Translations under genes and position numbers: made by a program | Shown: piece after piece, positions 1 to 64,000 of the stretch | How the letters are laid out: every line of letters begins with the position of its first letter | Numbering within the stretch: the stretch's first letter is position 1 | Notes under the pieces: generated by a model | The model's input: only the letters and a program-made list of their open reading frames with translations | Databases searched by the model: none | What the model was told of the DNA's origin: nothing | Source: Coraliomargarita sp. | GTDB taxonomy: Bacteria; Verrucomicrobiota; Verrucomicrobiia; Opitutales; Coraliomargaritaceae | Assembly (NCBI GenBank): GCA_965216325.1 | Contig: OZ244160.1 | Coordinates: forward strand, 2,144,001 to 2,208,000 | Reading direction: 5' to 3' | DNA: 64,000 nucleotides

Positions 1-3000
1 TATCTAAGTAGCCTTGTGGAATCTGGATCTCAAGGAGGCTTTCGTCCTCGGTGCACTTCGATGATATGCAACTCGAGTTTGAGAGTATGCCTACGACGAG
101 GCCGCTCGCGTAGTCAGGTAGATCCACGATCTGGTAGTTGCCTGACAGCAGTTCTTCGCGGAGCGGTATTTGGTCTTCCCTTAGAGTGTCACCAAAGACT
201 CGGTAGAGCTCGAATTTCTCGACTTGCATCAGTAGCTGACGAATGAACAAGCCGCGATAGATGCTACCTTCGAGAGTGTCTTTCGAGAGCAGTCCATTGA
301 CTAAGAAGTCTCGCAGGGCCTTGACCTGTTCTTTCGCTTTGGAGAGTGAGCCGCTATTGTGCTCTCCGGTTTTGACTTCGACTGGGAGCAGGTAGACGTC
401 TGTTCCTTTGAGCCCGACGAATAGAACGTCGTCGGACATCTTGCCCTTGAATTGATCATTCTGGTGATAGCGGGCGAAGTCGCTCTCGGTTATTTTCAAG
501 CCGATGTTGCCCGATACACGAACCATCTCTGCAACAGAAAGGGGGATCCAGGTGATTCCACTTTGGTTAAGCAAGCCACTTACGGTCTTCCATGCGGCAA
601 TGATACCACGACGCTCTAATTTGATTTTCTCGTTTGAGGAAACCATTTTCAGAAGCCATTCACCATTGAAGGAGTTGAACTCTCCTAATAGATGCCTGCC
701 GCTGTTGGAAAGCACTCGATTATACAGATCAACATGCCCGGTTACTGTAATTGCATCGTAGCCGGCGGAGTTGGTGTATTGGTCGGAGTAGTGGATGAGG
801 ACGACGTCACCTTCGCTATCAAAGAAGCTGAGGGTGACTTTAGGGTCGATGATCGTGGTCCAAAGTGAGCTGCGATAGCATTTTTTGAGTTGTGTGCGGA
901 AGCCGCTGCTAACTGAGAGCTGTAGGGCTGAGGAGTCTCTATAGTGCTCATTGCTCTTACGTGCAGGCATTAGCAGGTTGTTGACTAAGCGAGCAATTCG
1001 CAGGTGAGGCTTGTCCTGGCTGTCGACATTCTTGAGGCCAATAGCGGTGTAGTGGTTACCTTCGCTATGGGTTGAGGTCTCCCCGCTAAGTAGACCGTCT
1101 GCTGCGACGCCTGATTTGTGCTGCATCAGGTCGTGAGAGACTGTTGCGACCTTTTCGTTGTTCTTGTAGAACGCGATGTGACACCACTCGAACTCATCCT
1201 CCTCTTTGATGTCTGCTTCGGAGAATTTACTAAAGCTCAGTCGATTCCGGAGTAGGTCGATGATGTGATCCCCGTCGTCCCGGGATAGCGAATACCTCTC
1301 CTTGATTTTTTCATAGGAGCTCATCTCACCGAACTCTTCGAATTCAGTAATGAACTCGTCCGCACCATAGATATTGACGTGAATCGTCTGCTGCTTAGCT
1401 CGTCGCTTCTTGAGGAATTCTAGGACACCACGGAATATTTCTCGGTTTTTTCCGTTATTAAACGAATTTAGGATGAGCGGGGCTTTGTCGTCCCCCTTGA
1501 ACAGGTTGGGGAAAGTTTGCGCGAGTTCGTCAATTTTTTCGGACACTAGCCGCTCAACGTAGCTGTATGAGTTGTCTTGATGAGGGACGATCTCTAGCCA
1601 CAGCATGTTGTCTTCTCTCACCTGGGCATAACCAAATTCGTTTTCCTTTAGGAAGACGTATGGTATCAGCCCTTTCGGGTTAAGGCGCTTCAGCGTAACA
1701 GGCGGTAGGGTTTTGAAGCTGTGCTTGCTATCAGATGTTATCGACTCAGCGAGGTGTAAGTAATAGCTGAGGACGAGAGGGTGGAATGGGGTGATGAATT
1801 GCTGTCCTTCATAGGTCGCAAAGCCAAATTCCACGAGGCTGCGGTCTTTCTCTGCTAGCGGAGCCTCTTTAGTGATTCCGTTTAGTTCTGCTTCATATGC
1901 ATCGACTAGCTTCTTAACGAGGCGACGCATCTCTAGCCCCCAAGAGGCCAGTGATGGGCATGTCTTCTTATCTACGAAATATTGAAGTAGTGCTTCATAG
2001 GATGAAGCGATCTCCGGGAAGTCGCTCGTAAGCGTATCGATGCATTTGGGGTGATCGCCGCCGACGTAGCTGCGGGCTGTGATGATTGCTTCTTCTTTTT
2101 CAAGGAGGTCTCGCCGAGGCGAGGTAAGTCGACATTCTGTGTTGTCGAGGATTGCACGGCCTTTGGCTTTGAGGAAGCTGCCGTTGTAGCCATCATTGAA
2201 GAGCCGGGCAAAGCGCGTCTGATCGGTAAGCAATGGTAACTTTAGCGTATCAGTGTGGAGTTCGCCTTCGACTGATAGAGTTAATGAATGCCCGTTGGAT
2301 TGAAGGGTGAACTCGAGGTTGTCGGAGTTCTCATAGAGTGTCTCGTAATCTAACCTGCCGTAAGCATTCGCATCAATCGACTCGCCATTGGCGCCCAGTG
2401 TATAGCCATTGTTTAGCGTCGGTGATAGTTCTAGTTCTGTATCCTTCGTTTGTAGTGCTAGCTGCTGTTTACTCGGGAGAACTAGGAATTTATTCTTAAC
2501 TGCCTCAACATTGTAGACCCCGTCTTTGAGCAGAAGTATGCTAAAGCTGTAGCACTCTTTGTTTGATGGGCGGACTAGCTTGACTGAAAAGAACTCAGGC
2601 TGACCTGTATAGTTTTTCGGTGATAGGATAAGCTGCACCTTTCCTTTACCACGTCGGTAGATGTTCTTATCAATCTTGAGGGACTTGCTTTTTGTTGAGA
2701 TCTTTACCTGCTCGGGTGTTAAGTCCTGCTTTTCCGTTTCGAATTCGAATGTGATCTTCTGGGTGTCTGGGTCGTTGCCCATTAGGCAGATCAAATGCAG
2801 ATCTCTTCGCTGAGCAGGAGAGTCCCCTTTGGTTCTTGGGCCTACGATCTTACAGCCAATCTCGGCACTTGCTACTGAGAATACTAGGACATCGTCGGCC
2901 TGCTTCTTGCGCTCGGCATCTAAGGTAGAAAAGTCCAAGCTCTTCCAGTCACTGTCTTCTCCTGCAGAAATATGTTTGTTGATGAATTTTTCTCCAAATT

Positions 3001-3742
3001 CAGGAAGCCTTTCAACCACTTCAGTCGGATAGTGGTGCAATACGTCTTCGATCTTCTCCCTGAGCTTACGATTCTCTCGAAGTCGCTTATCAGTTTGTGC
3101 TGCGTTGCCTTTCCAGTTCTCGAGAAGCTCCTTGTCGTCAAAAAAACCAAGAGGCTTCAGGTCGACCTGCTTTCCTGATGTAATGGCGTCGAAGACGTCC
3201 CTGTAACCGAAAATGCTGCTTCCTTCGTCCTGAAGCAGTTGTGACTGAAGTCCAAGAATACTGTCGAGGACGGGTTTCTCCTTGATGACCGTTTCCGCAT
3301 GCTTCGAGATGCGCTTCGAGATCTCAGGGTGCGACCAGATCGATGTGTTGAGACCGTCAGAAGCCCCAAGTAACGTATCAAGAAGACTATTGTGTAGGAT
3401 CAACAGTAGTGTGCTTTCGAACGCACCCGATTGGCTTGCGACTTGGTCGCGCAACATCGAAATATAGCTCTCGGTGAAGCCAATGTCATTATCCTTGCCT
3501 GTCGCTGAGTCGCTGTGTCTGACGAAGACTAGGCGATGCTCTCCAATTTCGATGTAAGGAAGCTGTATGCCCTCATATTCGAGGGATGATGGTGCTTCTT
3601 TGAGCAGGGCTCCGTAGAGCTTCTTGCTGTCACCTGCATTTGGGAAAGGGTAGTGGTATCGTTTGCCAGCTATGGAGCTCTCATTTTGGAGCCACGAAGA
3701 CAGGATGCCGATTAGAAAATTTTCATACTGTAGGTCTGACAT
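1..3742 (-). CDS. dptH: DNA phosphorothioation-dependent restriction protein DptH/DndH, 5' ~1247 codons; runs off the left edge
   Basis: Absent from the ORF track, consistent with an ORF running off the edge. Manual translation from ATG at 3742, overlapping the dptG end, gives MSDLQYENFLIGILSSWLQNESSIAGKRYHYPFPNAGDSKKLYGALLKE, which resembles DptH N-termini. The same frame is open at the window edge (…EDESLLEIQIPQGYLD). It lies directly downstream of dptF-dptG. Confidence 0.85.
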   Translation of the reverse strand, partial: MSDLQYENFLIGILSSWLQNESSIAGKRYHYPFPNAGDSKKLYGALLKEAPSSLEYEGIQLPYIEIGEHRLVFVRHSDSATGKDNDIGFTESYISMLRDQVASQSGAFESTLLLILHNSLLDTLLGASDGLNTSIWSHPEISKRISKHAETVIKEKPVLDSILGLQSQLLQDEGSSIFGYRDVFDAITSGKQVDLKPLGFFDDKELLENWKGNAAQTDKRLRENRKLREKIEDVLHHYPTEVVERLPEFGEKFINKHISAGEDSDWKSLDFSTLDAERKKQADDVLVFSVASAEIGCKIVGPRTKGDSPAQRRDLHLICLMGNDPDTQKITFEFETEKQDLTPEQVKISTKSKSLKIDKNIYRRGKGKVQLILSPKNYTGQPEFFSVKLVRPSNKECYSFSILLLKDGVYNVEAVKNKFLVLPSKQQLALQTKDTELELSPTLNNGYTLGANGESIDANAYGRLDYETLYENSDNLEFTLQSNGHSLTLSVEGELHTDTLKLPLLTDQTRFARLFNDGYNGSFLKAKGRAILDNTECRLTSPRRDLLEKEEAIITARSYVGGDHPKCIDTLTSDFPEIASSYEALLQYFVDKKTCPSLASWGLEMRRLVKKLVDAYEAELNGITKEAPLAEKDRSLVEFGFATYEGQQFITPFHPLVLSYYLHLAESITSDSKHSFKTLPPVTLKRLNPKGLIPYVFLKENEFGYAQVREDNMLWLEIVPHQDNSYSYVERLVSEKIDELAQTFPNLFKGDDKAPLILNSFNNGKNREIFRGVLEFLKKRRAKQQTIHVNIYGADEFITEFEEFGEMSSYEKIKERYSLSRDDGDHIIDLLRNRLSFSKFSEADIKEEDEFEWCHIAFYKNNEKVATVSHDLMQHKSGVAADGLLSGETSTHSEGNHYTAIGLKNVDSQDKPHLRIARLVNNLLMPARKSNEHYRDSSALQLSVSSGFRTQLKKCYRSSLWTTIIDPKVTLSFFDSEGDVVLIHYSDQYTNSAGYDAITVTGHVDLYNRVLSNSGRHLLGEFNSFNGEWLLKMVSSNEKIKLERRGIIAAWKTVSGLLNQSGITWIPLSVAEMVRVSGNIGLKITESDFARYHQNDQFKGKMSDDVLFVGLKGTDVYLLPVEVKTGEHNSGSLSKAKEQVKALRDFLVNGLLSKDTLEGSIYRGLFIRQLLMQVEKFELYRVFGDTLREDQIPLREELLSGNYQIVDLPDYASGLVVGILSNSSCISSKCTEDESLLEIQIPQGYLD

Positions 3743-5114
3743 ATACTGCATCTCCGCTGTCGCTCATTCGTGCGATGTTGCCGATCCTTTCGAAGAAGGT
3801 GATCAGCTTAAGTTCAGATTGTTTATCAAAATAGACTCCGCGCTTTTCGAATTCGTGTAGAACTTCTTGTAGGCGTATGGATTCGCGACCTCCAATGACT
3901 AGGTTTGTTAGCAGCAAGATGTAGTCTTGGTTCATTACTAGTATCTTTCCTAGTCGCCCCCGGGATTGCGCAAAGTGCTGCGCGACTTCCTTTTCAAAAG
4001 GAGCTTTATACTTCTCCTTCATTTGATAGCGGGTGTCTTTTTCGTTTAAGCGCTGAAGGTCAAACTGGTCGATCGCATATCTGAACAGTAGCTTCAGTTT
4101 GTCCTCTAGGGACACTGATGGCATTTCGTTGCGAGGTTTCAGGTCTCGACCCGGTTTTTCAGGTGCAACGAACTTACTGGTATAGGAATCAAGTGCATTG
4201 CAGATCGATTGGATGTCTTCATCTGTTGCGCTGTTTGTAAGCTCAAAGAGTTCCCATATTGGCATTCGAGTTCCGCCGGCCTTATCTACTTCTTCATTCA
4301 GGACCTCGAGCATCGTGAGGACCGGGAATATATCACCGACGCTCCTAAGTAGGTCTTTGTAGCTCCTTGCTGCTTTTCGTTCGGTGCTACACTTCTCTGT
4401 GTCGAGAACGAAGTGTAGAGGCTTTACAGCAGGAGCACCGTGCTCCCATTCTTTGATGTTTAGAGCTAGTTGTGAACAATAGAGGAAGGTGTATAGGTTT
4501 AGGAAATTGCGTGCCTGTTCTATGAAGTAGGACGGATGCTTAAGTAAAAACGCAAAATCCTTTGCAAAGAGCTCTGCGACGAAGGGAAGGTAGGGCTCCG
4601 GCTGTCCTTCGCAGTGCTTGTCGTCTGCTTCGAGGCTAGATGTGAATTGCTCCAGTATTATCTCTTCAAAGATATTGTGATTCTGATTGTTTTTGGGAAG
4701 GTCTTTGCCGGTCTCGAGGAAGCGACCAAGTATGGACTCTAGGTGGCGTGATCCTGATGAGATATCTTTGCGACTCTTTCCAGTGCAGAGCAATTTGAAG
4801 AGCGGAGACAAGTCTTTGAGGCTACTTGCATCATTTGAGAAATATATGTCCTCGACGCATTCAGTGATTCTGTCTCCTGCTGTTTTTGTGCGAATTGTCT
4901 CTAGGCAGTCTTTCTGTAGCTCTTCTGTTGAGAATTTGGCGGGGATTTTTAAGCTGTGGTGAATGCCCACAAGCGCCCCTGTTACGTATTCTAAGTCGAA
5001 CTCCGCTCCCTTGTTTCGGTAAGGTAAATATGCACTAATGCTGTTTTTCTCGTGTGGGATTTTTTCAGCTAAACCGCAAAGCCCTTTGATCGCTGCTGTC
5101 TGTTTAGAATCCAT
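3723..5114 (-). CDS. dptG: DNA phosphorothioation-dependent restriction protein DptG/DndG
   Basis: 463 aa. YLPF…F..DF..L, LY.FLYCSQLALNI, F.QSRGR.G and the C-terminal KRGVYFD…GNI.RMSDSGDAVYV are typical of DptG. Confidence 0.9.
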   Translation of the reverse strand: MDSKQTAAIKGLCGLAEKIPHEKNSISAYLPYRNKGAEFDLEYVTGALVGIHHSLKIPAKFSTEELQKDCLETIRTKTAGDRITECVEDIYFSNDASSLKDLSPLFKLLCTGKSRKDISSGSRHLESILGRFLETGKDLPKNNQNHNIFEEIILEQFTSSLEADDKHCEGQPEPYLPFVAELFAKDFAFLLKHPSYFIEQARNFLNLYTFLYCSQLALNIKEWEHGAPAVKPLHFVLDTEKCSTERKAARSYKDLLRSVGDIFPVLTMLEVLNEEVDKAGGTRMPIWELFELTNSATDEDIQSICNALDSYTSKFVAPEKPGRDLKPRNEMPSVSLEDKLKLLFRYAIDQFDLQRLNEKDTRYQMKEKYKAPFEKEVAQHFAQSRGRLGKILVMNQDYILLLTNLVIGGRESIRLQEVLHEFEKRGVYFDKQSELKLITFFERIGNIARMSDSGDAVYVRPTV

Positions 5115-5116
5115 GT

Positions 5117-7024
5117 TTAGCTGACCTCAATTTCGTCGTATTCTTCGTTATAGTTCACTGTGAATTCATTGCGCTGATCACGGATGATAATCTCGCTATG
5201 TTTGTTTGCGGCTTGTCGAATCAACTCAACGAACTCCTCCAGTATGACCGTGGAGTCTCGGTCGTGCTTGCTTGGCTTGTAGCCATGATTAATTCGCTTA
5301 ATTAGACCGAACAAGTTGGCGTCGACCTCTAGGCTCTGTAGTGCATCTGCGTTGACCAACAGGTGGGCTCGGAACTTGCCGAAGGGTTTTATTGAATCCA
5401 GGTTCTTCGCATCCTTTTCGATCTTCTTAAGGTCTACACGTATATCCGCCTTTGATGAGAACACGTATCCGGAGATCGTCTTCAGGATGAATTCGTTCTG
5501 TCCCACTTTGTTGGGATTTAGGCGGTTTCCGTAAATCTGAAGGGCTTTGATTAAGTAGTCCTTGTAAAATTCTCTAAGGTTTCTCCGCTGATTAATGTCG
5601 CCGTCATAGTTCGTGTGTAGTCGCCAGATTTCGACGAAGTGTTCGATGTTGTCGTGTCGGAAATTACTTTGGAATTTCTGGTGGTAGTTGTTCCCGATTG
5701 GCAGATCTTGAGCGATGTAAAAGAGCCGAATCCATGAGTCTGGCGAGGTCGGGGATACTTCTAGAGTCGTCTCCAGCTCTTTGCGGAAAGTTTCGAATTC
5801 GGGTTCATCTAGTGAGAGTGTTTTATTGATGATGAACATATCGATTTCCTTCTCCCTGATTTGATGCGGGGAGAATAGGGATAGGGATTTCATCAACTCA
5901 CTGCTTCCACCGGCGAAGATGTTGTCGAATAGATAGCTTTCTCCTGCTAGAATCGAGTGAACGAAGTCCAAGAGCGTTCTGGCTGTGAGGAAAAGGTCCG
6001 ACTTTAGGCGTGCAACGAGAAGGGTGTGAATTAGTCGTTCACGTATCTCGGGTTTCTGGAGCAATTCATAATTGATCTCCAACTTACTTTTGTCGGTTGG
6101 GTTGTGTTTGCGGCTCTCTAGATATGTTCGATGGAATGGGTTCGCGTCATCTTCGTTTGCAATTCTTTCAAGCAGGGCGTCAATGAAGGGAGCTGTGATT
6201 TCGCCATCTTCCTCTTTGAATTTGGAATACAGCTCAAAGTTTACGAACTCGATATTGTCGTCGTCTTCGTCGATACGTTTTTCGAGATAGCGACAGATCG
6301 CAGTTCGAATGGCACTGTGGTCATCGGATCCTTGGTCGCAGTAGTTTGCTAGCATGCCGATATTGATGCCCACGACTAGCGGCTTTTGTTTTTCTTTGTG
6401 CTCCTGAAAGCGATCGTCGAGCGCCTGAATGGCGGTTTGATCGGGGTGGTAGCTGTGTGTGCCGTCTAAATGAAATAAGAATTGGCCTTGGTGTGTCTTC
6501 TGGAACTTCGATAATAGCTCAGACTTTCCGTCACCACTGCTGCCGCAGAGGAAGATAATCGTCTGGTCATTTGCTTCTCCTAGCTTCTCTTTGAAACTTT
6601 TTTCGATGTCGGTTTCGACGTAGAGGTATTTTTTTACTTCTTTTAGTTCTTCGGGCATCTCTGCAGCCCTGACTGCTGCTGCTGAAGACTTTGACAGTGT
6701 GTTGATTAGGTCCCGGAAGGAGAGGCGTGCGTCATTGACCGGGCGAGCTAGCTTGCTACTTTGCGCGCCGTTTTCTTGGACTTCTTTTTCTGGTAACAGG
6801 CTATATTTTCCTTCGGGACCTTCTTTGAAGTATTTGTCTTTAAACGAGTCGTCTGTGCGGACGTCTAGGCAGTGCCGGCGAGTTGCTTTGTTGACGATTG
6901 TCTCGGGGTGAGGGGTATTAAAGTCGTAGAGCTGTTTCTCTTGTATCTTTTGGGCGATTTCTCCTGTTCCCAACGGAGTTGAAGATTGTTTCAATATTGA
7001 GACGATGGCTTCTCGGACGGTCAT
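5117..7024 (-). CDS. dptF: DNA phosphorothioation-dependent restriction protein DptF/DndF with N-terminal HARE-type winged HTH
   Basis: 635 aa. LSKSS..AV, P-loop IIFLCGSSGDGKSE, FHLDGTHS, LVVGINIGML and FLTAR.LLDF match DptF. The first ~80 aa (MTVREAIVSILKQSSTPL..GEIAQKIQEKQLYDF…YF…G.YSL) resemble HARE-HTH. Confidence 0.9.
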   Translation of the reverse strand: MTVREAIVSILKQSSTPLGTGEIAQKIQEKQLYDFNTPHPETIVNKATRRHCLDVRTDDSFKDKYFKEGPEGKYSLLPEKEVQENGAQSSKLARPVNDARLSFRDLINTLSKSSAAAVRAAEMPEELKEVKKYLYVETDIEKSFKEKLGEANDQTIIFLCGSSGDGKSELLSKFQKTHQGQFLFHLDGTHSYHPDQTAIQALDDRFQEHKEKQKPLVVGINIGMLANYCDQGSDDHSAIRTAICRYLEKRIDEDDDNIEFVNFELYSKFKEEDGEITAPFIDALLERIANEDDANPFHRTYLESRKHNPTDKSKLEINYELLQKPEIRERLIHTLLVARLKSDLFLTARTLLDFVHSILAGESYLFDNIFAGGSSELMKSLSLFSPHQIREKEIDMFIINKTLSLDEPEFETFRKELETTLEVSPTSPDSWIRLFYIAQDLPIGNNYHQKFQSNFRHDNIEHFVEIWRLHTNYDGDINQRRNLREFYKDYLIKALQIYGNRLNPNKVGQNEFILKTISGYVFSSKADIRVDLKKIEKDAKNLDSIKPFGKFRAHLLVNADALQSLEVDANLFGLIKRINHGYKPSKHDRDSTVILEEFVELIRQAANKHSEIIIRDQRNEFTVNYNEEYDEIEVS

Positions 7025-7040
7025 TTTATTCGAATTGTTC

Positions 7041-7178
7041 TTATATTCGTTCCGGTGGGAGTGAAATTGGGGCGCGTGGGATCATCTGTGTCTTCAGGCA
7101 AGGAGTCAAAAAGTCCTCCACCAGATCATCCGATCCGCTTCGGTAGGAGAGCTTGAGGCTTAATTGACTGAGAGACAT
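7041..7178 (-). pseudogene. N-terminal stub of a PLD/DEAD-box helicase-type (PT-system-associated) restriction enzyme
   Basis: MSLSQLSLKLSYRSGSDDLVEDFLTPCL matches the usual start of these proteins (…SYRSG.DDLV.DFY.PCL…YDRAVGYF). Similarity stops after ~30 codons and a stop follows. Confidence 0.55.
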
Positions 7179-7356
7179 TACGATAGCTTCGCTAGGGCCG
7201 ATAAAGTAAAACCCTGAGTTAGATGACAATAGTTTAGTGAGTAGTTCTCGGATACTGGCGAATAGGGTGAATCATTCATCCGTAAGCTTTAGTCGTAAAG
7301 CGAAACGATTAGTCTTTTTGGACTAGTGGTGGCGCTAATGCCCGGTAGTAGGTAAG

Positions 7357-7387
7357 AGTGGTTAGTGGTTAGTGGTTAGTGGTTAGT
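7357..7387. repeat. Heptamer tandem repeat (AGTGGTT) x~4
   Basis: agtggttagtggttagtggttagtggttagt read directly. Confidence 0.85.
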
Positions 7388-7472
7388 TTTTAGGGATTAG
7401 GGGGAGTGGAATGATGAAACCTGAAACTTGAGAGCTGAATCGTTGCGAGATCGCCGAGGTGCGTCGTATCGC

Positions 7473-7531
7473 GTATCGCGTAAAACGCTGCGCGCACGCG
7501 ATTTGAATTGCTGGCGCACGATTGGGTTGCG
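7473..7531. repeat. Two-block dispersed repeat, copy 1 (31-bp hairpin block + 27-bp block)
   Basis: gtatcgcgtaaaacgctgcgcgcacgcgatt (7473-7503) and gaattgctggcgcacgattgggttgcg (7505-7531) recur exactly at 8982-9012 and 9037-9063. Confidence 0.85.
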
Positions 7532-7549
7532 GTGCGCCACGCGATCTGG

Positions 7550-7583
7550 GATTAGGATTACGAGTAGGATTAAGAATAAGAGT
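7550..7583. repeat. 34-bp hexamer-based repeat; inverted copy at 10563-10596
   Basis: gattaggattacgagtaggattaagaataagagt differs by one base from the reverse complement of 10563-10596. Confidence 0.8.
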
Positions 7584-7694
7584 TTTGGAGGGGCGCCACC
7601 CCGTCTCACAAGCGATCCCCCTGTTTCGCCTAGCTACGCAGGGCAGGCTGCCTCCATGGCAACTTCGACAGGCTCATTTCAGAAAGGATGTGAG

Positions 7695-8819
7695 TTAGGG
7701 GAGCGTGGTGGGTTTTGTCGTGTAGTGGCTGAACTCGTTGGGGGACTCGGTGAGGAGTGTCATGAGTTTGGGGTGCACGAAGAGTTTTTCCTTTCCGGAC
7801 TGTTGTTCTCGTAGGACGCCAATGTCGCAAAGTTGCTTGAGATAGACAGAGGCGGTTTGGCGCTTGGCGATGTCGCGCTCGACGAGGTTGTGTATCCGGC
7901 AATAGGGTTGCTCGAAGATACACTCGACGAGTTCGTGGCTGTAGATCTTGGGCAGCTGCTGGCGCACGTAGTCGCGTGTGTGGCGCACCAGTGCGCGCAT
8001 GGCGGTTATTTTGCCCAAGGTCCAACTGGCGGTGTCGGCGACGGCGTGCAGGATATAGAGGATCCAGTTTTGCCAGTCTTGCTGGCTGGTTACGGCAAGC
8101 AGCGTGCGATAATAGGCGCGCTTGTTTTCGAGAATGTAGCGACTGAGGTAAAGGATGGGTAGTGTGAGTAGTTGTTGGTCGATTAGGTAGAGCAGATTCA
8201 GAATGCGGCCCGTGCGGCCGTTTCCATCTTCGAAGGGGTGAATGGCTTCGAATTGATAGTGGCTAACCGCCATTTTGATGAGCGGATCGAGGGCATCATC
8301 GGCATTGAGGAACTGCTCCCAGTTGGCGAGTTGATCGCGGAGCAGTTCTTCGCCGATTGGGGGCGTGTAGGTCACCTGCCCACTGGCTTGATTCATGAGC
8401 GCGACGCCGGAACTCTTCCGAATGTCCATGGGGCGGCCCTTGATTGTGCTGCAGACCTCGACGGCGGTGTTGGTCGTGAGCGGTCGCTTGGCGAGAGCGA
8501 GATAGCCCTTATGCAGCGCGGTGCGATAGCGCAGAGCCTCTTTGGTGGCGGCATCGGCCTGGTTATCTTGTTCCGAATGGCGAAACAGGGCATCACTGGT
8601 GGTGACGATGTTTTCGATTTCGGAACTATCCTTCGCTTCGAGTAGTGGTAGCAGGTTGATCAGTAGGGCTTGATTCGGAATGAGTTCGCCAGCTTGTTTG
8701 AGCTCGGCCAGTGCACTGCGGGCAGTAATGCAGGCTTTTAGAATCGATACGGTCTCTAGATCCGCCTTCGGGGGGAGGGGCGGCAATTCATTGAAGGGTG
8801 CTTCGGGCGACCAAGTCAT
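7695..8819 (-). CDS. fic: Fic-family protein adenylyltransferase (Fic_N + Fic + C-terminal HTH; SoFic-like)
   Basis: 374 aa. Catalytic [12 protein letters not shown], inhibitory SSEIENI motif, and C-terminal [21 protein letters not shown]. Confidence 0.92.
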
Positions 8820-8924
8820 GTTTATATTCTATTGAAAAATCGACACGTTTCAGTTTGGTGTCGATGCCGTCGACATGGCAAGTCTTATATGTTTAAAATG
8901 TTGCCCTAAATCGACATGACTTGG
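8811..8924. promoter_or_regulatory. Putative operator array upstream of fic
   Basis: Four TCGACA(C/T) half-sites: atcgacac…gtgtcgat as an inverted pair, gtcgacatg and aaatcgacatg. An outer inverted pair, ccaagtcatgt (8811-8821) / acatgacttgg (8914-8924), covers the start codon. Confidence 0.45.
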
Positions 8925-8981
8925 GTGGGGTTGCACTGTTTGGTGCAATGCTAAATGGTGTACTCGGGTGCGTTGCGTCGG

Positions 8982-9063
8982 GTATCGCGTAAAACGCTGC
9001 GCGCACGCGATTGGGGGCTACTCTGGCGTGGGTTTAGAATTGCTGGCGCACGATTGGGTTGCG
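8982..9063. repeat. Two-block dispersed repeat, copy 2
   Basis: Exact copies of the 7473-7503 and 7505-7531 blocks, with a longer spacer between them. Confidence 0.85.
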
Positions 9064-9126
9064 ATCGGCCATGTGATTGAGCCGAAGTTGACAGGGGCTG
9101 CCTTGGTTCTAGGGTGTGCGTTTCCT

Positions 9127-10554
9127 ATGACGCTTCATTTACGCCTATTCGCTTGTTGTTTGTTGTTGGGTCTCGCGTGTGTGCTGGAGGCGCAGACGGA
9201 TGCGGACTTGAAGCGGGGGCGCACGCAATACCTGAAATGGTGTGCGAACTGTCATGGCGAGCAACATGAGGGCGGGCTCGGGCGTTCGCTTAAAACGGAT
9301 CCATTCAAGCAGGTGGGCACGAGCATCAGTTTCCTGGAGTATGTGAAAAAGGGGAACACGAAGGTGGGGATGCCGAGCTTTGGCGGGGCGCTTTCGGATA
9401 AGCAGATCGGTTCTGTGGAGCAGTATATCATTGCGGTGCGCAAGGAGGCTGCTGCTGGAGCTGGGGATGGAGCGAGGTCTGAGGCGGGCGCGTCAAGTCG
9501 CGCCCCTACGGGGGACACGCATGCCTTTGAGGTGGAGGATTTTTTTGAATTGGAGGGCACGCCCTGGGCGATTCGGTTTTTTGCGGATGGCAGCGGTGGA
9601 TTCGTTACACGGCGCGAGGGCACGCTGCATCGTTTTAACCAAGAGGGGGAGCTGTTTGAGATTTGTGGCACGCCGGAGGTGCAGGTCGGTGGTCAGGGTG
9701 GTCTGATGGAAGTGGCGCTACACCCGGATTATGCCGACAACGGTTGGGTGTATTTGGCGTATTCCCACAAGCTGGCGGATGCGAAGCGTGCGATGACGCG
9801 GATTGTGCGCGGACGGGTTCAGTCGGATCGCTGGTTGCGCGAGGAGCTGATTTATGAAGCGCCGGAGGAGACCTATGTAGGTTCGAAGAACCACTGGGGC
9901 GTGCGCATTGTGTTTCAGGACGGCTATCTGTTTTTCCCGATCGGGGATCGTGGCAAGATGCAGGATGCGCAGGATCTGACGAAGCCGAATGGTAAGATCC
10001 ACCGCATCTATGACGATGGCCGGGTGCCGGCGGACAATCCCTTTGTGAAGGAGCCGGATGCGCTGCCGAGTATTTGGGCCTACGGGGTGCGCAATCCGCA
10101 GGGGCTGGATCTGCATCCTTCGACGGGCGCGCTTTGGGAGGCGGAGCATGGTCCGAAGGGGGGCGATGAGATTAATTTGATCGAGCCGGGCAAGAACTAT
10201 GGTTGGCCTGAGATTACGTACGGCATCAATTATAACGGTAAGCCGATCACGGATCGCACGGAAGCGCCGGGGATGGAGCAGCCGAAGCATTATTGGGTGC
10301 CGTCGATTGCGGTGTGCGGGATCGATTTCTACGAGGGCACGGTGTTTCCGAACTGGAATGCGAATTTGTTTGCCGGTGGCTTGGCGGCGCAGGAGCTGCA
10401 TCGCTTGATCATTCAGGACGGCGAGGTGGTCGACTCGGAGATTGTGCTGAAGGGCGAGGGGCGTATCCGGGATGTGGAGACAGGCCCGGATGGGTATTTG
10501 TATCTGGTGCTGAATAGCCCGGATAAAGTCGTGCGGCTGGTGCCGGGGGACTGA
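9127..10554 (+). CDS. PQQ-dependent sugar dehydrogenase (GSDH/YliI-like) with N-terminal cytochrome c; exported
   Basis: Signal peptide from ATG 9127, CANCH heme motif with distal Met (VGMPSF), then GSDH motifs GQGGLMEVALHPDY, GVRNPQGL, EHGPKGGDEIN and GRIRDVETGPDG. Confidence 0.9.
   Translation: MTLHLRLFACCLLLGLACVLEAQTDADLKRGRTQYLKWCANCHGEQHEGGLGRSLKTDPFKQVGTSISFLEYVKKGNTKVGMPSFGGALSDKQIGSVEQYIIAVRKEAAAGAGDGARSEAGASSRAPTGDTHAFEVEDFFELEGTPWAIRFFADGSGGFVTRREGTLHRFNQEGELFEICGTPEVQVGGQGGLMEVALHPDYADNGWVYLAYSHKLADAKRAMTRIVRGRVQSDRWLREELIYEAPEETYVGSKNHWGVRIVFQDGYLFFPIGDRGKMQDAQDLTKPNGKIHRIYDDGRVPADNPFVKEPDALPSIWAYGVRNPQGLDLHPSTGALWEAEHGPKGGDEINLIEPGKNYGWPEITYGINYNGKPITDRTEAPGMEQPKHYWVPSIAVCGIDFYEGTVFPNWNANLFAGGLAAQELHRLIIQDGEVVDSEIVLKGEGRIRDVETGPDGYLYLVLNSPDKVVRLVPGD
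9483..9509 (-). repeat. GTAG-type REP inside a coding linker
   Basis: ggcgggcgcgtcaagtcgcgcccctac is identical to the intergenic copies ending at 10795 and 11648. Confidence 0.8.
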
Positions 10555-10562
10555 GTCGTATG

Positions 10563-10596
10563 ACTCTTAATCTTAATCCTACTCGTAATCCTAATC
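10563..10596. repeat. 34-bp hexamer-based repeat (inverted partner of 7550-7583); related partial copy near 12469-12500
   Basis: actcttaatcttaatcctactcgtaatcctaatc read directly. Confidence 0.8.
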
Positions 10597-10668
10597 TTGA
10601 GGCTGCTCAGGCGTAGTTGGATCGCGCGAAGGACGCGAAGACGCGCAAAGGGCTGCTTAGGTGTGGGG

Positions 10669-10795
10669 TTTAACCGCTTAAGGGAGCTGAATGAACGCTT
10701 AAGTTACAATGCTGGTGATTTGAGTGTATTTAAGCGTGATTAAGCGGTGTGTTTCCTTGTCTGCTGGGGGCGGGCGCGTCAAGTCGCGCCCCTAC
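10669..10795. repeat. ~127-bp direct repeat, copy 1, ending in a GTAG-REP
   Basis: tttaaccgcttaaggg…gcggtgtgtttccttgtctgctgggggcgggcgcgtcaagtcgcgcccctac; near-identical copy at 11522-11648 and a partial copy at ~12596-12625. Confidence 0.9.
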
Positions 10796-10824
10796 GCTTT
10801 GATGGGGGCCTGACGGGCTGAGGG

Positions 10825-11070
10825 CTAGGCTTTGGAGAATTGTCCGAAGTCGCCTTTGGCTAGGCCTTCGAAGGATAAGTCCTCATCGAGATCGGGCCAG
10901 TGGAGGCCAAGCGGTGAAATCTCAATGTGGTTTAACTGCTCTGGGCTGCCTTTGCTCAGCCTTGGATTCTTGTCCACCGGAAACTTGATCTCAACGCCAG
11001 TCTCCATGGATACGTAGATGTAGCCATTGAGGAAAGATGCTTGGATTTGGTTATTGGTTAAGGTGTTCAT
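10825..11070 (-). CDS. DUF2442 family antitoxin
   Basis: 81 aa with PRL…PEQL..IEIS..GLHWPDLDEDLS..GL; overlaps the end of the upstream DUF4160 gene. Confidence 0.88.
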   Translation of the reverse strand: MNTLTNNQIQASFLNGYIYVSMETGVEIKFPVDKNPRLSKGSPEQLNHIEISPLGLHWPDLDEDLSFEGLAKGDFGQFSKA

Positions 11071-11286
11071 TCCACTTCTCCACGATAAGTTGTTGGTTCG
11101 CTTCTGCGAGTGATTGGGCCTTGGTTAACTCCTTTACCTTGAGGCCATGCGATTCACGTAGTTCGATGCTTCCGTTGACATTGAAAACGGCCTCCCTCCT
11201 GAGTAACGAACATGCACGTGTATCGGTTCGTGGTCATTACTGTAAAAGAAGAATTTGAAGCCATCTTGTTCAAATATGATCGGCAT
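11051..11286 (-). pseudogene. DUF4160 family toxin, frameshifted by a 1-bp deletion
   Basis: MPIIFEQDGFKFFFYSNDHEPIHVHVRYSGG, then a frame change at ~11191-11198, then EAVFNVNGSIELRESHGLKVKELTKAQSLAEANQQLIVEKWNEHLNQ*. Total span is 236 bp, one base short of a multiple of 3. Confidence 0.8.
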
Positions 11287-11521
11287 GTTATGAGAATGTT
11301 CAAAAGCAGTAGCTTTTCAATTTCTATTTCCTTAGGCCAAATGGCTGCTCAGCTTTTGGTTTGGGACCGTTAATGGACGTTAATGAACGTGAATGCTTCC
11401 GAGGTGTGTGTTGGGGCTTGGATTGGTAGCACCACTCCGTCTCGCTGCGCGATCCACCCCTCCTCGTCAAGGAGGGGAGTTAGGGAAGGCCTTGACTGGT
11501 TGGAGTTGCTCAGGAGTAGGC

Positions 11522-11648
11522 TTTAACCGCTTAAGGGCGCTGAATGAACGCTTAAGTTACAATGCTGGTGATTTGAGCGTATTTTAGGGTAATTTAGCGG
11601 TGTGTTTCCTTGTCTGCTGGGGGCGGGCGCGTCAAGTCGCGCCCCTAC
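11522..11648. repeat. ~127-bp direct repeat, copy 2; its GTAG supplies the cobB stop codon
   Basis: Near-identical to 10669-10795. Confidence 0.9.
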
Positions 11649-12334
11649 CGTTGGGTGAGTTGCTCGACTAGGTCGGGGAGGGCGGTGGCGGCGGTTTGTT
11701 CGATGAAGTTGAAGTCGTAGCGGCGGGCCTCGTCGGGGATTTCGGGGTTGATGAGGTATTTGTCGGCTGTCTTGGGTGCGAGGAAGGCGAGGCTGGCGGC
11801 GGGATAGACTACCAGTGAGGTGCCGACCACGAGGAGGACGTCGGCTTGGCGGACGATGCGCTCGGCTTCGGTCATCATCGGGACGGACTCGCCGAACCAC
11901 ACGATGTGTGGGCGCAGCTGGCTGCCTTTGGGGCATGTGTCGCCGAGCTCGATGTCTTTGCCGTGAAGTTCGATTCGGATGGATTCGTCTTCGGTGCTGC
12001 GGGCGTAGTCGAGCTCGCCGTGCAGGTGCAGCACTTGGCTGGAGCCGGCGCGCTCGTGGAGGTTGTCGACGTTTTGGGTGATGATGTGGACGTCGTGGTG
12101 CTGTTCGAGTTCAGCGAGGGCACGGTGCGCGGCGTTGGGCTCGACTTCGTAGAGCTGGCGCCGGCGCATGTTGTAGAACTCCAGCACGAGGTCGGGTGCG
12201 TCGAACCAGGCCTCGGGGGTGGCCACGTCTTCGATGCGGTAGCCCTCCCAGAGGCCGCCGGCGTCGCGGAAGGTTTTGAGTCCACTTTCGGCACTGATGC
12301 CGGCTCCGGTGAGAACGACGATCTGTTTTCGCAT
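11645..12334 (-). CDS. cobB: NAD-dependent protein deacylase (sirtuin)
   Basis: GAGISAESG..TFR, ITQNVDNLHERAG, HLHG, RPHIVWFGE, GTSLVVYPAA. Start placed at MRKQIVV. Confidence 0.93.
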   Translation of the reverse strand: MRKQIVVLTGAGISAESGLKTFRDAGGLWEGYRIEDVATPEAWFDAPDLVLEFYNMRRRQLYEVEPNAAHRALAELEQHHDVHIITQNVDNLHERAGSSQVLHLHGELDYARSTEDESIRIELHGKDIELGDTCPKGSQLRPHIVWFGESVPMMTEAERIVRQADVLLVVGTSLVVYPAASLAFLAPKTADKYLINPEIPDEARRYDFNFIEQTAATALPDLVEQLTQR

Positions 12335-12780
12335 GAGAGCTAAGTAATAGTGTTCCGAGTGAAGCGACAAGACTGACCGCAGTGCGGATCGGACCAGAGT
12401 TAGGGGGGGGGAGTTGTTAGTTGTTCGGGCTTAGTTGTTCGGGAGGCTGCTGGGACTGTTCTTAACTGACTCCTAATCCTAATCTTGGGGCTGCTCATGC
12501 GTGTTTTTAACCGCGGTCGGGTATCGGTTTGGGTGCATGCCTAGGCTCACTGGTGACGCGCAAGCGCGCACGCTACGGAGTGTGGTTCTGCTGATGCGGT
12601 GTGTTTCCTTGTCTGTTGGGGGCGGAGGCATGCGGTGGTGCTACCTTTGATTCGAGGATTTCTCATCGTTTGACCGCTCTCATCAAAGTTGCTCATGCTT
12701 GGATCAAATAGTTTTTCTGGCGCGTGGGCGTTGTCGGCTTGCATCCGTGGGGCAATGCGGCAGTTTCTTGCGTTTCATTT

Positions 12781-13422
12781 ATGAGCGACACACAAAGCAC
12801 TTCGGTAAAACCTCGACTCGCTGTCATCGACTACGGCATGGGCAATCTGCGCTCGGTCGTGCGGGCATGGGAGCATGAGGGGGCTGATGCGCAACTGGTG
12901 ACGAGTCCCGATCAACTCGCGGGTGCGGATGCAGTCGTGTTTCCGGGGCAGGGCGCGATCGTCGATACCATGCAGTTGCTGCAGCAGACCGGTTTCGACC
13001 ATGCGATTCGCGACTGGGTGGCGGCGGACAAGCCGTTCTTCGGCATTTGCCTCGGGCTACAGGCACTATTTGAGCACTCGGAAGAGGGCGATTGCGCGGG
13101 CCTGGGCATCTTCAAGGGCGAGGTGAAGCGCTTTCAGATCGACCCTTCGCTGAAGATCCCGCACATGGGCTGGAATACCGTCGAGTTTGCCGCGGATGCG
13201 CCCTTGACTGAGGGGCTCGTCAGCGGTCAGGACCAGTTTTATTTCGTTCACAGCTACCACATCGAACCTCAAGATCCGGCTCTGAGCTGGTTTGAGACGG
13301 ATTACGGCAAGCGCTTTGTTTCGGGCATCCACTCGGGCAATTGCTATGCCACACAGTTCCACCCGGAAAAAAGTCAGGCAAAAGGATTGCAACTTTACCG
13401 GAACTTTCTCAAATCCCTCTGA
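12781..13422 (+). CDS. hisH: Imidazole glycerol phosphate synthase glutamine amidotransferase subunit
   Basis: [43 protein letters not shown]. Confidence 0.95.
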
Positions 13423-13496
13423 CCCTTGCTCAGCTGTTGATTAACAACGACATGCAACTTATAGACCCTATTAGGGAAACTACTACCAAGACTACC

Positions 13497-14788
<1,292 letters not shown>

Positions 14789-14789
<1 letters not shown>

Positions 14790-15691
14790 TGCGATTGAAT
14801 TTACAACGATTGATCACACTTATCGCGGGGGCGGCTCTTTTGGGGGCCGCCTTCGTTGTCAATGCATTCGCGGGCGCCGAACAGTCCGGGCCGTTGGAGA
14901 TTTTAGCGCCTGAGGACGTGATCGAGGATTACCATCGTTTTCTTGGCACGCGGGATCCGTTGAAGATCGAAGACTACTCCGGGCCGTATGCGCGGCGCGA
15001 TGTGGTGGAGTTGGTGCTGGTGCAGCAGGCCTTGCAGCTCGGCGGGAATGAGCGTCCGGTGAAGTGGGTCCCGACTCGCTTGTATAGGAATTCGATGTCT
15101 GAGTTGAAGACTGGGCGCTACGTGTTGAATGGCAGCTCGGTGTGGGAGCGCGATGTGCAGGCGAGTGAGGCGCGCTTGTACGCCAGTGAAGCCTTGCTGG
15201 ATGATGGGCAGTTTGTGGTTGGTTTCTATGCTGCTGCGACCAACCGCAGAGCCTTGAGTGCCACGAGCCTGGCTGATCTTAAAGGGCTGAGGGCTGCCTC
15301 GAATAAGCATTGGAAACCGGATTGGCTCATGCTGCACGCATTGGGCATGGAGGAGGTTCGTGACGCGCGCAGCTGGGAGACCATCGTGTTGTTGTTGGCG
15401 AGTGGACGCGCCGACTTTACGCTGGCTCCGTTTAATGCTGCGGAAGGCATGAGAATTGAGAATGGTGAGTGCACGCTTTTGCCGATCCCAAAACTGAAGA
15501 CGGCGCTGCCAGGGAAGCGTGTGTGGATGGTTTCAAAGGCCCATCCGCAGGGCTCAGTAATCTTCGAGCAGTTGCAGCGGGGGCTCGCAAAGTTGCGCGA
15601 GCAGGGGCGTGTGCAACGCGCGTATACCGAATGTGGTTTTTTGAATGCAGAGGTGAAGGATTGGCAGTTGTTGCTGCCAGAGAGTGAGTAG
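14789..15691 (+). CDS. Exported periplasmic-binding-protein-like (family 3-like) hypothetical protein
   Basis: 300 aa with a signal peptide; LADLKGL…W..DW..L and LASGRADF resemble solute-binding folds. Confidence 0.55.
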
Positions 15692-15979
15692 CAGAGGCTA
15701 TTTGCCTGCTACAAGCGCAGGCGCGTCTCGCGCTGCAGGAGCTGAGGCTCGGTTGGGCTTACAACGACGTGGTGCGCACCGAGACGGTGCGGCGCTACCT
15801 CCAACATCTGAATCCGCCTGCTTTCGACAGGCTTACGCCAGGCAGGGCGAACCACTCCGACTGAGCCAGTCGGTTATCTCTCTTTGAAAAGGCGGGGAGT
15901 GTTTAGCTCCTCCCTTGTTAAGGGGAAGTGATCTGCTTGTCGGGTCGAAAGGTTGGGTTGTAAGAGACCGAAGTTCTGG

Positions 15980-16546
15980 CTATGCTTTACGCGCAAGCCA
16001 CAAGATCGGCGGAATGCGGTCGCCTTTGACGACCGGTTCGTGGCTCTCTACTTGCCAATTGTATTCGCGCAACGAATACATCCATTTAGCGACGGCATCG
16101 GCTTCGGTCTGGCCGCCTTCGTGTCCACGGTAGGCGGTGACGAGGAGCAGGCCGTCGTCTTTGAGGAGTTTGGCACAGCTGTCGAGTGCGGGCAGGGTAC
16201 TTGCTTCGCAGGTCTGGATAGTTTTGTCGCTCCCCGGTAGGTAGCCGAGGTTGAAGGTGATCGCGCTTACTTGAGCAGTTCGCGTTGTTGTCAGGTCCTG
16301 CAGCACACGGGCATGGTCACCGGTGTGGAGCTCGCACTGATTTGTCAGACCAGCTGCATCGAGGCGCGCGTGGGTGGAATCAATGGCAGCCTGTTGCAAG
16401 TCGATGGCGATGACTTTGCCTTCGGGGCCGACGAGTGTGGCGAGCCTGGCCGTGTCGTAACCGTTGCCGGCAGTGGCATCGATCACGGTGTCGCCTGTGT
16501 GCACTTGGGTATCCAGTTGCTGATGTACGAGTTCAGTTAAGCGCAT
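15980..16546 (-). CDS. Class I SAM methyltransferase, YtqB/MnmM (rRNA_methylase) family
   Basis: VIDATAGNGYDT, AIDLQ..AI, FNLGYLPGSDK, YRGHEGG..E. Confidence 0.85.
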   Translation of the reverse strand: MRLTELVHQQLDTQVHTGDTVIDATAGNGYDTARLATLVGPEGKVIAIDLQQAAIDSTHARLDAAGLTNQCELHTGDHARVLQDLTTTRTAQVSAITFNLGYLPGSDKTIQTCEASTLPALDSCAKLLKDDGLLLVTAYRGHEGGQTEADAVAKWMYSLREYNWQVESHEPVVKGDRIPPILWLARKA

Positions 16547-16602
16547 TGAAGAGAGGGGCGAGGGTTGAGGCTTGAGAGCTGAAGGGCGGATGCTTGAGGG
16601 GT

Positions 16603-16675
16603 GTCGGGGCGTTGCTTGCGGTGCCCGCAAGTATATCGGTTCAGAGGAGGCGGGCTCCGCGAGCAGAGCCCCTAC
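16603..16675. repeat. Inverted REP pair
   Basis: gtcggggcgttgcttgcggtgcccgc … cgggctccgcgagcagagcccctac; the first arm closely resembles 43614-43638. Confidence 0.7.
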
Positions 16676-17760
16676 GATTTGCTGCGAAAGCGGCGGATGT
16701 CGATCTCTTCGTCGAGTTCGGTGCCGTGGAGGAGGTGGTCGACGAGCAGTCGGCTCATCTCCGGTGCGAGGGAGGCACCCTTGGAGCCGAGGCCATTGAA
16801 TATGTGCAGGTTTGGCTTGTCATGATGGCTGCCTAGGAAGGGGCGCACATCGGCAGTGCTCGGGCGTAGACCGGCGAGGTGCTGCACGATCTCAACCTGA
16901 TGCTCCTTGTTGATGAAACTGTAGAGGCCGTCGAGTAGCTGCTCTTTGCCGTCTTCGGTCGGTTCGCAGGAAAGATCGTCGACTTCGTAGGTGGCGCCGA
17001 GGCGGATGGTGTGATCGCCGTAGGGCAAAATCCATTTCTGGTGATGGTAGATCGCCTTGGGCAATTCAAGGCTGGGGCATTTGACGATGAGTGTTTCTCC
17101 TTTAATTGGCGTGAGGGGCAGCCAGTTGAACCAAGGGTTGTTGCGCAGGTTGGCGCCTTCGCAAAAGATAACCTGCGCCGCGCGAATGGCTTGGTAGCTG
17201 TAGCCAGTCGGCGTCTGTTTGAGCGCCGAGTAGTGAAAACACGCATCGTCGAGTGTGCCCTGTTCGATAAAGTGAGCACGAAGGGTCTTGAGTAAGCGGG
17301 GTAGGTCGACATAGGCGGCACCGAGAATGTCAAAATGTCCGTGGGTGTCTTTGATATCTTTCGGGCCGGTGCCGACTGCATGAAAGTCGCCGAGCACATC
17401 GCTATAGCGTGGGTTGCGCATTCGGCGACCGATGCGCTTCACGTCTTCGTCGTTCTGGCAGTAGCGGTGCAGCGGGATCTGATGGTAGAGCTCAATGCCG
17501 AACTGCTGCTCGATGCTACGGTAGCAGCGCTCCGCTTCGGGGCCCAGTGTCTCAAACTCCCAACTCTTTACGGCCCAGCGTCCGGTGACGGGATTGATCA
17601 CGCCGGCCGCGACGGCTGAGGCACTGGGAGCGGCGCAGTCGCCGACCAAGTGTACGGATTGGCCAGCTTGCTCCAGGCGCCATGCCAGTAGGCAGCCGGC
17701 AAGTCCGGCTCCGACGATGAGGTAATCGTTCGTTGTTTGTTGTTGCTTGTTCGCTTTCAA
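16672..17760 (-). CDS. FAD-dependent oxidoreductase, DAO / MnmC-oxidase-like
   Basis: IVGAGLAG, ASAVAAGVINPVTGR, KGE, GATY, AGLRP, NGLGSKG. Confidence 0.85.
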   Translation of the reverse strand: MKANKQQQTTNDYLIVGAGLAGCLLAWRLEQAGQSVHLVGDCAAPSASAVAAGVINPVTGRWAVKSWEFETLGPEAERCYRSIEQQFGIELYHQIPLHRYCQNDEDVKRIGRRMRNPRYSDVLGDFHAVGTGPKDIKDTHGHFDILGAAYVDLPRLLKTLRAHFIEQGTLDDACFHYSALKQTPTGYSYQAIRAAQVIFCEGANLRNNPWFNWLPLTPIKGETLIVKCPSLELPKAIYHHQKWILPYGDHTIRLGATYEVDDLSCEPTEDGKEQLLDGLYSFINKEHQVEIVQHLAGLRPSTADVRPFLGSHHDKPNLHIFNGLGSKGASLAPEMSRLLVDHLLHGTELDEEIDIRRFRSKS

Positions 17761-17811
17761 TGGGAGTTTAGCTAAGCTGCACTAGAAACTTTCAACAAAC
17801 AACAACATCCC

Positions 17812-18267
17812 GTGAATCTTTTTCATCAATTTCGTGAGAAGTTTTTCAACAAGGCCTTGTCGGTGCCCGGGCCAGACAGCTCGCGTGCTGAGCGTGGCCG
17901 TTATGGTGAAGATTTGGCGGCGCAGTATTGCCGGAGGACGCTTGGCTATCGGCAGATCGCCCGCAACTGGCGCTATAAGCAGGATGAGCTCGATTTGATC
18001 TGCCGCGATGGTGAAGTGCTCGTGTTCATTGAAGTGCGTGCGCGCAGTGAGTCGGCGCTGGTTTCGGGCGTTGATTCAGTGGATGCGAAGAAAAAGCAGA
18101 AGCTGCTGCGCGCGTGTAAGGCCTACCTTGGGCAGCTGGATCAACCGCCGAAACACTTGCGTTTTGATGTGATCGGGGTTGTCTTGCGGGGAAACGAGCC
18201 GGGGGAGGTCCGGCACTACCAAAACATATCACTTTTTCCAAAGCACTACTCCGCCGCGCGGCGATAG
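17812..18267 (+). CDS. yraN: YraN (UPF0102) family nuclease-fold protein
   Basis: GRYGEDLAA, RNWR…ELDLI, FIEVRAR, RFDVI. Confidence 0.88.
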   Translation: MNLFHQFREKFFNKALSVPGPDSSRAERGRYGEDLAAQYCRRTLGYRQIARNWRYKQDELDLICRDGEVLVFIEVRARSESALVSGVDSVDAKKKQKLLRACKAYLGQLDQPPKHLRFDVIGVVLRGNEPGEVRHYQNISLFPKHYSAARR

Positions 18268-18269
18268 TT

Positions 18270-19823
18270 ATGACTGACCAACTAGACGAATCCAGACACC
18301 CCTTTTTGAAGGGACTGAGCAAGCATCGTGGTGCGGTGCCTACCGTTATGGTGATCTTTGGCGCTTCCGGTGACTTGTGTGCCCGTAAGCTTGTGCCAGC
18401 GATCTTTAACCTCGGAGTGGACAACCTGCTGCCAGGTGACTTCCATCTGATCGGCTTCGGCCGTAAGCCGATCGAGGACGACACATTCCGCACGCTGATG
18501 GATGACGCGATCGGTGAGTTCTCCCGTCGACCACTGAATGCGGAGATCTGGGAGCGCGTGCGTGCCAACATGACCTACCACGCTGGTGGCTATGACGATC
18601 CGGCAACCTTTGTGGAGCTGGCGCAGCAGATCGACGCGATCGAAGCCGACCTGGGCCGTGAAGTGCAGCGCCTGTTTTACATTTCAACACCACCGAGTGT
18701 GTTTGAGCCAATCATTGCAAACCTTGGCAGTAGCGGCATGGCGAATGCGCACGTGGGCACTAAGCTTGCTTCGAAGGTAATTATTGAAAAGCCCTTTGGT
18801 CGCGACCTTGAGTCGGCGCGTCAGTTGAATGCGTCGATCAATAGTGTGTTTGAAGAGTCGCAGGTGTATCGCATCGACCACTATCTCGGAAAGGAGACGG
18901 TGCAGGACTTGTTGGTGCAGCGTTTTGCCAATTCGATTTTTGAGCCACTCTGGAATCGTGAGTATGTGGAGAATGTACAGATCACGGTGGCGGAAAGCCT
19001 CGGTGTCGGCACACGCGGTGGCTACTACGACACGAGTGGTGCCCTGCGTGATATGATTCAGAATCACACCATGCAGTTGGTCGCGCTGACTGCGATGGAG
19101 CCACCCGTCTCGCTGGACCCGGAGTCGATCCGCGATGAGAAGGTGAAGGTGTTGAAGGCGATTCAGCCACTGGAGCTGAAGCCGGAAGGGGGCGACGTCA
19201 TTCGTGGCCGCTATACCGGTGGCTTAGTCAACGGTGAGCCGGTTCCTGGCTACATGGAGGCCGAGGGCATTCCTGCGGACTCCAGCACCGAGACCTATGC
19301 TGCCTTACGTCTGTCGATTAACAATTGGCGCTGGAAGGGTGTGCCCTTCTACATTCGTTCCGGTAAGCGCATGGCGCGCCGTGCCAGTGAGATCGCGATC
19401 CAGTTCAAGCGTCCGCCGGGTATTCTGTTCTCGGAGGGCAGTAAGTTTGACGTGGCACCGAACACGATGGTGATCCGTATTCAGCCGGACGAAGGTGTGA
19501 CTTTGGTGATGAATTCCAAGGTGCCGGGGCTCGAAACCCGTACGCAGCCGGTGAAGATGCACTTCCGCTATGCGACGACCTTTGGCTCCAATACACCGGA
19601 GGCCTACGAGCGTCTGATCCTCGATGCGATGATCGGTGACAGCACCCTGTTCATTCGTGGTGACGAAACCGAAGCGTCCTGGAAGCTGGTGACACCGATT
19701 CTTGAATATTGGAAAGAGTGTGGTCAGCAAGGCCTTGAGGAGTATGCCGCGGGTTCCTGGGGACCACTTGCGAGCGAGCAGTTGCTTTGGGAGAAGGGCC
19801 ATCAGTGGCGCAAGTCGGGTTGA
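18270..19823 (+). CDS. zwf: Glucose-6-phosphate 1-dehydrogenase
   Basis: GASGDL, IEKPFG, YRIDHYLGKETVQ, RWKGVPFY.R.GKR, PEAYERLI. Confidence 0.97.
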   Translation: MTDQLDESRHPFLKGLSKHRGAVPTVMVIFGASGDLCARKLVPAIFNLGVDNLLPGDFHLIGFGRKPIEDDTFRTLMDDAIGEFSRRPLNAEIWERVRANMTYHAGGYDDPATFVELAQQIDAIEADLGREVQRLFYISTPPSVFEPIIANLGSSGMANAHVGTKLASKVIIEKPFGRDLESARQLNASINSVFEESQVYRIDHYLGKETVQDLLVQRFANSIFEPLWNREYVENVQITVAESLGVGTRGGYYDTSGALRDMIQNHTMQLVALTAMEPPVSLDPESIRDEKVKVLKAIQPLELKPEGGDVIRGRYTGGLVNGEPVPGYMEAEGIPADSSTETYAALRLSINNWRWKGVPFYIRSGKRMARRASEIAIQFKRPPGILFSEGSKFDVAPNTMVIRIQPDEGVTLVMNSKVPGLETRTQPVKMHFRYATTFGSNTPEAYERLILDAMIGDSTLFIRGDETEASWKLVTPILEYWKECGQQGLEEYAAGSWGPLASEQLLWEKGHQWRKSG

Positions 19824-19867
19824 ATTCGTGCGAAGGTGTGAATGTTTAAAAGTGCGAAGGTTGAAAA

Positions 19868-20851
19868 ATGGCTGAATTAATTGATGTGCTCCCCGGAGTG
19901 GAACTTCCCGTGCAGGAGGTAACCAAGCGCCTGAATACGATGTGGGAGGGGGATGCGACTCCAGAGTCACCGTCGGAGTTTCGCGCGTCGCAGATGAATG
20001 TGGTGCTGCACTTCGGTCTGGATGTGACCCCCGAAGAAGCCAAGGAGCGCTTTGATGCAGTGATCCGTTTTGCCCAGCGTTATCCGAGTCGTATCATCGT
20101 GTTGTGTCCGACACGCGAGGAAGACTGCGGGATGACGGCGAAGTTGTTTAGCCAGTGCTACATTGGTGAGACGCACCGCGAGATGTGCTGCTGTGAGGCC
20201 TTACTGTTGCGTTACAAATCGGAGGATTTTGGATACTTGGCCAATCAGGTGTCGATTTGGCTGGAAGGCGACCTGCCGACTTACCACTGGCTGAGCGGGG
20301 TGCCTGCATCGCGTATTGAGACTTACTACGACAACTTGTTGGTCGGCGTGCGTCGTATCGTGTTTGATAGTAGTGTTGAGCCTGAGGATTTGATGACGCT
20401 GAATTGGCCGCAGCCTGAGCGTGTGCACGATTTAGCTGCCGCGCGTTTGCTGCCCGTGCGTCAATCGCTGGGGCAGTTTCTGAGTGGGTATCCGATTGAA
20501 AGCCTGTGCAAAGGTCTGGAGTCCGTGTGTATTCACTATTGTGATACGATGTCGGGTGAGGCTCAGCGTCTGCTGGAGTGGATTAAGGGCTGTCTCTGTG
20601 ACTGTGATAAGTGCGAGGACTGTTCGGCTCTGAGTTCGAAGTTCTCGATTCAGAAGAAGTGCGATTCGGATGAGAATCCGTTCACAATTGAATGGACCTA
20701 CAGCGATGGCCGCTACCTGAAGTGGCGTAAGCTGAAGGATGGTTCGCGTGGGGAAATTGACGCGAATCTGGGTAAGGGCGAGGAATGTATCCCCACACGT
20801 ATCAAGCCGCTCGAGCCGGATCATGCGCTGGCTGAGGCCTTGTTCTTCTAA
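19868..20851 (+). CDS. opcA: G6PD assembly/activator protein OpcA
   Basis: Immediately downstream of zwf; RASQMN.V, PSRIIVL, CCE, DLP.Y.W, RRIVFDSS, DL…RL..RQ. Confidence 0.8.
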   Translation: MAELIDVLPGVELPVQEVTKRLNTMWEGDATPESPSEFRASQMNVVLHFGLDVTPEEAKERFDAVIRFAQRYPSRIIVLCPTREEDCGMTAKLFSQCYIGETHREMCCCEALLLRYKSEDFGYLANQVSIWLEGDLPTYHWLSGVPASRIETYYDNLLVGVRRIVFDSSVEPEDLMTLNWPQPERVHDLAAARLLPVRQSLGQFLSGYPIESLCKGLESVCIHYCDTMSGEAQRLLEWIKGCLCDCDKCEDCSALSSKFSIQKKCDSDENPFTIEWTYSDGRYLKWRKLKDGSRGEIDANLGKGEECIPTRIKPLEPDHALAEALFF

Positions 20852-20891
20852 GTATGTGGGTGATTTCGCTCTATGTTAAGAGACTTTAAAG

Positions 20892-20925
20892 AAACAGGCC
20901 GCACCTGGTAGGATGCGGCCTGTTT
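20892..20925. terminator. Bidirectional intrinsic terminator between convergent opcA and the YSC84-like gene
   Basis: aaacaggccgca-N10-tgcggcctgttt hairpin. Confidence 0.65.
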
Positions 20926-20951
20926 AGGAAATTAACTTGGGGCTGCTTTGA

Positions 20952-21536
20952 TTAGTTTAGGTGCTTGTCGACCCAGAATTTGGTGCCTTTTACGGTTGCT
21001 TGGAGTGCCAAGCCTGTATCGGTCATACTATAGACTTTGACGTCTCCAGTGTAGACTTCGCCATCAGCTGAACCGCCTTTATCATTGGCTTGTGCGGTAG
21101 CGTCAGCGTTTGCGCCAAAGGCCCAGCCTGATTCGATGAATTTATCGAGCGCATCTTGTGTCATGAAGAACATGGTGATGTTGTAATCTTTGGCTCCGAG
21201 CCCAAAGCCGACGCCGCCTTCGCCCATATTCATATAGGTGATTTCGCCAGAACTTTTGTCTTTCGCGAGGCCGTAGCCACCCCCTGCGGCGACAAAGATA
21301 AGATTTACATTTGCATTGGAGAAGGTGGCGTAGCCTGCGCACTTCTGCATGTATTCTTTGGCTCCTGGATTTGCTTTGTAGAGGGCTTCTAGGATTGATT
21401 CGCTGGATTTTTGGATTTCGGCACGCTTTTCATCGTTGCTTCCTTTGCCCGTGCTCGCACAGCCGATCAGCGCAGTGAGAAGGGTAGATAACAAGATGAT
21501 TTTGGCGAGTGAATGTATGTAAGTGCAGGTTCTCAT
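20952..21536 (-). CDS. Lipoprotein with YSC84/SYLF lipid-binding domain
   Basis: Lipobox LIGC; GYATF, GGGYG, G.G.G.G.K, GLALQATVKGTKF. Confidence 0.8.
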   Translation of the reverse strand: MRTCTYIHSLAKIILLSTLLTALIGCASTGKGSNDEKRAEIQKSSESILEALYKANPGAKEYMQKCAGYATFSNANVNLIFVAAGGGYGLAKDKSSGEITYMNMGEGGVGFGLGAKDYNITMFFMTQDALDKFIESGWAFGANADATAQANDKGGSADGEVYTGDVKVYSMTDTGLALQATVKGTKFWVDKHLN

Positions 21537-21700
21537 ATTGGGTATGTTAAGTGGGGCTTTGGGTGATGCAAACGGGTTTTTGGGTTTGATGGAGAAGGGC
21601 GGTTTAAAATACGTCTCAGAGCTGCTTCTTGCCAGAGCTGCTATATTAACAGGAAGGTTCACCGCGTGGTATAATACCAGTCTTCAACTTTTTCTGGCAA

Positions 21701-21769
21701 CTGGAGGGACACTGTCCCCAGTGTCCGAATCAGACCTAACTGCGGACGACGAGGACGCCGTCCCTCCAG
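21701..21769. repeat. Inverted REP-like pair (GGAG type)
   Basis: ctggagggac… gtccctccag terminal inverted repeats with internal hairpins. Confidence 0.65.
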
Positions 21770-21839
21770 GATTATGACAGGTAAGGTCACACGATGGTAT
21801 AATCTTCAACTATTTTTGGTAGAACGAATGCTATTGTTG

Positions 21840-21913
21840 GGTAGGGAGGCATGCATCATGCCTCCGAGAGACTGGCGAAACATACCGGAGGTCTGGGGGC
21901 AGACCTCCCTACC
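21840..21913. repeat. Inverted REP-like pair (GTAG type)
   Basis: ggtagggagg… cctccctacc terminal inverted repeats with internal hairpins. Confidence 0.65.
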
Positions 21914-21977
21914 TTTTTATCGGTTAAAGTCGCAGGCTGGCATTAGTTTTGCCGATGTGGAGTCGCAGTGGCGCACT

Positions 21978-22009
21978 AAAAAAGCCGCATCGGAATCGAT
22001 GCGGCTTTT
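21978..22009 (-). terminator. Intrinsic terminator of gltBD
   Basis: aaaagccgcatcg-gaat-cgatgcggctttt with a T-run on the minus strand. Confidence 0.8.
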
Positions 22010-22034
22010 GAAAGGGTGATAGTAACCGTAGTGT

Positions 22035-23522
22035 TTACGGAAGTTTGGTAGTTCCCATGAGGAACTTGTCGCACTCGCGGGCGACTGCACGACCTTCGTT
22101 GATCGCCCAGACGATGAGGGACTGACCGCGGCGCACGTCGCCGGCTGCGAAGACCTTGTCGACGCTGGTCTTGAACTTGCCATATTCGGCCTGGATGTTC
22201 GAACGGCCGTCTTGTTCGAGGCCCAGCTCGTCAACGATAGTGTTTTCCGGGCCGAGGAAGCCCATTGCCAGGAGGACGAGTTCTGCTTCGAGCACGCGAT
22301 CGCTGCCTTCGACCTTCTTCGGCATGAAGCGGCCGTTTTCGCTGACCCACTCGATGTCGTGGACGTGAACCGCCTTGACGTTGCCGTTTTCGTCGCCTTC
22401 GAACTTGCTGGAGCTGACCAGATACTGACGTGGGTCTTCTCCTTGCACGGCTGCAGCTTCTTCCTGACCGTAGTCGACCTTGTAGGTCTTTGGCCATTGT
22501 GGCCATGGGTTGTTGGCTGCACGCTCTTCCGGTGGCTTCGGCATGATTTCGAGCTGTGTAACGCTCTTACAGCCGTGGCGTAGGGATGTGCCGACACAGT
22601 CTGTGCCAGTGTCACCACCGCCGATGATCACGACGTTCTTACCCTTGGCGAGTTCGGTGAACTCCTTGGACTTGCCTTCGCGAACATCCCAAAGCTCTTG
22701 GGTGTTTGGCGTGAGGAACTCCATTGCGAAGCGGATGTTGTTGAACTCACGGCCTTCGATAGGAAGGTCGCGTGGCTTGGTCGCGCCGCAGCAAAGGATC
22801 ACTGCGTCGTTGTCGTTGAGAAGATCCTTGGAGGAGAGGTCCTTGCCGATTTCGGTGCTAGTGACAAAGGTCACACCTTCTTCGCGCATGAGGTCCACGC
22901 GGCGGTTCACGATCTCCTTCTGGAGCTTCATGTTTGGAATACCATACATGAGGAGGCCGCCGATACGGTCTGCGCGCTCATAAACGGTGACCGTGTGGCC
23001 TGCTTGGTTGAGCTGATCCGCTGCGGAGAGACCTGCAGGTCCGGAACCAACGATCGCAACCTTCTTACCGGTGCGCTCTTCAGGAGTCTTTGGAGTGACC
23101 CAGCCTTCAGCCCATGCCTTGTCGATGATGGACTGCTCGATGTTCTTAATGGTCACCGGTGGTTCGATGACGCCAAGCACACAGGAGCCTTCACAAGGAG
23201 CTGGGCAAACGCGGCCAGTGAACTCCGGGAAGTTGTTGGTCTTGGAGAGACGCTGATACGCGTCTTGCCACTTACCTTGATAAACGAGGTCGTTGAACTC
23301 AGGGATGAGGTTGTTGATTGGGCAACCACTCGCCATGTTCGCGAGTGTCATACCTGTGTGGCAGTAAGGCGTGCCGCAGTCCATGCAGCGTGCACCTTGA
23401 GTCTGAACCTTTTCGAAGTCCGGATCGACGTGTGTTTCTTCCCAGTCCTTCAGACGCTCAATAGGATCGCGGTCGGCGATCGGTGCGCGTTCGAATTCTT
23501 TAAATCCAGTTGCTTTTCCCAT
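22035..23522 (-). CDS. gltD: Glutamate synthase small subunit
   Basis: [51 protein letters not shown]. Confidence 0.97.
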
Positions 23523-23627
23523 AGTGTGTAAGGTTTGAAAGTATGAATGTGTGAACGTATGAAGGTTTAAAGAGATTGATGACTTGTTACTTTCTCACCT
23601 TTGAACCTTCATACTGGCTGCGGCCAA

Positions 23628-28277
<4,650 letters not shown>

Positions 28278-28471
28278 ATCTTAACTGTAAAATTAAAGGT
28301 TTTGGATGTGCGTTGCCGCCAATCATTTACCTGTGCGGGCAAAGATTTTGCCCTATGTCAGAAGTCAAAAAGAACGAGCACGGTAGTAACTCAGGGGGGG
28401 CTGTCTAGAGAAAATGTGCAAACTGCTCATGTTCTTTGCTCTAGAGCGCCCCAGAACTGTGCTCGGGAGCC

Positions 28472-28497
28472 AAAAAAACCGAGCGTTTGCCCGGTTT
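28472..28497 (-). terminator. Intrinsic terminator after the glutaredoxin gene
   Basis: Minus strand aaaccgggcaaacgctcggttttttt. Confidence 0.65.
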
Positions 28498-28523
28498 CGT
28501 TAAAAATGAACTGGGCGAAGACT

Positions 28524-28859
<336 letters not shown>

Positions 28860-28998
28860 AATCGCTTAAGTGGTGCTAATTTATCCTGATGTCAATACGT
28901 GGGAGCATCGAAACGTGAACTAGAAGCACCCTTTTTGCCTGTATTTAAGGGGGGCGTAGGTTGGTGGCTCTTGTGCCGAGCCTGCTGTTGGGGGAGCC

Positions 28999-29499
28999 TT
29001 AGCGAAGGGCTGGTGTGTAAGTTAGCGAGTTGTCGCGAGTTTTTTGTGGGCGGGCACAGACGATTTTCCAGGCGCCGTCGCAGTTGCGTCCGACTGTAAA
29101 TAGGCTCGTAAGGTCGTCATCCTGTTCGTATGTCACGCGCATGCGATAGCCTGGTGTTAGGCTGGGGCCATAGGTGACATTGTTGTGGACAAACTTGATG
29201 CATTCCTCCGGGGCGCCAGTAAGGGGCTCAAAGTGAATACTTCTGATGGGGATGCCGAGTTCGAACTCCAGGGCGCCTTTTAGTCGGGTGAGGGTGGTGT
29301 CGCTGACGCCATCCAGGCAGTAGAGTGCCAGCATGGGCTCGATGGAGTCTGCCTGGTTTGCTCGATGAAAAGCGTCTGCGAGTTTTTGTAGGCCGGCAGT
29401 TGGCGCTTCGTTCTGCTTGTTGCATGCTACGGCTGCCAATGTGGCGGCGATCAGCGCGCACGCGAGCGTTCTGCGTAGCTGCTTAAGTGGATGCATCAT
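28999..29499 (-). CDS. Hypothetical lipoprotein
   Basis: Signal peptide ending AVAC; co-oriented in the acc operon run. Confidence 0.6.
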   Translation of the reverse strand: MMHPLKQLRRTLACALIAATLAAVACNKQNEAPTAGLQKLADAFHRANQADSIEPMLALYCLDGVSDTTLTRLKGALEFELGIPIRSIHFEPLTGAPEECIKFVHNNVTYGPSLTPGYRMRVTYEQDDDLTSLFTVGRNCDGAWKIVCARPQKTRDNSLTYTPALR

Positions 29500-29556
29500 T
29501 TTATATCCAGACATCTATTGACCTGAAGATGTTCCGGATTGTGTGAATTCCTGAAG

Positions 29557-30108
29557 TTACTGGGGCTTGGACAGTGATTCTTCTGGGGCGTCCTTGCTCG
29601 GGGCTGTGGAGCTCTCTTCGGGCTCTTCAGCTTCGTCGCTTGCAAGTGCGAGTGTGTGGTCGGTCGCTACGGTGCTGCTGCGGTCGATTTTGCCGCTTTT
29701 AAAGCCGGTTGCGATGATGTCGATGCGGCCGAGGTCTTCGATGCCGAGGTTGTCGGTAAGCGCATTGCGCAAGTGTGTTTGCAGGGTTTGCTCGATGCTG
29801 CGGAGCTGGCCGCCGCTGGCGAGCTTGATGCGCACTTCAAAGTGCACGGTTCGGCCCTTTACTTTGATTTTAACGCTAGGCTTGGAAACTTCTTCGAGTT
29901 GCGAGCAAGAGGTCTGCACGAGCTCGACGATGGCGGCACGGCTGACCATGACGCGGCCACTGTCGGTGGCGTAGGCCATGACACTCTTCGGTTGGCGGCG
30001 GAAGAGTAGGACGATCAGTAAGAACAGAACGAGAACACTGATGCCGATCGTCAGGTATCCTTCTGGGGATTGGATGAATTCTTGGATCTGAGTGATGAGT
30101 GCGTCCAT
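29557..30108 (-). CDS. AmaP-like membrane anchor of Asp23
   Basis: Single TM, then G.V.VSRAAI..LV; directly downstream of asp23. Confidence 0.65.
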   Translation of the reverse strand: MDALITQIQEFIQSPEGYLTIGISVLVLFLLIVLLFRRQPKSVMAYATDSGRVMVSRAAIVELVQTSCSQLEEVSKPSVKIKVKGRTVHFEVRIKLASGGQLRSIEQTLQTHLRNALTDNLGIEDLGRIDIIATGFKSGKIDRSSTVATDHTLALASDEAEEPEESSTAPSKDAPEESLSKPQ

Positions 30109-30175
30109 TGTGGTGTGGGTATACATTTAGTGCGGAGCGTTTCCGCTCCGCACTGTCCTTAAATTGCTTGGAAGT

Positions 30176-30619
30176 TTAGTCTGTGTGACCTTCGTCCCAC
30201 TCGTTTTCCGGAGCTTTCTCTTCTTCGTTAGTGCGAACTCCGTCGATGATGACATTGACGCGAGCCACGCTCTTGCTGGTCATCTTTTCGACTTGTTCGG
30301 CAATGCGCTGTTGGATTTGTCCGGCGACTGCAGCGAGTTCACAACCAAAGCGCAGGATGACGCGCACCTCGATGCGGTAGTCGCCCACTTCATCCTCGTC
30401 GACGCGCACGCCGCGCTCGTCGCCCTTGGATTTGAAGATTTCGGCGATGCCATCTACGAATCCGCCGCCGACGGCGGCAACACCGGAAACTTCGAGCGCT
30501 GCGAGACGCACGATGCTGGCGACCACGCTGTGGTTGATGCGGATGTCGCCGAGTGTGTTCGAGGCCTCGGAGACGGTTGGGATGCTGGTTTCCTTATTGT
30601 TTTCGGGTTCCTGGCTCAT
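30176..30619 (-). CDS. Asp23/Gls24 (YqhY-like) protein
   Basis: GDIRI..SVVASI…AALEV.GV, RGVRV, IQQRI.EQVE.MT…VNVIIDGV. Confidence 0.9.
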
Positions 30620-30644
30620 GTTCGCTGTCTTTTTGGTTCAGAGA

Positions 30645-32009
30645 TTAGGTGTAAAGATCCTTGGGCACGCGTTCCACGAATTCTTCGATGTATTTCGTGG
30701 TGGCTTCGCCTTCGCGGAAGACGCGGTCGCGAATGATTGCGCGTGAGAACGGAATGTTGGTCTTAATGCCGCGGATCAGGTATTCACCGAGCGCGCGGTC
30801 CATGCGGTCGAGTGCGAGTTCGCGGGTGCGGCCGAATGTCATGACCTTGGCGATCATGCTGTCGTAATGCGGTGGGATGGTGTAGCCGCTGTAGACATGA
30901 GAGTCGATGCGCACGCCGTGGCCACCTGGTGAGTAGTAGAGGCTGATCTCACCTGGGCAGGGTGCAAAGTTGCGGCCCGGATCTTCGGCGCAAACGCGGC
31001 ACTCGACGCAGTGGCGCAAGAACTTGATGTCCTTTTGCTCATAGCTGAGTTTTTGCCCGCCCGCGATGAGGAGCTGTTCCTTCACGAGGTCGACACCGGT
31101 GACTTCTTCGGTCACGCCGTGTTCCACCTGGATGCGGGTGTTCATTTCGATGAAGTAGTAATTCTGCTTCTCATCCATCAGGAACTCGATGGTGCCGGCA
31201 CCTTCGTAGTTAACGGACTTCGCCAGTTTGACCGCGTCTTCGCCCATCTTCTTGCGAGTCTTTTCGCTGATGAATGGGGAGGGCGCTTCTTCGATGACTT
31301 TTTGGTGGCGACGCTGGATTGAGCAGTCGCGCTCACCGAGGTGAATCACATTGCCGTGTTGGTCGCCGAGCACCTGAATCTCGATGTGGCGAGGGGCTTG
31401 CAGAAATTTTTCAATGTAGACCGCACCGTTGCCGAATGCGGCTTCAGCTTCGCTGCGGGCGCTGTTGTATTCCTTGACGAAAGCGACTGCGTTGTGCGCG
31501 GTGCGCATGCCCTTGCCGCCACCACCGGCGACCGCCTTAATGATAACGGGGAAGCCAATCTTTTTGGCAACTTCGAGTGCGGTCTTTTCGTCGTCGACGG
31601 TGCCATCACTGCCGGGGATGACGGGGACCTTGGCTTTGACTGCCATGTCGCGTGCTTTCGCCTTGTCGCCAAAGTTGATAATCGCGTCTGCGCCGGGGCC
31701 GATAAACTTGATGTTGCACTTTTCGCACTGCTCGGCGAAGTCAGCGTTTTCTGCGAGGAAGCCGTAGCCCGGGTGGATCGCGTCCACATCGGCAATCTCT
31801 GCCGCTGCAATAATGCGGTCGCCCTTTAGGTAGCTTTCGCGGCCGGCAGCAGGGCCAATGCAGATCGCTTCGTCTGCCAGTTGGACGTGTAGGGATTGCT
31901 CGTCGGCCTCGGAATAGACGGCCAAGGTCTTGATTCCGAGTTCGTTACAAGCGCGAACGATGCGAAGTGCGATTTCGCCTCGATTTGCGATGAGAACCTT
32001 TTTGATCAT
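30645..32009 (-). CDS. accC: Acetyl-CoA carboxylase biotin carboxylase
   Basis: [58 protein letters not shown]. Confidence 0.97.
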
Positions 32010-32014
32010 CCAGA

Positions 32015-32488
32015 CTAGGCTGTTTTAACTTTGAAAAGCGGTTGGCCGTATTCGATCGCATCGCCGTTTTCGACCAGAACTTCAGTGACTGTGCCGCTGA
32101 TTTCGGCTTGGATCTCATTCATCACTTTCATGGCTTCGATGATGCAAACGATGGAGTCTGCGGTTACCTTGGTGCCGACGTCCGCGAATACTGGGCTTTC
32201 AGGAGAGGGTGCACGGTAGAAGGTGCCAACCATTGGGGACTTGATGATGGAGATGCCCTTTTCTTCCACTGGAGCAGCCGGTGCGGCAGCGGCAGCAGGG
32301 GCTGCGGCAGGAACTGGGGCAGCAGCTACGGGAGCGGCAGCAACAGGTGCAGCCTGAATGATTTGCGGCGCAACTTCTTCGCCCTTGCGGCTGAGGTGCA
32401 GCTTGAAGCCCTCTTTCTCAAGGTCGAACTCGGTGAGCTCGGCGCGTTTCATCAGATCGATTACCTGCTTGATGTCTTTTAAGTCCAA
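32015..32488 (-). CDS. accB: Acetyl-CoA carboxylase biotin carboxyl carrier protein
   Basis: TTG start after the RBS aaagga; Ala/Pro linker, [15 protein letters not shown] biotinyl motif. Confidence 0.95.
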
Positions 32489-32776
32489 AGTGTTTCCTTT
32501 CTTCAGGTCTAGTTGGTTTAATAGAAGGTTAACGCGATTTCGCGTGGATAACTCAAACGGATTCCATTCAAGTTTTGTGACATCTAAGTGAAGCTTTTCT
32601 CGGTGTGCAATGCCTTTTGTGTAAATCCTCAATGGCGCGTTTGGCACCGTCTGTATGCACGATTCAAGGCTGTTTGAGGCGGATGGAACCAGCATTGCCA
32701 GCGCTTGACTCAAGTTCGCTCGGCTCTAGTGTTCGCCAATTCTTTGTCTTTCGTCGCGATTCTACCACTTTTTTCA

Positions 32777-33511
32777 ATGAGGCGCTTTTTGCTTATACTC
32801 CTGACTGTCGGTTTGGTCCTGGTGCTCGGGGTGAAACTAACGTTTACGCTTTTCGTTCCCAAGGCGGAGCCCACTTTGGACCGGGCTTTGGCTGAGTTGT
32901 TGCCTGTGGAAGTTGAAGGGTGGAAATCGCATGAGGTGCCGCTTTCCAGCAGTCCGAATGGTGAGGCGCGTGTGCTGGATATCCTCAGTTTGGATGATTA
33001 TTTTTCGCGTGAGTATGTGAGGGGAGATACGCGCGTCATGGTGTATGTGGCCTACTGGTATCCTGCGAGCGAGCCGTATAGCTCTGTGGCGGTGCACAAT
33101 CCGGACAGTTGTTGGGTGATTGCGGGGTGGAATATTAAGGAGCGTGAAAGTGATGTTCGACGGACTTTGGCAGGGTGTGAGCTCAAGCCGCATGAGTGGG
33201 GCATTTATACGCAGAATGGACAGGATACCCACGTGATGTTCTGGCACCTGTTGGGGGGGGAGCCGAATGAGCACATTGAGCAGATGGTGTGGACGCAGTC
33301 GGGTCTCGATAGTTTCAAGCGCCAGTATTATTTCATCTACAATATCTTTCAGATGGGCCTAGATCTTGGGCGCGATCAATTATTTGTGCGCCTCTCCTCG
33401 AACAAGTCTTTTGATGAACTGGAAGGAGATGTTCATTTTAAGCGCCTACTGGATGGCTTGCGTCCGCTTGGGATTGAACAGCCGAGTGCTTCGAGCGTGG
33501 TGGTTCAATAG
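32777..33511 (+). CDS. Exosortase-associated EpsI family protein
   Basis: N-terminal TM, LP..V.GW, R.Y…V.VYVAYW, H.PDSCW..AGW. Confidence 0.75.
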   Translation: MRRFLLILLTVGLVLVLGVKLTFTLFVPKAEPTLDRALAELLPVEVEGWKSHEVPLSSSPNGEARVLDILSLDDYFSREYVRGDTRVMVYVAYWYPASEPYSSVAVHNPDSCWVIAGWNIKERESDVRRTLAGCELKPHEWGIYTQNGQDTHVMFWHLLGGEPNEHIEQMVWTQSGLDSFKRQYYFIYNIFQMGLDLGRDQLFVRLSSNKSFDELEGDVHFKRLLDGLRPLGIEQPSASSVVVQ

Positions 33512-33518
33512 CTGGGGC

Positions 33519-34154
33519 TTACTCAGGTTTCACGCCGATGTAGTTGGGCTTCGGGATGAGCTGCAGGCCTTCGTGCTTTATGGAGGCGGTGATATGGCAA
33601 CCCATGCCGATGCTGACGTGATTCGGGATCACGAGCGGCTCTGTGGGGCTGCCGTTGTTGAATAATGCGCCTGCACCGATAAAGACTTTTTGGCCGATTT
33701 CGACATGGCCGGATACGCAGGCTCGAGGGCCAATTTGGGAATAGTCACCTATGCTTGAGTCGTGTCCCAGGATGCTGTGGCTGTTGAGGATGCTGCCGTC
33801 GCCGAGTGTTGTGTCGGGTGCAATGTAGGCAAAGGCTCCGACGTAGCATCCGCGGCCAATGCGTGCACTGTCACTGATTTCGGCAGTCGGGGAGATGATG
33901 TTTACGAAATTCAGTGTGGCGTATTGCTCGAGGAAGCGTTGCCGGTGCGCGTTGTTGCCGATTGCTGCAAAGAAATCCCAATTTTCGTAGTTTGCCGGGT
34001 TGAACTCGGCTTCTTTGACTGCCGTATGGGCGTTGATTTCGCAACTGCCATTGGTGGTGACGATTTCGAATTCTTGATAGCCGATCGATTTGGCGATGTG
34101 GATAACGTCTTTTGCGTGGCCGGAGCCTCCGAATATGAGAAGTTTTTTGCCCAT
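33519..34154 (-). CDS. PglD/NeuD-family sugar O/N-acetyltransferase
   Basis: GGSGHAK, AIGNN..R, hexapeptide repeats with HD. Confidence 0.85.
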   Translation of the reverse strand: MGKKLLIFGGSGHAKDVIHIAKSIGYQEFEIVTTNGSCEINAHTAVKEAEFNPANYENWDFFAAIGNNAHRQRFLEQYATLNFVNIISPTAEISDSARIGRGCYVGAFAYIAPDTTLGDGSILNSHSILGHDSSIGDYSQIGPRACVSGHVEIGQKVFIGAGALFNNGSPTEPLVIPNHVSIGMGCHITASIKHEGLQLIPKPNYIGVKPE

Positions 34155-34305
34155 GGTGTTAGCTGTTTGTATTAGGCTTTAGTTCCTGAATTATGCAAGC
34201 TGTGACTCTTGTCGTCAGGCTGATATCAATTTTAGAGATTGCAGCTAGTGGGCGCATGTTTAGTCCCGTGGCTGCTTTGCTTAATTATCCACTACTGACT
34301 CTACA

Positions 34306-36255
34306 ATGGCATCACTGATCGATAGGTCCGGAAATTTGGTCTATTTTGGCCAGTTGTCGTGGGCGAATCTTGTTGATTGGCTTATTACATTCACTCTGTC
34401 GGCTGTGTTGTTGGTGGCTGCGACCGTATTGGGAGGCGTGCGTCCTGAGGCACAGTCAGTCATATTGCCCGGCATCTGTTTATTGCTGGTTCTGCATGGA
34501 GTCTGGTATATGGTCTCCAAGGAGGCTTCCACACGTTTGAGCCAAGTGCCATTGGCTTGTGCGCCGCTATTGCTATGGATGGTGTTTCAGGTGAATCAGA
34601 GTCCATCTGCATGGCGTGGTGAGCAACAGCTCATCTATGTGTTGGAGGCGATTATCTTTTTTGCGGTTTTTGCAAATAACGCGCGCGCTCGTTTACAGGT
34701 GTGGACGGTCTTGTTTGCAGCATTGATCCCGCTTGGCTTAGGGGTGTTTAATGCGTTCTATCAGTTCTTTCAGAACCCGGGGCGAATCTCTGGGGCGTTG
34801 ACAGATTATACTGTGGAGTTGAGTCCTGAGTTGCTTGGGCGAGCTACCGGAACCTTTGCGGACCCGGAGTCATTTGTCGTTTTGTTGCTGCTACTGGGGC
34901 CTGGTGTTTTGTTTGCTGGGATCGTGCCGCGTTTTCCGATGATCATTCGAGTGATGTGTTGTTACATTGCGCTCATGGTCTTTCTTGCTCTGGTAATGGC
35001 GCAGGTGATTTGGGCGCTGCCTGTCCTGCTGGTGAATGCATTTGCTCTGGCTTGGCTCTCGACGCGTAAGCTTCAAAAGCGTATCAAGCGGGCGGTCTTG
35101 GGTGTGTTACTTGTGTTGGCGATTTCGTTTAGTTTGGGATACGCACATAATACGATACGCGATAGTGCGCTGTCGGCTCTTGAGAACGAAGGAGAGGGTG
35201 CACGGTTGGCCTTGTGGCGTGAGGCATCCCGCAGTGCGGCCGATAGTGGATACCTGGGGCTCGGCGCAGGTAGCTCTGAGTTGAGCTTGGAGCAGAGCGC
35301 ACGCTTGGTCATGGTGAAGACGGCGGCTTCGCCAATGAATGATTACCTGTTGGTTTTCTTGGAATTGGGTGTGCTTGGGCTGCTATTGTTGCTTTTTCCG
35401 ATTGGGCTTGTGCTGGTGCTTGCGATCCGGCGTTGGCGTGCCGAGCCCAAGCGCGCACGCTTGACGGGGCGCAAGGGGGCGATCATGCCGCCTCAGTGCT
35501 TCTTTATTTCAATCGCATTGCTCGGCTGTTTGGGCTCATTACTGTGCGTCTTGTTTGTCAGCGTGTTGGAAGTGCCTGCGCTATTACTGTATGTCGCGCT
35601 CTTCTGGGGCTTGCTGGCAAAGACCTGTTTCAATCGAAGGATTGAGCTGCCTCAGCGAGGACTTGTGCGACTTGGGTATTGTGTGTTGCTGCTGCTGCTG
35701 GCGCTTGGCTTCTATCGTTTCGGTTCAGTTCGCCTCAAAGCGCAGGCGCTCGAATTAGAGGCTCGGCAGCGACTTGATCACCTGATTGTGGGGCGGGTGC
35801 ATTTGTCGGGGAACAGCGAGTTGCTGGATGATGTGATTGTGCTGTTTGAGGAGGCGACGAATTTGCATCCTGAAAATGCCGATGCTTGGATTGGGTTGAG
35901 TGCGGCTTACAATCAACTGTTCTTCCGCAACCCATCAGCGTTTCGTGAGGTCGGTGAGCTAGCGAGTAATGCGGCCGACCAGGCAGTTCTGGTCGGGGAA
36001 CGTTATTGGCGGTCGTGGGCCCAGTTGGGAATCTCCCATGCATTGAGCGGTGACGTCGAGGGCGCGGAGAGTGCATTGACTCGCTCGCTAGAGTTGGCGC
36101 CTAATTCCAGTAACGCGCAATATTACTGGGCATCTTATCTGAGTCATCGTCCCGGTCGCATTGAGGAGGCAAAGCGTGCGGTTGATCGGGCAATTGAGAT
36201 TAATCCTGAGAATGCGGCTGCGATCCGTCTCCGTCAGAAATTACTGATCCTATGA
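34306..36255 (+). CDS. O-antigen ligase family protein with C-terminal TPR
   Basis: Multi-TM; RATGTF.DP, R..LW, GLGAG, NDYL…ELGVLG; TPR-like C-terminus. Confidence 0.8.
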   Translation: MASLIDRSGNLVYFGQLSWANLVDWLITFTLSAVLLVAATVLGGVRPEAQSVILPGICLLLVLHGVWYMVSKEASTRLSQVPLACAPLLLWMVFQVNQSPSAWRGEQQLIYVLEAIIFFAVFANNARARLQVWTVLFAALIPLGLGVFNAFYQFFQNPGRISGALTDYTVELSPELLGRATGTFADPESFVVLLLLLGPGVLFAGIVPRFPMIIRVMCCYIALMVFLALVMAQVIWALPVLLVNAFALAWLSTRKLQKRIKRAVLGVLLVLAISFSLGYAHNTIRDSALSALENEGEGARLALWREASRSAADSGYLGLGAGSSELSLEQSARLVMVKTAASPMNDYLLVFLELGVLGLLLLLFPIGLVLVLAIRRWRAEPKRARLTGRKGAIMPPQCFFISIALLGCLGSLLCVLFVSVLEVPALLLYVALFWGLLAKTCFNRRIELPQRGLVRLGYCVLLLLLALGFYRFGSVRLKAQALELEARQRLDHLIVGRVHLSGNSELLDDVIVLFEEATNLHPENADAWIGLSAAYNQLFFRNPSAFREVGELASNAADQAVLVGERYWRSWAQLGISHALSGDVEGAESALTRSLELAPNSSNAQYYWASYLSHRPGRIEEAKRAVDRAIEINPENAAAIRLRQKLLIL

Positions 36256-37133
36256 GGCTACACCGAATCATCTACATTATGCTCGTTGTGTGCGGTGCTT
36301 GTCTGTCGGCGAGGGATACGTGGAACCATGGCGCATTTTTTATTCCGGAACTCTCGGATGATCTGGAGCTACGTGCGTTACGACAAGGTCAGGCCCTTCG
36401 GAATCTGGAATACGTGCCTGGCCTGATTCGTCTAGAAGGTGACAGTCGTGAAGATGTTTTTCTTTTTGGCTCAAATCGGATGGCTTGTTTTTATACGGCG
36501 CCCGGTCAGTTGACGGTTGAGCGGTTTGAGCAGTTGGGTGGGCGAACGGTTGGAGCTGAGCAAAAAAGTCGACTAATCCTCCATGTGACTGAAGGGGTTC
36601 TGACGGCAGACACGTCCTCCTTGTCTGAGGATTCACAGTGTATTGTCGAAACTCCTTTGGGCCGACTGAATGCCGGGGCGGGGCGTTGGACGTTGTCGGT
36701 AAGATATGATGCCAGGACTCGGATTTACAATTTCACCTTGGAGAGTATCGACCTGGAGCTGTTCTTTAAGACGCATTCGGGACAGCGTTTTGTTGTGCAA
36801 GCTGGCCAGATGCTCACGGGTGCTGGTGCCTCCACCTTGCCCGATTTGGAGGTCGCGGATCTGCTCAATAGCGCGCAAGAGCGTATACAGATTCTTGAGC
36901 GAATGACAGAGGAGTCGCTCCCTAATATGTCAACTGATCTGATTGACGCGCAATTGTTGCCGATCGCTGAGCGCGCGGTCGCCGGGCCCGATGCAGAGGT
37001 CATTATGGGGGATACATTTGATGGAGAGCTTGATCGGCCGATTGTGATTGAATATTCGCCGCGGCCACAGCCTGCGGTTCCTTTTCGTGGAGTGGTGCGT
37101 CCACCACGCGAATATGAAAAGGATATGTTTTAA
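36252..37133 (+). CDS. Exported FecR-like domain protein
   Basis: Signal peptide; L.V.EG…S…VETPLG pattern. Start overlaps the upstream stop (ATGA). Confidence 0.5.
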   Translation: MRLHRIIYIMLVVCGACLSARDTWNHGAFFIPELSDDLELRALRQGQALRNLEYVPGLIRLEGDSREDVFLFGSNRMACFYTAPGQLTVERFEQLGGRTVGAEQKSRLILHVTEGVLTADTSSLSEDSQCIVETPLGRLNAGAGRWTLSVRYDARTRIYNFTLESIDLELFFKTHSGQRFVVQAGQMLTGAGASTLPDLEVADLLNSAQERIQILERMTEESLPNMSTDLIDAQLLPIAERAVAGPDAEVIMGDTFDGELDRPIVIEYSPRPQPAVPFRGVVRPPREYEKDMF

Positions 37134-37212
37134 ATTCCCATTTCGGATGTCGGTGGTGCGGATCTAAGAGTCTTGGCATTTGGGGGATCATACTCCATAG
37201 ATCGGTAGTAAT

Positions 37213-39585
37213 GTGAGCCGATTGAAACATTCCCTAATCTATACCACTTTAATCCTTGCCTCGATCGGACTGTGGCAGTTTGCGCATGATCGTGGTTTGC
37301 TCGATGGCGTAGAGCAGGAGGCGCTGCGATGGCGCTACTTGGTTCGGGGGGAGTTACAGTCGTCTGCGCCGATTGTGTATGTCGATTTGGATGCGGGGGC
37401 AGTTGCGATGATTGGTGATAAACCATGGGACCGTAAGAACTTTGGACAGGCGGTTAGTGCGTTGATGTATCCAGGGCAGGCTAAAGTGGTTGGGCTCGAT
37501 ATTATCTTTTCCAGTATCGGAAGTGGTGGATTGCTGGATGTCGATCGCGCGCGTAGTGGCGATTTGTTTTTTGGCCAAGTTGTTGAGCGATATTCAGATC
37601 GTATTGTTCTCGCTGCTGCCTATACGGGGACTACATCTGAGCATGTTGCTTTACCTCTTCGGCGGACTGGCTATGTGGACCCGGAGACGGTTCCCTATCC
37701 CGAGTCACCGACTTTCCCGATTCTTAAATATGGCGTGGGTCGTGTCGGTTTGGCGAATGTCGATGAAGCCTTGAATCGAGGTTCCGTGCCACGTGTCGTT
37801 ACAACTGTTTTTGAATCTGCTGGTGAGTCGTATAGCCGAATCTTAATGGCAGGTTATCTACGTTATTTTGGGGGCATTTTGGATGGAGTCGCCGTGGTCG
37901 AATCTGCTGATGAATTGCAATTGATGGATGGTGATGGCTTTGCTCCAGTAAGCATTCCGAAGTATTCGAAGCATATGTTATTTTCCTTGGGGCTCGAGAT
38001 GTTTTTGGCGGCTCATCGCTTGGGCGAGGATGATGTCGATTGGGAATCGAATCGCTTGCTGATACGCAAGGATGGTCAGGTCTTTCGGGAGATTCCTTTG
38101 CTGGAGGGGCAGTCTACAGAGGTTAACTGGTTCCAGGCGTGGCGGTCTTCGATTGCGCCTGAGCATGTTTCGATGGCCGAGGTGCTTCGGCGTGCGAATC
38201 TTCTGGGCGATGCCGCGAAGCTTGGCGATGATGCTGCAATCGCGGAGCAGGAACGCTGGTTCTCGCGCTTTAAGGATAAGGTCGTGTTTCTTGGTCCAGT
38301 CGATGCGACGCTGAAGGACCTCGCTCCGACACCGTTTGATCGTGCGCCAGTTCCCAAAGTCGGCTTGCATGCTAACTTTTTTCGAACGATTCAAGATGAG
38401 GCATATATTCGCCGTATCGGCGGGCTGGAAGCGTTTGCGATCTGTGTTGCATTGACCTGTGTTGTTGCTGGGCTTGGTTTGTGGAGCGGGCGGGGCCGGC
38501 GGCTTACACGCGTTGGTTCGTTGTTTTTGCTGATTGGTTATGTTGTTTGGGTATTTTACGTCTTTAAGGCGGGACATGTGGTCTTGCCGTTGATTGCGCC
38601 CGTGGGTGCTGCCATTACCGCGTCACTGCTGACCGTCCTTACGAAGCTTGGCTCGGAAGAGTGGCAACGCCATCGGCTTAAGGCTTTGTTTGGAGCGTAT
38701 GTATCTCCAGAGTTGGTTAAGGAGATGTCGGATAAACAACGTGACCCTGAACTCGGTGGCACTTCCGCGAGAATCACTGCGTTGTTTTCGGATGTGGAAG
38801 GCTTTTCCGCGATTTCCGAGCTGTTGCCACCCGAGGATTTGGTTCTTCTGATGAACGAGTATCTGGGCGCGATGACTGAGGCTCTGCATACTCAGGGAGG
38901 AACCTTGGATAAGTATATCGGTGATGCGATCGTAACGATGTTTGGTATGCCTTTGCCGATTGAAGATCATGCTGCGAAAGCCTGCTTGGCGGCGGTGCGT
39001 ATGCAGGAGTGTCATGCAGACTTACGCAAACGTTGGGAGCAGGAAGGACGGTGGCCGGTTGCAGTTCAACGCATGCAAACGCGGATCGGTATTAACACCG
39101 GCGAGGCTGTAATTGGAAACATGGGCAGTAAGGTCCGCTTTAATTACACGATGATGGGAGACTCCGTGAACTTGGCTGCGCGTTGTGAAAGTGGCGCGAA
39201 AAGCTATGGCGTCTATACGATGGTGACGGGTGCGACGATGCAGGAGGCTTTGGCTGTGTTGCCTGACTTGCGCCACCGAAAGCTGGATCGTATTATCGTT
39301 AAGGGACGCAGTGAGCCAGTGGAAGTGTATGAACTTTGGGATCGAACGACGGATCCTCAGCAGACCGCAAACTGTAAAAAGCTCTACGAGGAAGGCTTCG
39401 CACTTTATGTTGACGGACAGTGGGAGGCTGCGCTTGAAAAGTTCGCATTGGCCGAAGCCTATGAGCCGAACAAGTCGCTGGCATTGACAACCCCGTCGGC
39501 CGTTCTGGCGAAACGTTGCCAACAGTTTATCGAAGATGGTGGCCCGGATAATTGGACGGGTTCCTACAAAATGTTGACGAAGTAG
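37213..39585 (+). CDS. CHASE2-domain adenylate/guanylate cyclase
   Basis: CHASE2 (PWDR, GLDIIF), three TMs, class III cyclase motifs FSDVEGFS, DKYIGDA, IGINTG, GDSVNLAAR, VKGR. Confidence 0.92.
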   Translation: MSRLKHSLIYTTLILASIGLWQFAHDRGLLDGVEQEALRWRYLVRGELQSSAPIVYVDLDAGAVAMIGDKPWDRKNFGQAVSALMYPGQAKVVGLDIIFSSIGSGGLLDVDRARSGDLFFGQVVERYSDRIVLAAAYTGTTSEHVALPLRRTGYVDPETVPYPESPTFPILKYGVGRVGLANVDEALNRGSVPRVVTTVFESAGESYSRILMAGYLRYFGGILDGVAVVESADELQLMDGDGFAPVSIPKYSKHMLFSLGLEMFLAAHRLGEDDVDWESNRLLIRKDGQVFREIPLLEGQSTEVNWFQAWRSSIAPEHVSMAEVLRRANLLGDAAKLGDDAAIAEQERWFSRFKDKVVFLGPVDATLKDLAPTPFDRAPVPKVGLHANFFRTIQDEAYIRRIGGLEAFAICVALTCVVAGLGLWSGRGRRLTRVGSLFLLIGYVVWVFYVFKAGHVVLPLIAPVGAAITASLLTVLTKLGSEEWQRHRLKALFGAYVSPELVKEMSDKQRDPELGGTSARITALFSDVEGFSAISELLPPEDLVLLMNEYLGAMTEALHTQGGTLDKYIGDAIVTMFGMPLPIEDHAAKACLAAVRMQECHADLRKRWEQEGRWPVAVQRMQTRIGINTGEAVIGNMGSKVRFNYTMMGDSVNLAARCESGAKSYGVYTMVTGATMQEALAVLPDLRHRKLDRIIVKGRSEPVEVYELWDRTTDPQQTANCKKLYEEGFALYVDGQWEAALEKFALAEAYEPNKSLALTTPSAVLAKRCQQFIEDGGPDNWTGSYKMLTK

Positions 39586-39594
39586 TTGGCTAAA

Positions 39595-39912
39595 CTAGTA
39601 GCGTGGCATGTTGGAGTCGACGTCGAAGCTCCATGCGTGAATACCACCCGCCAGATTGATGGTATTTGTGAAGCCGCGAGCTTCCAGAAATTGGCAGACG
39701 TTCAAGCTGCGCATGCCGTGATGGCAAAAGATGATCAATTGCTTGTCGCGCGGGAGTGCCTCCACTCGGCTTGGGATCTCGCCCATCGGAATGTGTAGCG
39801 CGCCTTCGATTTTGCAGATTGCGAGTTCTTCGTCCTCGCGCACGTCGAGTAGCACGGTGGAGTCGTCGTTCAATAACTTTGCCGCATCGAGGGCACTGAT
39901 TTCCTTGTTCAT
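39595..39912 (-). CDS. Rhodanese-like domain protein
   Basis: LLDVRE..E, CHHGMRS, NLAGGI.AW. Confidence 0.9.
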   Translation of the reverse strand: MNKEISALDAAKLLNDDSTVLLDVREDEELAICKIEGALHIPMGEIPSRVEALPRDKQLIIFCHHGMRSLNVCQFLEARGFTNTINLAGGIHAWSFDVDSNMPRY

Positions 39913-39942
39913 GGCTGACCTTTCATGCTTAGTGTTGGGCAT

Positions 39943-40692
39943 ATGTCAAAGACACCTTCCATTATTGTCCCGGCTCGCCTCGCTTCGACTCGTTTCCCGC
40001 GTAAGCTACTGCACGAAGTGCAGGGCAAGCCGATTATTGTGTGGACTGCAGAACGCATTTGCAGCGTTGCGCCGGAGTTTCCGCTCTATTTTGCGGTCGA
40101 TGATGATGCCTTGGTGAGCTGTCTCGAGGGGGCTGGCTTTAACGCTGTGCGCACTCGTACCGATCATCCCAGCGGCACGGATCGTCTTGCCGAGGCGAAT
40201 GCAGCCGTCGGCGCGCCGGCGGTGATTAATGTTCAAGGCGATGAGCCGCTGGTTACGGGAGAACAGATCCGTGCGCTGGCCGAAGGCCTGCAAGGCGAGG
40301 CTGCCATGTCGACACTCGCCATTCCCTTTGAGCGGCCTGAGGACTTTGCGAATCCGAATCAGGTTAAAGTCGTTCGTGATCGCGCAGGTTATGCGCTGTA
40401 TTTCTCTCGTTCGCCGATCCCGTTTGCGCGTGATGCGGCAGGGCAGGTTGATGCTGCATGGCTTGCGACCAACCCATGCTATCGCCACCTTGGCCTCTAT
40501 GCTTACGATGCCGAGTTCCTCAAAGCGTTCTCGTCGCTTGAGCCAGGCTTTCATGAGCAGATCGAGAAGCTCGAACAGCTTCGTGCGATGGAGCACGGCT
40601 ATCGCATTCACGTCGGGATCACGGACCAGCCGACGGTTGGAATCGACACAGCTGAGGACGTCGCAGAATTTGAGGCCGCACTGAACGGCTAG
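39943..40692 (+). CDS. kdsB: 3-deoxy-manno-octulosonate cytidylyltransferase
   Basis: [45 protein letters not shown]. Confidence 0.96.
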
Positions 40693-40693
40693 A

Positions 40694-40722
40694 GTAGCGT
40701 GCCGCTGAAGGCTGCACGCTAC
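40694..40722. repeat. GTAG-ended palindrome between convergent genes (REP or terminator)
   Basis: gtagcgtgc-N11-gcacgctac. Confidence 0.55.
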
Positions 40723-40733
40723 GTTTCAGTAGA

Positions 40734-41090
40734 TTACTGCTCAATCTCGGCCGCGATCACCGAAACTTCAACGAGTAGTTCGGGGCGTGCCATACGTGCT
40801 TCGACGCAAGCTCTAGCGGGTGCGTGCCCCTCGGGCACCCACGCGTCCCAGACCGCATTCATTGCCGCGAAGTCTTTCATGTCGCGCACATAAACGGTGG
40901 CGGAAAGCATGTGCTTGCGGTCGGAGCCAGCTTGGATCAACAGCGTGTCGACCTTATCCAGCATGGTCTGGGTTTGTTCTTCGATGCCCTTCGTGGCATC
41001 TGCGCAGACTTGGCCACACAGGTAGATCGTGCCGTTGTGCTTTACGATGCGACTCATGCGCTGTTTGATTTCTTGTCGTTCAATAGCCAT
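40734..41090 (-). CDS. RidA family protein (YoaB-like)
   Basis: [20 protein letters not shown]…PARACVEA. Confidence 0.9.
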
Positions 41091-41190
41091 GGGCAGCCTT
41101 GTAGGTAGGTGCTCCGGTTTTGACCAGTCTCTTCTGCTTAGAGGTTGTGGAAGTGTTGACAAAACCGCCTTCGCAGAACCGTATTCCCCT

Positions 41191-42414
41191 ATGCAGACTG
41201 CACCAACAGAACTCGAAGTCGAACCGACCAGCTTGCCGGATGCCCGTGGGCACTTTGGCAAATACGGAGGTATGTATGTGCCTGAGACTTTGATGACGCC
41301 GCTTTTCGAACTCACCGAAGCCTATCATGAGGCGCGTAAGGACGCTGCGTTTGAGCAGGAACTCAATGAACAACTGCGTGAGTTCGCAGGCCGTCCGACG
41401 AATCTCTATTACGCGGAGCGCCTGACCAAGCATTGCGGTGGTGCAAAGATTTATCTCAAGCGCGAGGACTTGCTCCACACCGGTGCGCATAAGATCAACA
41501 ACGCGCTTGGCCAGGCTCTGCTCGCCAAGCGGATGGGCAAGCAACGTATCATCGCCGAAACGGGTGCGGGGCAGCACGGCATCGCGACGGCTGCGATGTG
41601 CGCGAAACTGGGCCTCGAGTGTGTCATTTACATGGGTGAGGAGGATATGCGGCGCCAAGCGCTGAATGTGTTCCGCATGCGCCTCTGTGGTGCCGAAGTC
41701 CGTGGTGTGACTGCCGGGCAGAAGACCCTGAAGGAGGCGGTCAACGAGGCGATGCGTGACTGGGTGACCAATGTTCGCAATACCCACTACATCATCGGGT
41801 CGGCTTTGGGCGCGCATCCCTTTCCCATGATGGTGCGCGACTTTCACCGTGTGATCGGTGAGGAGGCTCGCCGCCAGATCCTCGAGAAGGAAGGCCGCCT
41901 TCCGGATGAAGTGGCTGCCTGCGTTGGGGGGGGGTCCAATGCGATTGGCCTATTCTTTGCCTTTTTGAAGGACCTCGATGTTGCGTTGACAGGAGTTGAA
42001 GCCGGTGGCCGCGAAATCGTGCGTGGTGAGCATGCCGCTCGATTCGCGGGTGGTCGCCTTGGTGTCCTGCAGGGCGCGAAGACTTGGATTCTTCAGGATG
42101 ACGACGGTCAGATCGATCTGACGCACTCGGTATCTGCAGGTTTGGACTACGCCGCGGTCGGTCCCGAGCACGCCTATTACAAGGAAAAGGGCCGCATCGA
42201 CTTTGGTTACGCGACCGACGCGGAAGCCTTACAGGCATTCCAAGATCTCTGCTCAATTGAGGGCATCGTGCCGGCGCTCGAATCCTCTCACGGTATCGCT
42301 TACACCATGAAGCGCGCGCGTGAAATGAGCTCAGAGCAAATCATCATCGGCAATCTCAGTGGTCGCGGTGACAAAGACGTGCAGGAAGCGGCGCGCTTAC
42401 TCGGCGAACAATAA
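41191..42414 (+). CDS. trpB: Tryptophan synthase beta chain
   Basis: [45 protein letters not shown]. Confidence 0.97.
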
Positions 42415-42450
42415 TACACTTTCACATTCACCGTCACTCTCACTCAGCTT

Positions 42451-43014
42451 ATGCTGCTAGTTATCGATAACTACGACTCTTTCACCTACAATCTGGTCCA
42501 ATACTTCGGACAGCTTGGCGTGGAGCAACAGGTCTTCCGTAATGATGCGATTACGGTGGAGGAAGCGCTCGCACTGAACCCGGATCGTGTGATGATTTCG
42601 CCGGGGCCTTGCTCGCCAACTGAGGCCGGTGTGAGTTTGGCAATGATCGAAGCCTTTGCGGGCAAGAAACCGCTACTGGGTGTGTGCCTCGGACATCAGA
42701 GCATCGGGCAGCACTTTGGCGGTAAGGTGATCCGTGCGGAACGCCTCATGCATGGCAAGACCAGTCCGGTCACGCATCGCGACACGGATATCTTTACAGG
42801 TTTGCCAAATCCGATGGAGGCGACTCGGTACCATTCGTTAATTGTTGAGCGTTCAACACTTCCGGATTGCTTGGAGGTGACTGCAGAGACCGCCGAGGGT
42901 GAAATTATGGGGCTCGCGCACAAGGAGCTTCCGGTCTGGGGCGTGCAGTTTCACCCGGAATCGATCGCAACTGAGGAGGGCATGAAGATGCTTGAAAATT
43001 TTCTCAAACTGTAG
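42451..43014 (+). CDS. trpG: Anthranilate/aminodeoxychorismate synthase component II (TrpG/PabA)
   Basis: [33 protein letters not shown]. Confidence 0.93.
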
Positions 43015-43059
43015 CCGTTATCTAGTTATTTGTGCCGGGTCGGGCACTAAATATAGTGG
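43013..43059 (+). promoter_or_regulatory. Putative tandem NrdR boxes upstream of nrdR
   Basis: gcactaaatatagtgg (43044-43059) fits the acaCwAtATaTwGtg consensus; a weaker agccgttatctagtta lies 31 bp upstream. Confidence 0.5.
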
Positions 43060-43152
43060 TTGCATGTGTATTGCCCTATATCTTAGGGTTGATTGCTTGA
43101 GTCGCTGGAGGACCTCTAACTTCTAGCTTCTGAATTCTGACTTCTAAAGAAC

Positions 43153-43617
43153 ATGCGTTGTCCAAAATGCACATCCGCCAATACCAAGGTGCTCGATACT
43201 CGCACCAGCAAAAACGAAACGTCAATTCGTCGGCGTCGCGAGTGCTTGGAATGCGGCTACCGTTTTACGACTATCGAGGAAGTGCTGCGTGCTGACCTTC
43301 AGGTGGTCAAGCGTGACGGCCGTCGTGAAGATTTCGACCGTGCGAAGATGTTGGGTGGTTTGAAGAAAGCTGTGCAGAAGCGTCCAATCGACGTCATGCA
43401 GATCGAGATGTTGGTCGCCGATGCGCTGTCTGCCTTGGAAAAGGAATACGATCACGAGATTCCTGCTAAAGCGGTTGGCGAGCAAATCATGACGCGCTTA
43501 AAGCACCTCGATAAGATTGCGTATGTGCGCTACGCATCTGTTTATAAAGACTTCCGCGACCTTGACGAGCTCGCAGAGGAAATTGATGCGCTCAAAGATC
43601 CGGGCACTCAGTCGTAG
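43153..43617 (+). CDS. nrdR: Transcriptional repressor NrdR
   Basis: MRCPKC…V.D.R…IRRRREC..C..RFTT.E, ATP-cone [15 protein letters not shown]. Confidence 0.96.
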
Positions 43618-43638
43618 GGGCGTTGCTTGCGGCGCCCG
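43614..43638 (+). repeat. GTAG-REP overlapping the nrdR stop codon
   Basis: gtaggggcgttgcttgcggcgcccg. Confidence 0.65.
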
Positions 43639-43656
43639 AGTTAGGATCAGTAAGCA

Positions 43657-44136
43657 ATGCCAAGTCAGCGTAAGCCATTAGAGCAATTGCGAATTCTCAG
43701 TGAATTGCTTGCGCGCACCCAAGGTGCGGATCCAGAGGGGGCCATTCATGCGCAACAGATTCTGGATTATTTCAGTGAGGAAGCTCCCGACGAGATGCAG
43801 CGACTCTCTATCGAAAGCTGTGCGAGTAAGTTGGCGCAGATGCACCTTGGACCGGAGGACATTCGTGAGGTTGCCTTTGCGCATTGGCACGTGCCGGAGT
43901 CAATCGGCGCAAGCCCATTGTGGATTCGGCAGGCAATTGTTACCGAAATGAAGCAATTGGCCGGTCGTCGCCGCGCCTTGTTGTTGGTGAGTGGCGTGCG
44001 TGAGAGTATTTGTCCTGAGGGCGGCTATTGGACGAAGGCGCGCGAAGCTCAGTATCGTCGTGTCCGCGATTGGATTGACGAACTCGTCTGTGCGTGGGCG
44101 AGTCGTGGTTCGCAGCTGCAAGTGATTGTGCTCTAG
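43657..44136 (+). CDS. Hypothetical protein, probably co-transcribed with nrdR
   Basis: 159-aa ORF filling the gap between nrdR and rnpB; no recognised motif. Confidence 0.65.
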   Translation: MPSQRKPLEQLRILSELLARTQGADPEGAIHAQQILDYFSEEAPDEMQRLSIESCASKLAQMHLGPEDIREVAFAHWHVPESIGASPLWIRQAIVTEMKQLAGRRRALLLVSGVRESICPEGGYWTKAREAQYRRVRDWIDELVCAWASRGSQLQVIVL

Positions 44137-44215
44137 TTGGGCGGCGTTGGACTTCTGCACGTCAGGCAATAATTCCCGCCTTGTCTTCTGCGAGCGGATC
44201 GCGCAGCCTGCAAAA

Positions 44216-44609
<394 letters not shown>

Positions 44610-44622
44610 ACTTTTTGGCATT

Positions 44623-44648
44623 GTAGGGGCGTGCCTCGGCGAGCCCGC
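44623..44648 (+). repeat. GTAG-REP-like element after rnpB
   Basis: gtaggggcgtgcctcggcgagcccgc. Confidence 0.55.
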
Positions 44649-44807
44649 TGTCGGTGTCGCTTGATTCTGGTGTGAGCTTAGTACATCTCATAAACTGAGT
44701 GCAGGCAAGTAAAGCCCCTGCGTTTCTGGCACGAATTCCAGTTGCATCGAAGGGATGGGAGCGTTTACTGGCGCCTTTAACACTAACTTAACGAACTTCA
44801 ACACACT

Positions 44808-45986
44808 ATGATCGTAAAACCCCGCATTCGAGGATTTGTTTGTATTACCGCTCACCCAACTGGCTGTGAGGCCAAAGTTCGTCAGGAGATCGAAGTTGCG
44901 AAGGCGGCAAAAAAAGAGGGCGGGCCGAAGAAGGTCCTCGTGATCGGTGCGTCGACTGGGTATGGATTGTCGACGCGTATCGCAGCGGCCTTTGGTCATG
45001 ATGCAGCGACTTTTGGTGTGTTTTTCGAGCGCCCTTCGATGAAGGGGAAGCCTGCAAGTGCTGGCTGGTATAACTCTGTCGCATTTGAAAAGGCTGCGCA
45101 TGAGGCGGGCCTCTATGCGAAGAGTATTAATGGTGATGCCTTCTCGAATGAGATCAAGGAGCAGACCATCGCTCAGATTAAGGAAGACCTTGGCCAAGTT
45201 GACTTGGTTGTTTACAGTCTGGCATCGCCACGACGCACAGACCCAACAACCGGTGAGACTTACAAGTCCTGCCTCAAGCCAACAGGGGATACCTTTACGA
45301 ATCGTTCGCTCGACACAGATAAGGCCGAGGTGAATGAAGTGACGATCGAGCCAGCTGCGGGCGATGACATTGCCCATACGATTAAGGTCATGGGTGGTGA
45401 AGACTGGGAGCTCTGGATGAAGGCACTTTCCGAAGCAGGTGTGCTTGCTCCGGGTGCAAAGTCGGTCGCTTATTCTTACATCGGGCCGGAAGTTACTTGG
45501 CCCGTTTACACCAACGGCACCATCGGTGCGGCGAAGAAGGACGTGGAGCGCGCCGCAGCAGCGATCACCGAAGCCTACGATTGCGAGGCCTATGTTTCTG
45601 TGAATAAGGCTGTGGTGACTCAAGCGAGTTCGGCGATTCCAGTCGTGCCACTGTATATCTCCATTTTGTTCAAGCTCATGAAGGCGAAGGGCACACACGA
45701 AGATTGCATCGAGCAATCGGTTCGTTTGCTTAACGAGCGTCTCTATGGTGGCGACCTTCAACTGGATGACGCGGGCCGCATTCGTATCGACGACTGGGAA
45801 ATGCAAGACGACATCCAAGCTGCGGTTGAGGAGATCTGGCCAAAGATCACGACTGAGACCTTGCGTGAGTTATCCGATTTTGACGGTTATCAGGAGAATT
45901 TCCTGAATCTCTTTGGTTTTGGCCTCGAAGGTGTCGATTACGATGCTGAGGTGGAGGTGGATCTTCCGCTTCCGAGCGAAGCTTAG
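44808..45986 (+). CDS. fabV: Enoyl-ACP / trans-2-enoyl-CoA reductase FabV
   Basis: KPR.RGF.C…HP.GC, VIGASTGYG, YSLASPRR, VMGGEDW, Y..GTIG.AK, HEDCIEQ. Confidence 0.95.
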   Translation: MIVKPRIRGFVCITAHPTGCEAKVRQEIEVAKAAKKEGGPKKVLVIGASTGYGLSTRIAAAFGHDAATFGVFFERPSMKGKPASAGWYNSVAFEKAAHEAGLYAKSINGDAFSNEIKEQTIAQIKEDLGQVDLVVYSLASPRRTDPTTGETYKSCLKPTGDTFTNRSLDTDKAEVNEVTIEPAAGDDIAHTIKVMGGEDWELWMKALSEAGVLAPGAKSVAYSYIGPEVTWPVYTNGTIGAAKKDVERAAAAITEAYDCEAYVSVNKAVVTQASSAIPVVPLYISILFKLMKAKGTHEDCIEQSVRLLNERLYGGDLQLDDAGRIRIDDWEMQDDIQAAVEEIWPKITTETLRELSDFDGYQENFLNLFGFGLEGVDYDAEVEVDLPLPSEA

Positions 45987-45991
45987 AATAT

Positions 45992-46061
45992 TGGAGGGCA
46001 ATGCTCCGTCATTGCCGCGATTAGTTTGACTCTCATGGCAACGGCGGAGCGTTGCCCTCCA
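45992..46061. repeat. Inverted REP-like pair (GGAG type)
   Basis: tggagggcaatgctccgtcattgcc … ggcaacggcggagcgttgccctcca. Confidence 0.7.
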
Positions 46062-46070
46062 TTGCTTCCC

Positions 46071-46754
46071 ATGTCTCGAAAAATCCTTCCTCTTTTTCTT
46101 GTTCTTTACGCACTTTTCTTTGCCGCTTGCGGCTCCAATGAAGAGGCGCACACGGCTGTACAGCCTGAAGCTCCGGCACCTGTACTTGGAGAGGCTGTGT
46201 CGACTCCTCGATCTGCGGCGGAGGTGCCTGCTGGCGTGGAGCAAGTGGTGGATGTGCGTGTCGTGTTGCACACTTCAAAGGGGCCTATTGAGGGGACTTT
46301 ATATGCGACCAAAGTTCCGGTTACGGCAGCCAACTTTCTGAACCTCGCTCAGCGCGGATACTATGATGGCCTGACGTTTCACCGTGTGATCAAGGATTTC
46401 ATGATTCAAGGTGGTGATCCGAATGGTACGGGCACCGGTGGCCCCGGGTATCAGTTTGAGGACGAGATCCGTCGCACGCTTCGCCACAATGGTCCGGGTG
46501 TTTTCTCGATGGCGAATTCCGGTCCGGGCACAAACGGTAGTCAGTTCTTCATCACGCATGTGGCGACACCTTGGTTGGATAACCGCCACACCGTTTTCGG
46601 TAAAGTGACCAAGGGGCAGCGTGTGGTGAATGCCATTCGTCAGGGCGACACGATCGAGCGTATTGAGATTTTGGATGCAACAGATGCGCTGTTTGAAGCG
46701 CAAGCGAGTCGTATTGGTGCGTGGAATGCGCGTTTGGCGCAGTTGGGCTATTAA
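46071..46754 (+). CDS. Cyclophilin-type peptidyl-prolyl isomerase, lipoprotein
   Basis: Lipobox [41 protein letters not shown]. Confidence 0.93.
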
Positions 46755-46823
46755 AATAGAGTTGCCCGTGTCAGCCGAGCGGCTTTGATTCGAATAAACC
46801 GAACCTGCCGCACCATTGCCTGA

Positions 46824-48323
<1,500 letters not shown>

Positions 48324-48385
48324 TCCTTTATGTAAGACGTTGCCAGCAGGGCGTTCGCCTGTCTAAAACAGTTACTCTTACTACC

Positions 48386-49906
48386 ATGTCGAACGAACCC
48401 ATTCCTACCATCGATCTCGATGAACTGCTTGCACTTTCGCCTGATGCAGTGGTGGCGCACGACATGGAGTCGCGGGTGCTGTTCTGGAATCAAGCTGCCG
48501 AAAAATTGTATGGCTGGGCTGCGGATGAAATTCGTGGGCGCCCGGTTGAGCGTGTTTTCTATCTTGATAGTGCGGCTCATGAAGAGGCAATGCAGCAGCT
48601 CCGTGATCAAGGCTCATGGGACGGTGATCTCCGTCAAATTGACCGTGAGGGGGATGAGCACCTTGTGCGCTCTCGACAGAAGATGGTGCGCGATGCCGAC
48701 GGTAAGCCACGCTACGTGCTTACTTTCAATACGGATGTTACCGAGTTGAAAAAGCAGGAGGATGCTGAAGAGCGTGCCCACCATGTGCGTTCCTCCAGTA
48801 TCCTTGCGGGTGGTATTGCGCATGAACTGAATAATGCGCTCGCGCCGATTATGCTCTCGTCGGCGATGCTCAAGCGCTCAATCGAAGACCCGAAGTCGCA
48901 AAACATGGTTGAGATGATCGAGAAATGTGCGAACAAGGGAGCTGAGCTGATTTCGGACTTGCTCGCCTTTGAGCTCGGGCGTGGGGGTGGGGCGGATGTG
49001 ATTCGTCGCACACAGGTTGAGCGTGCAATTAAGCGAGCTTGTGATGAGCTACTGACGGATGCCATTACGCTCAAACTCGAGGTGGTGGAAGATCTTTGGG
49101 AGTGTCGTGGCGAGCCGACCGAATTGGCTAAGGTGTATCGTGCGGTGATTGAAAATGCGTGCGAGGCGATGCCGGACGGTGGCGTGCTGCAGATTCAGGT
49201 TGGCAATCGACTGTTCGACGAAAATTTCGAAAATTTAGCGCCTGAAGCAAAGGCGGGCGCCTACGTCTCGTTCGTCTTTACCGATACCGGTTTTGGTATT
49301 GAGAACAGTATTCTCAATCGTGTGGCAGAGCCATTCTTCACGACGAAAGAGCCCAAGCAAGGGCATGGCTTTGGGCTTTCGAGTACTCAGGCTATCGTAA
49401 AGGGGCACAAGGGCTTTATGGTTTTCGAGAGTGAGCATGGGCAGGGCACGACATTGAGTATTTTCATCCCTGCTGATATTTCTGTGGAAAAGGTGAAGGG
49501 CTCGTCTCCGCCGTTTCCAGTGACTAAAGAAGGTAATGGTAAATTGGTCTTGGTCGCTGATGACGAGTTCTTCATTCGAGAGACGATCAAGAAGACATTG
49601 GAGGAGCGTGGATACGATGTGATCACAGCTCAGGACGGCACCGAAGCGCTGGCAATTTTTGCGAGTCGCATCGGCGAGATTGATTTGGTGGTTACCAACG
49701 TGGAGATGCCGTTCATGGATGGCCCTGCGCTTTGTCGCGCGCTCAAGAAGCTCAAGCCTAATGCCCGTGTGCTCGTTTCCAGTGGTCACAAGCAGCAGGA
49801 AAAGGTGCAGGAAATTAAATCATCCGGTGTGCGGCATTTCTTGGCGAAGCCATATACGGCCGATAACCTGGCAGATCGTGTGCACGCGATATTGTCGGAG
49901 GATTAG
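48386..49906 (+). CDS. PAS-domain hybrid sensor histidine kinase / response regulator
   Basis: PAS (WNQAAEKLYGW), H-box GIAHELNN, DTG.G, PFFTTK, G.GLS; C-terminal REC with Asn at the usual phospho-Asp position (VVTNVEMP). Confidence 0.9.
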   Translation: MSNEPIPTIDLDELLALSPDAVVAHDMESRVLFWNQAAEKLYGWAADEIRGRPVERVFYLDSAAHEEAMQQLRDQGSWDGDLRQIDREGDEHLVRSRQKMVRDADGKPRYVLTFNTDVTELKKQEDAEERAHHVRSSSILAGGIAHELNNALAPIMLSSAMLKRSIEDPKSQNMVEMIEKCANKGAELISDLLAFELGRGGGADVIRRTQVERAIKRACDELLTDAITLKLEVVEDLWECRGEPTELAKVYRAVIENACEAMPDGGVLQIQVGNRLFDENFENLAPEAKAGAYVSFVFTDTGFGIENSILNRVAEPFFTTKEPKQGHGFGLSSTQAIVKGHKGFMVFESEHGQGTTLSIFIPADISVEKVKGSSPPFPVTKEGNGKLVLVADDEFFIRETIKKTLEERGYDVITAQDGTEALAIFASRIGEIDLVVTNVEMPFMDGPALCRALKKLKPNARVLVSSGHKQQEKVQEIKSSGVRHFLAKPYTADNLADRVHAILSED

Positions 49907-49931
49907 ATGGAAGCTGTTCGGCGCTGATTGG

Positions 49932-50186
49932 ATGGGTTGGCACGTCTACATGATCCGCTGTGCGGATCGCACATTGTATACGGGAATCGCGAAGGATGTG
50001 CAGCGCCGCTTGCGGGAGCATCGGGCCGCGGGGCCTAAGTCGGCTAAATACTTACGTGGGCGCGGGCCGTTGGAGTTGGTCTATCAGCGATCGGTCAGCA
50101 CGCATTCGGATGCGCTCAGAGAGGAGCGTCGAATCAAACGGCTAACGAAGGCACAAAAAGAGCGCCTCCTGTTGGAAGGCGCTTAA
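49932..50186 (+). CDS. GIY-YIG nuclease (YhbQ/UPF0213)
   Basis: W.VYMIRCAD.TLYTGIA.D..RRL.EH…AKY.RGRGP, A..EE..IK.L.K..K. Confidence 0.9.
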   Translation: MGWHVYMIRCADRTLYTGIAKDVQRRLREHRAAGPKSAKYLRGRGPLELVYQRSVSTHSDALREERRIKRLTKAQKERLLLEGA

Positions 50187-50192
50187 TTGAAT

Positions 50193-50221
50193 AATGGTGG
50201 AGGTGGCGGGAGTCGAACCTT
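50193..50221 (-). mobile_element. att site (copy 1): 3' end of tmRNA (ssrA)
   Basis: Minus strand AAGGTTCGACTCCCGCCACCTCCACCATT gives a T-arm, acceptor strand and CCA with the Ala-type U70. An identical copy is at 54256-54284. Confidence 0.8.
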
Positions 50222-50390
50222 CGATCTGCGTGCTATAAGGCGTTTGTTGGTAGTGGTTTGAGTTTTTGAAGAGGCCTCGTGGTCACCTATAGGGACACCT
50301 GATTTTGGCGCGGTTGGGCACTTCTTGTCGTGGATTTGTTAGTTTTCTGAGGTGCTGACATTGTGACTTTTTATCAAATACTTCGCTGAT

Positions 50391-51239
50391 CTATTGTGCA
50401 GACTCTCCCAGAAGTGCATTAGAGATATCGACCATGTCCTGTCGTATCATGGTTCGACGGACTTGGATCTCTTTGCTCTCTGCTCGGGAAGGTTCGCCCA
50501 GCACGAAGTGTGCGGCACGCATCGCTACGGCGGAATTGTCGTCCTTGAAGTCATTGCGCAATGTATCCAGCGCATCTGGGCATGCGGGATTCTTCAGACG
50601 AATTTCTTCGGCAAATGCTGCAATCGCTGCCTCTGGCCCTTGGTCGTAGTGCTTAACCGTGTAAAGAATGTCAAAGGCGTCTTTGGGCTGCTGGCGGTAT
50701 TTGAAGGCGCGTAGCTTTAGCGCCAAATAGGGGCCCACTTCACAGACTCTGGCGGTGAGGCTTTGATTCGCCCCGTATAGGTCGGTCCCTTTCAAAGAAA
50801 TACTGCGCGCTGTTTCAAGGGCACGTTTGACTCCAGGCATCACGTTGGCCTTCACGTCGTCGACCATACGTGCGCCTTGTGTTGCTGTGCCATCTTCGAC
50901 AAGAAAGTCGATATACATGGTAAAGCCGCTGATTTCTTTCATGTAGCGTGCTTCGTTGTGTGCAGTTGCTTTAAAGCCTTGCCCTTGTAATTCGGAGGAG
51001 AGTGTTCCGTATTGGCCTGCGGATGCGCCGAGTGCGATCCCGAGGTCAACGTCGAGTGTAGCCGGGCGTGGAAGTTCGCCATCTCCTTCTGGGTGTTGGC
51101 AGATGCATATTGGCACCAAGCCGCCCAGAAGCACCAAATCATCGTGGTATCGGCGAAGAGTTGGCCAAATCGTTAAGAATGCAGGGAGCGATTGTGATGT
51201 CGCACGTGGATCGTATGCGCTGTAAGTGTCGTATTTCAT
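50391..51239 (-). CDS. AbiEii/MenT-like nucleotidyltransferase toxin (type IV TA)
   Basis: VLLGGLVP, T.DVDL (GG + DxD), LALKL.AF..R..PKDAFD; ATGA overlap with the upstream gene. Confidence 0.75.
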   Translation of the reverse strand: MKYDTYSAYDPRATSQSLPAFLTIWPTLRRYHDDLVLLGGLVPICICQHPEGDGELPRPATLDVDLGIALGASAGQYGTLSSELQGQGFKATAHNEARYMKEISGFTMYIDFLVEDGTATQGARMVDDVKANVMPGVKRALETARSISLKGTDLYGANQSLTARVCEVGPYLALKLRAFKYRQQPKDAFDILYTVKHYDQGPEAAIAAFAEEIRLKNPACPDALDTLRNDFKDDNSAVAMRAAHFVLGEPSRAESKEIQVRRTMIRQDMVDISNALLGESAQ

Positions 51240-52294
51240 GAACGGCAAAACCCTTCCCATTCTCGAAGCGCTTGGGCTGCGTCGGGGCCTCTGAGCCCTG
51301 TGTTTTGTAGATCGATGTAAATTTGAGCGTCCGATGCTAAGTTTAAATTTTCCGTGGGATGTTTTTCTAGAAATACACCCTCATCTTTAGGGACATGGAG
51401 CCAGACCTTGCCGCCTTCTTCGACTGGGCGTAGCCCTAATGACTTAAGTTCTTCAGAACTTGGTAATCTTTGCACATAAGCTGAGCATACTGCTGGTTCC
51501 GTGTAGGGGTGCCGTTCAAAGGCGGCAATCCATTGTGTGAAAGCAAGCGGCACATTCTCACTCTCAGACCATTCCTGCAGTGTGTCGGCGACCTTGGATA
51601 AATTGCCAATGGGCCCAGCGTAGTAATTAGTGCTACAGCGTTCTTGGAATTTATCCTCGGTGCTCCACGCATCAAGCAAACCATCGAAATCACTGATGCG
51701 ATATTCTCGTGCGCTTAGTTTCTCTAAATAGGACTGTGTGACTAGGTGCTGGACGAGTCGTGATACCATGCCTGAGCTGGCATGTGTGCGTTTAAGTAGT
51801 TCTGCCTGTGTCCAAACTTGATCCCTGTTGGTTAGGAGTGAACGCACGATCCGGCCACTTTTTCCGGTGAAAATGTTGCGTGGCTCTAGATGATGACTGA
51901 ACGTCCTCCCTGGGAGTGCGTGTCTGTCTACGAGTAATTCCTTGGCTCTGAGCCATGCCCGTCCATTTAGGTCGATACAGGAGAGTTGCTTCGCTTTACA
52001 AAACTGTAGGACTCGTTTGGTGAGGTTCGGGGCAACTAGCAGTGTTGCTATGGCATGCTGTCTTGTCGCTATGCGTTCTAATTCTGGGATGCTCGGCTTC
52101 AGTTTGAACTCCACTTGGTATTCAAGCCTTCTGCCATCTAGGAGCAATTGCACGCAACCATCGTCATGATCGTTCGCGTCTTGAAAATAGGTCCATTTGA
52201 GGTCTGGATCGGCGATGAGTAGCTCGCGAAAATGGTAAAGAAGCTCTTGTTCACTTCGAATATTTGAGTTCTTACTGGATTTTGCAATTTTCAA
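51236..52294 (-). CDS. AbiEi-family antitoxin (type IV TA)
   Basis: IDLNGRAWL, wHTH (RIVR.LL…WTQ.EL…S.G.VS…L), LLDAW, D.GVF, SDAQIYIDL…RG.DAA. TTG start is uncertain. Confidence 0.78.
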   Translation of the reverse strand: MKIAKSSKNSNIRSEQELLYHFRELLIADPDLKWTYFQDANDHDDGCVQLLLDGRRLEYQVEFKLKPSIPELERIATRQHAIATLLVAPNLTKRVLQFCKAKQLSCIDLNGRAWLRAKELLVDRHALPGRTFSHHLEPRNIFTGKSGRIVRSLLTNRDQVWTQAELLKRTHASSGMVSRLVQHLVTQSYLEKLSAREYRISDFDGLLDAWSTEDKFQERCSTNYYAGPIGNLSKVADTLQEWSESENVPLAFTQWIAAFERHPYTEPAVCSAYVQRLPSSEELKSLGLRPVEEGGKVWLHVPKDEGVFLEKHPTENLNLASDAQIYIDLQNTGLRGPDAAQALREWEGFCRS

Positions 52295-52427
52295 TATGCT
52301 GTGAATGTTGCTGATCTTAGTAAGAGGGTCAATCGCTTTATCGATACTTCAGTAGTCTCAGGATGGAATCCATCGAGGGGATGCGGATCGGGTGGCTTAC
52401 GAAGAACTTGCAGACTTGGGACAAGCT

Positions 52428-52928
52428 CTATGTAATAGAAGGCCAGCTGTTTTTGGGTATATTTCCAAATTCTAGACGTGAACCGTGCTCGGAAAAGCAA
52501 TTTGAATGGTCAAAGATGTCTTTTGCTGCGGATTCTACTTTATCAGGTGATTTACTTCTGACTCTGCCTGGGAATCCAAGGTAATTTTCAATATTTTTCA
52601 TTCTGAGAGTGTCGAGGTATTCTAGTCTTCCAAAATGCAAATCAAACAGTTCTAGAAGTATTTTCTTGGGGCACCGTGTGTCAGAAACAAGTATAAGCAA
52701 GCTTTCGATCTCAAGTCGATGTATCAATTGTGCGAGATTTAGAGATAGCAGGCCTCGTAGAGTTAGTGGTAAGATGATGGCATCGTAGTCTTCGTTGAGG
52801 ACTTTTTCAAACACCTCAAAATCACTCATTTGATTGACGTCGAAGTAATCTGCACTGATTCCCTCCGCTCTACTTAGCTTTCGGTGAGATATTCTGAAAG
52901 TTGCGTCGCCTAATAATAAAATATTCAT
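52428..52928 (-). CDS. Hypothetical protein with a degenerate receiver (REC)-like fold
   Basis: MNILLLGD…DYDAIILPLTLRGLLSLNLAQLIHRL…LILVS follows the REC pattern but has Pro where the phospho-Asp is expected. The ORF is open back to 53045. Confidence 0.45.
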   Translation of the reverse strand: MNILLLGDATFRISHRKLSRAEGISADYFDVNQMSDFEVFEKVLNEDYDAIILPLTLRGLLSLNLAQLIHRLEIESLLILVSDTRCPKKILLELFDLHFGRLEYLDTLRMKNIENYLGFPGRVRSKSPDKVESAAKDIFDHSNCFSEHGSRLEFGNIPKNSWPSIT

Positions 52929-53181
52929 TTTAGATATCCACGGAATATCTTCGGTTGTGGCTTCAGCCTGTAAGCGTGGAGCACGATTCATGTCCACAAG
53001 GCCGATCGTCGTTTTTCCCTCTGATAGTTCAGTCAAGTAAAGCAAGCTGCTGGCTTCGAGTGCTTTGATTCGCTCCCAAGGAACTGCAATTTGTAGATTC
53101 CCCGATCTGTGCGATGCTGAGTTGCGAATCGTTACTTTTCGAAGCGTTTCGTCCTTTAGTAAATAGCTGATGTTCCCCTTA

Positions 53182-54189
53182 TTATTTACACTGAAGCTTG
53201 GGTGGCGCCGGGTAATCGTCCAGGGGATACTTCTTGAGCCACTGGATCAGATTGGGCTGCATCTTGATCGTGCGCTTCTCGTTCACCTTCGAGGCCTCGG
53301 GCTCGATCAGGATGACTTCGGTATCAAAGCGGAAATCCTTCGCCTTCAGCTTTTTGATTTCGCCATCCTTCCAGTCTGGGCGGATGCCAGCGAACAAGGT
53401 CAACGCGTAGTAGGGGACCATGCAGCCGGGCTTGCCCCAATAGCTGCCGTCCTTATTTTGTGGGCCTTGGTAAGTTTCGAGCCACTTCATGAAGTCGGCG
53501 GTCTCCTGGGCGCTGAGCGTGTCGGCGGTGCCGCGCGCTTGCTTCACTCGGAACTTGGGCACCTCGAGGATGATGTCTGACGCCACATACTTCTTGGAAA
53601 GGCAGAATTTGAAAAAGGTGCTTATGTAGCCGCGTCGATTGTTCCAGGTCTTTAGCGAAGGCACCGCCTTGGAACGGCCGAGCGGAGCGTCCAGATACTC
53701 CCGAATTTCATCTGGACGGATCTCTCCCACGATGCGGTCGGCGAAGTAGCCCTTGAGCTTCTTCATTTCGATGCCGATCGCGCGAACCTGTCGGCTGGAG
53801 ATCAGACCGCGCTCAAAGTCCTTTGTGCGGTCCTCGGTATATTCGTCGACAGCCGCCTCGACGGTCATGGTCTCGGCAGCTTCCTTGTAGTGCTCGAGGA
53901 AATATTTGACCGCGAAGGTGAGTGACTTCGTCGATTTCGAATTTTTCAGGAGACCGGTCGCCGCGATTGCGTCACGGTTCTGATCATGGGTGAGGGTGGT
54001 CCAGACGGTCTGACCTTCGGACTCGCCATTGAGGTGCTCGATTTCGAGCTTCTGACGATACGTAACCGCATCCGCGCGCGTCTTGAAATTTTTGCGGATG
54101 GACTCGCCATCCAGTGTCCCCGAAACGCGAAAAACCTTCGCGCCCGAGGGGTTGGAAAATGGGGTGATTTTAAATCGGTGTTTGGACAT
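53182..54189 (-). pseudogene. Tyrosine recombinase/integrase, C-terminally truncated
   Basis: Arm-binding N-terminus (FRVSG.L.G…RKNFKTR..A), SAM-like domain, LFAGIRP (catalytic Arg) and ASK, but no H-x-x-R or catalytic Tyr. Starts about 67 bp from an att repeat. Confidence 0.8.
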
Positions 54190-54255
54190 GGCTTTTAATT
54201 ATTTGCAGATTCAAATCTGCAAATTTAGGCCATGCCCGCATAAACACTAGGCTAA

Positions 54256-54284
54256 AATGGTGGAGGTGGCGGGAGTCGAACCTT
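54256..54284 (-). mobile_element. att site (copy 2): 3' end of tmRNA; junction between two tandem islands
   Basis: aatggtggaggtggcgggagtcgaacctt is identical to 50193-50221; no full tRNA or tmRNA body is adjacent. Confidence 0.8.
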
Positions 54285-54559
54285 GCTCTTGTTTGAGTTA
54301 AGTTGCAGTTGATCAGTTGGTTGTGGTCCTTGTGTGAGCGTGTGGACACCTATATGGACACTCGATTCTGGCGGTGATTGTCGCTGGCTGACGTCTATTG
54401 GTTAGGGGGCGTATCGGGAAATTCCCTTTGAACGAGTTGAATGGTCTTGTGGCTTAACCAGCTTCGCCAGTAAAGGCCTGTCAAGGTGTGTGGCAGCGGC
54501 GCAACTCCTTGAGTTGTTCCTTCAGAATATAGACCTGAGCTAAGGGCTGATTGGTAACG

Positions 54560-54780
54560 ATGAGTTCTTTTAGGCGAGGGCTAATGTTAGGCGGTGTCTG
54601 TATCTCGCCGCTTCACAGCACAATGAAGTTATCAGGGAATACACTTATGGCATTATCAATGGGGGGCAAGCCCTTCAAGTGGGCGATTGTGGCGGCAATG
54701 AGAAAACTGCTCCTTCACTCTCACTACTTAATCAAAAAAAAAAAAAGAGTATGAAGCACTTGCGTGAGACACAGTTGCTT
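54560..54780 (+). pseudogene. Degraded IS110-family transposase 3' remnant
   Basis: Across frames: RANVRRCLYLAA…HNEVI…GKPFKWAIVAAMRKLLLH, matching the IS110 C-terminus; frameshifted. Confidence 0.6.
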
Positions 54781-54904
54781 TTTTTGGGGGGCGGGAGTTA
54801 CGAATCCAGTTTATGGCTATTGTGTCAATGAATCGGATTATAAGTTTTTTTCATTGTCGTCAGAAGCGTTTGCCCATGTAACGGTTTGATGCTGTAGGCA
54901 TGCG

Positions 54905-57475
54905 ATGCTTGCCGTGTGCACTAAACAAATGTCAGATTTTTCTTCTATGTTCAAAATTTCCGTTCCAAGATTAATCACCGTCGGTTTTCTTTTCCCTTCA
55001 TTCCTTAGCAGTTTGGGCGCGCAGGCACTGCTTATTGATGGAGGGACTGCCTCTGATGGCGCTAGTCTTTACAAGGATTTTGAAGTCGAAATTCCTGTAT
55101 CTGCTAATCCACTGAGTGTTGCTTCTGTGTCTGCGGATTTTAATGCCACGGATGGCAATGAAGGACTTTCTTCTGAGGAGATCAGGACTCGATTCATTGA
55201 ATGGGGTGATTCAGGAAAAAAAGCTGCATACATATTTTTGGTGGATGTCAGTGATGTTGAGGATACCTCTGAGCTCAGAACTGGCACCAAAACTGTTGAG
55301 GTTGGGATTTTTAAAAGCGATAAGGAGGTCGAGGTTCAAGAACAGCACATTGTTCCTGTTGATCGTGACGACATTGTTAGGGAATATGCGCGAATGCTTT
55401 CTGGGGCAGTCAGAACTTACAAGGATCCTGAATTTGCTTTGTATACCTACAGCGATTCTTTGGATAGGGATGTGAAGTTGGGTCAGTCACCAATCGATTT
55501 CAATGACGTGGCTAGGGGCTTGTTGAGTCCAAACACCGAAAGCAACTCAGAGAAAGCAGTTCTCTATCAAGCAATTTATGAGAGTCTGCAAGATCTAGCT
55601 GACCACAGTGCTGACCGAAAAGCACTCATAGTCATGGGGAGCGGCAGGACAGACGATGAGGCTGCTTTTGATGAACGTAAAGTCGTCGACCTGGCTGTTG
55701 CGTCGGGCATATCAATTTATAGTCTGGGCGGAAGCAGCGGAGAGCAGAATCGTGTATTCTTGAACTTTTTGAAGAATCTATCCGGTGGAACGAATGGGCT
55801 TTATCAAGAGGTGTCTAGTGATGGTGTCCAGAATATGGATTCCGATTTTATTCAGACCATTTTTGATAATATTGAAAATGGGGGCGAACTGCGAGTAACA
55901 CTACCAGCGAAACTTCAAGGTCGCGGTGATATCGAGATCGAGTTAACGCTTAGCGATGAAAGCGTTGTTCAAGTTTCTAGGCCTATAGAGCTAGTGGAAG
56001 CGACTGACTTTGCTTCCGCAGTGAACTATTCAGTTTTACTAGATGAGCAAAATGAAGCTAGCCAGACCTCTGAGCTGGAATCCAAAAATTTATCTACTTT
56101 CCCTGTCAGAATTGATCCGGATTCGAGAACATATGTCTTAGATTTATCGTTTAATAGGGCCGTTGATTTGGTCGATGTTAGCTTGGATGAATCCAGTAAT
56201 GTTGATTTCAAGTATACGCCATTTGAATCAAGTCGTGCCGATTCTGCATACGTCTATCTCTTAGATACGAGCGATACGGCTGACGAAGAAGACAAAGGCT
56301 TACACCTTGCTGTTTTCAAGTCAGTCCTCTTGCGGTTAATTGAGCAATCTAATGAGAAGCAACTTGCTGGAGTTGGAACCCTCGGGGATTCATTGAATAT
56401 GCTCTTGGCGCTCGATAAATATAACAAATCTGAGCTTACCAATAAGGTTCTCTCAATGGAGGAAGGAAGCTCGTCATATGGCGTCTCATCGAACTTCTAC
56501 GACGGTGCCTATCATGCAATTGATCAACTAGCTGAAGCTGACAATGAGACCCGCAAGATTCTAGTGGTCTTTTCAACAGGCCGAACCGAAGTAGGTAGTG
56601 GAAAGTATAGCATTCAAGCTTTATCTGACTATGCTAAAGAGGCAGGAGTGATTGTCCGAATTGTCGGGTTGAACGTAAAAAATCCGGATGCGTTACTCAA
56701 GTTTGAGCCCTTCAGCGCTAATGGCACTTTCGATGCAGTTACATTTGAAGAAGATGAGAACGTAGCCCTTCTGCCCTCATCCTTCTTTGAAAACTTCTAT
56801 GGCATCTTTGAAAATGGAGGACAGATTGAATTTAATCTTCCCCCAAGTAAGCGTATGACTGAGCAAGTTAATATGGTATTGACCTTCTCGGATGATGTTT
56901 CCTTTGAGTTCTCTTACCTAGTTGACCTTGGGGAGACTACACAAATTCAAAGTTCTGATAATTCTGATGATGTGGATTCTTTAGAAGATGGCAGCGAGAA
57001 GTCATTTCCTCTTATTGTGATACTGGTTGGTGCCGCAGTAGTCTGCTCTGTTATTATTGTTGTTGTAATTATTGCTCGTCGAAAGACACGGAATGTTGAG
57101 GTAACTGATCGATTGGTTGTAACATCTAATGATGAAGTCTCAGATTTACCACCTCCGCCTGATTTGAGTGGTTTTGATGGCGGTTCTATTTTTGGCTGGA
57201 TAGAAATGGTTGATTCTACGGGCCGTAAGCATCCGATCAATTTGCCTGCTTTTCGGATTGGTAGGAATGAGTCGAATGATTTAGTATTCCAAAATGACTC
57301 TGTATCGGGGTTTCATGCGGAAATTGTGGCGTCTCGTGATGGTAGTATCTCAATATCTGACTTAGATTCATCTAATAAAGTTTACGTCAATGGTCTGAAA
57401 GTCGACGTCGCAACTTTGAAAGACGGTGACCTCGTTGACTTAGGCGAAGTTAAGTTCCGATTTATCTCCAAGTAA
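54905..57475 (+). CDS. Exported tandem-vWA protein with TM and cytoplasmic FHA domain
   Basis: Signal peptide (start may be 54929 or 54947); two vWA-like repeats (YIFLVDVSD…KALIVMGSGR; YVYLLDTSD…KILVVFSTGR); TM; FHA (IGR…SVSGFHA…DLDSSN.V.VNG…L.DGD). Confidence 0.8.
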   Translation: MLAVCTKQMSDFSSMFKISVPRLITVGFLFPSFLSSLGAQALLIDGGTASDGASLYKDFEVEIPVSANPLSVASVSADFNATDGNEGLSSEEIRTRFIEWGDSGKKAAYIFLVDVSDVEDTSELRTGTKTVEVGIFKSDKEVEVQEQHIVPVDRDDIVREYARMLSGAVRTYKDPEFALYTYSDSLDRDVKLGQSPIDFNDVARGLLSPNTESNSEKAVLYQAIYESLQDLADHSADRKALIVMGSGRTDDEAAFDERKVVDLAVASGISIYSLGGSSGEQNRVFLNFLKNLSGGTNGLYQEVSSDGVQNMDSDFIQTIFDNIENGGELRVTLPAKLQGRGDIEIELTLSDESVVQVSRPIELVEATDFASAVNYSVLLDEQNEASQTSELESKNLSTFPVRIDPDSRTYVLDLSFNRAVDLVDVSLDESSNVDFKYTPFESSRADSAYVYLLDTSDTADEEDKGLHLAVFKSVLLRLIEQSNEKQLAGVGTLGDSLNMLLALDKYNKSELTNKVLSMEEGSSSYGVSSNFYDGAYHAIDQLAEADNETRKILVVFSTGRTEVGSGKYSIQALSDYAKEAGVIVRIVGLNVKNPDALLKFEPFSANGTFDAVTFEEDENVALLPSSFFENFYGIFENGGQIEFNLPPSKRMTEQVNMVLTFSDDVSFEFSYLVDLGETTQIQSSDNSDDVDSLEDGSEKSFPLIVILVGAAVVCSVIIVVVIIARRKTRNVEVTDRLVVTSNDEVSDLPPPPDLSGFDGGSIFGWIEMVDSTGRKHPINLPAFRIGRNESNDLVFQNDSVSGFHAEIVASRDGSISISDLDSSNKVYVNGLKVDVATLKDGDLVDLGEVKFRFISK

Positions 57476-57502
57476 GACCTGCTTCAATACGCTGAATATA
57501 AC

Positions 57503-57778
57503 ATGAAAATTTACACAATAGGGCGCTCGTCGGATGCAGACATTTGCTTGGGGCAGTTAAGTGAGGGAGGATCCGTTAGTGATTTTCATGCAGATTTGGT
57601 GCTTTCCGCGGAAGTAAATGATGTATTGCTAGTTGATCGAAATAGCAGCAACGGCACCTATGTTTGGTGCGATAACAATTGGGAGAGAGTTTCTCAGCTG
57701 AAGGTTGCTCGGGATTCAACCGTTTCCTTTGGCAAATGCAGAATTAAACTCAGCGAACTTATATCGAAAACCAATTAA
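57503..57778 (+). CDS. Stand-alone FHA domain protein
   Basis: TIGRSS.ADI…SVS.FHA.L…D.NSSNGT.V. Confidence 0.88.
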   Translation: MKIYTIGRSSDADICLGQLSEGGSVSDFHADLVLSAEVNDVLLVDRNSSNGTYVWCDNNWERVSQLKVARDSTVSFGKCRIKLSELISKTN

Positions 57779-57799
57779 GAGTAAATAGGAGATAGCAAA

Positions 57800-58384
57800 A
57801 TGACTGATGACGGGAAGACACGTATTATAAAGCGAGGCGATCAAGGACCTCCTCCCTTTGGGGGCGGTGTTCCAACGCGGGCCGGAGGGACTACGAAGGT
57901 TGATTCTCCGTCGGGTGCACCAGCACCTACCAGAAAAGTTGAATCGCCGCATTCTGTGCCAGCTAAGGCAGCTGATTCTAATAAAACAAAATTAGTTCGT
58001 CCACGGTCGGCTAATGATGCATCTGATGAGCAAGAGTGGAATCCAGTCGTAGGTTGGGTTGTGGTTGTTGACGGGCCTGGGAAGGGTAATAGTTTAAACG
58101 TCGGTATAGGGTATAATCACCTAGGTAGAGGTGATAATCACAGAATAAATTTAAACTTTGGCGATGAGTCTATTTCTCGCGAAGCCCAGGCCACGATTAC
58201 TTTTGATCAGCAGAGTGGGAAATTCTTTGTGATGCCATCTGGTCAGGGCGTGAATATGGTCTACCATAATAGCAATCCGCTTCTACAGTATCAGGAATTA
58301 GAGAAGGACGACGAGATTAAGGTAGGGGCGACAATATTGCGTTTCTGCCCATTTTGTTCTGCTGATTTCAAATGGGATGCCTAA
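57800..58384 (+). CDS. FHA domain protein with disordered Thr/Pro-rich N-terminus
   Basis: PVVGWVVVVDGPGKG, LGRG…D.SISR, N.VY.N…L…D.I.VG.T.LRF.PFC..DF.W. Confidence 0.85.
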   Translation: MTDDGKTRIIKRGDQGPPPFGGGVPTRAGGTTKVDSPSGAPAPTRKVESPHSVPAKAADSNKTKLVRPRSANDASDEQEWNPVVGWVVVVDGPGKGNSLNVGIGYNHLGRGDNHRINLNFGDESISREAQATITFDQQSGKFFVMPSGQGVNMVYHNSNPLLQYQELEKDDEIKVGATILRFCPFCSADFKWDA

Positions 58385-59134
58385 ATGATTCCTGAGTGGA
58401 ATTTTGCTGGTAGGCAAATTTTAGGCTGTCGAGAGGCCCAAGAAGATGCTTATGCATTTATGGGGTTGGGCAGCTCCAAAGCTTCAGAATTTGACCCTCT
58501 TTTTTTTGTCCTCGCAGATGGTATGGGTGGTTACACTGCTGGCGATGTCGCTAGTGGCTTAGCGACTGAAGAATTTTGCAAGCAAGCGTCTATCTCTAAA
58601 AAGGATTGGCGTCGTCTGTTTGAAGAAGGTTTGGCGGCTGCAAATGAGAAAATTGAGGCCTTGAATAAAAATGTTGGTGAGTCCGGTTGCACTGTGGTTT
58701 CTTCCATAGTTCATGGAGGTAAGCTTTTTTGGGTAAGTGTAGGTGATTCTGCGCTTTATTTATTTCGAGGGGGTGAGCTGATCCGGCTAAACCAAGATCA
58801 TTCACTGCGCTCGGAATGCATGCAAAGACTAGAAAAAGGCGAAATTTCAGCAGAAGAGGCGCAACATAATAGTAGCCTACTGTGCTCTGCGATTACGGGC
58901 GACGAGATTGAGCAAGTCGATTTGAATGTCGATGGACGAAATCTTCATGCTGGGGATATTATAATTGCAGCTACTGATGGCCTTGAGACGATCAATCATA
59001 ATGAAATCGAAAGGAAGCTTGGGAGAATAAGGCATCTTTCTGCATCTTCGATTGCGAGCGCGCTGCTCAACTCGGTAGAAAACGAGCGAAAAGATCAGCA
59101 AGATAACACCACGATCTTGTGCATTAAGCTATGA
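58385..59134 (+). CDS. PP2C/PPM-family Ser/Thr protein phosphatase
   Basis: R..QEDA, LADGMGG, VGDS, DHS, ATDGL, DNTT. Confidence 0.92.
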   Translation: MIPEWNFAGRQILGCREAQEDAYAFMGLGSSKASEFDPLFFVLADGMGGYTAGDVASGLATEEFCKQASISKKDWRRLFEEGLAAANEKIEALNKNVGESGCTVVSSIVHGGKLFWVSVGDSALYLFRGGELIRLNQDHSLRSECMQRLEKGEISAEEAQHNSSLLCSAITGDEIEQVDLNVDGRNLHAGDIIIAATDGLETINHNEIERKLGRIRHLSASSIASALLNSVENERKDQQDNTTILCIKL

Positions 59135-59175
59135 GCTGGTTTTCATGATACACAGCGATATATAGGTTTGGTTAA

Positions 59176-59910
59176 GTGGAGATATACACAAGTCAGCATC
59201 TAGGTGATCGGGAAGAGCAACAAGATCGTGTTTTCTGCGAAAGTGACTCGCGAGGCACTATTTTGTTGGTTGCTGATGGTGTCGGCGGAATGTCATTTGG
59301 CGAGCAAGCAGCTCAGGCCGTATCTGATACTGCTTTCAAGTTCTGGCAGGATTGGGAGCCAAACCAAGTTGATGCGTTACAGCTTTTGCAGAGTATCGCC
59401 GAAGCTTCTCATCTGGCTATCCAATCTTTAGGCAGCGCCCCGAAGTCAAACGCTCGATCAACTTTAGTTTGCGCGGCCATTGTGGATAGCCGCTGTGCTT
59501 GGCTTTCATGTGGCGATTCGCGACTCTACCATCTTAATGGTCAGGGTTCACTATGGAGGACTGTTGACCATTCCGTGGTTCAACTATTGGTCGACCGTGG
59601 GGTTGTTGCTGAGGAGGATATGGGGACTCATCCAGATCAAGGAAAGCTATATCAATCACTAGGTGGAGATGCAGATCCCGAACCTGATTCTGGTTGGCTA
59701 GATTTGAAGCAGAATGATACTGTCATACTGTCCAGCGATGGCTTTTGGGAACATATTTCGAAAAATGATATTCAATGTATGGCAAGTATGCCACATTCCT
59801 CTCTGGCTAGCCGGGTGGATAAGTTGGTCGAGGACTGCTACAATGGAGCTAATGGCTCTAGTGACAACATCAGCTTAGTCGTGGCTCGGCAGTCTGATAT
59901 CCGTCCGTAA
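59176..59910 (+). CDS. Second PP2C/PPM-family Ser/Thr protein phosphatase
   Basis: R..QQDR, VADGVGG, CGDSR, DHS, SSDGFW, DNIS; GTG start. Confidence 0.92.
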   Translation: MEIYTSQHLGDREEQQDRVFCESDSRGTILLVADGVGGMSFGEQAAQAVSDTAFKFWQDWEPNQVDALQLLQSIAEASHLAIQSLGSAPKSNARSTLVCAAIVDSRCAWLSCGDSRLYHLNGQGSLWRTVDHSVVQLLVDRGVVAEEDMGTHPDQGKLYQSLGGDADPEPDSGWLDLKQNDTVILSSDGFWEHISKNDIQCMASMPHSSLASRVDKLVEDCYNGANGSSDNISLVVARQSDIRP

Positions 59911-60037
59911 ACTCTTTTCGGCATCAGTGTAGAGTAGCTACTGGATGCGGTTAGTATTTATTCTGTTTTTGTCTTTATTTACCCCTGTAATTTTGTCTGT
60001 TTGAGGGTGATATCGCACACTAAATTCTAAACCGAAA

Positions 60038-61567
60038 ATGATCATGGATAGACGCCCAATTTTTCTTTATACGCGGATGACTGCTATCCTGTTGGGCACT
60101 CTGCTGCTGCCGACGTTTCTTCATGCAAAGATGGATCCGGATACACAGGCTGAAGTCGGAAACAGCGTTTTCCGAATTTTAAAATATTCGCAAGTCTACA
60201 GAACGGACATATCCAAGTTCCTTAAAACAGAAAACATTAATGACATAAAGGTGGCATCACATCCTTTCACTGCTAGTGTTGGAATGGGCACTGGGTTTGC
60301 AGTTGCAAAAAGCGATGACGGCAAGGGTGTGTTTATCATGACTAATCATCATGTTATTGACCATGATCCAATCGTTCCGGTGAAACGGGGCGATGATATG
60401 GAAGTGCTGTTTTACAAAAAACGATTTATGAGCCAGTATGCAGATTACTTCCTGGTGGTTCGCCTGAGCCCAGAAGGAAGGGGAATCGAGGTTTATGCTG
60501 GAGAAGTTATCCAAAGCAGTGAGAGATATGATTTTGCACTAATTTATATCGAAGAAGCTGATGTCTCAATTCTTCCATTTACTGATAAAGAGCTGATTGC
60601 TGGGGACTCGGTAACTGCAATCGGTTACCCTGGTATCGCAATGAATCGTAACAAGACTTTTGATTTCATAGACAAGTATGTTGCTAGAGTCGGTAAGGAC
60701 TTTGATGAAAGTGGTATACTGCCTCACAGAGTCGACCTCGTATCTGCTGTTGGTGATGAGATAAACGATTTTACGCCGAATTTTCAGTTTGGTGATGTTG
60801 AGAAGATTGGACTTTATTCCCCAAGCGCGGACTCAGAGTCTATGAAGGCGGTCTTCCACAGCGCTGGTATCGATAAGGGGAATTCTGGCGGGCCCATATT
60901 AAACAACTTTGGTGAAGTTGTTGCTCAAAGCACATGGGGTAAGTCTACTAGTTCTGGTGGGGATCAAAAGGTTTCTCAGCATGTTGAGGTCATTACGTCT
61001 TGGTTAGATAAATACTCGATATCCTATTCCGTGGGACGCTCAGTAGGGAGCTCTACAGTTCTTTATGTTGTGATTGGCTTTGTAGTCGTTTTGTGCGTAT
61101 TTGCCGCCGGATTTTTTGGGATCACACTGTTCAAAGTGAAGTCCGAAAATAGCTTACAAGGTTCTAATGCGGGGCCCAACAACAAGAGAGCGGCTGTAGG
61201 CAAAAATCCAGCGAAGACAAACCGAGTTAGGGGCGGCACATTACGCTTGATTTTGAAGGATAGGCATAGTGGCAGTGCAGTTAAGCAAATCGATGTAGAT
61301 CGAGCGAAATTTGATGGTAAGGGGCGCTATCTTGTTTTAGGGCGGGATTCAGCATTCTCCGATGTCGAAATTGCGAATAGTTCACTGTCTCGACAACACA
61401 TAGGTATCGTTTGGAGCCGCGATGGTGAAATACTTATTGAAGATCGTAATTCAACCAATGGAACAAAAGTTCGTGGTAAGTCTTTGGCGCCCTTTGAGGC
61501 TATTCCGCTGCCAGATCTTGTTGAATTTCAAATCGGTGAACTATTGGGGACTGCCCAAGTTATTTAG
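60038..61567 (+). CDS. Exported trypsin-like serine protease with TM and cytoplasmic FHA domain
   Basis: Signal peptide; GTGF, TNHHV (His), DFAL (Asp), GYPG, GNSGGP (Ser); TM; FHA (LGR…SLSRQH…D.NSTNGT). Confidence 0.88.
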   Translation: MIMDRRPIFLYTRMTAILLGTLLLPTFLHAKMDPDTQAEVGNSVFRILKYSQVYRTDISKFLKTENINDIKVASHPFTASVGMGTGFAVAKSDDGKGVFIMTNHHVIDHDPIVPVKRGDDMEVLFYKKRFMSQYADYFLVVRLSPEGRGIEVYAGEVIQSSERYDFALIYIEEADVSILPFTDKELIAGDSVTAIGYPGIAMNRNKTFDFIDKYVARVGKDFDESGILPHRVDLVSAVGDEINDFTPNFQFGDVEKIGLYSPSADSESMKAVFHSAGIDKGNSGGPILNNFGEVVAQSTWGKSTSSGGDQKVSQHVEVITSWLDKYSISYSVGRSVGSSTVLYVVIGFVVVLCVFAAGFFGITLFKVKSENSLQGSNAGPNNKRAAVGKNPAKTNRVRGGTLRLILKDRHSGSAVKQIDVDRAKFDGKGRYLVLGRDSAFSDVEIANSSLSRQHIGIVWSRDGEILIEDRNSTNGTKVRGKSLAPFEAIPLPDLVEFQIGELLGTAQVI

Positions 61568-61575
61568 GCTGATCG

Positions 61576-63516
61576 ATGGAAGATTCAGAAGGCATATACG
61601 GGTTCGCTCTCCCGAATGGGACAGTCATAGACAAATACAGAATAACTAAGGTTCTTGGACAGGGAGGCTTCGGTATTACATACCTTGCTATTGATGAATC
61701 TTTGGGAAAGCGGGTCGCAATCAAAGAGTGTTTCCCATCAGATGTTAGTTCACGTCCTGATGGAGTCACAGTGGCTCCACTCTCAGAAAAAAAGAAGAGT
61801 GACTTTGATTGGGCACTAAAGCGTTTTGTAGAAGAGGCACAGATACTCGCCAAGTTCGAGCATCCTAATATTGTGTCGGTAACAGATGTATTCCACTCGT
61901 CAGGCACAGCTTATATGGCGACAGCCTTCATAAACGGCATGAGTTTTGATGCGTGGCTTGCTGAATCTGGGGGGCGAGTCCCAGAACAATTACTCATTCA
62001 AGTATTTGTTCGGATTCTAAGTGGCTTGAAGCTGGTTCACTCGGAAGAGGTCCTTCACCGCGATATTAAGCCAGAGAACATATACATTGATACGCATGGA
62101 CAGCCCGTGTTGCTAGATTTCGGAAGTGCTCGACAGGCAGTTACAAATAAAAGCATGCCTGTCACATCAGTAGTTAGTCCTGGATACGCCCCCTTTGAAC
62201 AGTATTTTGAAGACGGAAATCAAGGGCCTTGGACTGATCTATATGCTTTAGGTGCAGTTATGTATCATGCTGTTACTGGAACTGCTCCACCAGAAGCAAC
62301 TCGACGTGAGAGAAATGACTCTTACCAGCCTTGTGCAGAAACTCATGCGGGAAGTTATTCTCGGGAATTTTTAGAGACCGTGGATTCCTTGTTGAGCCAG
62401 CAGGAAAAGGGGCGTCCGCAGTCTGTGGACGAACTTTATCAGTCTTGGTCAGGTTCAGCATTTTGGTCTCCTTACATTGGCGGTGTGACGATTGTTAACC
62501 CTGTTGTGTCCGAAAGCTCTCGGGGCACTTCTGTTGACGACAGCCGAAATGAACGCGACCCCGTTGCTATAAAGCGCTTCTTGATTCCCTTTATCGTGTT
62601 AGTGTCACTTATTTTAGTTTCGCTGTTAGCATGGTTCATGTTTGCCTCGGACGAAGGCCAAAATCCCGAAATACATACGGCTGATAGTCCGCGTAACGAT
62701 GTGCGAAGTGTTCCGACCGAAGTTAATACTAGATCATCACCATCCGAAGTGTCGGCACCTCGAGATGCTGTTGAGGAAGGATCAGTCGCCGAGAGAAACC
62801 CCATTCGGGAGATTTTTGCGGACGGTAATATCTCGGCATTTGAATTTACCCAATATCGTAGAGAGATTTTCGAGTTGGCTGATGGTGGAGACGTTCCTGC
62901 CATGCGAGCGATTTACAAGCATTTGGAAGCTTACGAGCCTGAGGTTGCCCTGAAATATGCAGAAATGGCGGCTGAGGCAGGAGATTCTGAGATGGCACTG
63001 CTTGCGGGGCAGAGACATGCCAAATCTAATCGTAATTACTCTAGGGCACTTTCCTTGTGGAAACTAATCAACGAAAACTCAGAGTATTATTCTGAGGCCG
63101 CTACTTTAATAGGTGAGTGCTATTTTAAAGGTCTTGGCGTGCGGAAAAATTCAAGTGCTGCGGTAGAATTCTTTGAAAAAGCAAGTAAAGGAGGCAGTGC
63201 TGAAGCATTCGTAAACCTTGGCATTATTTACTACAAGGGGGACGGGGTTCGGGGTGATTACGCGAAGGCTTATAATAGTTTTAGGGAGGCTGAAGATCTC
63301 GGCGCTGCAAGCGCATTGTTCAATCTAGGCGTGCTTTACATGAATGGACATGGTGTTGCTCAAAATATCAGGACTGGCGCTGATTATTTCCGTAGAGGAG
63401 CTATACAAGGCAATCAGGCCGCCATAAATGCTTACGCAAAATGTCTTGCTAACGGTCATGGAGTCCCTCAGAACATCCAAGAGTCTGAAAGATGGCTCCA
63501 AAAGCTAACCAATTAA
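61576..63516 (+). CDS. Hanks-type Ser/Thr kinase with TM and Sel1-like repeats
   Basis: GQGGFGITY, AIKE, HRDIKPEN, DFG, GYAPFEQ, D.YALG; TM; Sel1 repeats (NLG..Y..G.GV..D…A). Confidence 0.93.
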   Translation: MEDSEGIYGFALPNGTVIDKYRITKVLGQGGFGITYLAIDESLGKRVAIKECFPSDVSSRPDGVTVAPLSEKKKSDFDWALKRFVEEAQILAKFEHPNIVSVTDVFHSSGTAYMATAFINGMSFDAWLAESGGRVPEQLLIQVFVRILSGLKLVHSEEVLHRDIKPENIYIDTHGQPVLLDFGSARQAVTNKSMPVTSVVSPGYAPFEQYFEDGNQGPWTDLYALGAVMYHAVTGTAPPEATRRERNDSYQPCAETHAGSYSREFLETVDSLLSQQEKGRPQSVDELYQSWSGSAFWSPYIGGVTIVNPVVSESSRGTSVDDSRNERDPVAIKRFLIPFIVLVSLILVSLLAWFMFASDEGQNPEIHTADSPRNDVRSVPTEVNTRSSPSEVSAPRDAVEEGSVAERNPIREIFADGNISAFEFTQYRREIFELADGGDVPAMRAIYKHLEAYEPEVALKYAEMAAEAGDSEMALLAGQRHAKSNRNYSRALSLWKLINENSEYYSEAATLIGECYFKGLGVRKNSSAAVEFFEKASKGGSAEAFVNLGIIYYKGDGVRGDYAKAYNSFREAEDLGAASALFNLGVLYMNGHGVAQNIRTGADYFRRGAIQGNQAAINAYAKCLANGHGVPQNIQESERWLQKLTN

Positions 63517-63571
63517 TGGCCTAATTCTACAATCTCAAAACTACTAATTACTAGCCTTGCAATCCTGCAAA

Positions 63572-64000
63572 ATGAAAGCATCAAAAAACTCAATCGTCCC
63601 GATTTTTATAACTGGTTCTCTACTCGCATCGATGACTTTACAGACTGGTTGTAATACAACCGAGGCAGGTGGCACCGCAGGAGGGGCGGCTATTGGTGGG
63701 TTGTTGGGCCAGGCTATTGGTGGAGACACTGAGAGTACGGTGATAGGTGCCGCTATTGGAGGTTTGATTGGTAATGTTGCTGCACGATATTACGTTGCCA
63801 ATCAAGAGCAAAAGCAAGTGGCCGAAGCAAATGCTAGAGCTGCGGTTTTGCAATATCAACAAGAGCAGGAGGAGCTGAAGCTAGAAGCTGAAGCTGACCC
63901 TAGCGTGGAATACGTTGAGCAAGAGCTGCCACGATATATTGCTGTTGAAACAGCTGCACCTGAAGATGCTCAGCTAGCTGAAGGGGCAAAGCAGCAAGTG
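63572..64000 (+). CDS. Glycine-zipper lipoprotein; runs off the right edge
   Basis: Manual translation: MKASKNSIVPIFITGSLLASMTLQTGC NTTEAGGTAGGAAIGGLLGQAIGGDTESTVIGAAIGGLIG…; open to the window end. Confidence 0.8.
   Translation, partial: MKASKNSIVPIFITGSLLASMTLQTGCNTTEAGGTAGGAAIGGLLGQAIGGDTESTVIGAAIGGLIGNVAARYYVANQEQKQVAEANARAAVLQYQQEQEELKLEAEADPSVEYVEQELPRYIAVETAAPEDAQLAEGAKQQV

Follow-up and report, generated by a model that had tools for sequence, protein, structure and literature searches.

Several described systems combine kinases and phosphatases with FHA or vWA proteins. In the threonine phosphorylation pathway of the T6SS (type VI secretion system), which works together with TagQRST in Pseudomonas and Agrobacterium, the FHA protein Fha1 operates alongside the PP2C phosphatase PppA and the kinase PpkA, which bears a vWA domain (PMC1262709). 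This pathway is triggered by envelope damage (PMC13713981; PMC3953482), PpkA being turned on by a complex of a lipoprotein and periplasmic proteins after membrane damage (PMC13713981). TerY-P triads comprise a separate TerY-like vWA protein, a PP2C phosphatase and a Ser/Thr kinase with a zinc ribbon or OB fold; they are mobile, certain versions act against phage on their own (PMC11090510), and triads of vWA, PP2C and kinase of the TerY-P-like kind have been shown to protect against phage (PMC11090510, citing Gao 2020). The ArnA and ArnB proteins, which repress motility in Sulfolobus, are FHA and vWA proteins forming a complex that is tuned by phosphorylation and served by its own kinases and phosphatase (PMC6509490, PMC12852372). 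In Deinococcus, the DRA0331-DRA0334 operon encodes vWA, kinase, FHA and FHA-PP2C proteins, and its FHA protein and phosphatase are described as acting antagonistically on kinases (10.64898/2026.01.23.701218). Finally, the FHA protein OdhI is phosphorylated by PknG on an N-terminal Thr (PMC2784874).

The operon analysed here consists of eight co-oriented, tightly packed ORFs at positions 54905-64000 of a 64,000-nucleotide window (the whole stretch of DNA that was analysed) from Coraliomargarita sp., the last ORF continuing to window-equivalent position 64126. The intergenic gaps, from the first gene to the eighth, are 27, 21, 0, 41, 127, 8 and 40 nt. A first-pass annotation had read the region as at least eight closely spaced co-oriented genes encoding one kinase, two PP2C phosphatases and four FHA readers, two of these being single-pass membrane proteins with a vWA or protease domain outside. 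The ORFs are confirmed, as is the domain set, by Pfam and structure models, and the two membrane readers are supported by Pfam, translations, a family HMM and AF2 models. Pfam matches, translations and alignments show intact domains and intact catalytic and phosphothreonine (pThr)-binding residues, and in the translations the topology of the membrane proteins obeys the positive-inside rule. The gene set had not been recognised as a named system; no PADLOC system fits it, and no description of it was found in the literature searched. We read it as a widespread, apparently uncharacterised pThr signalling module, present here in an island-borne copy.

The first gene (54905..57475, plus strand) encodes a protein of 856 aa that begins with a signal peptide. 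Outside the membrane it has two adhesion-type vWA modules, with a beta-sandwich after each; a membrane helix at about residues 700-729 (703-729 in the AF2 model) then leads to a cytoplasmic FHA domain (residues 764-855; Pfam FHA, 6.1e-16). Pfam VWA has no match in this protein; both modules were recovered with an HMM of the vWA-ectodomain family (residues 70-367, 2.7e-43; residues 406-683, 5.7e-32) and in the AF2 model (pLDDT 76.6), whose best PDB match in Foldseek is a tandem-vWA protein. Other Foldseek matches are ArnB and integrin I domains and, for the FHA part, EmbR and GarA. The earlier assignment of tandem vWA domains therefore holds for the modules themselves, but the metal-binding motif (MIDAS) is degenerate in each of them; two positions are lost, and ligand binding may thus be atypical. 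ArnB matches the vWA module structurally at 2e-9, and FHA and vWA are paired in both cases. The Arn proteins, however, are archaeal, soluble and separate, with no protease, whereas gene 1 joins FHA and vWA in a single chain that crosses the membrane, its vWA modules lying outside.

The second membrane reader is encoded by gene 6 (60038..61567, plus strand; 509 aa), in which a signal or anchor segment precedes a periplasmic trypsin-like protease of HtrA type, a membrane helix and a cytoplasmic FHA domain (Pfam Trypsin_2, 3.2e-17; FHA, 2e-11). The catalytic triad (H103, D163, S281) and the Arg, Ser and Asn residues of the FHA domain are invariant in alignment A1, and the architecture is common to 26 of the 30 proteins among the matches listed, the protein itself included. 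Like HtrA and DegS, the gene 6 product is a protease of trypsin fold that is anchored in the inner membrane and faces the periplasm; its triad is intact, and it matches the DegP and DegS models weakly. It differs from them in having no PDZ match (TIGR02037, 43 bits where the cut-off is 416) and in that its anchor is C-terminal of the protease and runs into the cytoplasmic FHA domain, so that regulatory input would come from the cell interior.

Genes 2 and 3 supply the remaining FHA readers. Gene 2 (fha2; 57503..57778, plus strand; 91 aa) is a bare FHA domain (Pfam FHA, 4.1e-11), while gene 3 (fha3; 57800..58384, plus strand; 194 aa) is an adaptor in which a disordered tail rich in Pro and Thr (residues 1-80) precedes the FHA domain (residues 83-184). 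The Pfam FHA match of fha3 is marginal (0.0083), but its orthologues do match Pfam FHA, and its AF2 model has an FHA fold with OdhI and GarA as top Foldseek matches (TM 0.84-0.87); these two and the FHA tail of DgcB are its closest structural matches. In alignment A3 (60 sequences), residues R110, S126 and N152 are conserved, and Thr63, which lies within the motif K-T-K-L-V of the disordered tail, is conserved at 90% or more; the window protein carries Gln at the near-invariant His of the family. Among 82 tails of the family, 64 carry the motif T[RK][ILVM], compared with a mean of 11.6 and a maximum of 21 in 200 shuffles. Its last occurrence falls 20-29 residues ahead of the FHA core in 51 tails, and only 23 of the 82 carry a Thr motif at the very N-terminus. 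The build of GarA and OdhI recurs in fha3, whose FHA domain comes after a disordered N-terminal segment bearing a conserved Thr, a predicted phospho-acceptor. The actinobacterial proteins carry the motif ETTS, whereas that of the fha3 family is K-T-[RK]-L-V, and the genomic partners of fha3 are membrane proteins rather than TCA-cycle enzymes. The NCBIfam OdhI equivalog NF041660 does not match fha3, and genes 1 and 2 match it only below threshold.

Both phosphatases have intact catalytic motifs. Gene 4 (PP2Ca; 58385..59134, plus strand; 249 aa; Pfam PP2C, 3.5e-10) begins directly at the stop of fha3, and its metal-binding Asp residues are invariant in alignment A4. Gene 5 (PP2Cb; 59176..59910, plus strand; 244 aa; Pfam PP2C_2, 5.7e-12) belongs to a distinct orthologous group, its orthologue on the metagenomic contig L074 matching it at 1e-61 and PP2Ca at 2e-10. 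Gene 7 (61576..63516, plus strand; 646 aa) encodes a Hanks Ser/Thr kinase (Pkinase, 2.1e-39), with the motifs VAIK, HRD and DFG all present in the translation, followed by a membrane helix and periplasmic Sel1 repeats (5e-26). The T6SS pathway likewise combines a membrane Hanks kinase bearing a periplasmic sensor with a PP2C eraser, a nearby outer-membrane lipoprotein and a vWA domain facing the periplasm, and its FHA reader nucleates assembly, as the FHA readers may do here. In the operon, however, the vWA domain is duplicated and placed on a separate FHA-tailed protein, there are four FHA and two PP2C proteins, and the FHA-tailed periplasmic protease has no counterpart in that pathway. With TerY-P, the operon shares the co-inheritance of vWA, PP2C (two genes in this case) and kinase genes. 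It differs in that its tandem vWA modules are extracytoplasmic, set between signal peptide and membrane helix and fused to FHA, in that the kinase ends in a membrane helix and Sel1 repeats instead of a zinc ribbon or OB fold, and in the additional FHA proteins and protease. The Deinococcus operon is similar by its description in having vWA, kinase, FHA and PP2C genes, but membrane-tethered FHA readers and a protease do not figure in the abstract that describes it.

This arrangement was compared with other genomes. Contig L074 (60% GC) holds seven of the eight genes, in the order vWAx2-FHA, fha2, fha3, PP2Ca, two kinases, PP2Cb and protease-FHA, and these are the best matches of their counterparts in the window, with E-values from 4e-25 (fha2) to 1e-107. 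The gene order of the window is also kept on L103 and L098. Among species genomes, 521 relatives of the fha3 adaptor are spread over many phyla, and we counted neighbours in 79 loci with an adaptor relative. PP2Ca lies beside the adaptor gene in 77 of these loci, and a kinase is present in 71, while a small FHA gene is found in 48 and PP2Cb in 20. Protease-FHA proteins occur in 55 loci (at least two copies in 18) and vWA-FHA proteins in 17; the two occur together in only 13, and a partnership of vWA and protease is therefore not general. The stretch examined contains no large FHA membrane protein in 14 loci. Other FHA-tailed partners in related loci are thermolysin-type peptidases, an RDD protein and an ABC transporter, and the sensor domains of the kinases vary between Sel1, FGE-sulfatase, MORN and PEGA. 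Three members form the conserved core: a GarA/OdhI-like adaptor, a membrane receptor kinase and a PP2C phosphatase whose gene immediately follows that of the adaptor. The accompanying genes encode single-pass membrane proteins with a vWA or protease domain outside and a cytoplasmic FHA tail.

Two parts of the first-pass annotation need to be qualified. It had counted a glycine-zipper lipoprotein among the components, and such a gene does follow the kinase (gene 8; 63557..64000 and on to window-equivalent 64126, plus strand; 189 aa; Pfam glycine-zipper matches). It is probably co-transcribed with the operon, but it lies outside the conserved set: a relative was found in only one of the 79 loci and none in the L074 stretch examined. 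The system had also been called self-contained, which is only plausible. In a profile search, the host genome outside the operon gave five Pkinase matches (four above the family cut-off), three PP2C matches and two FHA matches, so that cross-talk with the operon is possible.

The operon stands at the start of island A, an AT-rich element of 19.3 kb that extends from 54283 to window-equivalent 73579. The GC content of the operon region is 0.43-0.47, compared with 0.51-0.58 across 8-52 kb of the window, in line with the earlier description of the genes as AT-richer than the core. The tmRNA-type att site noted ahead of the operon is a 27-nt sequence (54256..54282) that bounds the island on the left and exactly repeats the tmRNA gene (ssrA) at its 3' end. 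It is identical to positions 19580-19606 of the downstream stretch L001, where ssrA lies at 19582-19928 on the minus strand, 19.3 kb downstream and beyond the window. A further exact copy (50193..50219) marks the outer edge of a tandem island array; the window thus holds two exact copies, compared with none in 100 shuffles. Reading past position 64000 also located a tyrosine integrase adjoining ssrA (phrog_1, 1.1e-18) and an excisionase (TIGR01764, 2.2e-9). The operon therefore rides on a horizontally acquired, integrase-bearing island at ssrA, which supports the mobile island of the first pass. The genes downstream form neither a T6SS nor another known machine, and the gene order recurs elsewhere; on neither of these two grounds, which it had named itself, was that reading overturned.

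The best explanation of the locus as a whole, to which we give an even chance, is that it is an acquired copy of a widespread pThr module acting as an envelope switch. An envelope or surface cue would be sensed by the periplasmic Sel1 domain of the kinase, which would then phosphorylate itself and Thr63 of the adaptor. Three readers would recognise the pThr marks: the small FHA protein and the FHA tails carried by the vWA protein and by the protease. Clustering of these two membrane proteins would activate the PDZ-less HtrA-type protease or place it beside a target held by the vWA modules outside the cell, and the two PP2C phosphatases would reset the switch. The biological role is likely to be surveillance or remodelling of the envelope or cell surface. 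We put forward more doubtfully the broader proposal that the module represents an undescribed, multi-phylum class of trans-envelope switches, in which receptor kinases place pThr marks on a GarA-like adaptor in the cytoplasm and the FHA tails of single-pass proteins, by reading these marks, activate proteases and vWA binders outside the membrane or bring them into position. If true, this would amount to inside-out control of periplasmic proteolysis, and packaging in an ssrA island would make the module a transferable device for envelope surveillance or conflict.

A role in conflict or defence is possible. We regard as improbable, however, an anti-phage or anti-competitor system akin to TerY-P, in which attack would be sensed, the kinase cascade would fire and the protease or vWA proteins would damage or seal the envelope. 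The AT-rich, integrase-bearing island is consistent with such a system, as are the result that protease-FHA was found in none of the 40 relatives searched and the presence in another sample of a copy that is about 95% identical and has a different upstream flank. A fixed core with varying kinase sensors and FHA-tailed outside domains also fits, varying domains around a fixed core being named as typical of conflict systems (PMC7159879), and PP2Cb has a match (6.8e-12) in PDC-M21C, a PADLOC candidate family. At the system level, however, PADLOC matched no defined defence system. Apart from PDC-M21C, the PP2C and vWA proteins match none of its models (gene 1 at E-values up to 5), and the rest of the operon gives no match or, for the kinase and protease, only generic models of different systems, so that no PADLOC system is represented by two or more components. 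MoxR-vWA ternary conflict systems (PMC7159879), which pair an AAA+ MoxR ATPase with the vWA protein, are not indicated either, no AAA+/MoxR family being found among the ORFs of the operon or island. A nuclease, an NTPase or another usual cytoplasmic effector is absent, and the enzyme output faces the periplasm. Most related genomes lack an integrase of the island type near the locus, with the island integrase as query, and synteny of the flank in Latescibacterota (tRNA-Thr) points to a gene set resident in the chromosome.

Somewhat less probable still is control of cell wall synthesis or division in the manner of the actinobacterial fhaA-fhaB-pstP-rodA-pbpA-pknA-pknB operon, in which FHA adaptors and PP2C would tune envelope biosynthesis and the protease would be accessory. 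The grammar is the same, two FHA genes being followed by PP2C and kinases, the FHA domain of FhaA is among the Foldseek matches of fha3, and the NCBIfam FhaB/FipA model weakly matches fha3 (3.4e-4) and the membrane-helix-plus-FHA part of gene 6 (1.8e-5). Every NCBIfam match is, however, far under its cut-off, including PknB_PASTA NF033483 (136.5 bits against 450), and the operon lacks RodA, PBP, PbpA and PASTA. A housekeeping role is also a poor fit for an accessory, island-borne module whose protease-FHA was not found in any of the 40 relatives. An orphaned threonine phosphorylation arm of a T6SS is very improbable and largely refuted for this genome, for although the kinase, PP2C, FHA and lipoprotein genes recall the parts list of that pathway and related loci have kinases with FGE-sulfatase domains, which we take to be of the TagR type, the matches to the TagH FHA model (TIGR03354, 3.3e-4; 20.6 bits where the cut-off is 120.25) and the TagQ model (NF041250, gene 8, 2.1e-5; 24 bits against 300) are weak, no T6SS family was found among the island ORFs, extending the earlier observation for the window, and TssC (PF05943), Hcp (PF05638) and TssK (PF05936) gave no matches in the 99.98%-complete genome less 24 kb.

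Between the two att copies of the window lies island B (50220..54255), a small neighbouring element of 4.0 kb, delimited by the att repeats and outside the signalling module. It carries a truncated integrase paralogue (53182-54189, minus strand; phrog_1, 4.9e-14) that is 85.8% identical to the integrase of island A over 330 aa, and a 190-nt DNA repeat, 74% identical, is common to the region of both islands.

The module comprises eight ORFs, all on the plus strand, within window positions 54905-64000, with intergenic gaps of 27, 21, 0, 41, 127, 8 and 40 nt across the set. Pfam assigns a C-terminal FHA domain to gene 1 (856 aa, 6.1e-16) and an FHA domain to gene 2 (fha2, 91 aa, 4.1e-11), and gives a marginal FHA-like match only for gene 3 (fha3, 194 aa, 0.0083). 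Genes 4 and 5 (PP2Ca and PP2Cb) match PP2C, gene 6 (509 aa) combines Trypsin_2 (3.2e-17) with FHA (2e-11), gene 7 (646 aa) combines Pkinase (2.1e-39) with Sel1 (5e-26), and gene 8 matches a glycine zipper family. In translation, the VAIK, HRD and DFG motifs are all present in the gene 7 kinase, as are DG[MV]GG, GDS, [ST]DG and DN in both phosphatases; the module holds one writer, two erasers and four readers with their motifs intact. Genes 1 and 6 each encode a protein with a signal-like N-terminal sequence and, further on, a single hydrophobic helix with basic residues behind it, and the helix of the kinase has basic residues before it and acidic residues after it. The topology predicted from these features leaves the FHA and kinase domains in the cytoplasm and exposes the Sel1, vWA and protease parts on the outer side. 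Two of the four readers are membrane-spanning, with vWA or protease domains outside. Promoter and terminator scans at the putative operon gave 16 and 9 matches, as compared to 16.9 and 9.4 in shuffled sequence.

Pfam calls no vWA domain in gene 1, the NCBIfam VWA model gives a sub-threshold match (3.4e-9), and a word-indexed search recovered no full-length relative. An exhaustive HMMER search using the ectodomain as query (aa 1-720, FHA domain excluded; E up to 1e-3) matched 143 proteins, among which the database protein P0033, not in the genome-contig collection, is the sole full-length relative (33% identity, 1.8e-65); the others align at query positions 150-370 or 405-660. In a sample of these matches, 11 of 12 proteins carry a C-terminal FHA domain and 10 of 12 a Pfam VWA-type domain. 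We built a family HMM from 100 of the matched ectodomains, and it matches gene 1 twice, at aa 70-367 (2.7e-43) and aa 406-683 (5.7e-32). The AF2 model (mean pLDDT 76.6) contains two alpha/beta modules, each with a beta-sandwich behind it; a helix at 703-729 leads on to the FHA domain. Its best PDB match according to Foldseek is the tandem-vWA mussel protein PTMP1 (4.7e-15), followed by the inter-alpha-inhibitor heavy chain, ArnB and integrin I domains, and its FHA part matches EmbR, GarA and OdhI. The tandem vWA plus FHA build that the first-pass annotation had proposed for gene 1 is therefore borne out by the HMM, the model and the structural matches. The metal-site D-x-S, T and D are retained in the family consensus, and the T/D positions of gene 1 are occupied by A/S in module 1 and S/T in module 2.

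The FHA fold of fha3 is nearest to OdhI and GarA (Foldseek on the AF2 model; TM 0.84-0.87, rmsd 1.5-1.8 Å), and the window protein retains Arg110, Ser126 and Asn152, with Gln in place of the family His130. Its tail (aa 1-80), which AF2 leaves disordered (pLDDT 54-68), bears Thr63, conserved at 90% or more in a 60-sequence alignment. The motif T[RK][ILVM] is present in 64 of 82 fha3-family tails, whereas 200 shuffles gave 11.6 on average and never more than 21, and its last occurrence usually lies 20-29 aa N-terminal of the FHA core; this count, anchored on the FHA core, supersedes a stricter one anchored on the start codon (23/82). The commonest family form is E-K-T-R-L-V-G-G-R-R, and the window form is N-K-T-K-L-V-R-P-R. 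A hydrophobic residue at +3 is a common FHA preference, which the Thr63 motif fits. The start of PP2Ca abuts the stop of fha3, and the metal-binding Asp residues of PP2Ca are all invariant in its alignment. When PP2Ca was modelled together with fha3 (aa 55-194), the predicted complex scored 0.00, which speaks neither for nor against an interaction.

The window contains no tRNA or tmRNA gene. In the continuation of the host genome (L001, whose coordinates equal window coordinates minus 54000) we found a tmRNA gene on the minus strand at L001 19582-19928, the last 27 nt of which are repeated exactly at window 54256-54282 and 50193-50219 (0 matches in 100 shuffles). A 434-aa integrase (phrog_1, 1.1e-18) and an excisionase (TIGR01764, 2.2e-9) adjoin this ssrA gene, and from their positions and those of the att copies the array reads ssrA, island A, att copy, island B, final att copy. 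Island A spans 19.3 kb (window 54283 to equivalent 73579), and island B, in tandem at the same att, 4.0 kb (window 50220-54255). The island B integrase is truncated (335 aa, 85.8% identical to that of island A), and island B also holds three ORFs without family match. GC content is 0.42-0.48 over the module, as opposed to 0.51-0.58 in the core. Both the island setting and the AT-richness read from the window sequence are borne out, the former with the DNA past 64000 included.

For most remaining ORFs of island A, neither Pfam, NCBIfam, PADLOC nor PHROGs gives a match; Pfam yields a few weak matches below threshold, and one ORF matches phrog_16022. This ORF, at L001 16443-17120 (window-equivalent 70443-71120; phrog_16022 4.6e-10, with a weak S-adenosylmethionine-lyase Pfam match, 3.2e-4), could be a phage-type anti-restriction gene. 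The 13 other island ORFs, integrase and excisionase included, have no relative in the 84 related loci; they are cargo or island functions outside the module. The public metagenome run X5 contains a copy of the module with about 95% identity in genes 1-5, 7 and 8; the gene 6 protease is its least well covered part. Its contig leaves the window sequence upstream of 54837, 68 nt before gene 1, indicating that the module has a different upstream neighborhood in that run. Runs X6, X7 and X10, which bear the same species label, contain nothing matching the stretch, core included, and so have no bearing on strain-specificity.

A word-based search found no close relatives of the protease-FHA protein in genome contigs. 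The best relatives in the database share about 25% identity with it, 26 of 30 proteins recovered have the Trypsin_2 plus FHA build (a count that takes in the query itself), and the catalytic triad and the FHA Arg, Ser and Asn are invariant among 14 aligned sequences. Alignment-based scanning with the protease yielded 37 loci (L004-L040), 32 of them with a trypsin-part ORF and none with an FHA, PP2C or kinase relative; since the scan was drawn to the generic GNSGGP protease motif, these loci were discarded. A class-wide HMM search of 401 genomes matched housekeeping DegP-type proteins in 399, and we took its top three non-self matches, G253, G388 and G067. Two of these genomes, both from the window's class, display related neighborhoods: G253 encodes X-FHA / fha3 / PP2C / protease-FHA / kinase together with outer-membrane barrel genes, and G388 encodes FHA-ABC transporter / protease-FHA / kinase-FGE-sulfatase with divergent fha3 / PP2C / OmpA-type genes. 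At a locus from the same class (L072, 11398-13713, minus strand) an ABC transporter with two matched N-terminal FHA stretches replaces the vWA-FHA gene, the build of mycobacterial Rv1747.

The closest relative of gene 1 was traced to a 60%-GC metagenome contig (L074) with the order vWAx2-FHA / fha2 / fha3 / PP2Ca / kinase-FHA / kinase / PP2Cb / protease-FHA. All of these genes pair with a window counterpart as reciprocal-type best matches (4e-25 to 1e-107), and PP2Ca and PP2Cb stay distinct groups between the two loci. Using fha3 as marker, we recovered 521 relatives among 573 pattern-matching stretches of the species-genome collection, from many phyla; the gene set occurs in Proteobacteria, Verrucomicrobiota (including Akkermansia), Latescibacterota, Acidobacteriota, Gemmatimonadota, Bacteroidota-like Rhodothermales, Planctomycetota and Actinomycetota. 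Within flanks of up to 10 kb on each side of the 79 best fha3 loci, PP2Ca is present in 77, a kinase in 71, protease-FHA (both parts, by HMM) in 55, with at least two copies in 18, and a small FHA gene in 48. PP2Cb occurs in 20 of these loci, vWA-FHA in 17 (together with protease-FHA in 13) and Sel1 in 10, and 14 have no large FHA membrane protein within the stretch covered. The gene set is co-inherited across phyla, and the conserved order that the first-pass annotation had left to be searched for was found: two loci (L103 and L098) repeat the window order, and L074 carries a near-complete set. The lipoprotein, which had been counted as a member, does not share this conservation, as a glycine-zipper protein is found in just one of the 79 loci. 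In sampled loci the kinase's outside domains vary (Sel1, FGE-sulfatase, MORN, PEGA, CarboxypepD_reg with Flg_new), and the other large FHA proteins, according to Pfam, include second trypsin-FHA copies, thermolysin-M4-FHA and RDD-FHA. Peptidase_M4_C proteins of 769-787 aa with a C-terminal FHA domain are encoded at L109 4304-6610 (minus strand) and L092 16397-18757 (plus strand), and represent a second protease class using the same FHA tail.

A role in defence would fit a module on an integrase-bearing island whose protease-FHA gene went undetected in all 40 related genomes searched. A fixed core with varying sensors and outputs is also named as a criterion for conflict systems in PMC7159879, PP2Cb matches the PADLOC candidate PDC-M21C, and TerY-P-like vWA/PP2C/kinase triads are reported as anti-phage in PMC11090510. 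However, PADLOC returned no system-level match, the module contains no cytoplasmic effector, and a search with the island integrase as sole query suggests a resident chromosomal context in most other genomes, so that we regard defence as improbable. The regulatory arm of a T6SS was rejected, as models of TssC, Hcp and TssK have no match in the 99.98%-complete host genome (all but 24 kb searched), in keeping with the absence of T6SS structural genes noted in the window; membership of TerY-P was likewise considered and rejected, as were the MoxR-vWA ternary systems, which require MoxR (PMC7159879).

The general kind, Hanks-kinase/PP2C/FHA signalling, is already known, and in Gram-negative bacteria it is understood mainly via the T6SS pathway. 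In this PpkA/PppA/Fha1 pathway PpkA bears a vWA domain (PMC1262709), a lipoprotein/periplasmic complex switches the pathway on when the membrane is damaged (PMC13713981), and Fha binds a pThr of TssL (PMC3953482). Further precedents are OdhI, phosphorylated on an N-terminal Thr (PMC2784874), ArnA/ArnB, a phosphorylation-tuned FHA-vWA complex (PMC6509490, PMC12852372), and a Deinococcus operon of vWA / kinase / FHA / PP2C (preprint 10.64898/2026.01.23.701218). The main-text literature searched held general or tangential papers only and no description of this architecture; related clusters may be listed in the gene-neighborhood tables that supplement PMC7159879 or PMC11090510. Together with the PADLOC result, this agrees with the initial impression that no named system fits. 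In a collection of 5.8 billion proteins, family members are named only 'FHA domain-containing' or 'hypothetical', bar one unrelated automatic name. Three features of this locus are new, namely its setting on a mobile ssrA island, the duplication of the vWA ectodomain and a conserved Thr motif in the adaptor.

We propose a trans-envelope phospho-signalling module in which a periplasmic or surface cue would be sensed by the Sel1 domain of the kinase, which would autophosphorylate and then phosphorylate Thr63 of fha3. Next, fha2 and the FHA tails of the gene 1 and gene 6 proteins would dock on the pThr marks and so cluster the single-pass membrane proteins. Clustering may activate the HtrA-type protease, which is without the usual PDZ sensor, or set it beside a vWA-bound ligand, and the PP2Cs would reset the switch. 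The logic of the T6SS pathway would here be wired to other outputs, FHA-tailed periplasmic proteases and vWA proteins, with the sharp prediction that one near-invariant Thr on a small adaptor is phosphorylated. Were the FHA tails to control the outside protease, they would couple cytoplasmic state to extracytoplasmic proteolysis in a manner new for bacteria. The version at this locus is compact and mobile, and its eight genes lend themselves to transfer into a laboratory host.

Elsewhere the host genome encodes five other Pkinase matches (four above the family cut-off), three other PP2C and two other FHA matches. The FHA-domain ORFs lie at G000:C1:2238356-2238535 and 2284645-2284761, 20 and 67 kb beyond ssrA, and a single 596-aa frame at G000:C1:2771334-2772629 is matched by PP2C_2 as well as Pkinase and hence may encode a phosphatase-kinase fusion. 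A repeat of at least 100 letters (47716-47864), with short words recurring more than 12 times, lies within or close to the ORF at window 46824-48323. Window positions 1-8000 may be another foreign segment, with a GC content of 0.46-0.49 against 0.51-0.58 mid-window.
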